In this document: positions 1 through 39,719 of the stretch, piece by piece | Layout: each line of letters starts with the position of its first letter | Numbering within the stretch: position 1 is the first letter of the stretch | Source: a virus | Virus record (IMG/VR): IMGVR_UViG_3300003350_000001 | Location: 1 to 39,719 of that record | DNA length: 39,719 nucleotides | Strand: one strand, 5' to 3' | Translations under genes and position numbers: made by a program | The notes under the pieces: generated by a model | Told to the model about the DNA's origin: nothing | What the model saw: only the letters and a program-made list of their open reading frames with translations | Database searches by the model: none

Positions 1-443
1 GTCGTTGGCGTATAAGTTCCGCCGGTTTTAAAAACTTGGACATTGAGTAAACCTGTATTACCTCCACTCGCTGCAATCGTGATAGAACCTGTGCCGTTCG
101 TGATGGAAATACCACTCCCCGCCGTTAGGGTTGCAGCCGTTGGCGTCCCACTCGTGTTACCGATGATAAGTTGTCCATTGGTCATTGCTGCCCATGCGAC
201 AACGCCCGAAGAACTTGTAACAAGGCTTGCTGAATCGGTTGGGTTTAATGCAAGAAAGGTTGCAACGCCTGTTCCTAATCCCGATACGCCGGTACTAATA
301 GGCAAACCCGTACAGCTTGTCAATGTACCGCTCGAGGGGGTGCCAAGAGCGGGTGTAGTTAAACTGGCGGAAGTAGAACCTACAAATTCCGCTGTTCCGG
401 TTTGACTTGAAAGACTGGTATTGACTGCATTATTGGTTGCCAT
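1..443 (-). CDS. Partial copy (the 5' 443 nt, about 147 N-terminal codons) of the Gly-rich tail-fibre paralogue. It is cut by the window edge and duplicates 37103-37545.
   Basis: ATG at 443-441 preceded by GAGGATGAGAT. The sequence is identical to 37103-37545. Confidence 0.85.
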   Translation of the reverse strand, partial: MATNNAVNTSLSSQTGTAEFVGSTSASLTTPALGTPSSGTLTSCTGLPISTGVSGLGTGVATFLALNPTDSASLVTSSSGVVAWAAMTNGQLIIGNTSGTPTAATLTAGSGISITNGTGSITIAASGGNTGLLNVQVFKTGGTYTPT

Positions 444-456
444 ATCTCATCCTCTA

Positions 457-1173
457 CTAATTATAAGTAATATTACCTTGTGGGCCACCTAATACTGTCC
501 AGGTCGTATTCGCTACCACACACAAAAGTGTTAAAGAATCGTACTGATTAGTGGATGCCAAATAACCACCTGTACCTGTAGTTGTAACGGATGAACCGAT
601 ATGAATTAATTGCGATGCATTTTGAGCAATTTGCCATCCACCGGCACCCAAACCTTGCATCTGAATAATCGAACCTACCGCGGCCGTTGAAGGAAGCGTT
701 AAGGTTACAAGGCCAGCATTGTTGCTGATGTAGCCTGAGTTAACCGCCATTGCTTGTGTGGTTCCTGTAACGACTGTCCAGTTATTAGCAACATCGGTGG
801 TTGCAATCGTGATAGAACCTGTGCCGTTCGTGATGGAAATACCACTCCCCGCCGTTAATGTTGCAGCGGTTGGTGTCCCGCTCGTGTTACCGATGATAAG
901 TTGCCCATTGGTCATTGCTGCCCATGCGATAACACCGGAAGAATTCGTAACCAATGAGGCCGATGCTGTTGTATTGGCAGCAAGAAATGCTTCAATACCA
1001 GTTCCTAACCCAGAAACGCCGGTACTAATAGGCAATCCTGTGCAATTGGTAAGTGTGCCACTGGTTGGTGTTCCTAAAAGAGGCGTCACAAGCGTTGGAC
1101 TGGTAGATCCTACAAAATTTCCGGCGCCTGTTTGTCCGCTTAAGCTGGTATTAACTGAATTATTAGTTGCCAT
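457..1173 (-). CDS. Tail-fibre paralogue, 238 aa (shared N-terminal module plus beta-rich C-terminal domain)
   Basis: ATG with AAGGAG Shine-Dalgarno (SD). The first ~125 aa are near-identical to the 351-aa paralogue. The C-terminal domain is homologous to that of the 374-aa protein (W-x-VVTGTTQ ... GAGGW ... QGNIT). Confidence 0.75.
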   Translation of the reverse strand: MATNNSVNTSLSGQTGAGNFVGSTSPTLVTPLLGTPTSGTLTNCTGLPISTGVSGLGTGIEAFLAANTTASASLVTNSSGVIAWAAMTNGQLIIGNTSGTPTAATLTAGSGISITNGTGSITIATTDVANNWTVVTGTTQAMAVNSGYISNNAGLVTLTLPSTAAVGSIIQMQGLGAGGWQIAQNASQLIHIGSSVTTTGTGGYLASTNQYDSLTLLCVVANTTWTVLGGPQGNITYN

Positions 1174-1182
1174 GTTATCTCC

Positions 1183-2307
1183 TTATGTGACCGTAATATT
1201 CCCTTGAGGTGCAACGACCAGATGCCATTCGGTATTTAAAACCGTACACACCATATAAAGCGCATCGTTTTCATTCGTTGCTGCTAATGAACCGCCAGAA
1301 CTTGTGGTCTGCGATCCTAAAACAATGGTTTGTCCTACACCACATTGAATAAGCCAACCACCGGCACCTTTTCCAACCACGTTAATTTCATCTCCGACTG
1401 CGCTTGCAGCGGGTAACGATAATGTGACTAAACTTGCATTATTAGCAATATAGCCATTATTAGATGCCATCACTTGTGTGGTTCCTGTTACGACATTCCA
1501 GGTAAAAGCAGCCGTTCCTGTCGCTGCAATCGTAATACTTGCCGCACCATTGGTAATAGAAATATTGGTACCGGCTGTAATCGTTGCCGCCGTTGGCGTT
1601 GCTCCCGTAGATCCTATAATAATTTCACCGTTGGTCATGGAACTACTAAAGCCAGGAACGCCAGATGAGTTTGTGACTAAGGTTGCGCTTGCTGTTCCGG
1701 CAGCAATACCTGTGCTTAAAGGAAGTCCGGTACAATTGGTTAGAATACCGCTCGCAGGTGTTCCTAATAAAGGTGCTGTAAAAATAGGCGCATCAAACGT
1801 GGGAGAACTCGTGGTATCGATGTCTTGCGGAAGTGTTAGTGTGACGTCACCTGTTTCGGGCGTTCCGCTAGTACCATTTGCAAACACTTGATGCGCCGTT
1901 CCGATAATCGCCGTAGTTACACTTGCTGATGTAAAACTAAGTTGTCCTGAACCATTCGTATAAAGAAAAGTATTGGGTGCACCGTCAGAAGTTGGCCAGC
2001 GTAAATGATCAAATACCAATGCGCCGGATCCGATGGGTGTAATATCAATATCAATATTGGAATCACTACCGCCAGCCGTGATTAAAACGCCCGTTCCGGT
2101 GGATGAATTGGAAAAAAGCGGATAATTAACGGCTAATGCACCCACGGTCTCATAACGAAACAGATAATTGCCGCTACTATCTTTTATACCGGTTCCCGGA
2201 AAATCAAATTGAAAGTTTTCAGTGGGAGCACTCGGACGCAAACCGACGGGAATATCGCCAATTTGCATTTCACCGCCGACGGTAAATTGCGAAAATTTTA
2301 CTTCCAT
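1183..2307 (-). CDS. Tail-fibre protein, 374 aa, with a unique N-terminal (probable virion-anchor) domain followed by shared fibre modules
   Basis: AAGGAG SD. It contains [24 protein letters not shown] (shared with the 323-aa protein) and [16 protein letters not shown] plus ISITNG modules (shared with the 238- and 351-aa proteins). Confidence 0.75.
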
Positions 2308-2335
2308 CCTTGGACTCCTTTAAATGAGTTATCCC

Positions 2336-2689
2336 TTAATTAAGTGTTTCAATTGCATATAATGTCACACTGATATCGGTCGTTGCTGTTGCCGTAAAAA
2401 AATGTAATACATCACCTGCTTTGACTTCTCGGATTAATGTACCATTAATCAATTCACTGGTAGTTGCAGCAAACGTATCGCCAGCAGGAACAGCAGCCGT
2501 TTGATTTAATGCAACCCATACTTCGGCGGTATATTTTACTTTCATTAAGGCTTTAAATCGTGGTGCACTGCCAGGAATGGTTAAAGTAGTATCGGTCGTT
2601 GCAGCAAGCGTTGAACTGTAAAATAAATTACTGAAATTTAAACCAGTATCATCAATAGGTTGTTGTGCAATGTAATAAGGGGTTTTCAT
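2336..2689 (-). CDS. Hypothetical small beta-rich protein, 117 aa, in the tail module
   Basis: ATG with AAAGGA SD. It is tightly packed between the spike and fibre genes. I recognise no family. Confidence 0.6.
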   Translation of the reverse strand: MKTPYYIAQQPIDDTGLNFSNLFYSSTLAATTDTTLTIPGSAPRFKALMKVKYTAEVWVALNQTAAVPAGDTFAATTSELINGTLIREVKAGDVLHFFTATATTDISVTLYAIETLN

Positions 2690-2709
2690 AAATAATCCTT
2701 TATAAATAG

Positions 2710-4890
2710 TTAAACAATGCCAAGGCGTGCATCGGCAACATAATGAAGGCTTGCAAATACATATGCTGTTGAACTCGATACACGAGTGCCTGATGCAATT
2801 ACCGCAGTCGTACTAACAGGTTGAAGCGCAAAGCCGGTATTACCGCTATTTGATACAGTCCAATTACCAGAAACAGCCACATCACCCGTTGACATCGTAT
2901 GGTCTTGCCAATAAATAAGCGTAATATCAGCGCTCGTCCCAGCTGTTGAATAAAAAGAGGGCGTTACGGGCAAACGCTTTGTTACGCTATATCGAGCCGG
3001 AACATATAATGCTGATGCAAGAATAGTACCAGAACCTAATGCTGCTGATTGTGGCGCAATAACAGAACCGTCTGTGGATACAGCAGCAGGATAGACACCT
3101 GTATCGTAACTGGTTTCATAATAATACTGACATTCACGTCGAACTTCATCAAGACTTTGAGGTGCTGGACGTGTGGGAATATCGCTGGGCGTTACGGAAA
3201 TAGAATTAACGGTAAGGGTTGTCCCGGTATCGATATAAGCAAACGTTACAACAATTGCAAAATATTGTGTATCACTGATTTGTGTATTATCGATAATTTC
3301 CCATCCGGTAAATCCCATATCATTGGTAAAATTAGGAATGGAAGAATCAGCAGAGACATAGGGTAAAACCGCAGAAGGCGTGGGTAATCCACTTCTTGGA
3401 ATGATGGTCCATCCAGCAGCCGTTAATGTTAAGACACCACTGGTATCGACGGTTCCAATAGTCGTTGCAAGCGTTGGAATGGTAGAAGTAGAAGGCGCTC
3501 TACATAAATAAGTCTGCATGGTGACATTGCTAGAATTACTCGTCATATAACCAAATACATTGACGGAAAGTCGTGTACCCAACATTTTTTGTGCTTGTGC
3601 GCCCGATAAATATTGAAGGATATAAAAAGAATCATTTGTGCCAGCTGTGGTAAATCCTAAACCATTGGTTACGGCATCAGGAGCAAATGCAACATTTCCA
3701 CTAGAACCTGCAACGCCAATTGTTTGATCACAAATATAAGCAGCGGTTGTCGTAAGATTTCCAGAAGCTGCGAATTGAAAAGGATTTAAAGGAAAATCCC
3801 ATGCTGTTAAAAAACTCGGAACCGGCCGTGTATTTAAACGCGGGATATAATAATCTCCCATGAGCGCCTGTTCGCGATTAGAAGAATTGAGCTCATAAGG
3901 AATTAAATCTGCCCCTTCTTCATTTAAGGTGGGCACGACTTGAATGCTACTAATTCTAATATGTGACGATGGTAAAAAAGATATATAAATATCAATGTAT
4001 GCCGAAAATCCCTCATCTGTATTCGTAGAAATAGGAATAGGATCCGTGGTTGCCCCTATGAGTGCCTGATAGCCTGAATTATCAAAGGAAGCATCCATAA
4101 TCGAAATAGGTGGACCCCCCGTCGATTCTTGATAAAACATTTGAATGCCAGTCGTGCCAGAGTTTTCATTAATCGCAATTAATGCGCCTGAGAGAAAGAT
4201 AGATTGTGTTGCGGTACTCGCCCAGAGCCCTGAATTGTTATAAAACCGTTGTCTCAAATAACAAGCTGTGATGCCGGAAGAAAGGTTGACATCTAAGACA
4301 TAGGGAGGACTCGTGACAATCTGTGCATTTCCTTCAATCGGTATTTGTTGAACTATCACGGTTCCTGTACCGCTTATGACAAAATCCCAATTTGGCGCAA
4401 ATTCAAAGTCCTGGTTAGTAGCAGAACTTACGGTATAAGTAGTTGTCTGATTTTGATTAATGAAAACTTGTGTAAATTGTGAATTTGATATCTGATTTTG
4501 AATTGAAAAATCATTTTGTGTGGGTGATGTACTTGACGTTAAATTAGGCCATGCTTCGCGGGTAAATTGGACAACACCATTACTATCCTCACAGACCACA
4601 TAATAAAGGTCTAAATTCCCCTCATCATCATAAGGATAATAATAGATGACGATATTATCACCTCCATTATCCATGGGTGTGCCAACTGAGCTCAATACCA
4701 CGGGATTTGGAAGTGCTACATACGAATAATCAGGCGGAGCGCCCGTTAGTTCATAGACCGTTTTAGGCGTATTTCGGGCGACATCTCGATAAAAACTTAA
4801 AGTACCTCCTGCTAAAGGAAGTCCACTATCCTTATCAACAAAATAGCCTTCTAAGTCAGAGGTTACAAAATAGAGTGGGTTTAGTCCCAT
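2710..4890 (-). CDS. Tail spike/fibre-like large structural protein, 726 aa
   Basis: Long ORF with SD (AAAGGA), S/T/N-rich and beta-rich composition, placed after the internal virion proteins and before the fibre cassette. Confidence 0.6.
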   Translation of the reverse strand: MGLNPLYFVTSDLEGYFVDKDSGLPLAGGTLSFYRDVARNTPKTVYELTGAPPDYSYVALPNPVVLSSVGTPMDNGGDNIVIYYYPYDDEGNLDLYYVVCEDSNGVVQFTREAWPNLTSSTSPTQNDFSIQNQISNSQFTQVFINQNQTTTYTVSSATNQDFEFAPNWDFVISGTGTVIVQQIPIEGNAQIVTSPPYVLDVNLSSGITACYLRQRFYNNSGLWASTATQSIFLSGALIAINENSGTTGIQMFYQESTGGPPISIMDASFDNSGYQALIGATTDPIPISTNTDEGFSAYIDIYISFLPSSHIRISSIQVVPTLNEEGADLIPYELNSSNREQALMGDYYIPRLNTRPVPSFLTAWDFPLNPFQFAASGNLTTTAAYICDQTIGVAGSSGNVAFAPDAVTNGLGFTTAGTNDSFYILQYLSGAQAQKMLGTRLSVNVFGYMTSNSSNVTMQTYLCRAPSTSTIPTLATTIGTVDTSGVLTLTAAGWTIIPRSGLPTPSAVLPYVSADSSIPNFTNDMGFTGWEIIDNTQISDTQYFAIVVTFAYIDTGTTLTVNSISVTPSDIPTRPAPQSLDEVRRECQYYYETSYDTGVYPAAVSTDGSVIAPQSAALGSGTILASALYVPARYSVTKRLPVTPSFYSTAGTSADITLIYWQDHTMSTGDVAVSGNWTVSNSGNTGFALQPVSTTAVIASGTRVSSSTAYVFASLHYVADARLGIV

Positions 4891-4991
4891 GGTTCAATCC
4901 TTTGATAAATAATGTATAATCAGCCTATGATTTACGCTTTAATACTACTCGCGGTTGTTATATTTTTAATTAACGCCCACGAAAATATATA

Positions 4992-6794
4992 TTAAGTAAT
5001 TGCTTGTGCACCTACTTTTCCAAGTAAATTATGAAAGGCCGCTAGCAATTTGTCTTTCTTTGTTACTTCTTTTAATTTATTCAATTCTTTGGCCCAATAC
5101 GGATTAGTAATTAATTCAACAGCTGATTTATCATATTTGCCGCCAGACAATAATTCTTGTAAATAACGCATGGCCGTTTGCGTACTACTCCGAGATTCTG
5201 ACATACTTCCGCGCGCCAATGCCTCTGCCGTTTTGGCAGTCGGAATATTAATTAATCGCCCGAATATTAATTTCATATCCTCTAATTGTTGTTGCGCATT
5301 TTTCATACTTTCAATTTGTTCGGGGGTACTTGCTCTTTCTTCCAAACGTTTGAATCTATTTTGAAGATCAGCATAGTCTTTTTTATTTGATAAAAGCGTT
5401 TTAAAAAGATTCGTTCCGGTTTCATCTTTTTTATTAAATAATTTTTCAATCTCTTTACGAACGATGCCACGTTCTGCTAATTGGCGCGCTTCTTTATATT
5501 CAGGCGAAATAGTATCTAATCTTTCGAGTAAATTATTTTTTGTGTCTTTTATAATATCGGCTTCGCCCGTATCAACATTTCTCGCTTTCTTAATCATACC
5601 GTCCATCGCACGTTTTATTTGATTCATATATTCGATACTATTTTCAGGAACTCCTTTTAATTTTTCTTTATACGCTGATTTGCTCTCTACTATTTTTGAT
5701 GCTCTTTTGAATATTTCATTTTCTTTTAATTCATTAAGCTCTTTTTGTGGAATTTCTACAGGCTTTGACTTTTCATAAAGTGCGCTTTTCCGTTCTTCTA
5801 ATTTTTTCGGAAAAATATTGCCAAATAAATTTTCAATGGATTTTTCTTCACTTTCTGCACGTTCTTTTCCTTTTTCATAAAGTAGTCGCGCACCCTTTTC
5901 AGTTTTACCTAATGTTCCTTGTACACTACCCGTAAATGGATTTGTGGATGCTTCAGCGGGTGTAATATAGGTCAAACCTAAACGATTGGTTGCATCTACT
6001 GCTTCTTGATAAGGCGTACCTTCTACACCTTTTAATATATTTTCTCTTACTCTTCTTTGCGTATTTATTCCTTTTGCGCCTAAACTTCCTAATAATACAG
6101 CCGATAAATCCGCAACGGGTTCCGGTGCCCCTATTCCTTTCGCACCATAATAACCAAGTCCGCCTGCGCCTAATGCACTTAATACACGTGAGAAATTACG
6201 AATCGCTGGACTTCCGGATTTGATGCCTTGTGATACGGCAGAAAATGGACCCGCAATAGCAGCACCTTCCAGTGCCGTTCTTCCTGGGCTTTCAGGTGAT
6301 TGACTACCCGCAAGAAGACCTTGAGGAATGGCATTCGCTAACGCTTTACTCAAATATTTGCCGCCGCGCATTGCACTGAATGCTTCTTCTAATATAGGAA
6401 TTTCTGGTGCAAGCACAGCAGGCGCCATAGTTCCCGCAAATTGCGCGATTCTATCGGCTGTATTTTGTTGGCCTTGAGGGACGCCTAGCATTTCTGAAAA
6501 GTCAGAAGGTTCTTGTTTGGGAGCAGCATGTGGTAATCTTTTTTGTATTGCATCCGGTAATGCGCTTCCTAATTTTTCACCTAGAGCAGATGCAAGATTA
6601 TTAACAGAAGCAGAACCACGTGAACCAAAATTTAAAAGTCCGATTAATGGATCTTGAACAGCATAACGAAAAGCTTCTTCGGTTTTACTTGAAGGCGGAA
6701 ATTGTTTTTGCAAAACAGCTTCAATTTCAGCATTTGACATATCATCGGGAAAATTACCTATTTTTCCATTAGGAAGATTTATTTTTCTCGTCAT
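4992..6794 (-). CDS. Internal virion / ejection-type protein, 600 aa (function assigned from synteny)
   Basis: Gly/Ala-rich N-terminal half and Lys/Glu coiled-coil C-terminal half. TAATG overlap with the upstream gene. This is the typical podovirus position. Confidence 0.5.
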   Translation of the reverse strand: MTRKINLPNGKIGNFPDDMSNAEIEAVLQKQFPPSSKTEEAFRYAVQDPLIGLLNFGSRGSASVNNLASALGEKLGSALPDAIQKRLPHAAPKQEPSDFSEMLGVPQGQQNTADRIAQFAGTMAPAVLAPEIPILEEAFSAMRGGKYLSKALANAIPQGLLAGSQSPESPGRTALEGAAIAGPFSAVSQGIKSGSPAIRNFSRVLSALGAGGLGYYGAKGIGAPEPVADLSAVLLGSLGAKGINTQRRVRENILKGVEGTPYQEAVDATNRLGLTYITPAEASTNPFTGSVQGTLGKTEKGARLLYEKGKERAESEEKSIENLFGNIFPKKLEERKSALYEKSKPVEIPQKELNELKENEIFKRASKIVESKSAYKEKLKGVPENSIEYMNQIKRAMDGMIKKARNVDTGEADIIKDTKNNLLERLDTISPEYKEARQLAERGIVRKEIEKLFNKKDETGTNLFKTLLSNKKDYADLQNRFKRLEERASTPEQIESMKNAQQQLEDMKLIFGRLINIPTAKTAEALARGSMSESRSSTQTAMRYLQELLSGGKYDKSAVELITNPYWAKELNKLKEVTKKDKLLAAFHNLLGKVGAQAIT

Positions 6795-7882
6795 TACTCG
6801 AGTCTCCCTGTTTTTCGATTAAAGTGCATTTCTCCGCTTGTAGATGTTTCTGTTGGTTTACTTGTCGTCGATGTGTCAGGTGGTATCGAAGCAGTCGATG
6901 CCCCTATACGTATTGATCGTTTTGCCTCTAATGTTTTATCTAATGCTTCTAATGTATATCTAAGAGTTTCTTGGCGCGCCACGTTCGACATGAAAGGCCA
7001 ATTCGTTTTAATCTTAGTTTCCATATCTCCTAATATTTCACGTGTAATACTTGCAGTAGGCCTGCCACTATTGATGATGTTTTGATTTGTTGCCAAATCG
7101 GTTTGTAATTGTTGTGCAGCCGCCAATCGTCCTAATTTAATTTGATCGTCTTTCTTATTTGAAAAAGTAGCTGCAATTTGTGCCGGACTATGGCCAGCAA
7201 TCGTATCTCCATAAGGCGCAAGCGCATCTCCCACATACTTCGTTAAAACAGACATTTCTTTTTCTGCTTGCATGCCTCGTATAACATTTGAAATAACATC
7301 AGCAGTGGATCCAGCTTTAGTCATTCTGTCTAATGAAGATAGCATAAGGGGATTTATATTTATCTTTGTACCATCTGGCAATGTTGTTTTACCTTCCATA
7401 ACAGCATTTGCAGCCTCGAATGCTTGATCAGGCGTAAATGTAGGATTACTTTGTCCTGTTAACCGTTGAAAAAGAAATTGTTCTTTTCCGCCTGTTCCCA
7501 GGCCAGTTATTCCCAAATCTCTTTGCTTTGTTAGCGCCGATCGTTCATCTACAAGTGATTGAGAAAGTTTAGGATACCACGCATTTTCAAGCGCCGCTTT
7601 TTGCGCTTCAAATGGCGTCATCGTATTAATTTTATTGGTACTCGCTCGTTGAAAGGCGCGCTCTGCCTCTCTACTTAACTGTTCAGATTTAAACTTTTCA
7701 GGTTGTTCTTCTACTAAATATTGTTGAAGTGCATTAGCAAGTTGTTCTTTTTCCTTTTGTCTTGCTAATTGTGCTGGCAATTGGCCCGCTTTATAGCCGG
7801 TCGATAAGTTATCAACTAAGTCTTTAAAAAAAGGATTTCCTTGTGGTTCTATTTTAGAAAAATCAATCGGTTGAAATGGCAT
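6794..7882 (-). CDS. Internal virion-type protein, 362 aa (function assigned from synteny)
   Basis: AAGGAA SD, helical low-complexity composition, translationally coupled to the next gene. Confidence 0.45.
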   Translation of the reverse strand: MPFQPIDFSKIEPQGNPFFKDLVDNLSTGYKAGQLPAQLARQKEKEQLANALQQYLVEEQPEKFKSEQLSREAERAFQRASTNKINTMTPFEAQKAALENAWYPKLSQSLVDERSALTKQRDLGITGLGTGGKEQFLFQRLTGQSNPTFTPDQAFEAANAVMEGKTTLPDGTKININPLMLSSLDRMTKAGSTADVISNVIRGMQAEKEMSVLTKYVGDALAPYGDTIAGHSPAQIAATFSNKKDDQIKLGRLAAAQQLQTDLATNQNIINSGRPTASITREILGDMETKIKTNWPFMSNVARQETLRYTLEALDKTLEAKRSIRIGASTASIPPDTSTTSKPTETSTSGEMHFNRKTGRLE

Positions 7883-7891
7883 AATGATTCC

Positions 7892-8527
7892 TTAAATAAA
7901 CCGGCTGAAAAGATTGCCGCCGACCGTTCCTGCATCTTTACCGGGTAAATCTAACCCAAAGATGCCACCTAATGCTTTTGTAAGACCCGACAAGAGATCG
8001 CTTCTACTTTTATTTTGATTTTCTTGGCCTTGAAAGGCAAGTCCTGCTTGCGTTCCTAATACATTGGATAAATCACTGGATAATCCTTGTGTTGCATTAA
8101 ATCCGGTATCAAATGTATGTTGCAATCCTTGCTGTCCTTTTTCTTGAATTCCCAGTACGGTTTTTAACCACTCCTGCATATCAGCTCCTAATAAGCTATC
8201 GGTAAGCCGTGTTTGATTGGTGATGTCATTAATGCTTCCGCGCATGCCACCTGCCGCTGCACTATTTCCCGCCGCTCTTTGCGTTTCATCACGTGCTAAT
8301 TGATAGGCACGTGAAGGTTGATATTTTTTTAATATACCTTCAAGAAAATCAGCAGGATGTTGTGTTTGTTCAGTAAAAGAGGGATTTAAATTGCCGTATG
8401 CTTCATTTCCTTTTTGGATATAAGGATCGTAATAACCCTTTTCCATGCCTGGAATTTGATTCAAATAAGGCATCGCCGCATCTGCAGGATTTTTACCACC
8501 ACTAAAAAAATCAGATAACCAACTCAT
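7892..8527 (-). CDS. Internal virion-type protein, 211 aa (function assigned from synteny)
   Basis: AAGGAG SD, Gly/Gln/Asn-rich. Confidence 0.45.
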   Translation of the reverse strand: MSWLSDFFSGGKNPADAAMPYLNQIPGMEKGYYDPYIQKGNEAYGNLNPSFTEQTQHPADFLEGILKKYQPSRAYQLARDETQRAAGNSAAAGGMRGSINDITNQTRLTDSLLGADMQEWLKTVLGIQEKGQQGLQHTFDTGFNATQGLSSDLSNVLGTQAGLAFQGQENQNKSRSDLLSGLTKALGGIFGLDLPGKDAGTVGGNLFSRFI

Positions 8528-8536
8528 AACATCTCC

Positions 8537-8860
8537 TTATGTACTAGTGATGGTTTCAACAACGCCAGTGGCTGTCAAAACCTGTAATTTTGCAATATCG
8601 GTATTAAACCAGACAGTACCGAGTGCTGCCGTTGCAGCGATCGCTGTAATTTGTGCAGTCGTATATTGTGGAAATTGTATGCCATTATTAGTAATTAAAC
8701 CATTGTCTATAGTGCTATTAACAATCGTATTTAATAAGATGATTGCAATATTTAATGCTTGAAATGTTTGATCATGAAAAAGATATGCATCGGAGGTTAA
8801 GTGTCCATCTTTTTCGGTAAAATCCATATCATAAAAAACCGGTAACATCTGAATCGTCAT
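8537..8860 (-). CDS. Hypothetical structural-module protein, 107 aa (start moved to an internal ATG)
   Basis: ATG 8860-8858 forms an ATGA overlap with the stop of the upstream 527-aa gene and has GGAG 9 nt upstream. The longer 131-aa ORF would overlap that gene by 76 nt. Confidence 0.55.
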   Translation of the reverse strand: MTIQMLPVFYDMDFTEKDGHLTSDAYLFHDQTFQALNIAIILLNTIVNSTIDNGLITNNGIQFPQYTTAQITAIAATAALGTVWFNTDIAKLQVLTATGVVETITST

Positions 8861-10440
8861 ATAGTTATCTCCAATACGCCATCTTTTACGACAAATCGTT
8901 GAAAACCCCAAAAACGTAACTGAATTGCACATTCATTTGCCTGACCGATTCGATGCCATCGTATTTGATTTCGATAATTGCCCTGTGAATTTAAAACTCT
9001 TCCGACGACATTACTAAATGACTCATTTCCATTTTTAGAAAAGGACAGATCTACACGGGGAATATCAAAAATCGATGTGCAATAACCACTTTCCGTCAAA
9101 ATTTGATAGCCCATTTCTGTAATAATCGGAAATTGACCCGTTTCAGTAATTAAGGTTCCAAAACATTCGGGTTCCGTGTATGGCATCAAATAGTAATTAT
9201 TGACGCCTTGTTCAATCCAAAAGGTAAAACGATTGATGCGAAATCGTGATGAATCTTCGCGACGGATAGATTTACAAATGCGTATTCTGGGAATGACATC
9301 ACCCATGGTATTGGGATCAAGACTGTAATTATAGGTAATAAAGTCGGTACCCAATTGATAAAGATTGGCATCATTTAATGAGATAAAGTAACTTGCGCCA
9401 TTAAAAAATACCACTTGTCGTGCTGGATGAAAATTTAAATCTTGATCGGATGCATGGTAAAAACGGTCGTTATTGAAATCATAAAATAATGTGAGATTGT
9501 CATTCGGATTAAAAAATGTTACTTGATAAAACAAATGGCCATCTTGTCGAAATAAAAAAGCCGTTGATTGATCAGGACGTGTAATGCTTTCTAACAAATT
9601 ATCGATACCGTCGGTTGAAATACGTTTAACCGAAGTGCCATTCATTACCATCATAGTTGCTGAATTATTCTCATTTTGTGATAACCAGCAGATAAATTCA
9701 TCATTAGCGGCAATCGTTGAAATGGAGATGCACCCATTATCAATATTAAATGATTGCACACGCCGATAGTTTTCAAGATCCCCTATTTGTGTCCACATCT
9801 CACAAACAGTCGTTCCCATAACCAATACGTTATTTCCTTTTCCAGGAACACGCTTTACAGCAATCGCACTATCGGGTTTAGTCTGAAGACTAAATTGTGT
9901 ATTTAGTTGAATAGTTGTAGCGGTATCAAATTCAAAGGCATACCAATTTTGTGAATTGTCACTGACGGTAGAAGAAGCAATTAAGAAAAAGGTATTGTGA
10001 TAACACACATAACTCGGAATGATGGGATTGCCTAAAAACATCAAGGTTTGTTCCGTCAATGTATTATTCGTGTAGTTATAGATATAGGCATTTTGACCAT
10101 CGACTAAACAAATCTGACTCGATAAGTTTTCATCAATAAAGACCTCACCGGTACTTGTATTTAACGTACCTACAAATTGGGGTGATAAATTCGCTGCTAA
10201 TTTATAAACCGTACTGGATATCACGGCGATTAAAAATTGACCTCTTACGGAATGATAAAGCGCGCGTCCTTCCCCACTTGGCAAAATCTCGGCAACATTT
10301 TGAAAACCTGGATAGTTCACCATCCAATCATCGGAGATAAACATATTGTAGGTTTTTTCTAATGAAATCTTTGGATAACGCCCAAAGGTCGAACTTCCGA
10401 CAACATTAACCGGTACTTGTGTCTGTTCACCCGATTGCAT
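8857..10440 (-). CDS. Large tail tube/nozzle-position protein, 527 aa (function assigned from synteny)
   Basis: ATG 10440 is preceded by AAGGAAGGA. The alternative upstream ATG at 10473 overlaps the previous gene. Its position after the adaptor-like gene resembles gp12 or stabilisation proteins. Confidence 0.5.
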   Translation of the reverse strand: MQSGEQTQVPVNVVGSSTFGRYPKISLEKTYNMFISDDWMVNYPGFQNVAEILPSGEGRALYHSVRGQFLIAVISSTVYKLAANLSPQFVGTLNTSTGEVFIDENLSSQICLVDGQNAYIYNYTNNTLTEQTLMFLGNPIIPSYVCYHNTFFLIASSTVSDNSQNWYAFEFDTATTIQLNTQFSLQTKPDSAIAVKRVPGKGNNVLVMGTTVCEMWTQIGDLENYRRVQSFNIDNGCISISTIAANDEFICWLSQNENNSATMMVMNGTSVKRISTDGIDNLLESITRPDQSTAFLFRQDGHLFYQVTFFNPNDNLTLFYDFNNDRFYHASDQDLNFHPARQVVFFNGASYFISLNDANLYQLGTDFITYNYSLDPNTMGDVIPRIRICKSIRREDSSRFRINRFTFWIEQGVNNYYLMPYTEPECFGTLITETGQFPIITEMGYQILTESGYCTSIFDIPRVDLSFSKNGNESFSNVVGRVLNSQGNYRNQIRWHRIGQANECAIQLRFWGFQRFVVKDGVLEITI

Positions 10441-10450
10441 GATTCCTTCC

Positions 10451-11161
10451 TTAATTGGGTTTAACCCATCCATGACCTAGATTAATGAAGGCATAATTAA
10501 AGTTGCCGCGTTTTTGCAGGGAAGATGTTTTCATGATACGTAAATCAAGAACGCGTGAATTTTTATTGATAAAGGCTTCGTATTTACCTAATTGCTTCAT
10601 AACCCCAGGCGGCGTTACAAAATTGTATTCAGCACAAATACGATCTGCGAGCGCATAACGTAAATAGGTGATGTAAAAATCATCGAGTGTTAAGGTTAAA
10701 TCCTGACCTAATGCAACCGGAGGCGGTAAGAAAATACCGTGTATTTCAAAAGGATAATTTTGATCAGGAAAGAAATAGATATAAAGATTTCCACCTCCAA
10801 ACTGGCGTTCAAAATACCATTCAAACGGGAGGGTTTGGATATTTTCAACGCGGCTAGTTCCAAAATATGCATTGCGTTTTTCATATTTCATCGCGTAGCG
10901 CACCTCATCTAAATAAAAGACGAGCGTATCTATCTGAATTAAATTCGGGATGTAATAGATTTGTTGGCCGATGATGAAATTTGAATTGTAAGTCGTTTCA
11001 TAAGGAATCATTCCTTCATCGACGCTTTTCTCCAAAATGATATTATTAAGCCATCCCAGACCATCGCCAATTTGAGGACTATCAACGGTTTCAAATTCAC
11101 GTGAGACTACGCCAGAGGCATAATAAGCACCTGAGATTAATTGATTGGTGGTATAAGCCAT
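10451..11161 (-). CDS. Head-tail adaptor / tail-tubular-A-position protein, 236 aa (function assigned from synteny)
   Basis: GGAGG SD. Size and position are right, between the capsid module and the nozzle-like gene. Confidence 0.45.
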   Translation of the reverse strand: MAYTTNQLISGAYYASGVVSREFETVDSPQIGDGLGWLNNIILEKSVDEGMIPYETTYNSNFIIGQQIYYIPNLIQIDTLVFYLDEVRYAMKYEKRNAYFGTSRVENIQTLPFEWYFERQFGGGNLYIYFFPDQNYPFEIHGIFLPPPVALGQDLTLTLDDFYITYLRYALADRICAEYNFVTPPGVMKQLGKYEAFINKNSRVLDLRIMKTSSLQKRGNFNYAFINLGHGWVKPN

Positions 11162-11210
11162 AACAGGCCTCCATGCCTAAATAAAGCCCCCAGTAAAGGG
11201 GGCTTATCTA

Positions 11211-11972
11211 TTACAGATAGTCGTTAAAGCCTGCTGTCAACAATGTCAATGAATCACTACCCGACGTAACTTTATATTGAATGGTAGGTACGCCCGCATC
11301 TAACTCACAAGGCACAGTCGCCATTCCCTGCTGAGCGGCTGCTGCCCCATAACCAAACACCACAATACCGTTGGTTGCTGTTGAACCATAAGGTAAAAAT
11401 GATGCGATATCGGTAGCACTATTGGCAGTGTAATCCACTTTAAAGATGACTTGGGTTGCAATCGGCGGCACAGATGTTGAAAGATTAATGGCTGCATAAG
11501 TCGTTGAAGTGCCTGCAGAAAGTGCACTAATACCGACATCATAGTAGTATATTCTTCCGCTTCCGCTTCCAAATTGCCAAAACTGCAATATGTCTGCGGA
11601 ACTGTCCGTTAATACCCAACCCACTCGTCGATACATGTCATAACCAAAAGGCAATGCAGGTGTAGTTGCATTTAATGACAATAAACCAGCCGGTGTTTGA
11701 TAGTCAGTAGAATCACCGATTACATAGACAGCATAAAAACTGCTGTCTGCAAGAACAGCGACGTCTACACCATTAGCACCCACAAAAGCACCATTGATAG
11801 CAACGGGTGATAATACGGGTTGAGAAGCGGTTGGCCCTAAAATAATATCATTCGTATTCGTAGAATCTCGGGAGGCGCCTAATTGCATGGTCACAACTTT
11901 AGCAGCCGTCTTTGAAATCCCAAGACCATTTACATATAAAAGTCCTGCATTAACAATAGGATAATTTGGCAT
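11211..11972 (-). CDS. Virion structural protein of unknown role, 253 aa
   Basis: ATG with GGAG SD, immediately downstream of the capsid gene, beta-rich. Confidence 0.5.
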   Translation of the reverse strand: MPNYPIVNAGLLYVNGLGISKTAAKVVTMQLGASRDSTNTNDIILGPTASQPVLSPVAINGAFVGANGVDVAVLADSSFYAVYVIGDSTDYQTPAGLLSLNATTPALPFGYDMYRRVGWVLTDSSADILQFWQFGSGSGRIYYYDVGISALSAGTSTTYAAINLSTSVPPIATQVIFKVDYTANSATDIASFLPYGSTATNGIVVFGYGAAAAQQGMATVPCELDAGVPTIQYKVTSGSDSLTLLTAGFNDYL

Positions 11973-12010
11973 AAGTTAACTCCATTAAGAGAAATTGATT
12001 TTTCATTTCA

Positions 12011-13117
12011 TTACATAGGTAATGCGATCATCATGGAATATTCATCCACGAGTGTGCTTCCCCAAATAATGTCATGTACCATTCCGCGTTGGTTTTGACC
12101 AAAGAGCGAGCCGAAATACTGACGAAGCGATGCACCACTATTCGGATCCTGTGCGACGGATGTTGGATATGGCACTTCTTCCGGCAATTTTGGCATTGCA
12201 AGGTATAAGGGATTACCGGCCGTCATTAAACCACATCGGTGAGTCGGTAATACCGTTACTTGCATACCTGCAACAATTGGACTCGTAATATTTTGATCTT
12301 GGCCTGCGGCTGCTTGAAGGGCCGGATAGATATTTACAGTGACTTGACTACCCCCTGTGCTTGCTGCATTGGCGGTTGCTCTGAATTGAACCGGTGATTG
12401 TGTAGGTTGATGGCCAATAAAGGTTAAGAAACGTAAATTTGGCTGACCCGCTACGCCATCACTAAACTGGAACTTATCATAAGTCATGATGGAATTTGGA
12501 TCATCGGCAGCAGCAGTTCCACTGAACGTGATTTGAATCACACCACCTTCCGAGTTAGTAACCGTACTCACCACAGTTAATACGCTGCCGTCATTTCCTT
12601 CTGTGCCTGCCGTATGGGTTTTCAATAAGTTGGATTGATACCAATCGCAATTTGAAAACTTACCAATTTCCCAACTCATCATTTCCCGATTATTTTTTTC
12701 AATCGTGAATTGATTTAATCCACTATTGATAATTCCTGGGAATGTGATATCGGATAAATAACCTTTGGTATTGTCTTTTGCCGCACCGAAGTTACGGAAA
12801 AATGCCAATGCATTTCCTAATTGAAGGTAAGAACTGATGTTTGTTACACCATCTCCGTAGAAACGGAACGTATTGGTTTCTGCGAGTGCAGATACGTTTG
12901 CTTCTACTTTGGTTCCAATTTCAGCAATCGCGGATTTACCGAATACTTCCATGTAATCACGGACGTTGAAGATAAATTGTTGTGCAGTGAATTCATATGC
13001 AGTCGATGCTTGTTGAGAAACCGTTAATTGTTGAACACGCTGAACCGCAGATTGGAACGATACGACAAGACTGTCGGTCGTTGTAAACCGTGGTGGCAAG
13101 TCAAAACTTACTGTATC
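12011..13117 (-). CDS. Major capsid protein, exon 2 (368 codons plus stop). It joins to exon 1 at 13365.
   Basis: Position after the scaffold gene and suitable size. The ORF-track ATG at 13120 lacks an SD and has an in-frame TGA directly upstream. See the intron feature. Confidence 0.8.
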   Translation of the reverse strand, partial: DTVSFDLPPRFTTTDSLVVSFQSAVQRVQQLTVSQQASTAYEFTAQQFIFNVRDYMEVFGKSAIAEIGTKVEANVSALAETNTFRFYGDGVTNISSYLQLGNALAFFRNFGAAKDNTKGYLSDITFPGIINSGLNQFTIEKNNREMMSWEIGKFSNCDWYQSNLLKTHTAGTEGNDGSVLTVVSTVTNSEGGVIQITFSGTAAADDPNSIMTYDKFQFSDGVAGQPNLRFLTFIGHQPTQSPVQFRATANAASTGGSQVTVNIYPALQAAAGQDQNITSPIVAGMQVTVLPTHRCGLMTAGNPLYLAMPKLPEEVPYPTSVAQDPNSGASLRQYFGSLFGQNQRGMVHDIIWGSTLVDEYSMMIALPM

Positions 13118-13364
13118 CATTCATATTCAATTAAGGGCGTTACTCTTAATCCGCCTTTCGGCAGCTACCAATCACTTGGCAGATTAGACTATATCTTCAC
13201 CCCTATTGGGGGCTGTGCGCTTCCACTCACTTGAGTGTACGAGCTTTCGCTCTAGTCGTTGCACCTTCCTCTTTCGAGGCTCGGCTCAGGATTGTCTACT
13301 TGAGAGTTCCCCTGAATTCACACAGTAACTACCAGCAATTACTCACTGGCGAGGCTGACAGTTA
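13118..13364 (-). ncRNA. Group I self-splicing intron, ORF-less, 247 nt, IA-like (has P7.1/P7.2 and P9.1/P9.2 hairpins)
   Basis: On the minus strand there is an exact S element AAGAUAUAGUCU (13197-13186). R-like GUGCAACGACUAGA lies at 13264-13251, P-like AAUUCAGGGGAA at 13318-13307 and Q-like AAUCCUGAGCC at 13293-13283. There are three GAAA tetraloop hairpins and one GUGA. P1 pairs exon AGGU with intron GCCU (13355-13352). The 3' terminal base is G. The splice is in frame. Confidence 0.8.
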
Positions 13365-13505
13365 ACCTAAGTTCTTCGGGATATCATCATTGAATCTCTG
13401 AAACTTTTTATTGGAAGTACTGATGAATGCAAATGTATTTAAAAGTAACGCAAGGTTAGACCTATTATAGGTAACAACTTGCTGCAATATATTGACTGGT
13501 GCCAT
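13365..13505 (-). CDS. Major capsid protein, exon 1 (47 codons: MAPVNILQQVVTYNRSNLALLLNTFAFISTSNKKFQRFNDDIPKNLG)
   Basis: AAGGAG at 13518-13513, 7 nt before ATG 13505. The exon is too short for the ORF track. Joined to exon 2 it gives NLG|DTVSFDLPPRF. Confidence 0.75.
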
Positions 13506-13573
13506 TGCAAAACTCCTTTTTTGAAAGAAATGTTTTGCAACGACAAATTGAATTTATTAGAAGATATTAAGGC

Positions 13574-14272
13574 TCATCCTCTAAGCCAGGGCTGATTACG
13601 CAAATCCTGTATACTCAGTTTGTCGTTGCTTCCCGAAATTCTGGAAGACGACAAACGGTCGAGAGGATCGGCGACCTGATTAGAGTTTTCCTCGGCTTGC
13701 GCTTGGCGGTTTTCTGCAATTGAGCGAGAAACCTTTAATAATTCCGAATGCGCTTGTTTTGGAGCTCTTTCAGCGAGCCTATCAAGTCCTGCGAGCTTCA
13801 TAGGATTTTTAGCCAATTCATAGATGACATCAGCTGCATTATCAATTCCCGCTACTAGATAAGTAAGCTGTGGAAATGCAGTCGGATCAAAATCTTTGGT
13901 TATTTCCTCGAAGTCTTCGTAAGTATTTTTACCCTGTTCCATTTTAGAAAGATACGAATTGGCAACACGATCCATTTCACTTTTGATTTGGCGTTGTTGC
14001 ATCTCTTCATTGAATCTTTCTTGAACTTGCTGGTAGATAGCATTGGCATCTAATTCACGTGGAACGTTTTCATTTCGTTGTGATTGTTGTGCCTGAAGGG
14101 CTTCTAAATCCCTTTGATATTTCTCTTCCAGCTCACGCTTGGTTGCTTGGGCCACATCATACTTAGCTTTTTTAACAATCTTATCGACATGCGATTGCGG
14201 AAGCATTCTTTCAGGCTCTTGTGCAATAGGTGCTGTGTCTATAGGAGTGTCAGCGACTTGATTCTCTTCCAT
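13574..14272 (-). CDS. Scaffolding protein, 232 aa
   Basis: Acidic, coiled-coil-rich (E/Q/R/K) protein between the portal and the capsid. GGAAGG SD. Confidence 0.7.
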   Translation of the reverse strand: MEENQVADTPIDTAPIAQEPERMLPQSHVDKIVKKAKYDVAQATKRELEEKYQRDLEALQAQQSQRNENVPRELDANAIYQQVQERFNEEMQQRQIKSEMDRVANSYLSKMEQGKNTYEDFEEITKDFDPTAFPQLTYLVAGIDNAADVIYELAKNPMKLAGLDRLAERAPKQAHSELLKVSRSIAENRQAQAEENSNQVADPLDRLSSSRISGSNDKLSIQDLRNQPWLRG

Positions 14273-14402
14273 GTGTAACCTTCCATTGGTTTGTCACGAT
14301 TAGCCCGCGTGGCTTCGGTAGATCCCTCTTTTACGATGGAGTATCGCTCAGTTCGCCGCATGAGTGCGTGTGGCCCAAGAGAATGCTTGGTCATTACCAA
14401 AT

Positions 14403-14430
14403 AGTATATGACTTTTTTAAAAGTTCGCAA
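14403..14430 (-). promoter_or_regulatory. Candidate sigma70-type promoter for the scaffold-capsid transcript
   Basis: Minus strand reads TTGCGA (14430-14425), a 16-nt spacer, then TATACT (14408-14403). It starts directly after the stop of the upstream gene and is followed by a leader of about 130 nt. Confidence 0.35.
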
Positions 14431-14688
14431 CTATCGTTTCTTTTTTTTCTTTTCCATCATTCCTTTTTTTTCATCCATTCTTTTTTCTTTCTTCATTTTC
14501 TCTTCGTGATGTTTCATCTTTTCTTTATGCATTTCTCTTTTCATGGGTTTATCTCCTTTTTTTTCTCGTGCTTGTGAATAGGCAATAGCAACTGCCTGTT
14601 TTTGTGGTTTACCTGCTTGGACTTCTCTTCTTATATTTTCTGAAAAACCTTGACGGGTTTTAGCAGCTTTTCCTTTCACTAATGGCAT
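14431..14688 (-). CDS. Small highly basic protein, 85 aa (Lys-rich tail KKKKKR)
   Basis: AAGGAA SD. The N-terminal KGKAAKTRQGFSENIRREVQAGKPQKQAVAIAYSQARE resembles small conserved phage/bacterial basic proteins, recalled from memory only. Confidence 0.6.
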   Translation of the reverse strand: MPLVKGKAAKTRQGFSENIRREVQAGKPQKQAVAIAYSQAREKKGDKPMKREMHKEKMKHHEEKMKKEKRMDEKKGMMEKKKKKR

Positions 14689-14699
14689 AATAAATTTCC

Positions 14700-14888
14700 T
14701 TATCGTTTTCGCATACCTTTAAACGTCTCTGCTAAAATCGCTTGCTTTCTCGTTCTTGGATTTTTGCTTTTTTCTGCTTTTTCAAGTTTTGCTTCAGGAA
14801 TATTCTTTCCTTTTTTAATGTGTAATTTTTCACGAAGCGCACCTTTTTTGATAGCGGCACCCTGGATCCATTTTTTATTTTCCTTCAT
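14700..14888 (-). CDS. Small basic protein, 62 aa
   Basis: AAGGAGG SD. Overlaps the portal stop by 14 nt. Confidence 0.6.
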   Translation of the reverse strand: MKENKKWIQGAAIKKGALREKLHIKKGKNIPEAKLEKAEKSKNPRTRKQAILAETFKGMRKR

Positions 14889-17004
14889 GAGCTCCTCCTT
14901 GATTTAATTCATTTAAATGACTACTAATATTAATCGCGGACTCTACCGCAGTTCTACTATTTTCTGCATCCACTTCTGCAAGTTTTACTTCATTTTCTAC
15001 ATTTTGATTCTGAATCTTCGCCATAAGCTCAACAAATTTAGTTTGTGAATCACGCTCTTTAATTGCAACATTGGCAGCATCTAACTTCGCTCTTTCTTCA
15101 ATGGCCATCATCTCCAATTGTGTTTGTGTGGGCGTTTGCAATTCTTTTTGTGCTTGTTGCATTTGCATTTGTTGCATTTTAGATTGTGCTTGTGCTTGTT
15201 GCATTTGCATTTGCTGTTGGGCTTTTTGCATTTGCGCTTGTTCTTTTTCGTATTCGATTGCTTTCTCTTTTAAGGAATCAATGCCGCGTATTTCGATATT
15301 ATCCAATAGGGTTTGTAATCCTTTTTGGCTAAAGAATTGGGCAAAATTGGGCATTGATTGACTTAAACTTACAATCGTTTGCAAAGCAATTTCCTTTTGC
15401 ATCGCAAAGTTAACCCCGACTTCGACTTTGACTTGTAGGTGATTCGGGTCATAGTTCATATAAAGAGATCCTTTTTTATTGATCTCAAAATATTCACGTT
15501 TCCCATCCGGTAAAAGAATCGGAAGACTGCGTGGTGTTCGATAATAACGCGGCATCATATCCATGTAGATATGTGCAATTCGACTTAATCCTTTAATCAA
15601 TCCAACAATATAAGGCATCGATGCGTTGTTGCTTTGTATGGCACTTCTTGCAAATGCAATCCCTGACATCTGACTATTATTTTGACCGGCTGCACCGTCA
15701 TAACTTCCTAAAATGATTTGGGTCATTTCATCCGACATCCTGAACGTTTCGGCAATTTGAGGTGGTATAGGGGTTCTTACGACTTCACGCGGAGGCGGCA
15801 ATGTGACATCCGGATTTCGTGTATCCAAAAAGTGATTGTAGATGAGTGTATCTGCTTTTTGCACATTCTGATAAGCGGTTTGATAATCAGCCGGAATAGA
15901 TTCTAAAGCTACAATAAATTTATGTTGAATGGTGTTTTCAAGTTCATTGCCAAGCGATTGGCCCGCTAAATTCTTAAGACGTTGAATACCCATCGCATGA
16001 AAGACATAAGGCCGTGTCATTTGCACATAGGCCGCTCCATCTCGAAGATTGACACTATTTCCATCGATAAAGACTAACGGCAGATATTTGTAATCCGTCT
16101 CGCATACATCTAATAATGCGGACTCACAAAATCGATACCGCACAATTTTTTCAATAATCGTTTTTCTTTTTTTAACAATGACGGGGGGTTGTTCAATGAT
16201 ACCTTGCTCTTCCCACTGCTCTAGGAATTTCTCATATTCTTTTTCAAGAACGGAGTGGCCATTTGATAATTTAACAATCGTTTCTTTCTTAAATTGTTTT
16301 TCGTAATAGTCACAAACTAAAACAATTTCTTCTTGTTCATTCTGAAAAGACCAATCAAAACCGGATAATGAACGGGTAAATTGCATCTCTTCTGCGATTT
16401 TAATACCAAACGTATTTTCAAAAGATTCTTTGGTCATAGGATAAAGTTCGGCACAAAACCGACCATCTCCTTTATGTGAATCACGGGCGAGTGGATCAAA
16501 AACACACAGGGTTGGATCAAAGACGCGTTCAATACAGATGTTTTGCTCAAAGCTCTTTTCATTGATGTAATCGGTATAAATTTTAACGACCGAAAAGCCA
16601 CCCGCTAATAAATCCGAATAGGCATTATATTGAAGCATGTCATTTTCACCATCAAAGAAAACGGCACGAAGATGGGCTTCAACCACTTCTAAAGTGGCAA
16701 TAAATTGTTTATCGAGCATGGAAAGCGGCACACCATCAGCGGCCCGAACCGTTAATGCTGGCTGTTGTTTGGCAAATTCGCCGCGAAGGCGCGAGATATA
16801 CGCTTCTAAGATATTAAATTCGATGGTAGGTACGCCCCTGTCTGCAAGGGTCGCATTTTCAGTATCATCCAAAGAGGTTTTAAAGACAAACCGCGTGAAC
16901 ATTTCATAACGGGTTATATTGTCTGCAAAATAAAGGTGAGCTTCTTCGACCGATTTTTTAAGTAATTCTAATCTATCGGTATGTTTTTTCGCGATATCCG
17001 GCAT
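14875..17004 (-). CDS. Portal protein, 709 aa, with a long C-terminal Q/M-rich coiled coil
   Basis: Its size and its position immediately after terL (32-nt overlap) fit a portal. The C-terminal helical extension is reminiscent of the P22 portal barrel. Confidence 0.8.
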   Translation of the reverse strand: MPDIAKKHTDRLELLKKSVEEAHLYFADNITRYEMFTRFVFKTSLDDTENATLADRGVPTIEFNILEAYISRLRGEFAKQQPALTVRAADGVPLSMLDKQFIATLEVVEAHLRAVFFDGENDMLQYNAYSDLLAGGFSVVKIYTDYINEKSFEQNICIERVFDPTLCVFDPLARDSHKGDGRFCAELYPMTKESFENTFGIKIAEEMQFTRSLSGFDWSFQNEQEEIVLVCDYYEKQFKKETIVKLSNGHSVLEKEYEKFLEQWEEQGIIEQPPVIVKKRKTIIEKIVRYRFCESALLDVCETDYKYLPLVFIDGNSVNLRDGAAYVQMTRPYVFHAMGIQRLKNLAGQSLGNELENTIQHKFIVALESIPADYQTAYQNVQKADTLIYNHFLDTRNPDVTLPPPREVVRTPIPPQIAETFRMSDEMTQIILGSYDGAAGQNNSQMSGIAFARSAIQSNNASMPYIVGLIKGLSRIAHIYMDMMPRYYRTPRSLPILLPDGKREYFEINKKGSLYMNYDPNHLQVKVEVGVNFAMQKEIALQTIVSLSQSMPNFAQFFSQKGLQTLLDNIEIRGIDSLKEKAIEYEKEQAQMQKAQQQMQMQQAQAQSKMQQMQMQQAQKELQTPTQTQLEMMAIEERAKLDAANVAIKERDSQTKFVELMAKIQNQNVENEVKLAEVDAENSRTAVESAINISSHLNELNQGGAHEGK

Positions 17005-18550
17005 TTCTCATCATCCCTGACCTAATGCGTCGTTGTAATTGTTGATTCATATTCTTAAGAATCTCTTTATGCTCATCTTCCCTGATGGCATTAGAATATA
17101 TCGTTTTTTCAATTAAAGCGATACGAATAGCATCCGATAGCGTATCTGCAATATCATCATGACGATGGGTATTGTTAGCCGTAATTTTACTCATGTGTGC
17201 AATGCAATTATCTTTGTGCTTGGCATGATAGGAAAAGGAAATTTTCTTAGAAGCAACAAAAGGCTGCATATCCAAGAATCGTTGTGTTTTAGAGCCGGAT
17301 GCAATCGTGCGCTCTATTTGTCTTACCTGCATCCCTCGTAATTCTTGAAGAATACTCAATAGAGTAACACCGGTTGATTTCTTTTCAATGGCAGCAATCA
17401 AAGGGGGAACAGGATAACGCACACAATTGGTATAAAAGTCCATAAATGCATCTTTTAAATCCTTGGGTTCTATCCGCATTTCCATACAATCAATCCAATG
17501 CAAACCCATTTGGCCTGTTTTGCGTCCCATCGTTTCAATCTCATAAACACCCCAAAAACTAAGTACTGTCGCATCATTCCAAGATTTATCCGTTTCGGCC
17601 GTATCAGCCGTAATAAAAGTGACAAAGCAGTTGGGTTCTTCATCTAATGTGACAAACCATTCGGGTCTAAATAAGCCGCCTCCTGCTGGTAATGGATCTT
17701 GTTGGTATTGGCTTGCAAAAACATACGGAGATTTTTCTTGGAGGGTTAATAACTTTTCTTTTGGCATCATTTCGGGATAAAGCGCGTTCCCTGCACTATC
17801 TAATCCCTTTAAAATTGTCGTATGCCAATCATCCACATCTTTACCGCTCGTGAAAAAATCAGTTAGATCTGCTTCATGGACGCGTTGCCCTATATAAATG
17901 ATAGGAACATTGACGCCTCTACAGCGTTGACGGATGGTTTCATCATAATTATTAATAACGCCTTGACGTACTGCATCGCTATGGGCTTCGTCCGGTTTAT
18001 GCGCATCATCAATAATGACAGCGCCTGTAAAGCGCGAAAGTCCAGGGAGTCCTCCATCTTGACCCGTGATGGCGCCTTGGGAACCAAATGCTTTAATCGA
18101 ACCACCGGCGGTTGTTCTAAAAGAATCTTTGGCGCGGCTATCCGAATCAATCTCAATATCAAAGAGATAACAATACATTTTGCTTGAAACAATCGAACGA
18201 ATAAAAGCCGTATGTTTGGCTGCTAATTCATGCGAATAGGAAATATATAGATAATTAGAATCAGGATAGCTTGCCAAACTCCAGGCAGCCCACATACTCA
18301 CTAATGTTGATTTACCACAGCCTGGTGGCAAATTGATAATTTCTCGTAGGATTTCAAGGCGCATCACCGACGTTAAGGTTTTACAACAGCTAATGTGATG
18401 GGATTCCCTTCCCACCGGCTGTGAAATAATAAACTCACGTCCTGTAATGTACTTGAAAAAATAACGCGTAAACTCCAGTAATGAGCCTCGAAGTTTGGAG
18501 GCTTCTTCTTCCTTTTCATGATCGATGATGCCCGAAATCCATTTCGACAT
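16973..18550 (-). CDS. terL: Terminase large subunit, 525 aa
   Basis: Walker A-like PPGCGKST, Walker B-like VIIDDAHKPDE, C-terminal nuclease-type acidic motifs (ITADTAETD), directly upstream of the portal. Confidence 0.85.
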   Translation of the reverse strand: MSKWISGIIDHEKEEEASKLRGSLLEFTRYFFKYITGREFIISQPVGRESHHISCCKTLTSVMRLEILREIINLPPGCGKSTLVSMWAAWSLASYPDSNYLYISYSHELAAKHTAFIRSIVSSKMYCYLFDIEIDSDSRAKDSFRTTAGGSIKAFGSQGAITGQDGGLPGLSRFTGAVIIDDAHKPDEAHSDAVRQGVINNYDETIRQRCRGVNVPIIYIGQRVHEADLTDFFTSGKDVDDWHTTILKGLDSAGNALYPEMMPKEKLLTLQEKSPYVFASQYQQDPLPAGGGLFRPEWFVTLDEEPNCFVTFITADTAETDKSWNDATVLSFWGVYEIETMGRKTGQMGLHWIDCMEMRIEPKDLKDAFMDFYTNCVRYPVPPLIAAIEKKSTGVTLLSILQELRGMQVRQIERTIASGSKTQRFLDMQPFVASKKISFSYHAKHKDNCIAHMSKITANNTHRHDDIADTLSDAIRIALIEKTIYSNAIREDEHKEILKNMNQQLQRRIRSGMMRNAGYREKTYR

Positions 18551-18554
18551 ATTT

Positions 18555-18586
18555 TTAACTTATTGTTAACTTATTGTTAACTTAAG
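18555..18586. repeat. Tandem 11-bp repeat TTAACTTATTG, about 2.8 copies, abutting the terL start codon
   Basis: ttaacttattg ttaacttattg ttaacttaag read directly from the sequence. Confidence 0.9.
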
Positions 18587-18644
18587 GGAAATTGAGAGTG
18601 ATCTACAAATCGATTATAACCGAAATCCCTTTCGACATAATATT

Positions 18645-19853
18645 TTAACTCATAGCAAGTTTCGGAGTAGAAACAGGATCCATGGAAATAATCTGAGAAG
18701 GAATAGGTCCATTTTTTTCGATCTCACTTCCACTTAATCCATTATGAAGACGCAATATATATTCTACATCGGAATGCCCATTTTTCTTGGCATGATCTAA
18801 CGCTGTCCATCCATTACGGTCGTATAGATTTGTATGTGCGCCCGTCTTTAATAAAACAGAAACACATTTTAAATGGCCTCTTGCAGCAGCTAATATTAAG
18901 GGAGTTTTCTCAAAGAATCCTTTTACAATTGCACATAGAGAATCTGGCATGCCTCTGCCATTTACATCTACTCTCTTTGATTTAATGGTTTCTTCCAGCG
19001 CTCCTGCATGCCCCTCATGAGCCAACCATTTTATCTCTTCTTGATTCTTTTTATGTTGCCGACATGGCATCCCATAAAATAATGTATCCAATGTGCCACT
19101 AAAAGGATTCCAAAAATTGGTTCCCAAATCTCGTCGAGTTACAGGAACTGATGTGGAGTCGGAATATCTTTCTATTTCGTCCTCTTGAATTTTATCCCCA
19201 GTATTAATTACAAGCACAGGACATGAAACATCATTACGGGGACATGATAATTCTTCCTCTAGCATCCGCATTATTTCGGCCTGATCTTCTTTTCCTTTTA
19301 GCATTTTATTGTCTTCTCGTAACTGTCTATTTTCTTCTAGTAACTGTCTATTTTCTTCTAATAACTGTCTATTCTCTTCTCGCAGCTGTTTATTCTCTTC
19401 TCGCAGCTGTTTATTTTCTTCTCGTAGCTGTTTATTTTCTTCTCGTAGCTGTTTATTGTCTTCCATGACTAAATTTAATTTTTCATTTAACTCATCAATG
19501 ACACGATTTTTTTCTTTAATGGTAATGCTTTGAATTTCTACCTGTTGTTTTAAATATTTGATGTCGCGTGCCTGGTCATCAATTTTAGTAAGCGCCGTTT
19601 GCAAAAGCTGTTCTAATCGATTGACTTGATTTTCTAATCGAATTATTTTTTGGTCGGATGTTTCAACAGATTTTGAAGAGGCATCCACAATTTCTTTATT
19701 GGTAATAGGTATGGTTGTTTCTTTCGTTTGCATAAAAGATTCTCCAGTAATTGATAAAAATAACATCGTAAAATATTCCAAGAGTGCATCGACTCTTTTG
19801 CTCAATTTATCTAATGAATTATTTATTTCTTTTAATTCGAATGGCCTTTTCAT
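18645..19853 (-). CDS. Coiled-coil protein with a heptad-repeat array and C-terminal ankyrin repeats, 402 aa
   Basis: Eight tandem heptads of the E-E-N-K/R-Q-L-R/L type. The C-terminus has TPLILAAARGHLKCVSVLLKTGAHTNLYDRNGWTALDHAKKNGH, a canonical ANK consensus. Confidence 0.8.
   Translation of the reverse strand: MKRPFELKEINNSLDKLSKRVDALLEYFTMLFLSITGESFMQTKETTIPITNKEIVDASSKSVETSDQKIIRLENQVNRLEQLLQTALTKIDDQARDIKYLKQQVEIQSITIKEKNRVIDELNEKLNLVMEDNKQLREENKQLREENKQLREENKQLREENRQLLEENRQLLEENRQLREDNKMLKGKEDQAEIMRMLEEELSCPRNDVSCPVLVINTGDKIQEDEIERYSDSTSVPVTRRDLGTNFWNPFSGTLDTLFYGMPCRQHKKNQEEIKWLAHEGHAGALEETIKSKRVDVNGRGMPDSLCAIVKGFFEKTPLILAAARGHLKCVSVLLKTGAHTNLYDRNGWTALDHAKKNGHSDVEYILRLHNGLSGSEIEKNGPIPSQIISMDPVSTPKLAMS
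19313..19459. repeat. Seven tandem 21-bp units encoding the heptad array inside the ankyrin gene
   Basis: The unit cttctcgtaactgtctatttt and variants repeat with an exact 21-nt period. Confidence 0.9.
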
Positions 19854-19961
19854 GATATTTTTTCCTTATATTTGTCCGTAGTAAAAGAAGTCGTGACTTT
19901 ATCATAGATTCTTAAAAGATAATGATTTTAGAGGGTGATTATTACCTTCTTTGGTATTAAA

Positions 19962-19989
19962 TTGCATAAAATTGAATATACAATATAAT
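19962..19989 (+). promoter_or_regulatory. Candidate sigma70 promoter of the kinase-csrA operon
   Basis: TTGCAT (19962-19967), a 16-nt spacer, TATAAT (19984-19989), about 80 nt upstream of ATG 20070. Confidence 0.5.
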
Positions 19990-20011
19990 CATTGGCGAAG
20001 ATGATGTACGA

Positions 20012-20058
20012 AAGGATTTAGAAGGACCGAATAAGGACAAAGACGAACCAGAAAAGGA
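20012..20058 (+). promoter_or_regulatory. Leader carrying four AAGGA motifs (candidate CsrA-binding sites)
   Basis: AAGGA at 20012, 20022, 20033 and 20054. The last lies next to or within the SD of the first gene of an operon that ends in csrA. Confidence 0.45.
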
Positions 20059-20069
20059 AAGGGGTAGTT

Positions 20070-21026
20070 ATGCCATTAAATCAAGCCTTACGCAAACAGA
20101 GTAATGTGTTGTGGTGCATTAGCATTATTCAAGATCAACGTCCCTTAGCACAAACCAAAGAAGAATTTTCCGAAATGTCGAAAGACATTCTCAATACCGA
20201 TACTATCGAGTCTTTAACCCTATGTCCTGTTGAGCTTTTACAGCGTTTTCGCCTCATGATCCAACATGGCATTGGAGAAGAAGAGGCAATTCAAAATTGC
20301 CATCGGCTAAAAGAGCAATGGTATAGCGATAATCGCCAGGAAATAGAACGATTAGAAGGCGCCAAGAAGCTTAATCTATTAAATTGGCAAGAATTCTTAT
20401 TATGGCCTGACCTTTCAAATACGCTCTATGATTTGGAGAAGTGGTATAAGGAAGATCGTGATTTTAGAAATCTAGTAGATGGGCGTGTTAAACAAGCGCG
20501 CGAAAGCATGGCGCCAGATTGCAAAATATCCAATCCTATCGAACAAACTGCCCTTTTAAAGCGCTATCTTTTTGAAGAGTGTGCGTTCCAAAAGTTTGCA
20601 GCAGGCAAAGGCTATAATTACGAAATCTATAAAACGCCCATGAATAAAGCCATGCGCAGAGTAAAGCATAATAGTGACTTTGTGCCTCCTGGCGTATTAG
20701 TAGAAGTCTATTTCACGCAATTTATGCCAGTACCTAAAAATGATTCACCACCTCGCGTGCATGAAGGACAAAACAATGGATTTTCACAGGTATTGAGTAA
20801 AAATCCCTTAAATGTTCCTGCTTTAAATGGAATTATAAAACCAAATTCGAAGCCTGAACATCAAAAATCTGCTGCACAAAAAGTATCGGAATTCATAGAA
20901 AAAACCGTTGAACTTATTCCTGAAGAACAACAAGCAAAAGCCATCGACCTATTAATTAAATTCGCAACCAAAGAAATTATACCACTGTGTTACTCACCGC
21001 AAATGAACGATTTAAAAAATATTTAA
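20070..21026 (+). CDS. Hypothetical protein, 318 aa, first gene of the kinase-csrA operon
   Basis: ATG with AAAGGGG SD. No family is securely recognised. Confidence 0.6.
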   Translation: MPLNQALRKQSNVLWCISIIQDQRPLAQTKEEFSEMSKDILNTDTIESLTLCPVELLQRFRLMIQHGIGEEEAIQNCHRLKEQWYSDNRQEIERLEGAKKLNLLNWQEFLLWPDLSNTLYDLEKWYKEDRDFRNLVDGRVKQARESMAPDCKISNPIEQTALLKRYLFEECAFQKFAAGKGYNYEIYKTPMNKAMRRVKHNSDFVPPGVLVEVYFTQFMPVPKNDSPPRVHEGQNNGFSQVLSKNPLNVPALNGIIKPNSKPEHQKSAAQKVSEFIEKTVELIPEEQQAKAIDLLIKFATKEIIPLCYSPQMNDLKNI

Positions 21027-21046
21027 TTTTAAGCAAAGGAGTCGCT

Positions 21047-22618
21047 ATGATAGAAGAAGATTTACGGATGATCGCTAAAAATTCTGTAATTGATGAATTA
21101 TTTAACCTGTTTTCTATCAACTTTTCTTGGTGTGACAAGAACGGTCACGTTTTGGGATGTAATAAAAGTACTTTTGATTTCTTTTATTATCATGTCGGAT
21201 TAGAAGATGTCATAGGAAAACATGTGAGGGATATCGCATCGCCTGAAGCATGGGAAAACACTAAAAAAGTCATCAAAACTGGCATTCCTATGGCCGATGA
21301 AGAAATCCATACCGATGAAGACGGAACGAAAACCTATTTTGTCAGCATGAAAAGCCCTCTTAAAAACGATAAAAACGAAATTATCGGTATGGTTAATATT
21401 GCGCTAGATATTACAGACCGTAAGTTACTCGAGATGGAATGGAAAAAAGCCAAAGAAGAAGCAGAACTTAATAATAAGAATAAAACTGAATTCTTATCCA
21501 ACATGCGACATGATCTAAGAACGCCCTTTAGCGGTATTTTAGGCATGTCTCAATTATTAGAATCACAAGAAGAAGACCCTGTTAAAAAAGAAAGTTTGGG
21601 CGATATCGTTGCTTCTTCAAAATCCTTATTAAATCATTTGAATGAAATTATGGAATTTGTCGAGGTAGAAAACGGAAAGATTCCACTCGTTGAGAAAGAA
21701 TTCAATATTCACGAAGTGATAAAAGACGTCTTTTTGATGCTATTGCCAGCAGCAAAAGATAAAGAATTAGATTTTGAACTATGGGTCGATAAAGAATTAC
21801 CAGAGTACCTTTTTGGGGATTCCATCCGTATTCAACGCATTTTAATGAACCTTATCACCAATGCAGTGAAATTTACGGAGAAAGGCTTTGTAAATGTGAA
21901 AGCCTATTGGAATAAAACTACCGATGAAAAAGGTATTTTACAAATTGTCGTCGAGGACAACGGGATTGGCATTCCTTCGGATAAAAGAGAGTTCATTTTT
22001 GAGAAATTCAGTCGATTAACCTCAGCTTACCATGGAGTTTATCCAGGAAAAGGCTTAGGACTTAACATCATGAAGCAATTCTTAGAAGAATTAAACGGAC
22101 AATTTGAACTTGTAAGCGAAGTCGGAAAAGGTACTACATTCACCGTGCTCATTCCGCACAAAATTTCGTTATTCAAAATAATTAAACAAAGACATTTTAA
22201 ACCCGATAGCGATAAAGTGTTATTAATCGAGGATTATCCGATTGTTTCCAAAATGTCCAAGAAGATAATGGAAAATACCAAATTTTCTAATTTTGAAGTG
22301 GATATTGCAGAAACAGGCCTCCAAGCATTAGAAATGATGGAAGGACAACACTATGATTTAATCCTCATGGATATTGGATTGCCTGACATTGATGGTTATG
22401 AATTAACCAGGCGCATTCGTGCACACAAAGACCCTTATATTGCAATAGTTCCTATTATCGCCTTAACGGCACATACCGGCATTGAGCAGAAATGTATTGA
22501 TGTTGGCATTGATGACATTCTTACCAAACCTTTAACCGAAGAAATCATAAAATCCATTCAAGACTATTTATTATTAAGGAGATCGCATCATGCTAGTACT
22601 ATCACGAAAGTTAAATGA
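21047..22618 (+). CDS. Cytoplasmic hybrid sensor histidine kinase / response-regulator receiver (PAS-HisKA-HATPase-REC), 523 aa
   Basis: Start moved to ATG 21047 (AAGGAG 6 nt upstream). H-box MRHDLRTPFSGILG, N-box NLITNAVKFT, G1 DNGIGIP, G2 GKGLGLNI, receiver LILMDIGLPDIDG ... LTKP. There is no hydrophobic TM segment. Confidence 0.85.
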   Translation: MIEEDLRMIAKNSVIDELFNLFSINFSWCDKNGHVLGCNKSTFDFFYYHVGLEDVIGKHVRDIASPEAWENTKKVIKTGIPMADEEIHTDEDGTKTYFVSMKSPLKNDKNEIIGMVNIALDITDRKLLEMEWKKAKEEAELNNKNKTEFLSNMRHDLRTPFSGILGMSQLLESQEEDPVKKESLGDIVASSKSLLNHLNEIMEFVEVENGKIPLVEKEFNIHEVIKDVFLMLLPAAKDKELDFELWVDKELPEYLFGDSIRIQRILMNLITNAVKFTEKGFVNVKAYWNKTTDEKGILQIVVEDNGIGIPSDKREFIFEKFSRLTSAYHGVYPGKGLGLNIMKQFLEELNGQFELVSEVGKGTTFTVLIPHKISLFKIIKQRHFKPDSDKVLLIEDYPIVSKMSKKIMENTKFSNFEVDIAETGLQALEMMEGQHYDLILMDIGLPDIDGYELTRRIRAHKDPYIAIVPIIALTAHTGIEQKCIDVGIDDILTKPLTEEIIKSIQDYLLLRRSHHASTITKVK

Positions 22619-22796
22619 ACGGGTAATTATTGGGAATGACATCACGATAAGCGTGCTTGGAATTCACAGGTTTTATGTAAAATTGGGATTTGATGCACCT
22701 TCTGGTGTCAGTGTGCATCGTGAGGAAATCTATAAAAAAATCCCAAAAGTAGATGAAAGCAAGAAAACCCTTCACTTAGTGATGGATGGCCGTTAA
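22590..22796 (+). CDS. csrA: CsrA/RsmA-family RNA-binding translational regulator, 68 aa
   Basis: MLVLSRKLNERVIIGNDITISVLGI...VKLGFDAPSGVSVHREEIYKKI matches the canonical CsrA sequence pattern. AAGGAG SD. Overlaps the kinase 3' end by 29 nt. Confidence 0.9.
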   Translation: MLVLSRKLNERVIIGNDITISVLGIHRFYVKLGFDAPSGVSVHREEIYKKIPKVDESKKTLHLVMDGR

Positions 22797-23257
22797 AAAG
22801 GTTTTTTATTCTTTGCATCGAGTTCTGCTCGCAATGCCATCAACTCGATTTTAAGTTGTGCGTTTTCCTCGTTTTTTTGCTCAAGCAACGTACTATCTCC
22901 GTATTGCTTTGGCAATAACTTGGAAGCAAGCCACTTTCGAGCATCAATTTTAAGCCTAGCAACAGCGACATCTTCATAATTTGCAGAATTTGCAATTTTT
23001 ATGCATTCTTCGGCCAATATATCGGCTTGTTTCATCTTGGCTCGCGCGTATTGCCTGTAAAATTCCTCGTTTTTAAGCATCCATCTTCGCACCGTAGTTT
23101 CATCTGGGAAATCATCATTTAGAATGCAGATTTGATCCAGACTCATCGTGGTAGTTGAGATGAGCTCGCAAATTTTATCAGTTTTTTCTTCGCTATAACT
23201 AGAAGGTCTCCCGACAGGGTTAGATTCTTTCTTCTTCTTCAGTGATTTTATGGGCAT
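22793..23257 (-). CDS. terS: Terminase small subunit, 154 aa
   Basis: GRPSSYSEEKTDKICELIS..SLDQIC....P.ETTVRRWMLKNEEFYRQYARAKMKQADILAEE ... IDARKWLASKLLPKQYGD is the pattern I recall for HTH-type small terminases. AAAGGA SD. Confidence 0.7.
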   Translation of the reverse strand: MPIKSLKKKKESNPVGRPSSYSEEKTDKICELISTTTMSLDQICILNDDFPDETTVRRWMLKNEEFYRQYARAKMKQADILAEECIKIANSANYEDVAVARLKIDARKWLASKLLPKQYGDSTLLEQKNEENAQLKIELMALRAELDAKNKKPF

Positions 23258-23489
23258 TTTTAGAATCCTTTCTCTTTAGTTTTTCTGAATTTAATTTTTT
23301 CGTTTCTGTTTTCTTTATTTCATTTAATTCTTTAAGTGTCTCTTCGATAGATTTTGTAACTCCTTTTCCAAGACACATGGGACAATCAACTTCAGGTGCG
23401 CCCATATTTATATAAGTATACCCATTATTTAATTTAAAGAGCTTTTTACGACCACAACAGCGTATACATCGAACAGTTCCATTTATCAT
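23220..23489 (-). CDS. Zinc-ribbon protein, 89 aa (CxxC ... CxxC) with a Lys/Glu-rich tail
   Basis: ATG at 23489 (the ORF-track start at 23492 is TTG). Cys pairs CIRCCG and CPMCLG. Overlaps the terS start. Confidence 0.55.
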   Translation of the reverse strand: MINGTVRCIRCCGRKKLFKLNNGYTYINMGAPEVDCPMCLGKGVTKSIEETLKELNEIKKTETKKLNSEKLKRKDSKNAHKITEEEERI

Positions 23490-23609
23490 CAATCTTTCCC
23501 TATATTTGTCATACTAAAATATTATTTACATAATAAAATTATGTGTTAAGATAGCAATAGTCGGTTAATTATACCGATTTTACGTAAACATACCTAGGAG
23601 AACGGAACA

Positions 23610-23777
23610 ATGAAAATATCATTTAATGCTGAAGAATATGATAACGGTTTAGAAGTACTTCGTGATGAAGAAATAAAGGCATTAGAAGAATTAAACCACG
23701 CAACAAACGGGTTAGTCCAAGAATTTTTCATAACATTACTTAACCCTAAAAAACAAGGAGAACAAAATGAGCTATAA
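23610..23777 (+). CDS. Possible small ORF, 55 aa (MKISFNAEEYDNGLEVLRDEEIKALEELNH...)
   Basis: AGGAG 9 nt upstream of the ATG. It is a more plausible reading of this segment than the His-rich 110-aa antisense ORF. Confidence 0.35.
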   Translation: MKISFNAEEYDNGLEVLRDEEIKALEELNHATNGLVQEFFITLLNPKKQGEQNEL

Positions 23778-23910
23778 AGGCGCAATGGATGGATGGCATG
23801 GTGATGAATATGAATGCCAAGGAGATTGTGGAGTTTGTGAGTCATGCGAATTTGTCCAAGATATGAAAATGGATGATGACGATGACGATTGGTGGGATGA
23901 GTTATTTTAA
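23767..23910 (+). CDS. Possible small Cys-rich/acidic ORF, 47 aa (MSYKGAMDGWHGDEYECQGDCGVCESCEF...DDDDDDWWDELF)
   Basis: AAGGAG upstream. It overlaps the previous small ORF and is followed by an 8-bp stem-loop (AGGGGAGA/TCTCCCCT). Confidence 0.35.
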   Translation: MSYKGAMDGWHGDEYECQGDCGVCESCEFVQDMKMDDDDDDWWDELF

Positions 23911-23998
23911 GTCGGATGTGTTTCATGAAAGAGAGGGGAGAATTTGTCTCTCCCCTAATGCTCGCAATTATTACAAGTTATCATTGACGAATCATGAT

Positions 23999-24085
23999 GG
24001 GAACAGCGGGAACTACGGGAACAAGTAACGCTAGCCACGCTTTTGGTGTTCCCTAAGTGTTCCCGCTTGTAATGCGGACGGGAAC
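23999..24085. repeat. Iteron cluster: six GGGAAC/GTTCCC hexamers (candidate replication origin)
   Basis: GGGAAC at 23999, 24008 and 24017 (9-bp phasing). GTTCCC at 24048 and 24059. GGGAAC at 24080. The cluster lies just 3' of the initiator-like gene. Confidence 0.6.
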
Positions 24086-24152
24086 AGATTTGAAATTCAC
24101 CACCGTATCACCATTTCAATTTTAAGACATCAAATCTCTTTATATTTAAATT

Positions 24153-24938
24153 CTATCCAGAACCCGCGCTCGAGGTATAACCAACTGTAGATCGTTTAAA
24201 ATTGGTATCTAGATTTCGTTCTACGCATGTATTTTTAAGTAATCCCCATTCAAGTTTTATTTTTTCAATGCCATCCCTGCATTTTTTGCGCTCGGCTTCA
24301 AATTTTGCTTTCTGTTCGGCTGTTTTTTCCGGTTCTTTCTTGGAAATAAAGAAAGGTTGCCGGTTTACTGAGCTCCGAGGAGGGTCTTTATCCACAAATT
24401 TATACTTATCCACAGGTCTACGTATGGTATCTACGTGTATATTTTTATTAATAAAATTATTTATATATTTAGGATCGCCAATGATGACGGGGGGTGATAT
24501 TCCTTTATTCATTGAGGGTTTTGAGTAACGAATAGGGGTTTTGTCGGGTAAACTGGATAACTTAAAATCCGGTCTATTTTTCTCTTCTTCCATCCATTCA
24601 TGAGCTAGAAATTTGTAATGATTAACCCCACCATGCTTTACCAAATAGGTAATAATAAGTCCCACCGTTCGTAATTCTTTCAACGCTCGTTCGATGGTTC
24701 TGGATGATCGCTTCACTTCTCTAGCCAATTGATTGACAGAACGGTGAACAATTTCGCTGTTGTGACCCCACCGAAGTAGACGACCGTAAACCTTTTTTGC
24801 CGTCTCGCTCAACTCTGATTTTGGAATTTGAAGGAGCCAGTAAGGAATAATTATTTCCGAAAGAAAATTGAATTGATTTGGATGAATAAATTTTGTTGAA
24901 AAGCTTGATTTTTGGAGGACATTTGTAATATTATTCAT
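24153..24938 (-). CDS. Winged-helix DNA-binding protein, probable replication initiator/organiser, 261 aa
   Basis: HTH segment SVNQLAREVKRSSRTIERALKELRTVGLI. The gene is flanked on both sides by repeats containing the GGGAAC core. Confidence 0.5.
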   Translation of the reverse strand: MNNITNVLQKSSFSTKFIHPNQFNFLSEIIIPYWLLQIPKSELSETAKKVYGRLLRWGHNSEIVHRSVNQLAREVKRSSRTIERALKELRTVGLIITYLVKHGGVNHYKFLAHEWMEEEKNRPDFKLSSLPDKTPIRYSKPSMNKGISPPVIIGDPKYINNFINKNIHVDTIRRPVDKYKFVDKDPPRSSVNRQPFFISKKEPEKTAEQKAKFEAERKKCRDGIEKIKLEWGLLKNTCVERNLDTNFKRSTVGYTSSAGSG

Positions 24939-25038
24939 TTGAATTTTACCTTAAGTTTTGTTGAAAAGCCTTTTGGGGAAATTTGAATTTTTCCTTAATT
25001 TTTGTTTGAAAAGCTGATTTTGGGGGAACATTTAACTT
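24891..25038. repeat. Three direct repeats of about 35-40 bp, TTTGTTGAAAAGC-N-TTTTGGGG(A)AC-ATTT, spanning the initiator start and its upstream region
   Basis: Copies at 24891-24930, 24957-24990 and 24999-25038. The third contains an exact GGGAAC. Confidence 0.75.
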
Positions 25039-25340
25039 GGATAGGTTAACGTTTTACGTTAATCATTGGGCACGGATGCCCAACTTTATTATTTTCAAAT
25101 TGATTATTTCGCACCTATTCCCCACTTTTTACCCGCTTTTTTCCCCAACTAAATAAAATTAATAATTAATCACACTGAGGGGTTGGAAAATAAGAAAGAA
25201 TTCTTTACAATATTCTTAACTCATCAAGGTGCAATCTTGGTGCAGTTTCTTTAAATGGCCACTGCCAGCCTTGTTATTTCATTTTAATCATGAAGTAACA
25301 AGGTATATTCTAAAACCATTTTCTTTAAAAGATCAATAAC

Positions 25341-25574
25341 CTAATCGACTGAACGCGACTTAAATTGTCCATTAGACAAAAAAGCAATGAAATCAGTTGT
25401 GATGGGAAAGCTTTTTTGAGGAAATAATAAATTAATCAATCCCTCTGTAACTTGGCATGATAATTTATCAATCATTTTCGGAGTTATCACTTGTCCTGAA
25501 TATTCGACAAGATGTCCTTTTAAAATATGATAAATACAAACACTTGTCTCTAAAAAACTATCATCATTTATCAC
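25341..25574 (-). CDS. Hypothetical protein, 77 aa (GTG start)
   Basis: AAGGAG 6 nt upstream of the GTG. Confidence 0.5.
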   Translation of the reverse strand: MINDDSFLETSVCIYHILKGHLVEYSGQVITPKMIDKLSCQVTEGLINLLFPQKSFPITTDFIAFLSNGQFKSRSVD

Positions 25575-25615
25575 TTTATTCTCCTTTTCAATTAATTGAA
25601 TCCATGAATTATTTT

Positions 25616-25918
25616 TTACTTTAATGCATCCTCCGCTTTTTTAACCTGTTGTTCCATCCTATAAAATGCTTTCTGTAATTCATCGGGAAACATTTTTAAT
25701 TTCTTTGGGAATTTAGTGGCCATTCGCAATCCAATATACATCGACATCTTTTGTTCTATTTTATCCGGCGAATCAAATCCATATAAAATAGGTTGTATGT
25801 AAAAAATTAATAGATTTAAAAATGCTTTAATCTCTTTTATAGAATATTCATCTAAAAAACAATCGGTATATTTTTCAGAGAGTATTGACTTTGCTTTCTT
25901 TAATAATTTTTTATTCAT
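25616..25918 (-). CDS. Hypothetical protein, 100 aa
   Basis: ATG forms an ATGA overlap with the upstream paralogue gene. Confidence 0.55.
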   Translation of the reverse strand: MNKKLLKKAKSILSEKYTDCFLDEYSIKEIKAFLNLLIFYIQPILYGFDSPDKIEQKMSMYIGLRMATKFPKKLKMFPDELQKAFYRMEQQVKKAEDALK

Positions 25919-26151
25919 TCTTCTTGCTTCTCCTTTTCTTTTTGCATAACGTCATTAATAATTTCATCAACAAAATTAGGTACCTTACTTAAAGCCCTCA
26001 CGACGGCCATTGCTGCTACCAATGATTTGTTAGATTTTTCTGTATCTTTTGAATCAAGATTATTTGCTACCTCCTCTAAGTCATATATCATCATCTTAAA
26101 ATATTTTTTTATGTCATTAAGCGCTTCTAGTTTTAGTTTTTCATCATTCAT
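25915..26151 (-). CDS. Small acidic helical protein, paralogue 1 of 3 (78 aa)
   Basis: AAAGGA SD. About 70 percent identical by eye to the 80-aa neighbour (KLKLEALNDIKKYFKM ... VMQKEKEKQEE). Confidence 0.6.
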   Translation of the reverse strand: MNDEKLKLEALNDIKKYFKMMIYDLEEVANNLDSKDTEKSNKSLVAAMAVVRALSKVPNFVDEIINDVMQKEKEKQEE

Positions 26152-26163
26152 ATTTATTTCCTT

Positions 26164-26229
26164 TAAAAAACAATAAGTATATTTCTCAGAGAGTATTTAC
26201 TTTGCTTTCTTTAATAATTTTTTATTCAT
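26164..26229 (-). pseudogene. Duplicated 5' remnant of the 100-aa gene (MNKKLLKKAK then stop)
   Basis: Copy B of the 311-bp tandem duplication. A TCA to TAA change truncates the ORF at codon 11. Confidence 0.7.
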
Positions 26230-26468
26230 TCTTCTTGTTTCTCCTTTTCTTTTTGCATAACCTCATTAATAACTTCATCAATAAAATTAGGTACCTCAGT
26301 TAAAGCCCCCCCGATGGCCATTGCTGCTACCAATGCTTGTCTAAATTTTTCTTCATCTTTTGAATCAAGATCCTTTTCTATCTCATCTAAGTCATCTCTC
26401 AGCATCTTAAAATATTTTTTTATGTCATTAAGCGCTCGTAGTTTTAGTTTTTCATTATCCGATTTCAT
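26226..26468 (-). CDS. Small acidic helical protein, paralogue 2 of 3 (80 aa)
   Basis: See paralogue 1. Confidence 0.6.
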   Translation of the reverse strand: MKSDNEKLKLRALNDIKKYFKMLRDDLDEIEKDLDSKDEEKFRQALVAAMAIGGALTEVPNFIDEVINEVMQKEKEKQEE

Positions 26469-26483
26469 ATTTATTTTTCCTTT

Positions 26484-26717
26484 TTAATGCATTGGATCGT
26501 TTAATTCTTTATTAAATTCTTCCCAAAGAAAATCAACTCTTGATTCTAAGCTACTGAAAACACTAGCCATTGAGGCACTCACAACAATTGCTTTTTTTGA
26601 TATTTCTTCATCGTCTGAATCAAGATACTTTTCTACCTCGTTTGCGAAATTCTTTAAATCGGACAAAAATCCTTTTGATTTTTTAATCGCCGCAATTTTC
26701 AGTTCATTGGCATCCAT
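26484..26717 (-). CDS. Small acidic helical protein, divergent paralogue 3 of 3 (77 aa)
   Basis: Same length and shared pattern (K...A.....K.F..L.....E......LDS.D.E ... A.V...A). Confidence 0.5.
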   Translation of the reverse strand: MDANELKIAAIKKSKGFLSDLKNFANEVEKYLDSDDEEISKKAIVVSASMASVFSSLESRVDFLWEEFNKELNDPMH

Positions 26718-26729
26718 AGTTATTTTTCC

Positions 26730-27017
26730 TTAGTGGAGGTTTCCATGTTTTTTTTTATATTGATCATAAAAATCCCTTGCGTATTCTGCATAATTTTCGC
26801 GGCCTATTTTATCAATCACTGTATTCACAATTTCTCTTGTTAATATAAGAGAAGCCTTTTGATTATGATCTAATGGATATTCAAATTCTTTCAATAAATA
26901 AATATTATAATTAAGCATTGAAAGCAAAATAGGCGTATGAAAATGAATATCCTCAATTAGATCTTCCACGTCTTCTTTTGAGGCAGTATCGAGATCAACA
27001 TGTCTTTCTTTTAACAT
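26730..27017 (-). CDS. Hypothetical protein, 95 aa
   Basis: ATG shares one nucleotide with the stop of the upstream gene (TAATG). Confidence 0.5.
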   Translation of the reverse strand: MLKERHVDLDTASKEDVEDLIEDIHFHTPILLSMLNYNIYLLKEFEYPLDHNQKASLILTREIVNTVIDKIGRENYAEYARDFYDQYKKKHGNLH

Positions 27018-27418
27018 TATTTTTCCTCTTTAAATGTTTTCTCAAAAATCTTTGCCATACGTTTAAATTGGTCTTTTTGCGTCATAAATAGTGGTAACTT
27101 CTCTCGATGATCTCCATCGACTTTACATATTATCTTGGGTGGTTTCCCTTTTCGAAAGCGGATGGATTCAACCGTACACGAACCATGTTTTTTGTCATAA
27201 CATTTAGGTAAATAATAATTCGTATCTTCAGTCCTTCGAGAGCAATCATCTATGGTTGCCTTTAATTTTCCTTTCGTAAAAAGTTCAATTTTTTTCTGTT
27301 GTTTTAGCGGAATATAACCTTTTGAACCCCATACGTAGAAGGCCGCTTTAGTGATATTTAATGATTCTGCGATTTTAGTGGCCGATCCAAAGAATTCATA
27401 AAGTTCATCGGTTGTCAT
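27017..27418 (-). CDS. Cro/YdaS-like HTH regulator with a C-terminal extension, 133 aa
   Basis: N-terminus FGSATKIAESLNITKAAFYVWGSKGYIP resembles Cro/YdaS-type HTH proteins. It is the first gene of the leftward early operon. Confidence 0.55.
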   Translation of the reverse strand: MTTDELYEFFGSATKIAESLNITKAAFYVWGSKGYIPLKQQKKIELFTKGKLKATIDDCSRRTEDTNYYLPKCYDKKHGSCTVESIRFRKGKPPKIICKVDGDHREKLPLFMTQKDQFKRMAKIFEKTFKEEK

Positions 27419-27526
27419 CAGTTTACCCCCATAAATATTAATGTATCAATATATTGTTGACATACTAACAATTAATAGATAAAGTATCAACTTACTACGT
27501 AAACACGAAGCAACTTTTAAGGAAAC
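27419..27526. promoter_or_regulatory. Divergent early promoter/operator region
   Basis: Rightward: TTGACA (27457-27462), 17 nt, TAAAGT (27480-27485). Leftward on the minus strand: TTGATA, 17 nt, TAGTAT. GTATCAA is repeated at 27443 and 27484. There is also an inverted repeat (IR), TTGTT-N8-AACAA. Confidence 0.5.
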
Positions 27527-28402
27527 ATGATGATTACTACAGAACAGAAAGAACAACGTAAGTTAGGCCTTGGAGGCTCGGACATTCCTATTGTTTTAGG
27601 ACTTTCAAGCTATAAAACGCCTTATCAACTCTATCTTGAAAAGAAAGAGACTTCGATAAGCGGTGACGAAATGTCACCGGTTCAATACTGGGGAAATCAA
27701 TTAGAGCCCGTAATCCGCGAAGAATTCTCAAAACGAAATAATGTCACGATTGAACTCCCAGATACGTTAATCCATCCATTCCATAATTTTATGCGCGCTA
27801 ATGTTGACGGATATATTAAAGAATGGGATGCGGTTCTTGAAGTCAAATGCGCAAATCAATTTATGGCCTATGAATGGGGAGAACCTGGTTGTCCAAGACA
27901 TGAAGGGGGAGAAGCTAGAAGTGATGTTATTCCCATGGCATATTTAGCGCAGGTTGCACACTATTGTATCGTAACCAATGCAACACAAGCCCATATCGCT
28001 GTATTAATCGGCGGACATGATTACCGGGAATATAAATACACAAGAGATACAGAACTTGAAAACACCATCATCGAAGCTGCTTCCGCTTTTTGGAATGCTG
28101 TGCAAAATGATTTACCACCGCCTCCTGTAAATCAAAAAGATTTACGCATGATGTTTCCTCGACATAATCCTGAAAAAACTCTTACTATTTCACAAGACGT
28201 ATCGCCTCATTTTACAAAAATGAATGAGGTCAAACGCAAAATAAAAGAACTACAGGAAATCGAAGAGGAAAGTAAATTTCAAATCATGAAACATATGGAA
28301 GATAGTGAGTGCTTAGTCGATGAATCAGGAAAACCATTGGTGACTTGGAAAACAAATAAGAAAGGATCAAGAACATTTTTATTTAAAGGAGATAAAGAGT
28401 GA
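27527..28402 (+). CDS. YqaJ/lambda-Exo-like recombination exonuclease, 291 aa
   Basis: GLGGSDIPIVLGLSSYKTPYQLY ... GNQLEPVIREEF ... ANVDGYI ... VLEVKCA are the YqaJ family motifs. Confidence 0.8.
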   Translation: MMITTEQKEQRKLGLGGSDIPIVLGLSSYKTPYQLYLEKKETSISGDEMSPVQYWGNQLEPVIREEFSKRNNVTIELPDTLIHPFHNFMRANVDGYIKEWDAVLEVKCANQFMAYEWGEPGCPRHEGGEARSDVIPMAYLAQVAHYCIVTNATQAHIAVLIGGHDYREYKYTRDTELENTIIEAASAFWNAVQNDLPPPPVNQKDLRMMFPRHNPEKTLTISQDVSPHFTKMNEVKRKIKELQEIEEESKFQIMKHMEDSECLVDESGKPLVTWKTNKKGSRTFLFKGDKE

Positions 28403-28584
28403 GCGAAATCACGCGAGAAGAATTCGAAGCCACAATTCTAGCAATATTAAATAGAGTGGGAAAAATAGAAGTATGGATACATAACATGTGTGAAATATCT
28501 AAAGCGAGAGAATTCCCAGGCTATGAACCTAATATTTATGTAACAGGAGAAGAAAATGAGCACAGCATTAACGGCACTAAATAA
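28399..28584 (+). CDS. Hypothetical protein, 61 aa (GTG start, GTGA overlap)
   Basis: AAGGAG upstream of the GTG. Confidence 0.45.
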   Translation: MSEITREEFEATILAILNRVGKIEVWIHNMCEISKAREFPGYEPNIYVTGEENEHSINGTK

Positions 28585-29443
28585 TGGCATCACTATGTGG
28601 GAAGATGCGAATAAGCTTAATGAAATCAGAAAGCTTTTTGCGCCTAAACTTACCGAAATGGAATTTCAATACTTTGTAGGGCTTGGAAAAGCGGCCGGTC
28701 TTAATCCTTTTTTAAAAGAGATTTGGTCAGTTAAATATGATGAAAAATCACCCGCACAAGTATTTATCGGTAGAGATGGTTATCGAAAAGCTGCTCAAGC
28801 TCACAGTGAATATGATTATCATCAATCCGATGCTGTTTATGAAAATGATGTTTTTGAGGTGCAGGATGGATTAGTAAAACATTCTTATAAGTTGACTGCT
28901 CGCGGCGCTTTAATTGGTGCCTATTGCATTGCAAAGCGTCACAAATCATCTCGTCCCATTTATGTATTTGCTGAATTAAAAGAATATTCCACCGGTAAAA
29001 GCATTTGGGGCACAAAGCCAGCAACGATGATTAAAAAAGTCGCTGAAAGCCAATGCCTACGCGCATGTTTTCAGGATTTACTCGGAGGAACTTATGGCGA
29101 AGAAGAAATGTCAAATGCGCAAATGGAAAATAATAATATGCGTGTGGTTAACGGTGAAACGCAAACGGAAAGACTTAAAAATATGTTAAAATCAGATAGT
29201 CAAAATAGCGATAAAATAGTCGAACCTCAAAATAAAGAAAAAATAATTAATGATGTATCAGATGAAAGTAATTACAAACCGGCAACTGATGAACAAATCC
29301 TTAGAATTGAGGTTTTAATGAATGAGAAAGAATTTGATGAACAAAAAAAGAAAAATGCCTATGCATATTTTAAGATAGAAAGTTTATCAGAATTAACCCA
29401 AGAAAAAGCAGAAAGGTTTTTAATGTTATTGGATAAGAAATAA
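28556..29443 (+). CDS. recT: RecT/Bet-family single-strand annealing protein, 295 aa
   Basis: AAGLNPFLKEIW ... IGRDGYRKAAQ, and pairing with the upstream YqaJ exonuclease. Confidence 0.75.
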   Translation: MSTALTALNNGITMWEDANKLNEIRKLFAPKLTEMEFQYFVGLGKAAGLNPFLKEIWSVKYDEKSPAQVFIGRDGYRKAAQAHSEYDYHQSDAVYENDVFEVQDGLVKHSYKLTARGALIGAYCIAKRHKSSRPIYVFAELKEYSTGKSIWGTKPATMIKKVAESQCLRACFQDLLGGTYGEEEMSNAQMENNNMRVVNGETQTERLKNMLKSDSQNSDKIVEPQNKEKIINDVSDESNYKPATDEQILRIEVLMNEKEFDEQKKKNAYAYFKIESLSELTQEKAERFLMLLDKK

Positions 29444-29719
29444 ATGAATATAAAATTGGATAAAAATATGAATGATGAACAAAAAATGAAACTTGCTTTG
29501 GATGCCTTTAAAAAAAAGGATATTGAGTATCCCTGTTCTATATGTAAGCATCATATTAGAAATGTAGCATTAACCAATCTATTTATAGGAATTGATAAAA
29601 TTGAAAATGATCGCGTCATCAATTCCATCCCAATTATTTTAATATCATGCGATAATTGCGGATACATGGATATGTACGATACAAGATTATTATGCGATCT
29701 AAAGGAAGATACAAATTAG
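29444..29719 (+). CDS. Zinc-ribbon-like hypothetical protein, 91 aa
   Basis: CSICKH ... CDNCGY Cys pairs. Confidence 0.45.
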   Translation: MNIKLDKNMNDEQKMKLALDAFKKKDIEYPCSICKHHIRNVALTNLFIGIDKIENDRVINSIPIILISCDNCGYMDMYDTRLLCDLKEDTN

Positions 29720-29752
29720 GAAAATAAAAAGTAACATTAGGATTAATATAAA

Positions 29753-30172
29753 ATGATAAACCGAGTGACCTTATTAGGGAGAGTGGGAAAAAAGGATTAT
29801 AAGAAAACGAAAAAAGGCGAGATGTTTTGCAACTTATCCATTTCAACAAATCGAAAATACATAGATTCTCACGGAAATGTACGGGAATTAATCAATTGGC
29901 ATCATGTCTATTTTTTTAATAAATTGGCAGACCTAACCAATAAATATGGAGAGATAGGCGAACTAATTTATATCGAAGGTGAGATAAGCAATAAGAAAAT
30001 AGATGACCACGGGGAATTTAAATATATCCCAATCATCACCGGCAAAGAAGTGAAGTTTATTTCAAATTATAAAAAAGATGTAGGTGATTGCTCAGCTAAT
30101 ACATATGGGAAGATTAGTGAGCAATCGGATGCATTATCCATGGATGACGATGAAGATTCAATTGGGTTTTGA
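29753..30172 (+). CDS. ssb: Single-stranded DNA-binding protein, 139 aa
   Basis: MINRVTLLGRVGKK ... WHHV.FF.KLA OB-fold pattern and an acidic C-terminal tail DDDEDSIGF. Confidence 0.8.
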   Translation: MINRVTLLGRVGKKDYKKTKKGEMFCNLSISTNRKYIDSHGNVRELINWHHVYFFNKLADLTNKYGEIGELIYIEGEISNKKIDDHGEFKYIPIITGKEVKFISNYKKDVGDCSANTYGKISEQSDALSMDDDEDSIGF

Positions 30173-30540
30173 TGGAAATGAACATAATTAATATAATAGA
30201 AAATCTTACACCAGCTTTAATAAATGGAATCGTTATTGGGGCGTTTATTTTTTTAGTATATATATTAGTTTTAGTAGATATCAAATCTATATGGAGAAAG
30301 GTAATGGATAAAGAAATAGCTTATTCCGGCGTAGCTGATACCACCATAAAAATACCTGATTCTTATCCAATTAATATTTTTATGGATCACGACGTTATTG
30401 TTTCCATCTATATTGATTCTAAAGATTCACATTATATTCGTTTTTTTCTAAAAAAAACTGGTAAATGGGTAAAAATTTATTTACCTGATGAAGAATTTAC
30501 TAAAGGGACGGTATTTGCAAGGTTTGTTTATGAAGACTGA
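30172..30540 (+). CDS. Membrane protein, 122 aa, one N-terminal TM helix
   Basis: ATG 30172 overlaps the ssb stop (TGATG). Hydrophobic segment INGIVIGAFIFLVYILVLV. Confidence 0.5.
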   Translation: MEMNIINIIENLTPALINGIVIGAFIFLVYILVLVDIKSIWRKVMDKEIAYSGVADTTIKIPDSYPINIFMDHDVIVSIYIDSKDSHYIRFFLKKTGKWVKIYLPDEEFTKGTVFARFVYED

Positions 30541-30748
30541 AGAAGAAAAACTAATAGAAAAAGAACAAGCACAAATGTTTTTAGATATGCGCGCTCTATT
30601 TCTTGATTTTCAATCATCTGTATATTGCGATAATTTCGATGATAGAAAATATTTACTAGAAAAAGGAAAGGAAATTTATTTTTCTTGGAAAAATAAGATT
30701 GTTGATGAATGGGATAAAGATGTGAAAGTACCTAATTGCACAAGATAA
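30530..30748 (+). CDS. Hypothetical protein, about 72 aa (alternative start 30488)
   Basis: ORF-track ORF 30488-30748. The internal ATG at 30530 minimises overlap with the previous gene. Confidence 0.4.
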   Translation: MKTEEEKLIEKEQAQMFLDMRALFLDFQSSVYCDNFDDRKYLLEKGKEIYFSWKNKIVDEWDKDVKVPNCTR

Positions 30749-30782
30749 TCAAGATATCTTAATCCATTAGTTTGAGGAAAAT

Positions 30783-31100
30783 TTACTCTTTTTCAATCCT
30801 AGCTTTCCAAGCTTTGTATTCTTCTTCGTTCATTTTTAAAATGAGACTTTCTATTTCTTTTGTAATTTCTTCATCTGATAAATCATCAGCTTCCCATGAA
30901 TCACAACCCGAACATGATCCATAATAATAACAAACATGGTAATAAGTCTTAGTAGATTTATCATAAAAAGTGACATCCACGTCTCCAGAATAATCACTCC
31001 GTGATTTATCTTCTATAACTTCACAATTTTCTAAATATTTAGGAAGATATCCAGAATATCTGCAATCTAAATATGCGTGTTCTTCTTTCAAAATATTCAT
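30783..31100 (-). CDS. Hypothetical Cys/Tyr-rich protein, 105 aa
   Basis: Compact ORF downstream of the recombinase gene. Confidence 0.45.
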   Translation of the reverse strand: MNILKEEHAYLDCRYSGYLPKYLENCEVIEDKSRSDYSGDVDVTFYDKSTKTYYHVCYYYGSCSGCDSWEADDLSDEEITKEIESLILKMNEEEYKAWKARIEKE

Positions 31101-31103
31101 AAT

Positions 31104-31706
31104 TTAAATTTCTTTGTTGTGAAATTCATATTTCCCAATTTCAACATTTAGATGCCGTAAATAACGATAGAGCGTAGATTGTGAAATATTGAGTTGGGAT
31201 GAGATAGTACGAATAGAAAGACTCCCATTAAGATATAATGTTTTAGCTACTTTCGCTTTTTCTTCTGCTCCTCTTGGTAATCCTCTGGGTCGTCCGCCTA
31301 ATCTGCCGCGTGCTCTTGCCGATTTTAATCCTGCATTGACACGCTCTACTATAATATCTCTTTCTAATTCTCCCATGATGGCAATCATGTGAAACATGGA
31401 TTTACCAATTGCGGTGCTTGTATCAATTTTTTGGGTAAGACTTACGAAGTCGACGTTTTTTTTTGCCAATACATCTATTATCTGCATAAAGTGACGTAAG
31501 CTTCTGGCCAATCTATCGAGCTTCCATACCATCAATGTATCTCCTTCGCGCGCATTGTTCAGTAAATCATCAAGAACCAGACGAGCCGTCTTAGCCCCAC
31601 TGGCTATTTCTTGATAGATTTTTTCACAGCCTGCTGCTTCAAGCGCATCGACCTGTAACTGAAGGGACTGGTCGCGGGTAGAGATTCGAGCGTAGCCAAT
31701 CTTCAT
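31104..31706 (-). CDS. Small serine recombinase (resolvase/invertase family), 200 aa
   Basis: MKIGYARISTRDQ (catalytic Ser motif), DRLARS, GELERDIIVERV, C-terminal HTH SQSTLYRYL. Confidence 0.9.
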   Translation of the reverse strand: MKIGYARISTRDQSLQLQVDALEAAGCEKIYQEIASGAKTARLVLDDLLNNAREGDTLMVWKLDRLARSLRHFMQIIDVLAKKNVDFVSLTQKIDTSTAIGKSMFHMIAIMGELERDIIVERVNAGLKSARARGRLGGRPRGLPRGAEEKAKVAKTLYLNGSLSIRTISSQLNISQSTLYRYLRHLNVEIGKYEFHNKEI

Positions 31707-31990
31707 TAATGTCCTATTCTTATTAAGAAGCCGAGAATTGAAACAGTTGCTACGAAAGAAGCCATCATCATACTTCCTAATCTAATAGTAAGTTTATATT
31801 CTAATGTTTTTATATCTCTTTTTAACAAAGCTATATCGCTTTTCGTCGAAACTTGATTATCAATAATATTAGCCAATTCTTCTGCCTGTCCTTCCGATAG
31901 AAAATATTTACTAGAAACCTGTCGATCTGTAAATCCTAATTCTTTCATTTTTTTAGCGTAGGCCAATGTATCAAATGCTATTTCGGTCAT
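31706..31990 (-). CDS. DUF1640-like coiled-coil membrane-anchored protein, 94 aa (start moved to an internal ATG)
   Basis: GAGGAAAAA SD before ATG 31990. FDTLAYAKKMKELGFTDRQ ... C-terminal TM. TAATG coupling to the recombinase gene. Confidence 0.65.
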   Translation of the reverse strand: MTEIAFDTLAYAKKMKELGFTDRQVSSKYFLSEGQAEELANIIDNQVSTKSDIALLKRDIKTLEYKLTIRLGSMMMASFVATVSILGFLIRIGH

Positions 31991-32203
31991 TTTTTCCTCT
32001 TTGTGTTGTCGCTTACCATTAAAATAATATTTATTAAAACTTTGATTTAAAACATCAATTAACAATAACATTATTATGGTTAAATGGGAAATTCTCGTAC
32101 AGTCGTAAAAGACCTGTTTTATGAAAGCGCCTAATTCCTCTGAATTCGAGGAAATTAGAGTTGTCGACCTCACCGATATGATTTTTTCGCATACCTGAAG
32201 TAG

Positions 32204-32231
32204 TTGATAAATTTATATAACATTATATAAT
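32204..32231 (+). promoter_or_regulatory. Candidate promoter/operator of the toxin-antitoxin (TA) operon
   Basis: TTGATA (32204-32209), a 16-nt spacer, TATAAT (32226-32231), overlapping the palindrome TATATAAcaTTATATA. Confidence 0.5.
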
Positions 32232-32263
32232 AATGTATGTATCATATAGAGGAGTAAATAATC

Positions 32264-32479
32264 ATGACAATTGCAATTAAGTTATCGCCAGAATTGGAAG
32301 AGAGACTTTCGACATTGGCCAAAAATACGCATCGTTCAAAAAGTTATTACGCGCGTACAGCAATTGAACATTATATTGAGGATTTAGAGGACTATTATCT
32401 TGCTGTTCAGAAATTAGAAACAAAGGGACGTCTTTATACATTAGAAGAAGTGAAGAAGAACAGTGACTTGGACGATTAA
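32264..32479 (+). CDS. Ribbon-helix-helix antitoxin (RelB/ParD/CopG type), 71 aa
   Basis: IKLSPELEERLSTLAKNTHRSKSYYARTAIEHYIEDLED. Overlaps the toxin gene. Confidence 0.8.
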   Translation: MTIAIKLSPELEERLSTLAKNTHRSKSYYARTAIEHYIEDLEDYYLAVQKLETKGRLYTLEEVKKNSDLDD

Positions 32480-32729
32480 ATTTAACGATGATGCGAAAAA
32501 ACAATTTAAAAAATTAGATAAATCTATTGCGAATAGAATTATTAGATTTATGAGTGAACGTTTGATGGAATCCAAAAATCCAAGAGTTTTCGGTGACGCA
32601 TTAAAAGGAAGTTTATCAGGTCTATGGAAATATCGTATCGGAAATTATCGTTTATTGTGCCATATAGATGATAATACAGTAACTATTTTAGTGATTTCTG
32701 TTGGACATAGAAAAGATATTTATAAATAA
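32463..32729 (+). CDS. RelE/ParE-family toxin, 88 aa (GTG start)
   Basis: F.DDAKKQFKKLDKSIANRI ... LWKYRIGNYRLLC.IDDN..TILVISVGHRKDIY is the canonical family pattern. Confidence 0.85.
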   Translation: MTWTIKFNDDAKKQFKKLDKSIANRIIRFMSERLMESKNPRVFGDALKGSLSGLWKYRIGNYRLLCHIDDNTVTILVISVGHRKDIYK

Positions 32730-32746
32730 GGCACTAATTCACCCGT

Positions 32747-33112
32747 TTACCTGTTGACGCCTTACCCGTTGACGCCCACCCCATTACCCATATTGGTTCG
32801 CCTTTTTCCTTTGATCATCTTCCCGACCTCAGCAATACGATAAAAAAGTTATTCATTTGATGTCTTGTATGTCTTGATGTCTTCTGACAGACAGTCTGTC
32901 ATATGACAGATAGTGTGACAGGATTCTATTTGTGGTAGGAGGCAGGAAAAAAGTTGTCATAATCCCTGGGGTTATGACAACCCAAAAAAAATTATTTAAT
33001 TCATTGAGATGTATACTTCAAACTTTTTAAAAACCCCTGCTTTTAGGCTGTCATTGCGAACATGAGGCGCGTGACAATTTCCTGGTTGTAAAATAGTTGT
33101 CATCATCCCTCG
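32747..33112. repeat. Repeat-dense non-coding block
   Basis: Tandem 15-mers TTACC(T/C)GTTGACGCC (32747-32776). Three copies of ATGTCTT (32859-32883). Palindrome TGACAGAC-a-GTCTGTCA (32885-32901). TGACAG at 32904 and 32916. A 10-bp IR GTTGTCATAA/TTATGACAAC (32953-32981), with a half-site repeated at 33094-33112. Confidence 0.85.
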
Positions 33113-33193
33113 GCTCGCCAATTTTAGTTTGATTAAATTCTATTCAGCACTCAGCAATTCCGCAGAGTATTTGACTATAGGAGATGTTTAATC

Positions 33194-33448
33194 ATGCTTG
33201 ATCACTCTAACACCCAACTTGTGTCTTCTGAGCTTCAACAAGACAAAAGCTCTACTTTTTCCACCAATCTCATTCCTGTCCCCCAATGGAACCAATACCA
33301 CCAGTGGCCTACCCAATCTGGTTTGCGGAACTTGATTTTCCACGCGAAAACCAATGGATTTAACAAGGTTATTCGTCGAATCGGTCGACGCGTTCTCATT
33401 GACGAAGCTGCCTTTTTTTCATGGGTACAGAGCCAACAAGAGAGCTAA
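33194..33448 (+). CDS. Excisionase/AlpA-like HTH DNA-binding protein, 84 aa
   Basis: WPTQSGLRNLIFHAKTNGFNKVIRRIGRRVLIDEAAFFSWV is a pattern recalled from HTH_17-type proteins. AGGAG SD. Confidence 0.55.
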   Translation: MLDHSNTQLVSSELQQDKSSTFSTNLIPVPQWNQYHQWPTQSGLRNLIFHAKTNGFNKVIRRIGRRVLIDEAAFFSWVQSQQES

Positions 33449-33558
33449 AAAGTTGACCGAATTCGGTTAACTCGAAACCGAACTCGGCCAGGAACTTTAA
33501 AAATCATGATATAATATGGGGGGTGACAATCTGCCCCCCCCTCAATGAGATAATAAAA

Positions 33559-33789
33559 ATGACAACAACGACATTTGATACATTGGCGTATGCCAAAAAG
33601 ATGAAAGCTGCTGGCTTTACTGACCAACAAGCGGAAGTGCAGGCAGAGGCATTTTTTGAAGTAATTGACGAAAAACTATCTACAAAGAGGGATTTAGAAG
33701 TATTAACCTATAAACTTACGATCCGACTAGGAAGCATGCTAGGCGCTGCTGTAGGAATGATTGCTATTTTGATAAAATTCGGACATTAA
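33559..33789 (+). CDS. DUF1640-like protein, second paralogue, 76 aa (start moved to an internal ATG)
   Basis: MTTTTFDTLAYAKKMKAAGFTDQQAE ... KLTIRLGSMLGAAVGMIAILIKFGH. Paralogous to 31706-31990. Confidence 0.65.
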   Translation: MTTTTFDTLAYAKKMKAAGFTDQQAEVQAEAFFEVIDEKLSTKRDLEVLTYKLTIRLGSMLGAAVGMIAILIKFGH

Positions 33790-33794
33790 ATAAA

Positions 33795-33832
33795 AAAGCT
33801 ATTCCCCCTCGGAGCTAAGAGGAAATAGCTTT
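33795..33832 (-). terminator. Rho-independent terminator of the porin gene, between convergent genes
   Basis: Minus strand reads AAAGCTATTTCC, a loop, GGAATAGCTTT, then TTTATTT. Confidence 0.6.
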
Positions 33833-33861
33833 CATTCACTTGTACGATTTTTTCGTATGAC

Positions 33862-34686
33862 TTAAGAATAATATTTCACTTCTAAATAGGTACCATTGAA
33901 GCTCGCATCTCCCTCAGCATTCAAAGCAGACGCATCTAACGCTTTAAAATAATGCGAAGTTTCGTAACCTACTTCAACGGCCATACACGATTTATCTTTA
34001 AACGACTGATTAAAATCAAACCCTAACTTTGCATCCATAGTAGGAACTACGCGATTGGTTGTATGATCCAGTTGAAAATCCTCATTTTGGCGATAAGTAC
34101 TCTTTATTTTTCCTACTAATAAAGCGGTATTCACATGTGCATCGAAACCAAATCCAGCTCCAAGACAATAACGCGCATCGGCACCCATTCGAGGGCCTAT
34201 TGCATTAAGGGTGGTTTCAAAGGATTGATAATCTTCGCCCTTTCCACCAACGACATTAAGTCCTAATTCATGACCTAATTCCGTATAACGAACGCCAGCA
34301 AATAAACGCATATCTAAACAGTCAAAAACAAGGCGTTGTCCCAATTCGAGATCTAATGTATCTAAGTCACATTCCTTATTGCCTTCAAAGGATATATTGT
34401 TACGTGGATCAGCATCGCTGTTAGAATTGCTCGTATTAAAATAGATATAGTGCAATGTCACATCATTGGCCGTATTTTCAAATAAGTAACCGGCTTGTAA
34501 ATGATATCCAAAATCATATTCATCGCTCACCATCGGGGTGACGGAATTTTCTCGAAGATAGTTCGCATCCACACTCACTTTAAATCCTGCGTGTTGGTTA
34601 GGAATATAAACCGTATCATTCGCAAGGACAGCAGTACTTATGCCTAATGCTGCTAATGCAACGGTTAATTGTTTCGTATATCTCAT
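33862..34686 (-). CDS. Outer-membrane porin of the Legionella MOMP family, 274 aa, with a signal peptide
   Basis: Signal peptide MRYTKQLTVALAALGISTAVLA. The blocks GYHLQAGYLFE..NDV.L.Y..F, LELGQ......MRLFAGVRY, IGPR.G.DA.Y..G.GFG......ALLVG, P..DAKLG and VGY....YF match my recollection of L. pneumophila MOMP. Confidence 0.8.
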   Translation of the reverse strand: MRYTKQLTVALAALGISTAVLANDTVYIPNQHAGFKVSVDANYLRENSVTPMVSDEYDFGYHLQAGYLFENTANDVTLHYIYFNTSNSNSDADPRNNISFEGNKECDLDTLDLELGQRLVFDCLDMRLFAGVRYTELGHELGLNVVGGKGEDYQSFETTLNAIGPRMGADARYCLGAGFGFDAHVNTALLVGKIKSTYRQNEDFQLDHTTNRVVPTMDAKLGFDFNQSFKDKSCMAVEVGYETSHYFKALDASALNAEGDASFNGTYLEVKYYS

Positions 34687-34889
34687 AATGTTATCTCCAT
34701 TATTAAAATTAGATTCATGAATACTACAGGGCGTACGCTACCAGGAATGGCCAAGAGGGTCAAAATTTAGCCCCTAAGTTATCCACAGATTTTGTGTGTA
34801 ATCGTGTTTATAAGTAAATAAAAATGCGTTTTTAAAGCCAATTTAAAGTGTTTTTATGCGCTGTATATAAATTATACAACTATAGATGA

Positions 34890-35126
34890 TCAATCAAATT
34901 TTGATACGCATGGGTGCATATCATGATCCACGTTAAGAAAATGATCAATTTGATATATTTGGGATGTGGGAACATGACATAAATACAATATATAGGAAAT
35001 TAACAGTATGACTAGGGAATGGGCCAATGATAATAACAAAGCCAATAGAAGTTTATTGCTACCGCACTTCAACTTTTTTATGAGCGGTTCAATTTTTTGA
35101 TTGACAATTCCCTTGTCGTCTAACAT
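34890..35126 (-). CDS. Small membrane protein, about 78 aa (the ORF-track start at 35141 is GTG; ATG at 35126)
   Basis: Hydrophobic stretch LLLALLLSLAHSLVILLISYILYL. Confidence 0.4.
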   Translation of the reverse strand: MLDDKGIVNQKIEPLIKKLKCGSNKLLLALLLSLAHSLVILLISYILYLCHVPTSQIYQIDHFLNVDHDMHPCVSKFD

Positions 35127-35240
35127 AACATATAACTCCACCGCTATTTTACCCTATTAAAATAGCGGTCTTATTATTTATAAAATCGCGACTTTTTTGC
35201 CTATTTTATGTTTTAATTCCTTACGGAACTCTATTAAAGA

Positions 35241-35468
35241 CTAAGTAGAAATTGGATTTTTTACTTCCTCTTTTTCCAATTTCTGATAGAGTTCTTTCGC
35301 TTCTTCAAATCTTCCCGCCAATGCATTGTGTACATTAGTTGCATTATCTAACGCTGCCTTTAATTTTTGATGATTGTCTAAACTATCGGTCAGCGCTTTT
35401 GATAACTCTTGAATCCTACTTCCGATACTTTCTTTTAGTACCTGAAGATTTGATTGCTCTTGTTTCAT
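35241..35468 (-). CDS. Small coiled-coil protein, 75 aa
   Basis: AAGGAA SD. It follows the fibre cassette. Confidence 0.5.
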   Translation of the reverse strand: MKQEQSNLQVLKESIGSRIQELSKALTDSLDNHQKLKAALDNATNVHNALAGRFEEAKELYQKLEKEEVKNPIST

Positions 35469-35480
35469 GGATAAATTTCC

Positions 35481-36452
35481 TTATTTCGTAATAATATAGT
35501 TAAACGTACTTGCGCCTGGATCGCCAGAAGAGGTTACTACAAAGGATCCATTACCTGGCACAATTTTTTCAACGGTCACCGCATTAGCTTGTGTATTCCA
35601 ATTACCAACGACGTTACTGACACTCGTGCAAAAAGCATCACTGATAGTCTGAGCCGCAGCTCCGCCTGCAACAGATGCGCCAGCAACTGATTTCATACGA
35701 ATAGCACTGGTTGCAACCACAAGACCACCCGTAGATGCGCCAATATCACCCATTGTGTAAATAGTGGATTGACCCATCGTTCCATTGCTAATGGTTGTTG
35801 TATTATCTGCGCCCGCATTGACTCCGGCAATGATCAACGATCCATTAGCTGCGGTTCCTGGGAAAGACGTTAAGGTACCGGCATGTCCACTGGAGCCAGC
35901 AAAAACACTTCCATTTGCTATATTGACATTACCGATCGTTATATTGACGTTACCGTCCGTTATATTAACGTCGCCATCTGATAGAGTTATATCTCCAACT
36001 GTTACAAAAATATTGCCTTCTGCTACCGTCAGATCACTGGTAGATAAAGTAAGTGCAGCGAAGGTAGGCAAACTCGTAGTATCAAGACTTTGCGGAAGTG
36101 TTAATGTGACAACGCCTGTTTCTGGGGTGCCATAGGTACCATTGACGAGTACTTGATGTTGCGTACCCGTAAGTGAAGTAACCGTACCGAATGATGTATT
36201 TGTTAATGACCACTTACCATCGGAATAAGATACTGAAAACCAATTTACGTTATATGCTGCATTCGGTGAAGTGGCCGTTGTGACTAGGGCCATATCGGCA
36301 TTTGATAAAGAAATGCCGAAGCGTTCTGTCAGTGTATCGAGATAGCCGGTAGCGGTAACTTCGTCGACGGTATCATTCGTTAAAATGTAAATGATGGCGG
36401 GAAAAACACCTGCTTGTCCTACTTGATTAACTTGTACATTTAAAATGGGCAT
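35481..36452 (-). CDS. Tail-fibre paralogue, 323 aa, with a unique N-terminus and a short-repeat beta segment
   Basis: GGGAG SD. GTPETGVVTLTLPQSLDTTSLPTF module shared with the 374-aa protein. Repeats of the type GDITLSDGDVNITDGNVNITIGNVNIANG. Confidence 0.7.
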   Translation of the reverse strand: MPILNVQVNQVGQAGVFPAIIYILTNDTVDEVTATGYLDTLTERFGISLSNADMALVTTATSPNAAYNVNWFSVSYSDGKWSLTNTSFGTVTSLTGTQHQVLVNGTYGTPETGVVTLTLPQSLDTTSLPTFAALTLSTSDLTVAEGNIFVTVGDITLSDGDVNITDGNVNITIGNVNIANGSVFAGSSGHAGTLTSFPGTAANGSLIIAGVNAGADNTTTISNGTMGQSTIYTMGDIGASTGGLVVATSAIRMKSVAGASVAGGAAAQTISDAFCTSVSNVVGNWNTQANAVTVEKIVPGNGSFVVTSSGDPGASTFNYIITK

Positions 36453-36489
36453 TTTTATACTCCCTTATAAGTTGATTGATTAATTTTCC

Positions 36490-37545
36490 TTAACTATATT
36501 CATAGATGATAACAATACCTGAGCCTCCATTGCCACCTGCTTGTGCAGCACCACCGGTGCTATTCGCAAGAAGTGATCCACTACCGCCAGCCCCCGTATT
36601 GGCAGTTGCGCTGTTGCCAGCAATTGAAGCACCACTGGATGTAACAGAAGGTGCTCCATTGCCATAAATACTATTTCCGCCTGCACCCGAAACACCACCG
36701 AAAGATCCCGCTGCGCCTGTTGTCCAAAAAGAGGTACCCCCGCCTGTTCCTGTGAGTGCGATATCGCCCGTACCGGCAGTAGCGCCGGCGGCGCCAGATT
36801 TAACGCCTGTTGCGGAAACGGACCCTCCCGCAACTCCACCAGTTCCACCATTAGCAGAAATTAATGATCCAATAGAAGTAGCACCTCCATTACCACCAGT
36901 GGAAGCGGATGATCCTGTTCCACCTGCCCCAATGCTTACTGTTTGACTGCTGCCTACCGATCCAGCACTAATATATGATTGCGAAAATCCGCCAGATCCT
37001 CCGCCACTTCCAACAGAACCTTGCGAACTTCCACTTGCAGCAACCGATCCCCCTCCCGCTGCACCGCCGCCGACACATATTGCTATGATATATGCCATTC
37101 CTGTCGTTGGCGTATAAGTTCCGCCGGTTTTAAAAACTTGGACATTGAGTAAACCTGTATTACCTCCACTCGCTGCAATCGTGATAGAACCTGTGCCGTT
37201 CGTGATGGAAATACCACTCCCCGCCGTTAGGGTTGCAGCCGTTGGCGTCCCACTCGTGTTACCGATGATAAGTTGTCCATTGGTCATTGCTGCCCATGCG
37301 ACAACGCCCGAAGAACTTGTAACAAGGCTTGCTGAATCGGTTGGGTTTAATGCAAGAAAGGTTGCAACGCCTGTTCCTAATCCCGATACGCCGGTACTAA
37401 TAGGCAAACCCGTACAGCTTGTCAATGTACCGCTCGAGGGGGTGCCAAGAGCGGGTGTAGTTAAACTGGCGGAAGTAGAACCTACAAATTCCGCTGTTCC
37501 GGTTTGACTTGAAAGACTGGTATTGACTGCATTATTGGTTGCCAT
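36490..37545 (-). CDS. Tail-fibre paralogue, 351 aa, with the shared N-terminal module and a Gly-rich C-terminal domain
   Basis: N-terminal ~125 aa are near-identical to the 238-aa paralogue. The C-terminal ~225 aa is G/S/A/T-rich (GGGAAGGGS, GGGSGG, GGNGGA, GGTGG). Confidence 0.75.
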   Translation of the reverse strand: MATNNAVNTSLSSQTGTAEFVGSTSASLTTPALGTPSSGTLTSCTGLPISTGVSGLGTGVATFLALNPTDSASLVTSSSGVVAWAAMTNGQLIIGNTSGTPTAATLTAGSGISITNGTGSITIAASGGNTGLLNVQVFKTGGTYTPTTGMAYIIAICVGGGAAGGGSVAASGSSQGSVGSGGGSGGFSQSYISAGSVGSSQTVSIGAGGTGSSASTGGNGGATSIGSLISANGGTGGVAGGSVSATGVKSGAAGATAGTGDIALTGTGGGTSFWTTGAAGSFGGVSGAGGNSIYGNGAPSVTSSGASIAGNSATANTGAGGSGSLLANSTGGAAQAGGNGGSGIVIIYEYS

Positions 37546-37558
37546 ATCTCATCCTCTA

Positions 37559-38275
37559 CTAATTATAAGTAATATTACCTTGTGGGCCACCTAATACTGT
37601 CCAGGTCGTATTCGCTACCACACACAAAAGTGTTAAAGAATCGTACTGATTAGTGGATGCCAAATAACCACCTGTACCTGTAGTTGTAACGGATGAACCG
37701 ATATGAATTAATTGCGATGCATTTTGAGCAATTTGCCATCCACCGGCACCCAAACCTTGCATCTGAATAATCGAACCTACCGCGGCCGTTGAAGGAAGCG
37801 TTAAGGTTACAAGGCCAGCATTGTTGCTGATGTAGCCTGAGTTAACCGCCATTGCTTGTGTGGTTCCTGTAACGACTGTCCAGTTATTAGCAACATCGGT
37901 GGTTGCAATCGTGATAGAACCTGTGCCGTTCGTGATGGAAATACCACTCCCCGCCGTTAATGTTGCAGCGGTTGGTGTCCCGCTCGTGTTACCGATGATA
38001 AGTTGCCCATTGGTCATTGCTGCCCATGCGATAACACCGGAAGAATTCGTAACCAATGAGGCCGATGCTGTTGTATTGGCAGCAAGAAATGCTTCAATAC
38101 CAGTTCCTAACCCAGAAACGCCGGTACTAATAGGCAATCCTGTGCAATTGGTAAGTGTGCCACTGGTTGGTGTTCCTAAAAGAGGCGTCACAAGCGTTGG
38201 ACTGGTAGATCCTACAAAATTTCCGGCGCCTGTTTGTCCGCTTAAGCTGGTATTAACTGAATTATTAGTTGCCAT
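37559..38275 (-). CDS. Tail-fibre paralogue, 238 aa (the same gene as 457-1173, seen again through wrap-around)
   Basis: Identical protein. Confidence 0.75.
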   Translation of the reverse strand: MATNNSVNTSLSGQTGAGNFVGSTSPTLVTPLLGTPTSGTLTNCTGLPISTGVSGLGTGIEAFLAANTTASASLVTNSSGVIAWAAMTNGQLIIGNTSGTPTAATLTAGSGISITNGTGSITIATTDVANNWTVVTGTTQAMAVNSGYISNNAGLVTLTLPSTAAVGSIIQMQGLGAGGWQIAQNASQLIHIGSSVTTTGTGGYLASTNQYDSLTLLCVVANTTWTVLGGPQGNITYN

Positions 38276-38284
38276 GTTATCTCC

Positions 38285-39409
38285 TTATGTGACCGTAATA
38301 TTCCCTTGAGGTGCAACGACCAGATGCCATTCGGTATTTAAAACCGTACACACCATATAAAGCGCATCGTTTTCATTCGTTGCTGCTAATGAACCGCCAG
38401 AACTTGTGGTCTGCGATCCTAAAACAATGGTTTGTCCTACACCACATTGAATAAGCCAACCACCGGCACCTTTTCCAACCACGTTAATTTCATCTCCGAC
38501 TGCGCTTGCAGCGGGTAACGATAATGTGACTAAACTTGCATTATTAGCAATATAGCCATTATTAGATGCCATCACTTGTGTGGTTCCTGTTACGACATTC
38601 CAGGTAAAAGCAGCCGTTCCTGTCGCTGCAATCGTAATACTTGCCGCACCATTGGTAATAGAAATATTGGTACCGGCTGTAATCGTTGCCGCCGTTGGCG
38701 TTGCTCCCGTAGATCCTATAATAATTTCACCGTTGGTCATGGAACTACTAAAGCCAGGAACGCCAGATGAGTTTGTGACTAAGGTTGCGCTTGCTGTTCC
38801 GGCAGCAATACCTGTGCTTAAAGGAAGTCCGGTACAATTGGTTAGAATACCGCTCGCAGGTGTTCCTAATAAAGGTGCTGTAAAAATAGGCGCATCAAAC
38901 GTGGGAGAACTCGTGGTATCGATGTCTTGCGGAAGTGTTAGTGTGACGTCACCTGTTTCGGGCGTTCCGCTAGTACCATTTGCAAACACTTGATGCGCCG
39001 TTCCGATAATCGCCGTAGTTACACTTGCTGATGTAAAACTAAGTTGTCCTGAACCATTCGTATAAAGAAAAGTATTGGGTGCACCGTCAGAAGTTGGCCA
39101 GCGTAAATGATCAAATACCAATGCGCCGGATCCGATGGGTGTAATATCAATATCAATATTGGAATCACTACCGCCAGCCGTGATTAAAACGCCCGTTCCG
39201 GTGGATGAATTGGAAAAAAGCGGATAATTAACGGCTAATGCACCCACGGTCTCATAACGAAACAGATAATTGCCGCTACTATCTTTTATACCGGTTCCCG
39301 GAAAATCAAATTGAAAGTTTTCAGTGGGAGCACTCGGACGCAAACCGACGGGAATATCGCCAATTTGCATTTCACCGCCGACGGTAAATTGCGAAAATTT
39401 TACTTCCAT
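38285..39409 (-). CDS. Tail-fibre protein, 374 aa (the same gene as 1183-2307)
   Basis: Identical protein. Confidence 0.75.
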
Positions 39410-39437
39410 CCTTGGACTCCTTTAAATGAGTTATCCC

Positions 39438-39719
39438 TTAATTAAGTGTTTCAATTGCATATAATGTCACACTGATATCGGTCGTTGCTGTTGCCGTAAA
39501 AAAATGTAATACATCACCTGCTTTGACTTCTCGGATTAATGTACCATTAATCAATTCACTGGTAGTTGCAGCAAACGTATCGCCAGCAGGAACAGCAGCC
39601 GTTTGATTTAATGCAACCCATACTTCGGCGGTATATTTTACTTTCATTAAGGCTTTAAATCGTGGTGCACTGCCAGGAATGGTTAAAGTAGTATCGGTCG
39701 TTGCAGCAAGCGTTGAACT
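39438..39719 (-). CDS. Partial copy of the 117-aa protein (the same gene as 2336-2689), truncated by the window end
   Basis: Identical sequence at offset 37102. Confidence 0.6.
   Translation of the reverse strand, partial: SSTLAATTDTTLTIPGSAPRFKALMKVKYTAEVWVALNQTAAVPAGDTFAATTSELINGTLIREVKAGDVLHFFTATATTDISVTLYAIETLN

Follow-up and report, generated by a model that had tools for sequence, protein, structure and literature searches.

The major capsid protein gene in the IMG/VR virus record IMGVR_UViG_3300003350_000001 (the whole stretch of 39,719 nt analyzed here is further referred to as the window) appears in the gene track as two separate open reading frames on the minus strand, one of 47 codons and one encoding 369 amino acids. 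This raises the question whether the capsid protein really begins at the start codon assigned to the longer frame, or whether the nucleotides between the two frames are to be removed from the transcript. According to our analysis, the 247 nt at positions 13364-13118 of the minus strand most probably represent (with a probability of about 0.93) a group I intron of subgroup IA lacking an ORF, which splits the capsid gene of a P22-like phage between the residues G47 and D48.

Capsid gene layout and the reconstructed protein

The ORF opened by ATG 13505 is preceded by a well-placed AAGGAG motif, which is also kept in the intron-less relative L001, and runs into a TAA codon at 13364-13362 (Table 1). 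On the contrary, the start codon assigned to the 369-aa ORF (ATG 13120-13118) directly follows an in-frame TGA (13123-13121), and the bases preceding it, TTAATTGAATATGA, contain no Shine-Dalgarno-like sequence directly upstream. All these features of the window sequence had been listed in the initial annotation, which proposed a group I intron at this place; each of them was found again when the sequence was re-read, the quoted upstream bases included, and the remaining coordinates and sequence statements of that annotation were correct as well. The assigned ATG coincides with the last three bases of the intron; since the intron ends in ...AUG, the start codon called for the 369-aa ORF is false, and this ORF of the gene track is an artefact.

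Joining position 13365 to 13117 restored, as had been predicted, an in-frame protein of 415 aa with the junction ...PKNLG/DTVSFDLPPRF (the predicted spliced-junction DNA is ...AACUUAGGU joined to GAUACAGUA, and the junction peptide is NLGDTVSFDLPPR). With respect to the in-frame joins that obey the rules of U at position -1 and of a terminal G, only G13118 qualifies as the last intron base. A protein search against 5.8 billion protein clusters revealed 2,515 homologs of the product, and the best 120 of these 2,515 were aligned. The best 120 are mostly 414-416 aa long, nearly all of them cover 97-100% of the query, and their identity to the spliced 415-aa product is 79-91%; many of the uninterrupted 414-416-aa homologs are covered by it to 100%. 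The expectation that homologs should carry a contiguous equivalent of the 47-aa exon 1 held in 119 of the best 120 sequences, in which ...NLGDTVSF... is read across the junction without any gap, position 47 being G in 119/120 and position 48 being D in 118/120, while V50, F52, D53, L54, P55, P56 and R57 are invariant. The motif G-D-T-V...P-x-R-F recreated at the junction, which the initial annotation had assigned to P22-coat-family capsid proteins, does not vary within this clade. The only one of these 120 that lacks the first 46 residues is P0014 (369 aa, 100% identical), which is the ORF call of the window's own contig; a look-up of contigs encoding P0014 returned no record. The 369-aa ORF bears the accession SRR5277367_1254503. 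Exon 1 agrees with the intron-less homologs at most positions and has kept its own ribosome-binding site. At the DNA level, the intron-less relatives read ...AAGAACTTAGGT/GATACCGT... at this place, and the intron-less allele L001 reads ...AACTTAGGT/GATACC...

Profile comparison, which had been suggested as a check of the spliced product, aligned its residues 34-405 to PHROG 283 (major head protein; E 4.8e-16), the junction being spanned, and some of the homologs bear the JGI label ‘P22 coat protein’. No family match was obtained for the spliced capsid protein in Pfam, and the PDB sequence search with it gave no match at E ≤ 1. The AlphaFold2 model of the capsid protein (mean pLDDT 44, pTM 0.38), built from an alignment of 37 sequences, all at least 79% identical, was of insufficient quality for searching by fold. 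When the spliced 415-aa protein was looked up by exact match among ~15 billion proteins, run assemblies included, it was absent, and no spliced transcript was found.

The upstream neighbor of the capsid gene has no match in Pfam or PHROG; in the related loci it is placed equally and is 70-72% identical, and its role in Table 1 is proposed by position. With standard gene callers, the capsid gene falls apart into an orphan of 47 aa and a protein of 369 aa that lacks its N-terminus, and this error is now present in public protein sets: on 4 contigs, exon 1 is entered as a gene of its own with a 47-aa product, and in at least one GenBank phage record the coat gene is annotated as two CDS around a similar insert. 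Such truncated capsids distort protein families, phylogenies and structure predictions.

Boundaries, fold and covariation of the intron

The covariance-model search, which the initial annotation had named as the way to check its proposal, was strongly positive. The Rfam group I intron family RF00028 matched positions 13374-13165 of the minus strand over the full length of the model (model positions 1-253) with 72.5 bits (gathering score 50, E 1.2e-16), and this was the sole Rfam match in the window at either threshold. The GC content of the segment 13364-13118 is 48.2% versus 38.7% in the window, in line with the elevation that had been noticed by eye. The terminal (omega) G is G13118, as initially assigned, and G is the last base in all nine capsid-intron sequences extracted; the S element, AAGAUAUAGUCU, lies exactly where it had been placed, at 13197-13186. 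No credible ORF was found in the 247-nt intron, which agrees with its description as ORF-less: the opposite-strand ORF 13028-13234, rightly rejected at the outset, is not conserved, as stop codons interrupt it in three of the related loci. No further intron was revealed in the window, neither by the Rfam E-value search nor with the aid of blastn run with both intron types found in related capsid genes (see below).

Several other kinds of interruption were considered and rejected: an intein, as there are stop codons in frame in the insert; programmed frameshifting, as the reading frame stays the same and the removal of 247 nt is required; and a group II intron, as none was matched and the element is not large enough.

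Table 1. Features of the split capsid gene and of its intron in the window (intron numbering starts with base 1 = 13364; MFE, minimum free energy).
Feature	Coordinates	Strand	Intron numbering	Description and basis
Upstream neighbor, 232 aa	13574..14272	(-)		Scaffolding protein, putative and judged by position (the order being portal, small ORFs, the neighbor itself, capsid)
Shine-Dalgarno AAGGAG	13513..13518	(-)		Located 7 nt upstream of ATG 13505-13503, the true start codon of the capsid; read from sequence
Capsid exon 1	13365..13505	(-)		47 codons (MAPVNILQQ...IPKNLG), last base U13365; ORF list and homolog N-termini
Group I intron, ORF-less	13118..13364	(-)		247 nt, in-frame UAA start, ...GAAUG end; Rfam RF00028, exact excision restores the protein, GC
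P1 and internal guide	13352..13368	(-)	G10-U13 (guide)	Exon AGGU (13368-13365) with intron GCCU (13355-13352); sequence, Rfam alignment, MFE fold
Proposed P10	13360-13357 / 13117-13114	(-)		Intron UGUC with exon-2 GAUA, 4 bp with a wobble; proposed from sequence
P2	13331..13350 (13350-13346 / 13335-13331)	(-)	15-19 / 30-34	10-nt loop UGAGUAAUUG; MFE fold
Catalytic core P3-P8	13187..13325	(-)		Covariation
P3	13325-13319 / 13219-13213	(-)	40-46 / 146-152	
P4	13315-13310 / 13291-13286	(-)	50-55 / 74-79	
P5	13305-13303 / 13297-13295	(-)	60-62 / 68-70	
P6	13285-13283 / 13265-13263	(-)	80-82 / 100-102	
P6a	13279-13276 / 13271-13268	(-)	86-89 / 94-97	GAAA loop
P7	13257-13253 / 13191-13187	(-)	108-112 / 174-178	
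P7.1	13252-13249 / 13244-13241	(-)	113-116 / 121-124	GAAA loop
P7.2	13237-13233 / 13228-13224	(-)	128-132 / 137-141	
P8	13211-13208 / 13203-13200	(-)	154-157 / 162-165	CCCC/GGGG
3' peripheral hairpins P9-P9.2	13130..13180	(-)		Covariation among capsid introns; centroid fold
P9	13180-13176 / 13171-13167	(-)	185-189 / 194-198	GUGA loop
P9.1	13164-13160 / 13155-13151	(-)	201-205 / 210-214	GAAA loop
P9.2	13150-13145 / 13135-13130	(-)	215-220 / 230-235	9-nt loop, conserved UAACG
Capsid exon 2	12011..13117	(-)		368 codons (DTVSFDLPPRF...IALPM) plus stop (12013-12011); ORF list, homolog alignment

The helices P1, P3, P4 and P7, which had been drawn by hand, coincide with the helices supported by covariation, and none of the other predicted elements is missing (Table 1), neither the GAAA-capped P6a, P7.1 and P7.2 and the CCCC/GGGG helix P8 nor the three hairpins on the 3' side, whose loops are GUGA and GAAA. 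The MFE fold of the intron recovers the helices from P1 to P7.2, the centroid fold adds those from P8 to P9.2, and z equals -2.9 against shuffles. P1 is short (4 bp plus U1-A9), with the wobble U13365.G13355 at the 5' splice site. For the proposed P10, there is one supporting compensatory change, in the locus L084, where the change of intron C8 to U is accompanied by that of exon G+1 to A.

Further copies of the intron were collected from related capsid loci in IMG/VR, in JGI/ENA metagenomes and in Logan assemblies. In five distinct capsid-gene introns, originating from six capsid-gene datasets, 97.9% of the pair cells are standard pairs, and compensatory changes are found at 19 of the 66 pairs (6.9 ± 1.8 in shuffled alignments and 0-2 in slid controls), for instance the replacement of CCUC/GAGG by CGGA/UCCG in P6a or of C-G by U-A in P8; in P2, three of the five pairs have changed in a compensatory manner among the capsid introns. 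A covariance model of the P3-P9 core, built without P7 and run on the fetched loci, gave 118 matches, 84 of them distinct. In these 84 related introns, 96.1% of the cells are paired and compensatory changes affect 42 of the 46 pairs, the covariation score being 0.53 (shuffles, 0.14; slid controls, 0.04-0.08); P7, left out of the search model, is 97.5% paired. Since the diverged copies keep their helices by compensatory change, the RNA fold is under selection.

The presence of P7.1 and P7.2 between P7 and P3' distinguishes group I introns of subgroup IA (PMC3984707). In the 84-intron family alignment, compensatory changes occur at all four pairs of P7.1 (98.6% of the cells paired) and at all five pairs of P7.2 (99.7%); as both hairpins covary at every pair, the assignment of the window intron to subgroup IA, made in the initial annotation, is supported. 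Judging from its architecture and from its similarity to other phage introns, the intron probably belongs to IA2, the commonest type in phages; over half of the group I introns of viruses are assigned to this subgroup (PMC11835236).

Predicted course of splicing and alternative readings

The catalytic steps and the splicing of the intron in vivo we infer from the sequence, as follows. The late transcript would run through the intron, and ribosomes starting at ATG 13505 with its good Shine-Dalgarno sequence would halt at the in-frame UAA, i.e., at the first three intron bases, leaving the ribozyme free to fold. Such an in-frame stop is typically found where group I introns of protein-coding genes begin, and it keeps ribosomes off the ribozyme (PMC3984707). 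Pairing of the guide GCCU with the exon AGGU would then form P1, in which the U.G wobble marks the 5' splice site; free guanosine, bound in P7, would attack at U13365, G13118 would subsequently take the same pocket, and exon 1 would be ligated to exon 2, the latter being probably held by the short P10 (GAUA with UGUC). The spliced mRNA would encode the full 415-aa capsid protein.

Three other readings of the locus have to be weighed against this course of splicing. Many small group I introns are aided by proteins in vivo, and both P1 and P10 are short in our case, so the element might be a true group I intron that is inefficient when alone and needs a host or phage protein (a maturase or a chaperone-like one), or its main role might be that of a gate regulating the synthesis of the capsid. 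We regard this as rather unlikely, considering that the full core and the peripheral helices with GNRA loops are present, that no recognisable maturase or endonuclease occurs among the 40 window ORFs scanned, and that the close structural relatives in phages are classic self-splicers (PMC3984707). It is highly improbable that the intron is a dead relic, with the 369-aa capsid made from ATG 13120 and the 47-codon ORF being either a leftover or the gene of a separate small protein. Gene callers do yield exactly these two ORFs, and there is an ATG at 13120; however, this ATG lies inside the intron's 3' end without a Shine-Dalgarno-like sequence upstream, exon 1 still resembles the intron-less homologs and retains its ribosome-binding site, the guide sequence still fits its exon, every helix is kept in the diverged copies through compensatory changes, and the single short sequence among the best 120 homologs is the ORF call of the window contig itself.

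That the insertion arose as an assembly artefact or a chimera, outside any real phage genome, could be suspected because the window is a metagenomic contig with ends overlapping by 2617 nt, and because a related contig pair (L077/L093) breaks close to an intron. Nevertheless, the element recurs at the identical nucleotide position in other datasets with a divergence of 8-15% and with compensatory changes, and an artefact would not evolve under structural constraint, which makes this reading almost negligible.

Related introns at several capsid-gene positions and comparison with known systems

An intron of 247-249 nt is located at the same nucleotide site in the loci L022, L023, L024, L111, L113 and L114-L117, i.e., in at least nine further datasets. 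ERZ28656156, ERZ27309394, SRR15927530 and SRR6747782 are among the sources of the contigs bearing the intron. The copies at this site diverge by 8-15% with the fold preserved, and those of three viral loci, L022, L023 and L024, score 75.1-75.6 bits with RF00028. The insertion sites were determined from the spliced products of four loci, aligned end to end with the window protein, and four of them were distinguished. Site A (G47/D48; guide/exon GCCU/AGGU) is that of the window and of the copies just mentioned. Site A' (K44/N45; GGCU/AGCU), lying 9 nt upstream, is occupied in L084 by an intron 82-86% identical to those of site A. At site B (L147/G148; GAGC/GCUU), the intron of L077/L093 has a core 87-90% identical to that of the site-A introns and an unrelated P1-P2. 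Site C (A92/Q93), found in L027, L114, L115 and L117, holds a different intron type of 203 nt, which starts with UAA, ends with G and has a 6-bp P1, without P7.1 and P7.2. The latter type scores only 9.9 bits with Rfam and 21 bits (E 1e-4) with our own core model, and in three copies its P3-P9 fold displays compensatory changes at 22 of the 52 pairs. In L114, L115 and L117 the introns at sites A and C divide the capsid gene into three exons.

Thus, introns 82-90% identical are found at three positions of one capsid family (A, A' and B), with the guide matched to its own exon at each of them and with the P1-P2 segment differing between the sites. The site-B intron is 83-91% identical to the site-A introns, i.e., as close to them as they are to one another, with outgroups at 80% or below, so it nests within the site-A diversity. 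The scan of 40 window ORFs of ~85 aa or more with Pfam revealed no homing endonuclease of the HNH, GIY-YIG or LAGLIDADG types, and none is encoded in the intron, as its 247 nt hold only the non-conserved antisense ORF. With respect to co-conversion of the exon flanks, all the intron-plus alleles read AACTTAGGT/.../GA[TC]AC around the insertion, but several intron-less alleles share these flanks. It is possible, though we suggest it only tentatively, that the small ORF-less group I introns of a single lineage change their positions within the capsid gene of this phage clade without an endonuclease, either by exchange of ribozyme cores between resident introns, or by copy-back after reverse splicing into the late mRNA, which is abundant; core exchange explains the multi-site pattern equally well as reverse splicing does. 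If such movement does take place, the clade would represent a natural and tractable system for testing how group I introns move under RNA guidance within a protein-coding gene. Direct evidence of how endonuclease-free group I introns spread is still missing (PMC3984707), and the several sites, matched guides and two-intron genes described here make up a compact comparative data set on this spread.

For decades, phage genes have been known to contain group I introns. Those of phage late genes, capsid genes included, have already been published for LittleE and Tuc2009 (PMC3706429), so the window intron adds to a known class of elements, and what our analysis contributes is the occurrence of close relatives at several positions of one gene family. 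The widespread uncultured P22-like clade thereby joins the phages that tolerate ribozymes in the most highly expressed late gene. Introns with an identity of 70-82% to the core of the window intron occur in 363 records of phages; 104 of these belong to Staphylococcus phages, and the introns of T4-like DNA polymerase and terminase genes are included. The window intron shares with the phage IA2 introns (T4 td, nrdB and nrdD, SPO1 DNA polymerase, Twort orf142 and lysin) the P3-P8 core, P7.1/P7.2, GNRA-capped peripheral hairpins, the U.G wobble, the terminal G, the in-frame stop at the start and the location in a phage gene that encodes a conserved protein. Endonuclease genes are carried by the introns of T4 and SPO1, whereas the window intron is ORF-less and resides in the P22-like coat gene of an uncultured clade. 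In the mycobacteriophage LittleE and in the lactococcal phage Tuc2009, the major capsid gene is likewise split, the split was recognised by means of intron-less relatives, exon 1 ends with U and the intron ends with G (PMC3706429). However, the LittleE intron is 819 bp long, includes an endonuclease ORF, and its splicing was observed by RT-PCR and N-terminal sequencing (PMC3706429), while the one analyzed here is a predicted, ORF-less intron of 247 nt from a different sequence lineage.

The introns of ‘collaborative homing’ systems, which depend on a free-standing endonuclease (PMC3984707), are similarly ORF-less and located in conserved phage genes with coexisting intron-plus and intron-minus alleles; in contrast to those systems, the ORFs scanned here contain none of the endonuclease domains mentioned above. 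A parallel to the multi-site pattern comes from nuclear rDNA, where close relatives also occupy different positions with guides fitting their own flanks, which has been taken to speak circumstantially for reverse splicing (PMC3984707, PMC1299323). The target in our case is, however, a phage protein-coding gene, and P1-P2 differs between the sites. Several small ORF-less introns in one essential gene are known from Twort orf142, with three introns (Landthaler and Shub 1999, quoted after PMC6669764), as well as from the Jug phages with their multi-intron gene and introns of ~206 nt (PMC12880540), which resembles the capsid genes of L114, L115 and L117 with two introns each, while the window itself holds one.

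The window comprises a unit of 37,102 bp followed by a second copy of the first 2,617 nt, and its source is a P22-like phage of ~37.1 kb from an uncultured clade. Its packaging genes, as recognized by Pfam, encode a P22-type portal (14875-17004), a large terminase and a Sf6-type small terminase; genes of recombination and regulation include those of RecT, YqaJ, SSB, a Cro-like regulator, a serine resolvase and a ParE toxin. In a scan of 185,579 species genomes, only two intron-less MAG contigs matched, one in a Myxococcales bog MAG and the other in a Mucilaginibacter MAG; since both are probably mis-binned phage contigs, they give no host. The window also encodes an ankyrin-repeat protein, a hybrid sensor kinase and a Legionella-type porin. 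Relatives of this porin in the plasmid database occur only on Legionella plasmids, which hints at a host in or near Legionellales.

Intron positions in the capsid gene

Sequence comparison of the window with related loci (L-numbers) fetched from metagenome, viral and deposited sequence sets indicated that the lineage of the window's own intron, which is inserted at site A (between G47 and D48 of the spliced 415-aa capsid protein), occupies two further positions in the capsid gene, K44/N45 (site A') and L147/G148 (site B) (see table). The cores of the site-B introns and the site-A introns share 87-90% identity.

An ORF-less intron of another type, 203 nt in length, was found in the same capsid family at site C. 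It starts with UAA and ends with G, its P1 consists of 6 bp (ACGGCU with GGCCGU), and P7.1/P7.2 are absent from it. The Rfam group I intron model RF00028 (gathering score 50 bits) misses this intron, scoring it at 9.9 bits; it was detected at 21 bits by a custom covariance model of the P3-P9 core, and its P3-P9 fold is backed by three copies (compensatory pairs, 22/52). In three loci (L114, L115 and L117) introns are present at both site A and site C, so that the capsid gene is divided into three exons encoding residues 1-47, 48-92 and 93-415; existing gene calls at these loci give fragments of 55 aa and 322 aa. A deposited phage genome, MW202674.1, has its 'P22 coat protein' annotated as two CDS with a 'hypothetical protein' between them. 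The gap between the two coat CDS contains a site-C-type insert with 75% identity over 111 nt to that of L027; the insert is probably an unannotated intron.

Features of the related loci and of the window
Feature	Location	Strand	Remarks
Intron of the window's lineage	L084 5629-5385	-	Site A' (K44/N45), 9 nt upstream of the window's site; guide GGCU
Intron of the window's lineage	L077 1057-1304; L093 (~10-257)		Site B (L147/G148); guide GAGC; P1-P2 different
203-nt intron	L027 1476-1678; L114 3529-3730; also L115, L117		Site C (A92/Q93)
Two-intron capsid gene	L114 3001-4729; also L115, L117		Sites A and C
Split coat gene (L118)	GenBank MW202674.1, 16569-18084		Podoviridae sp. ctn9Y15, Manatee Spring, 36.6 kb, circular
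Two small, very lysine-rich ORFs (85 and 62 aa)	window 14431-14888	-	Between portal gene and putative scaffold gene
Ankyrin-repeat protein	window 18645-19853	-	
Hybrid PAS-HisKA-HATPase-receiver sensor kinase	window 20987-22618	+	
Three adjacent paralogous ORFs (77-80 aa)	window 25915-26717	-	
Cro-like regulator, YqaJ exonuclease, RecT, SSB, serine resolvase, ParE toxin	window 27017-32729		
RHH-like antitoxin ORF	window 32264-32479		Upstream of ParE toxin
Legionella-type major outer-membrane porin	window 33862-34686	-	Pfam Legionella_OMP, E 8e-44

The intron family in other viral contigs

Several unrelated viral contigs (L083/L046, L064, L099, L055 and L074/L048/L045/L044) carry 2-4 introns of the window's intron family within 1-3 kb, with three between positions 702 and 2020 of L083 and four matches in L064. 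The copy in L110 has an enlarged P6 and is inserted in an apparent DNA polymerase A gene.

Gene content and ends of the window

The phage is P22-like, and the porin, the ankyrin-repeat protein and the sensor kinase represent cargo unusual for a phage. Relatives of the porin in the plasmid database were found only on Legionella plasmids (24% identity), which, together with the GC content of 38.7%, hints at a Legionellales-like host. The module containing the Cro-like regulator and the ParE toxin is typical of temperate or plasmid-like elements; no tyrosine-type integrase was found among the window ORFs tested. The 85-aa lysine-rich ORF had no Pfam match. The 77-80-aa ORFs, sharing the motifs ...LNDIKKYFKM... 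and ...VPNF(V/I)DE(I/V)IN(D/E)VMQKEKEKQEE, form a small tandem gene family.

Positions 1-2617 of the window are an exact repeat of 37103-39719, and the real unit is thus 37,102 bp; this 2,617-nt end repeat means that the genome is circular or terminally redundant, or else that the assembly wrapped around. A direct repeat of 235 nt (85% identity) was also observed at 72-305 and 802-1035, and again at 37174-37407 and 37904-38137. It falls where a 238-aa minus-strand ORF (457-1173) and the neighbour of this ORF lie; part of a tail-fibre-like region may have been duplicated internally here.

What the first reader, a model, noticed from the sequence alone, without database searches (positions are those of the whole stretch)
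20070..22796. Phage-borne signalling operon: unknown 318-aa protein, cytoplasmic PAS hybrid histidine kinase and CsrA
Three co-oriented plus-strand genes sit in an otherwise minus-strand late region. They are separated by a 20-nt gap and then a 29-nt overlap.

The kinase has all the kinase boxes (RHDLRTP, NLITNAVKFT, DNGIGIP, GKGLGL) and a fused receiver (LMDIGLPDIDG). It has no transmembrane segment and an N-terminal PAS-like domain, so it would sense an intracellular cue.

The last gene is an unmistakable CsrA. In gamma-proteobacteria a hybrid kinase (GacS/BarA/LetS type) sits at the top of the cascade that controls CsrA activity. In Legionella that axis governs the replicative-to-transmissive switch. 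A phage carrying both ends of such an axis could rewire host post-transcriptional control or set its own lysis/latency decision.

The 318-aa first gene is unassigned. By eye it shows a weak, unverified resemblance to the cyclodipeptide-synthase motif layout: an early hydrophobic strand ending C-I-S, a later Y-L-F-E-E (Y-x3-E), and Tyr residues about 15-20 aa further on. If real, the operon would be a signal-synthase/sensor/effector set.
Basis: partly seen in the sequence, partly recalled or inferred. Interest (0 to 1): 0.8.

Follow-up and report, generated by a model that had tools for sequence, protein, structure and literature searches.

The report
Phage cyclodipeptide synthase plus sensor kinase
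An uncultured phage of Legionella-like bacteria carries an enzyme that should make a small cyclic dipeptide next to a soluble sensor kinase, a gene pair also found in Legionella chromosomes, so it may be an undescribed chemical signalling system that the phage has borrowed.

Summary
Three intact plus-strand genes sit at 20070-21026, 21047-22618 and 22590-22796, with a 20-nt gap and a 29-nt overlap, between the small and large terminase genes of a circular 37.1-kb P22-like phage.

The kinase is PAS-HisKA-HATPase-receiver with no membrane segment and no Hpt domain. The last gene is a bona fide CsrA.

It is a divergent cyclodipeptide synthase (CDPS) by profile, by fold and by its invariant Ser18, Tyr166, Glu170 and Tyr187.

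New here:
- CDPS followed by the kinase is conserved in every related phage contig found (about 20 distinct).
- The kinase's closest cellular relatives are Legionella-type hybrid kinases. Five of the six loci examined have a CDPS gene immediately adjacent.
- csrA lies next to the kinase only in this sub-lineage.
- The kinase is not a LetS/GacS orthologue.

Best reading: a streamlined copy of a Legionella CDPS-kinase signalling pair that must work through host phosphorelay partners. The ligand-sensor link is inferred, not shown.

No CDPS was found in 50,697 deposited phage genomes.

The parts
19854..20069 (+). Divergent intergenic region between the ankyrin gene (-) and the CDPS gene (+). It holds the presumed cassette promoter and the 5' leader.
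   Evidence: A box of the type AAAATGTAACATAA, about 130 nt upstream of the ATG, is conserved among relatives. No terminator or promoter signal above chance was found.
20014..20058 (+). Four A-GGA motifs in the CDPS leader (GGA at 20014, 20024, 20035 and 20056). Candidate CsrA-binding sites.
   Evidence: Sequence read. Of 18 related CDPS leaders, 17 have at least 3 GGA in 80 nt, against 13.5% of 215 other ORF leaders. In relatives the two upstream motifs are 19-22 nt apart. This stretch is not predicted to be structured (z +0.9).
20070..21026 (+). Cyclodipeptide synthase (CDPS), 318 aa. Catalytic core is roughly residues 1-222, then a disordered linker 224-263, then a conserved two-helix C-terminal extension 268-307.
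   Evidence: Profile against PDB sequences: only CDPSs at the top (4e-12). AF2 pLDDT 84.7. The top 44 Foldseek PDB hits are all CDPS; 5ocd has E 8e-13 and TM 0.78. S18, Y166, E170, Y187 and K188 are invariant in 54 sequences. dN/dS 0.067.
21047..22618 (+). Soluble hybrid histidine kinase, 523 aa. PAS 21131-21424, HisKA 21482-21676, HATPase 21815-22162, receiver 22217-22549. No transmembrane segment and no Hpt domain.
   Evidence: Pfam. AF2 of the PAS region, pLDDT 89.8, canonical PAS fold. H155, N268, N272, D304xGxG, G334xGxG and receiver D442, T474, K494 are invariant in the phage clade. It aligns only to the second PAS through the receiver of the cellular homologues.
22590..22796 (+). CsrA-family RNA-binding protein, 68 aa. 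It overlaps the kinase gene by 29 nt and the convergent small terminase gene by 4 nt.
   Evidence: Pfam PF02599 76.3 bits (cut-off 27). TIGR00202 76.8 bits (cut-off 70.1). It aligns to RsmE/CsrA structures over residues 1-56, including VHREEIY.
18645..19853 (-). Ankyrin-repeat plus coiled-coil protein. It is the conserved divergent neighbour of the CDPS gene and lies at the head of the terminase/portal gene string.
   Evidence: Pfam Ank_2 4e-11. It is found between the large terminase and the CDPS in nearly all related loci (not detected in L007/L020), at 27-40% identity.
22793..23257 (-). Small terminase (Sf6 type), flanking the cassette.
   Evidence: PF20901 3.3e-33.
16973..18550 (-). Large terminase, flanking the cassette plus the ankyrin gene.
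   Evidence: Terminase_6N 3e-6. It is 74-86% identical in relatives, next to a P22-type portal.

Best explanation
The cassette is a streamlined, phage-borne copy of a Legionella-type gene pair: a cyclodipeptide synthase and a PAS hybrid histidine kinase. In this sub-lineage the phage's csrA has moved next to it.

**Proposed mechanism.**
1. The CDPS takes two aminoacyl-tRNAs from the host and releases a small, membrane-permeant cyclodipeptide (diketopiperazine).
2. The soluble PAS kinase senses that compound, or a close derivative, inside the cell.
3. The kinase changes its autophosphorylation at His155 and its transfer to Asp442 of its own receiver.
4. The phage protein has no Hpt domain and no output domain, so it cannot finish a phosphorelay alone. 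It has to exchange phosphate with the Hpt domain or response regulator of the host's homologous kinase pathway. It therefore drives or drains a host signalling circuit.
5. CsrA acts post-transcriptionally on GGA-containing RNAs, probably including the GGA-rich leader of the cassette itself.

**Shown:** the identity and intactness of the three proteins, and the conserved linkage of CDPS and kinase in the phages and in Legionella genomes.

**Inferred:** that the cyclodipeptide is the kinase's ligand, the route of phosphotransfer, and the CsrA-leader interaction.
For: **The 318-aa protein is a CDPS.**
- A profile of 54 homologues hits solved CDPSs first: Rickettsiella grylli 5mlp 3.7e-12, Fluoribacter dumoffii 5ocd 3.8e-12, Nocardia brasiliensis 5mlq 9e-12.
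- The AF2 model has pLDDT 84.7. The 44 best Foldseek PDB matches are all CDPSs.
- 34 of the 54 family members hit Pfam CDPS.
- The residues that PMC7566563 lists as almost strictly conserved in active CDPSs (S37, Y178, E182, Y202) correspond to S18, Y166, E170 and Y187. These are invariant in all 54 sequences.

**Linkage in phages.**
- In every related contig that extends past the CDPS gene, the order is large terminase, then (in nearly all of them) the ankyrin gene, then the divergent CDPS followed by the kinase.
- This order survives rearrangement of the rest of the genome.

**Linkage in cells.**
- The kinase's closest cellular homologues are Legionella and Fluoribacter PAS-PAS-kinase-receiver-Hpt proteins (38-40% identity) and similar proteins on large metagenomic contigs (43-47%).
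- A CDPS gene is immediately adjacent in 5 of the 6 loci examined: L. micdadei 7e-17, L. jordanis 3e-16, L. pneumophila 3e-15, and two large metagenomic contigs 6e-11 and 2e-9.

**One ancient capture.** Phage kinases form a single clade beside the cellular ones.

**Function is retained.**
- dN/dS is 0.05-0.07.
- All kinase and receiver catalytic residues are invariant.

**Diversification pattern.**
- Portal and large terminase are about 81% identical across the clade. The CDPS core is 59% and the PAS domain 50%.
- Positions mapped to the first substrate pocket are conserved.
- Positions 191 and 192, mapped to the second pocket, are hypervariable (2.6 and 2.2 bits) inside an otherwise conserved YKTPxxKAM block.
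- Position 192 aligns with Nbra-CDPS S199. Mutating S199 changes the second substrate (PMC13062777).
- CDPS divergence tracks PAS divergence (rho 0.43) better than it tracks the kinase core (0.11-0.23) or the large terminase (0.09).

**Precedents.**
- A PAS domain binds the pyrazinol autoinducer DPO in VqmA and in the VqmA of phage VP882 (PMC8284805).
- PAS domains were already noted as frequent neighbours of CDPS genes (PMC5767969).

**Leader.** 17 of 18 CDPS leaders carry at least 3 GGA motifs, against 13.5% of other leaders.
Against: - No experiment links any cyclodipeptide to any PAS kinase. Adjacency would equally fit a kinase that regulates production of the compound.
- The window protein is below the curated thresholds: TIGR04539 gives 22 bits against 45, and Pfam gives no hit.
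- Position 203 is an invariant Lys. It is neither the Pro nor the His of the two described CDPS subfamilies, so catalytic activity is not guaranteed.
- The phage CDPS is only about 20% identical to the cellular kinase-linked CDPSs, while the kinases are 38-47% identical. The two genes may therefore not have been captured together.
- One kinase sub-clade has no receiver domain within the fetched DNA, and another has it as a separate gene.
- L. longbeachae has the kinase without a detectable CDPS neighbour.
- The CDPS-PAS correlation comes from 17 related, linked pairs and is confounded by shared ancestry.
- The window's own leader shows no predicted structure. The cellular CDPS leaders are not GGA-rich.
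- The host is inferred, not demonstrated.
Confidence: 0.5

Rival explanations
1. Regulated-metabolite model. The kinase senses some other intracellular cue, such as redox state, oxygen or a metabolite, and only controls when the CDPS is made or active. The cyclodipeptide is an effector rather than a signal. It could be an antimicrobial, a compound acting on the amoebal host, or a metal-binding precursor.
For: - Gene adjacency alone cannot separate a sensor of the product from a regulator of the producer.
- The best structural matches of the PAS domain are flavin-binding LOV and NifL-type sensors.
- Many CDPS products are bioactive end products (PMC5816076).
- The neighbouring ankyrin gene and the Legionella outer-membrane-protein gene suggest host-conversion functions.
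Against: - No tailoring enzymes or exporters accompany the CDPS in any phage locus.
- The kinase has no DNA-binding output with which to regulate its neighbour.
- Hypervariability at second-pocket positions, together with a fast-evolving PAS domain, fits signal-receptor diversification better than a single optimised effector.
Confidence: 0.2
2. Decoy or jamming model. The phage proteins do not form a communication system of their own. The Hpt-less kinase-receiver is a dominant-negative phosphate sink for the host's homologous phosphorelay. The divergent CDPS makes an agonist or antagonist that overrides the host signal. Together they lock the host in a state favourable to phage growth.
For: - The phage kinase is exactly the host protein minus its membrane/first-PAS input and its Hpt output.
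- Some relatives have lost or split off the receiver.
- The phage CDPS is far more diverged from the host CDPSs than the kinase is from the host kinases.
Against: - All autophosphorylation and ATP-binding residues are invariant across a deeply diverged clade. A pure sink would not need them.
- This model overlaps with the best explanation and differs mainly in the sign of the effect.
Confidence: 0.15
3. Unlinked cargo. CDPS, kinase and CsrA are independent accessory genes that sit together only because this is a permissive insertion site between the terminase genes.
For: - The site also holds a highly variable ankyrin gene, and sometimes an extra 351-aa gene between the CDPS and the kinase.
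- The position of csrA varies.
Against: - CDPS followed by the kinase is kept in every relative, at 41-61% and 45-54% identity to the window proteins, despite genome rearrangements.
- The same two families are neighbours in 5 of 6 cellular loci, in two different orientations.
Confidence: 0.07
4. The kinase is a GacS/BarA/LetS-type master kinase and acts with the phage CsrA as the two ends of the host Csr cascade.
For: - The kinase core resembles BarA and LetS at family level (260 and 211 bits).
- A CsrA gene follows it in this window.
Against: - The scores are far below the equivalog cut-offs of 890 and 1650.
- There is no transmembrane/HAMP input and no Hpt domain.
- The nearest cellular relatives are a different, CDPS-linked Legionella kinase family.
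- csrA is not adjacent in most relatives.
Confidence: 0.05

Closest known systems
XYP-subfamily cyclodipeptide synthases of Legionellales (Fluoribacter dumoffii 5ocd, Rickettsiella grylli 5mlp) and Nocardia brasiliensis 5mlq
   Same: - Same fold: TM 0.78 to 5ocd.
- Same catalytic Ser, Tyr, Glu and Tyr.
- Gln at position 40, as in the kinase-linked Legionella CDPSs.
- The LQR(F/H/Y) and Y-L-x-E-E-C-A motifs are shared.
   Different: - Only about 20% identity.
- An invariant Lys replaces the signature Pro203.
- About 95 extra C-terminal residues: a disordered linker plus two conserved helices.
- Encoded by a phage.
- The window protein falls below the curated HMM thresholds.
Legionella chromosomal pair of a CDPS and a PAS-PAS-kinase-receiver-Hpt hybrid kinase (seen here in L. 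micdadei, L. jordanis and L. pneumophila)
   Same: - The same two protein families are immediate neighbours.
- The kinase is 37-40% identical from the second PAS domain through the receiver.
   Different: - The phage kinase lacks the N-terminal PAS or membrane region and the Hpt domain.
- The phage CDPS is much more diverged.
- The pair itself seems uncharacterised. The only relevant note found is that PAS domains are common near CDPS genes (PMC5767969).
agr genes of Clostridioides difficile phage phiCDHM1 (PMC3901668)
   Same: A phage carries signal-production genes together with a histidine kinase, without a dedicated response regulator, and so implies use of host partners.
   Different: - Unrelated proteins (AgrB, AgrD, AgrC).
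- The signal is a ribosomal peptide thiolactone.
- The kinase is membrane-bound.
- The host is Gram-positive.
VqmA of vibriophage VP882 sensing DPO (PMC8284805)
   Same: - A phage-encoded cytoplasmic PAS-domain receptor for a small diaza-heterocycle made from amino acids.
- VqmA PAS structures are among the top Foldseek matches, at 22-24% identity.
   Different: - VqmA is a one-component transcription factor.
- That phage does not make the signal.
- The structural similarity is generic to PAS domains and says nothing about the ligand.
Arbitrium (AimP-AimR) of SPbeta-like phages (from my own knowledge)
   Same: The phage would encode both signal and receptor, and these diversify faster than the structural genes.
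   Different: - The arbitrium signal is a secreted ribosomal hexapeptide.
- The receptor is a TPR transcription factor.
- Arbitrium makes a lysis-lysogeny decision in phages that are demonstrably temperate. Here no integrase or repressor was found.
CsrA paralogues on Legionella mobile elements and phage CsrA-like regulators (phrog_9500)
   Same: A small CsrA-family protein with conserved RNA-binding residues, carried by a mobile element.
   Different: - Its targets are unknown.
- In this lineage it is translationally overlapped with a kinase gene.
- It lies downstream of a GGA-rich leader.

Membership tests
Cyclodipeptide synthase (PF16715 / TIGR04539) | Rossmann-type fold related to class Ic aminoacyl-tRNA synthetases | tested here: met
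   AF2 pLDDT 84.7. The top 44 Foldseek PDB hits are all CDPS, followed by TyrRS. The best is 5ocd, E 8e-13, TM 0.78.
Cyclodipeptide synthase (PF16715 / TIGR04539) | Catalytic Ser37, Tyr178, Glu182 and Tyr202 (AlbC numbering; PMC7566563) | tested here: met
   S18, Y166, E170 and Y187 are invariant in 54 of 54 family members. They align to the equivalent residues of 5mlp, 5ocd and 5mlq and of the Legionella CDPSs.
Cyclodipeptide synthase (PF16715 / TIGR04539) | Subfamily signature NYH or XYP at positions 40, 202 and 203 | tested here: not met
   The signature is Q21-Y187-K188, and the Lys is invariant. Intermediate long CDPS-like proteins have P, K, R, M, A or L at this position. By profile the protein is closest to the XYP subfamily.
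Cyclodipeptide synthase (PF16715 / TIGR04539) | Score above the curated HMM cut-off | tested here: not met
   For the window protein, TIGR04539 gives 22 bits against a cut-off of 45 and Pfam gives no hit. 34 of the 54 relatives hit PF16715 at E of 0.1 or below, the best at 8.6e-7.
Cyclodipeptide synthase (PF16715 / TIGR04539) | Makes a cyclodipeptide from two aminoacyl-tRNAs | not testable with these tools
   Needs heterologous expression and LC-MS.
Hybrid histidine kinase (HisKA-type kinase fused to a receiver) | H-box His; N, G1 and G2 boxes; receiver Asp, Thr and Lys | tested here: met
   Pfam domains. H155, N268, N272, D304xGxG, G334xGxG, D442, T474 and K494 are invariant in the clade.
Tripartite BarA/GacS/LetS/ArcB-type kinases | Membrane input (transmembrane/HAMP), a C-terminal Hpt domain, and an equivalog-level score | tested here: not met
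   No transmembrane segment (maximum Kyte-Doolittle mean 1.1). No Hpt in the protein or elsewhere in the window. LetS 211 bits against 1650, BarA 260 against 890, ArcB 274 against 838.
CsrA/RsmA (PF02599 / TIGR00202) | Score above the curated cut-offs and conserved RNA-binding residues | tested here: met
   PF02599 76.3 bits (cut-off 27), TIGR00202 76.8 (70.1), NF002469 76.7 (73). It aligns end to end with RsmE and CsrA structures, including VHREEIY.
CsrA/RsmA (PF02599 / TIGR00202) | Binds GGA motifs in target RNAs | not testable with these tools
   Only indirect: the GGA-rich CDPS leader.
Phage-encoded quorum-sensing or communication system (signal synthase plus receptor) | The phage-made molecule is sensed by the phage-made receptor and changes phage or host behaviour | not testable with these tools
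   Supported only by conserved linkage in phages and cells and by the diversification pattern.
Tailed phage with P22-like head genes | Terminase subunits, P22-type portal, capsid and tail-fibre genes on one replicon of phage size | tested here: met
   Circular 37.1-kb unit. The portal is only 24% identical to the nearest deposited phage, Xylella Xfas53.

The most novel reading that the evidence does not exclude
Legionella-like bacteria and a whole clade of their phages use tRNA-derived cyclodipeptides as diffusible signals read by PAS histidine kinases. The phages make their own dialects: the first residue is fixed and the second is variable, matched by fast-evolving PAS domains. This lets infected cells count each other, or lets the phage override the host circuit. 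It would be both an unrecognised quorum-sensing chemistry in Legionella and the first phage communication system based on a non-ribosomal small molecule that the phage synthesises itself.
Probability: 0.3. Interest if true: 0.9.

Novelty: new variant of a known kind. Interest (0 to 1): 0.8.

Why it matters
**A new gene class for phages.**
- tBLASTn with both the phage CDPS and a Legionella CDPS found no match in 50,697 deposited phage records.
- Literature searches for phage-borne CDPSs and for a Legionella CDPS-kinase link found nothing, apart from a passing remark that PAS domains are common near CDPS genes.

**If the CDPS product is the kinase's ligand, three things follow.**
- Cyclodipeptides have long been suspected to be signals. 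They would gain a genetically defined synthase-receptor pair.
- Legionella would have a second cell-cell signalling system besides Lqs.
- Phages would be shown to copy a two-component signalling module and to diversify it.

**It also bears on Legionella phages.** The contigs define an uncultured clade of phages that very probably infect Legionellales. Phages are hardly known for this group. These ones carry ankyrin, outer-membrane-protein and CsrA genes of the type associated with the intracellular lifestyle.

**Everything is directly testable.** The CDPS assay in E. coli is routine, and the kinase is soluble.

Tried and rejected
- **DNA similarity to deposited phages.** No match for 16900-23500.
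- **Host assignment from prophages.** The scan of 185,579 species genomes returned a single hit, a 28.5-kb contig in a Mucilaginibacter bin. By gene content this looks like a misbinned phage contig.
- **Host assignment from the outer-membrane-protein gene.** Only three unnamed metagenomic homologues were found. The host call therefore rests on four things: the kinase's nearest relatives, the Pfam family of the outer-membrane-protein gene, the ankyrin gene, and the affinities of the CDPS.
- **Metagenome scan.** It added only nine loci, several of them duplicates.
- **Consensus RNA structure for the CDPS leaders.** RNAalifold found no pairs on the MAFFT alignment. Single-sequence folds show a hairpin that sequesters the Shine-Dalgarno sequence in some relatives (z -2.4 to -3.2) but not in the window.
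- **GGA-rich leaders upstream of the cellular CDPS or kinase genes.** Not seen.
- **Testing whether the second-pocket residues co-vary with the PAS domain.** Pairs with the same residues are more similar in every domain, so the test is confounded by relatedness.
- **Foldseek on the PAS model.** It gives generic PAS, LOV and VqmA matches and cannot identify a ligand.
- **Search for an Hpt domain elsewhere in the window.** tBLASTn was negative, but its sensitivity is limited.
- **Product prediction for the CDPS.** Not attempted beyond pocket mapping, because the published pocket rules are unreliable for this subfamily (PMC5816076).
- **Promoter and terminator scans.** At chance level.

Full report
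**What is there.**
The three plus-strand ORFs exist as described. The kinase ORF opens at a GTG at 20987, but the plausible start is the ATG at 21047, behind AAAGGAG. That gives the 20-nt gap after the first gene. csrA starts at 22590 with its own AAGGAG and overlaps the kinase gene by 29 nt. Its stop overlaps the stop of the convergent small terminase gene by 4 nt.

Everything else of 90 aa or more between 457 and 27418 is on the minus strand. The window is a phage genome. It has an Sf6-type small terminase, a large terminase, a P22-type portal, capsid and tail-fibre genes, a Cro-like regulator, YqaJ/RecT/SSB recombination genes and an O-like replication protein. Bases 1-2617 recur at 37103-39719, so the unit is a 37,102-bp circle or a circularly permuted genome. 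The cassette, together with a minus-strand ankyrin gene, lies between the two terminase genes.

**The kinase and CsrA.**
Pfam finds PAS, HisKA, HATPase_c and a receiver. No 19-residue window is hydrophobic enough for a membrane helix. An AF2 model of residues 1-151 is a confident canonical PAS domain with flanking helices. Its structural neighbours are generic (LOV, NifL, VqmA) and do not identify a ligand. There is no Hpt domain in the protein or, by tBLASTn, anywhere in the window.

CsrA passes the Pfam cut-off and two NCBIfam equivalog cut-offs. It aligns with solved CsrA/RsmE structures through the VHREEIY segment.

**The 318-aa protein is a cyclodipeptide synthase.**
On its own it gives only a sub-threshold NCBIfam hit (22 bits, cut-off 45) and no Pfam hit. 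Fifty-three homologues (43-95% identity) were retrieved, many from contigs of 36-41 kb.
- A profile of the family hits solved CDPSs and nothing else at the top. The hits are from Rickettsiella grylli, Fluoribacter dumoffii and Nocardia brasiliensis, all at about 1e-11 to 1e-12.
- 34 of the 54 members touch Pfam CDPS.
- The AF2 model (pLDDT 84.7) has CDPSs as its 44 best PDB matches, followed by tyrosyl-tRNA synthetases, the known structural relatives.
- The four residues reported as almost strictly conserved in active CDPSs (PMC7566563) correspond to S18, Y166, E170 and Y187. All four are invariant in the 54 sequences.

It differs from described CDPSs in two ways.
- Position 203 is an invariant Lys. 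The two named subfamilies have Pro or His there.
- A disordered linker and two conserved helices (268-307) extend the C-terminus.

An exhaustive profile search gives 537 relatives. These include a set of long 270-360-aa CDPS-like proteins in which position 203 is P, K, R, M, A or L. Legionellaceae CDPSs with extra C-terminal domains have been noted before (PMC5816076).

**The conserved unit is CDPS plus kinase.**
In about 20 distinct related contigs the order is large terminase, then (in nearly all of them) the ankyrin gene, then the divergent CDPS followed by the kinase. This holds even where the rest of the genome is rearranged.

The receiver takes three forms:
- fused to the kinase, as here;
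- a separate gene downstream;
- not found within the fetched DNA.

Every genome with enough sequence has a csrA. It abuts the kinase only in the window, its near twin L025 and L008. Elsewhere it lies beyond the small terminase gene or in the early region.

Against L025 the three genes show dN/dS of 0.067, 0.046 and 0.22. All kinase and receiver catalytic residues are invariant across the clade.

**The same pair exists in Legionella.**
The kinase's nearest cellular relatives are about 800-aa Legionella and Fluoribacter proteins with two PAS domains, kinase, receiver and Hpt (38-40% identity). Closer still are about 880-aa proteins on large metagenomic contigs (43-47%). The phage protein aligns only from the second PAS domain through the receiver.

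In 5 of the 6 such loci fetched, the gene immediately next to the kinase is a CDPS by hhalign and HMM search:
- upstream and co-directional in L. micdadei and in two metagenomic contigs;
- convergent downstream in L. jordanis and L. pneumophila;
- none detectable in L. longbeachae.

A seventh locus, for which no DNA was available, has an unannotated 261-aa gene in the same upstream position. Phage kinases form one clade beside these cellular kinases, which argues for one old capture.

The literature library yielded no description of this pairing in Legionella. A genome-wide survey had remarked that PAS domains are among the commonest non-biosynthetic neighbours of CDPS genes, and speculated about quorum sensing (PMC5767969).

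**Signs of diversification.**
- Across 17 phage loci, portal and large terminase average 81-82% pairwise identity. The CDPS core averages 59% and the PAS domain 50%. The kinase core and receiver average 57-61%.
- The near twin L025 shows the opposite pattern: the cassette is 96-98% identical while the structural genes are about 90% and the small terminase 68%. The cassette therefore moves as a block by recombination.
- Residues anchored to the catalytic positions and mapped to the first substrate pocket are conserved.
- Positions 191 and 192, mapped to the second pocket, are among the most variable in the core. They sit inside a conserved YKTPxxKAM block.
- Position 192 aligns with S199 of the Nocardia enzyme, where a Leu substitution shifts the second substrate (PMC13062777).
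- CDPS divergence correlates with PAS divergence (rho 0.43) more than with the kinase core or the structural genes. The pairs are few, linked and related, so this is suggestive only.

**Leader.**
In relatives, the 80 nt before the CDPS start codon carry two conserved (A/T)GGATT motifs 19-22 nt apart, plus the GGA of the Shine-Dalgarno sequence. In the window there are four A-GGA motifs. 17 of 18 leaders have at least three GGA, against 13.5% of 215 other leaders in the same contigs.

In several relatives a conserved CTTTCTTTAA pairs with TTAAAGGAG and sequesters the ribosome-binding site (z -2.4 to -3.2). The window's leader is unstructured. This is the layout expected of a CsrA-controlled leader, which is my inference from what is known of CsrA. 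It would give csrA a functional tie to the cassette, but it is untested.

**Host.**
No integrated copy was found in 185,579 species genomes, apart from one probably misbinned contig. No integrase or CI-type repressor was seen.

A Legionellales host is inferred from:
- the kinase's relatives;
- a gene of the Legionella major outer-membrane-protein family (8e-44);
- the ankyrin gene;
- the affinities of the CDPS;
- about 38% G+C.

The portal is only 24% identical to the closest deposited phage.

**Interpretation.**
The identities of the parts are secure. The functional link between the CDPS and the kinase rests on conserved neighbourhood in two very different genomic settings, so it is strong as an association but silent about direction.

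I favour signal and sensor for four reasons:
- the kinase is soluble and cyclodipeptides cross membranes;
- no tailoring or export genes accompany the CDPS;
- the variable parts are the second-substrate pocket and the PAS domain;
- a PAS domain that reads an amino-acid-derived diaza-heterocycle is established for VqmA and its phage homologue (PMC8284805).

Because the phage kinase lacks an Hpt domain and any output, it must act through host partners, most simply the Hpt and regulator of the homologous host kinase. Whether the outcome is phage-phage counting, eavesdropping or jamming cannot be decided here.

**Novelty.**
No CDPS was detected in 50,697 deposited phage genomes with either a phage or a Legionella query. 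No paper on phage CDPSs was found. Histidine kinases do occur sporadically in phage records. The closest functional analogue is the agr cassette of phage phiCDHM1 (PMC3901668).

Noticed in passing
window 13118-13364 (Rfam match 13165-13374, minus strand): A group I intron (RF00028, 72.5 bits, E 1e-16) splits the major-capsid-like gene into exon 1 (13499-13365) and exon 2 (13117-12014). The same intron, at 90% identity, is in relatives L012 and L023. It is absent from the near twin L025 and from most other relatives.
   Followed up: partly
window 31104-31706 (-), with inverted repeats 31920-31994 and 33555-33629: A Hin/Gin-type DNA invertase (Resolvase 9e-43, phrog_125) lies next to 75-nt inverted repeats that bracket about 1.6 kb. 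This is probably an invertible segment, perhaps switching host-range genes.
   Followed up: no
window 33862-34686 (-): Gene of the Legionella major outer-membrane-protein family (PF05150, 8e-44) carried by the phage. It is the best single clue to a Legionellales host. Only three unnamed metagenomic homologues were found.
   Followed up: partly
window 18645-19853 (-): Ankyrin-repeat protein with a long coiled coil that contains tandem REENKQL-type repeats. It is kept between the large terminase and the CDPS in nearly all relatives (not detected in L007/L020), but is only 27-40% identical among them. It resembles Legionella Dot/Icm ankyrin effectors only weakly.
   Followed up: no
window 20014-20058 and the equivalent leaders of L001-L026: GGA-rich CDPS leader with conserved (A/T)GGATT motifs 19-22 nt apart. 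In many relatives an anti-Shine-Dalgarno CTTTCTTTAA pairs with TTAAAGGAG. This is a candidate CsrA-regulated or otherwise riboregulated leader.
   Followed up: partly
window 1-2617 = 37103-39719; also 1-300 vs 731-1030 and 1781-1907 vs 36046-36172: Terminal redundancy shows a circular or permuted 37.1-kb genome. The region of higher G+C (46-49%) holds tail-fibre-like genes with internal repeats about 71% identical, which suggests duplicated or exchanged receptor-binding modules.
   Followed up: no
window 25847-26146 and 26158-26457: Tandem direct repeat of about 300 nt, 89% identical, in the AT-rich early region. Its function is unknown.
   Followed up: no
L028 2986-3222 and 3898-4383; L033 6981 onward: On the 291-kb cellular contig, a csrA paralogue and a SieB-like gene lie 4-5 kb from the CDPS-kinase pair. 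In L. micdadei a non-ribosomal peptide synthetase gene follows the kinase.
   Followed up: no
proteins P0184-P0207, P0186: A family of long (270-360 aa) CDPS-like proteins bridges the phage clade and the canonical CDPSs. They have hydrophilic C-terminal tails and P, K, R, M, A or L at position 203. P0186 (527 aa) appears to contain two CDPS domains. Their genomic contexts could not be looked up.
   Followed up: no
loci and L004 (11242-12297 in locus coordinates): Some relatives have an extra 351-aa gene with no Pfam match inserted between the CDPS and the kinase. They carry the receiver as a separate 138-aa gene.
   Followed up: no
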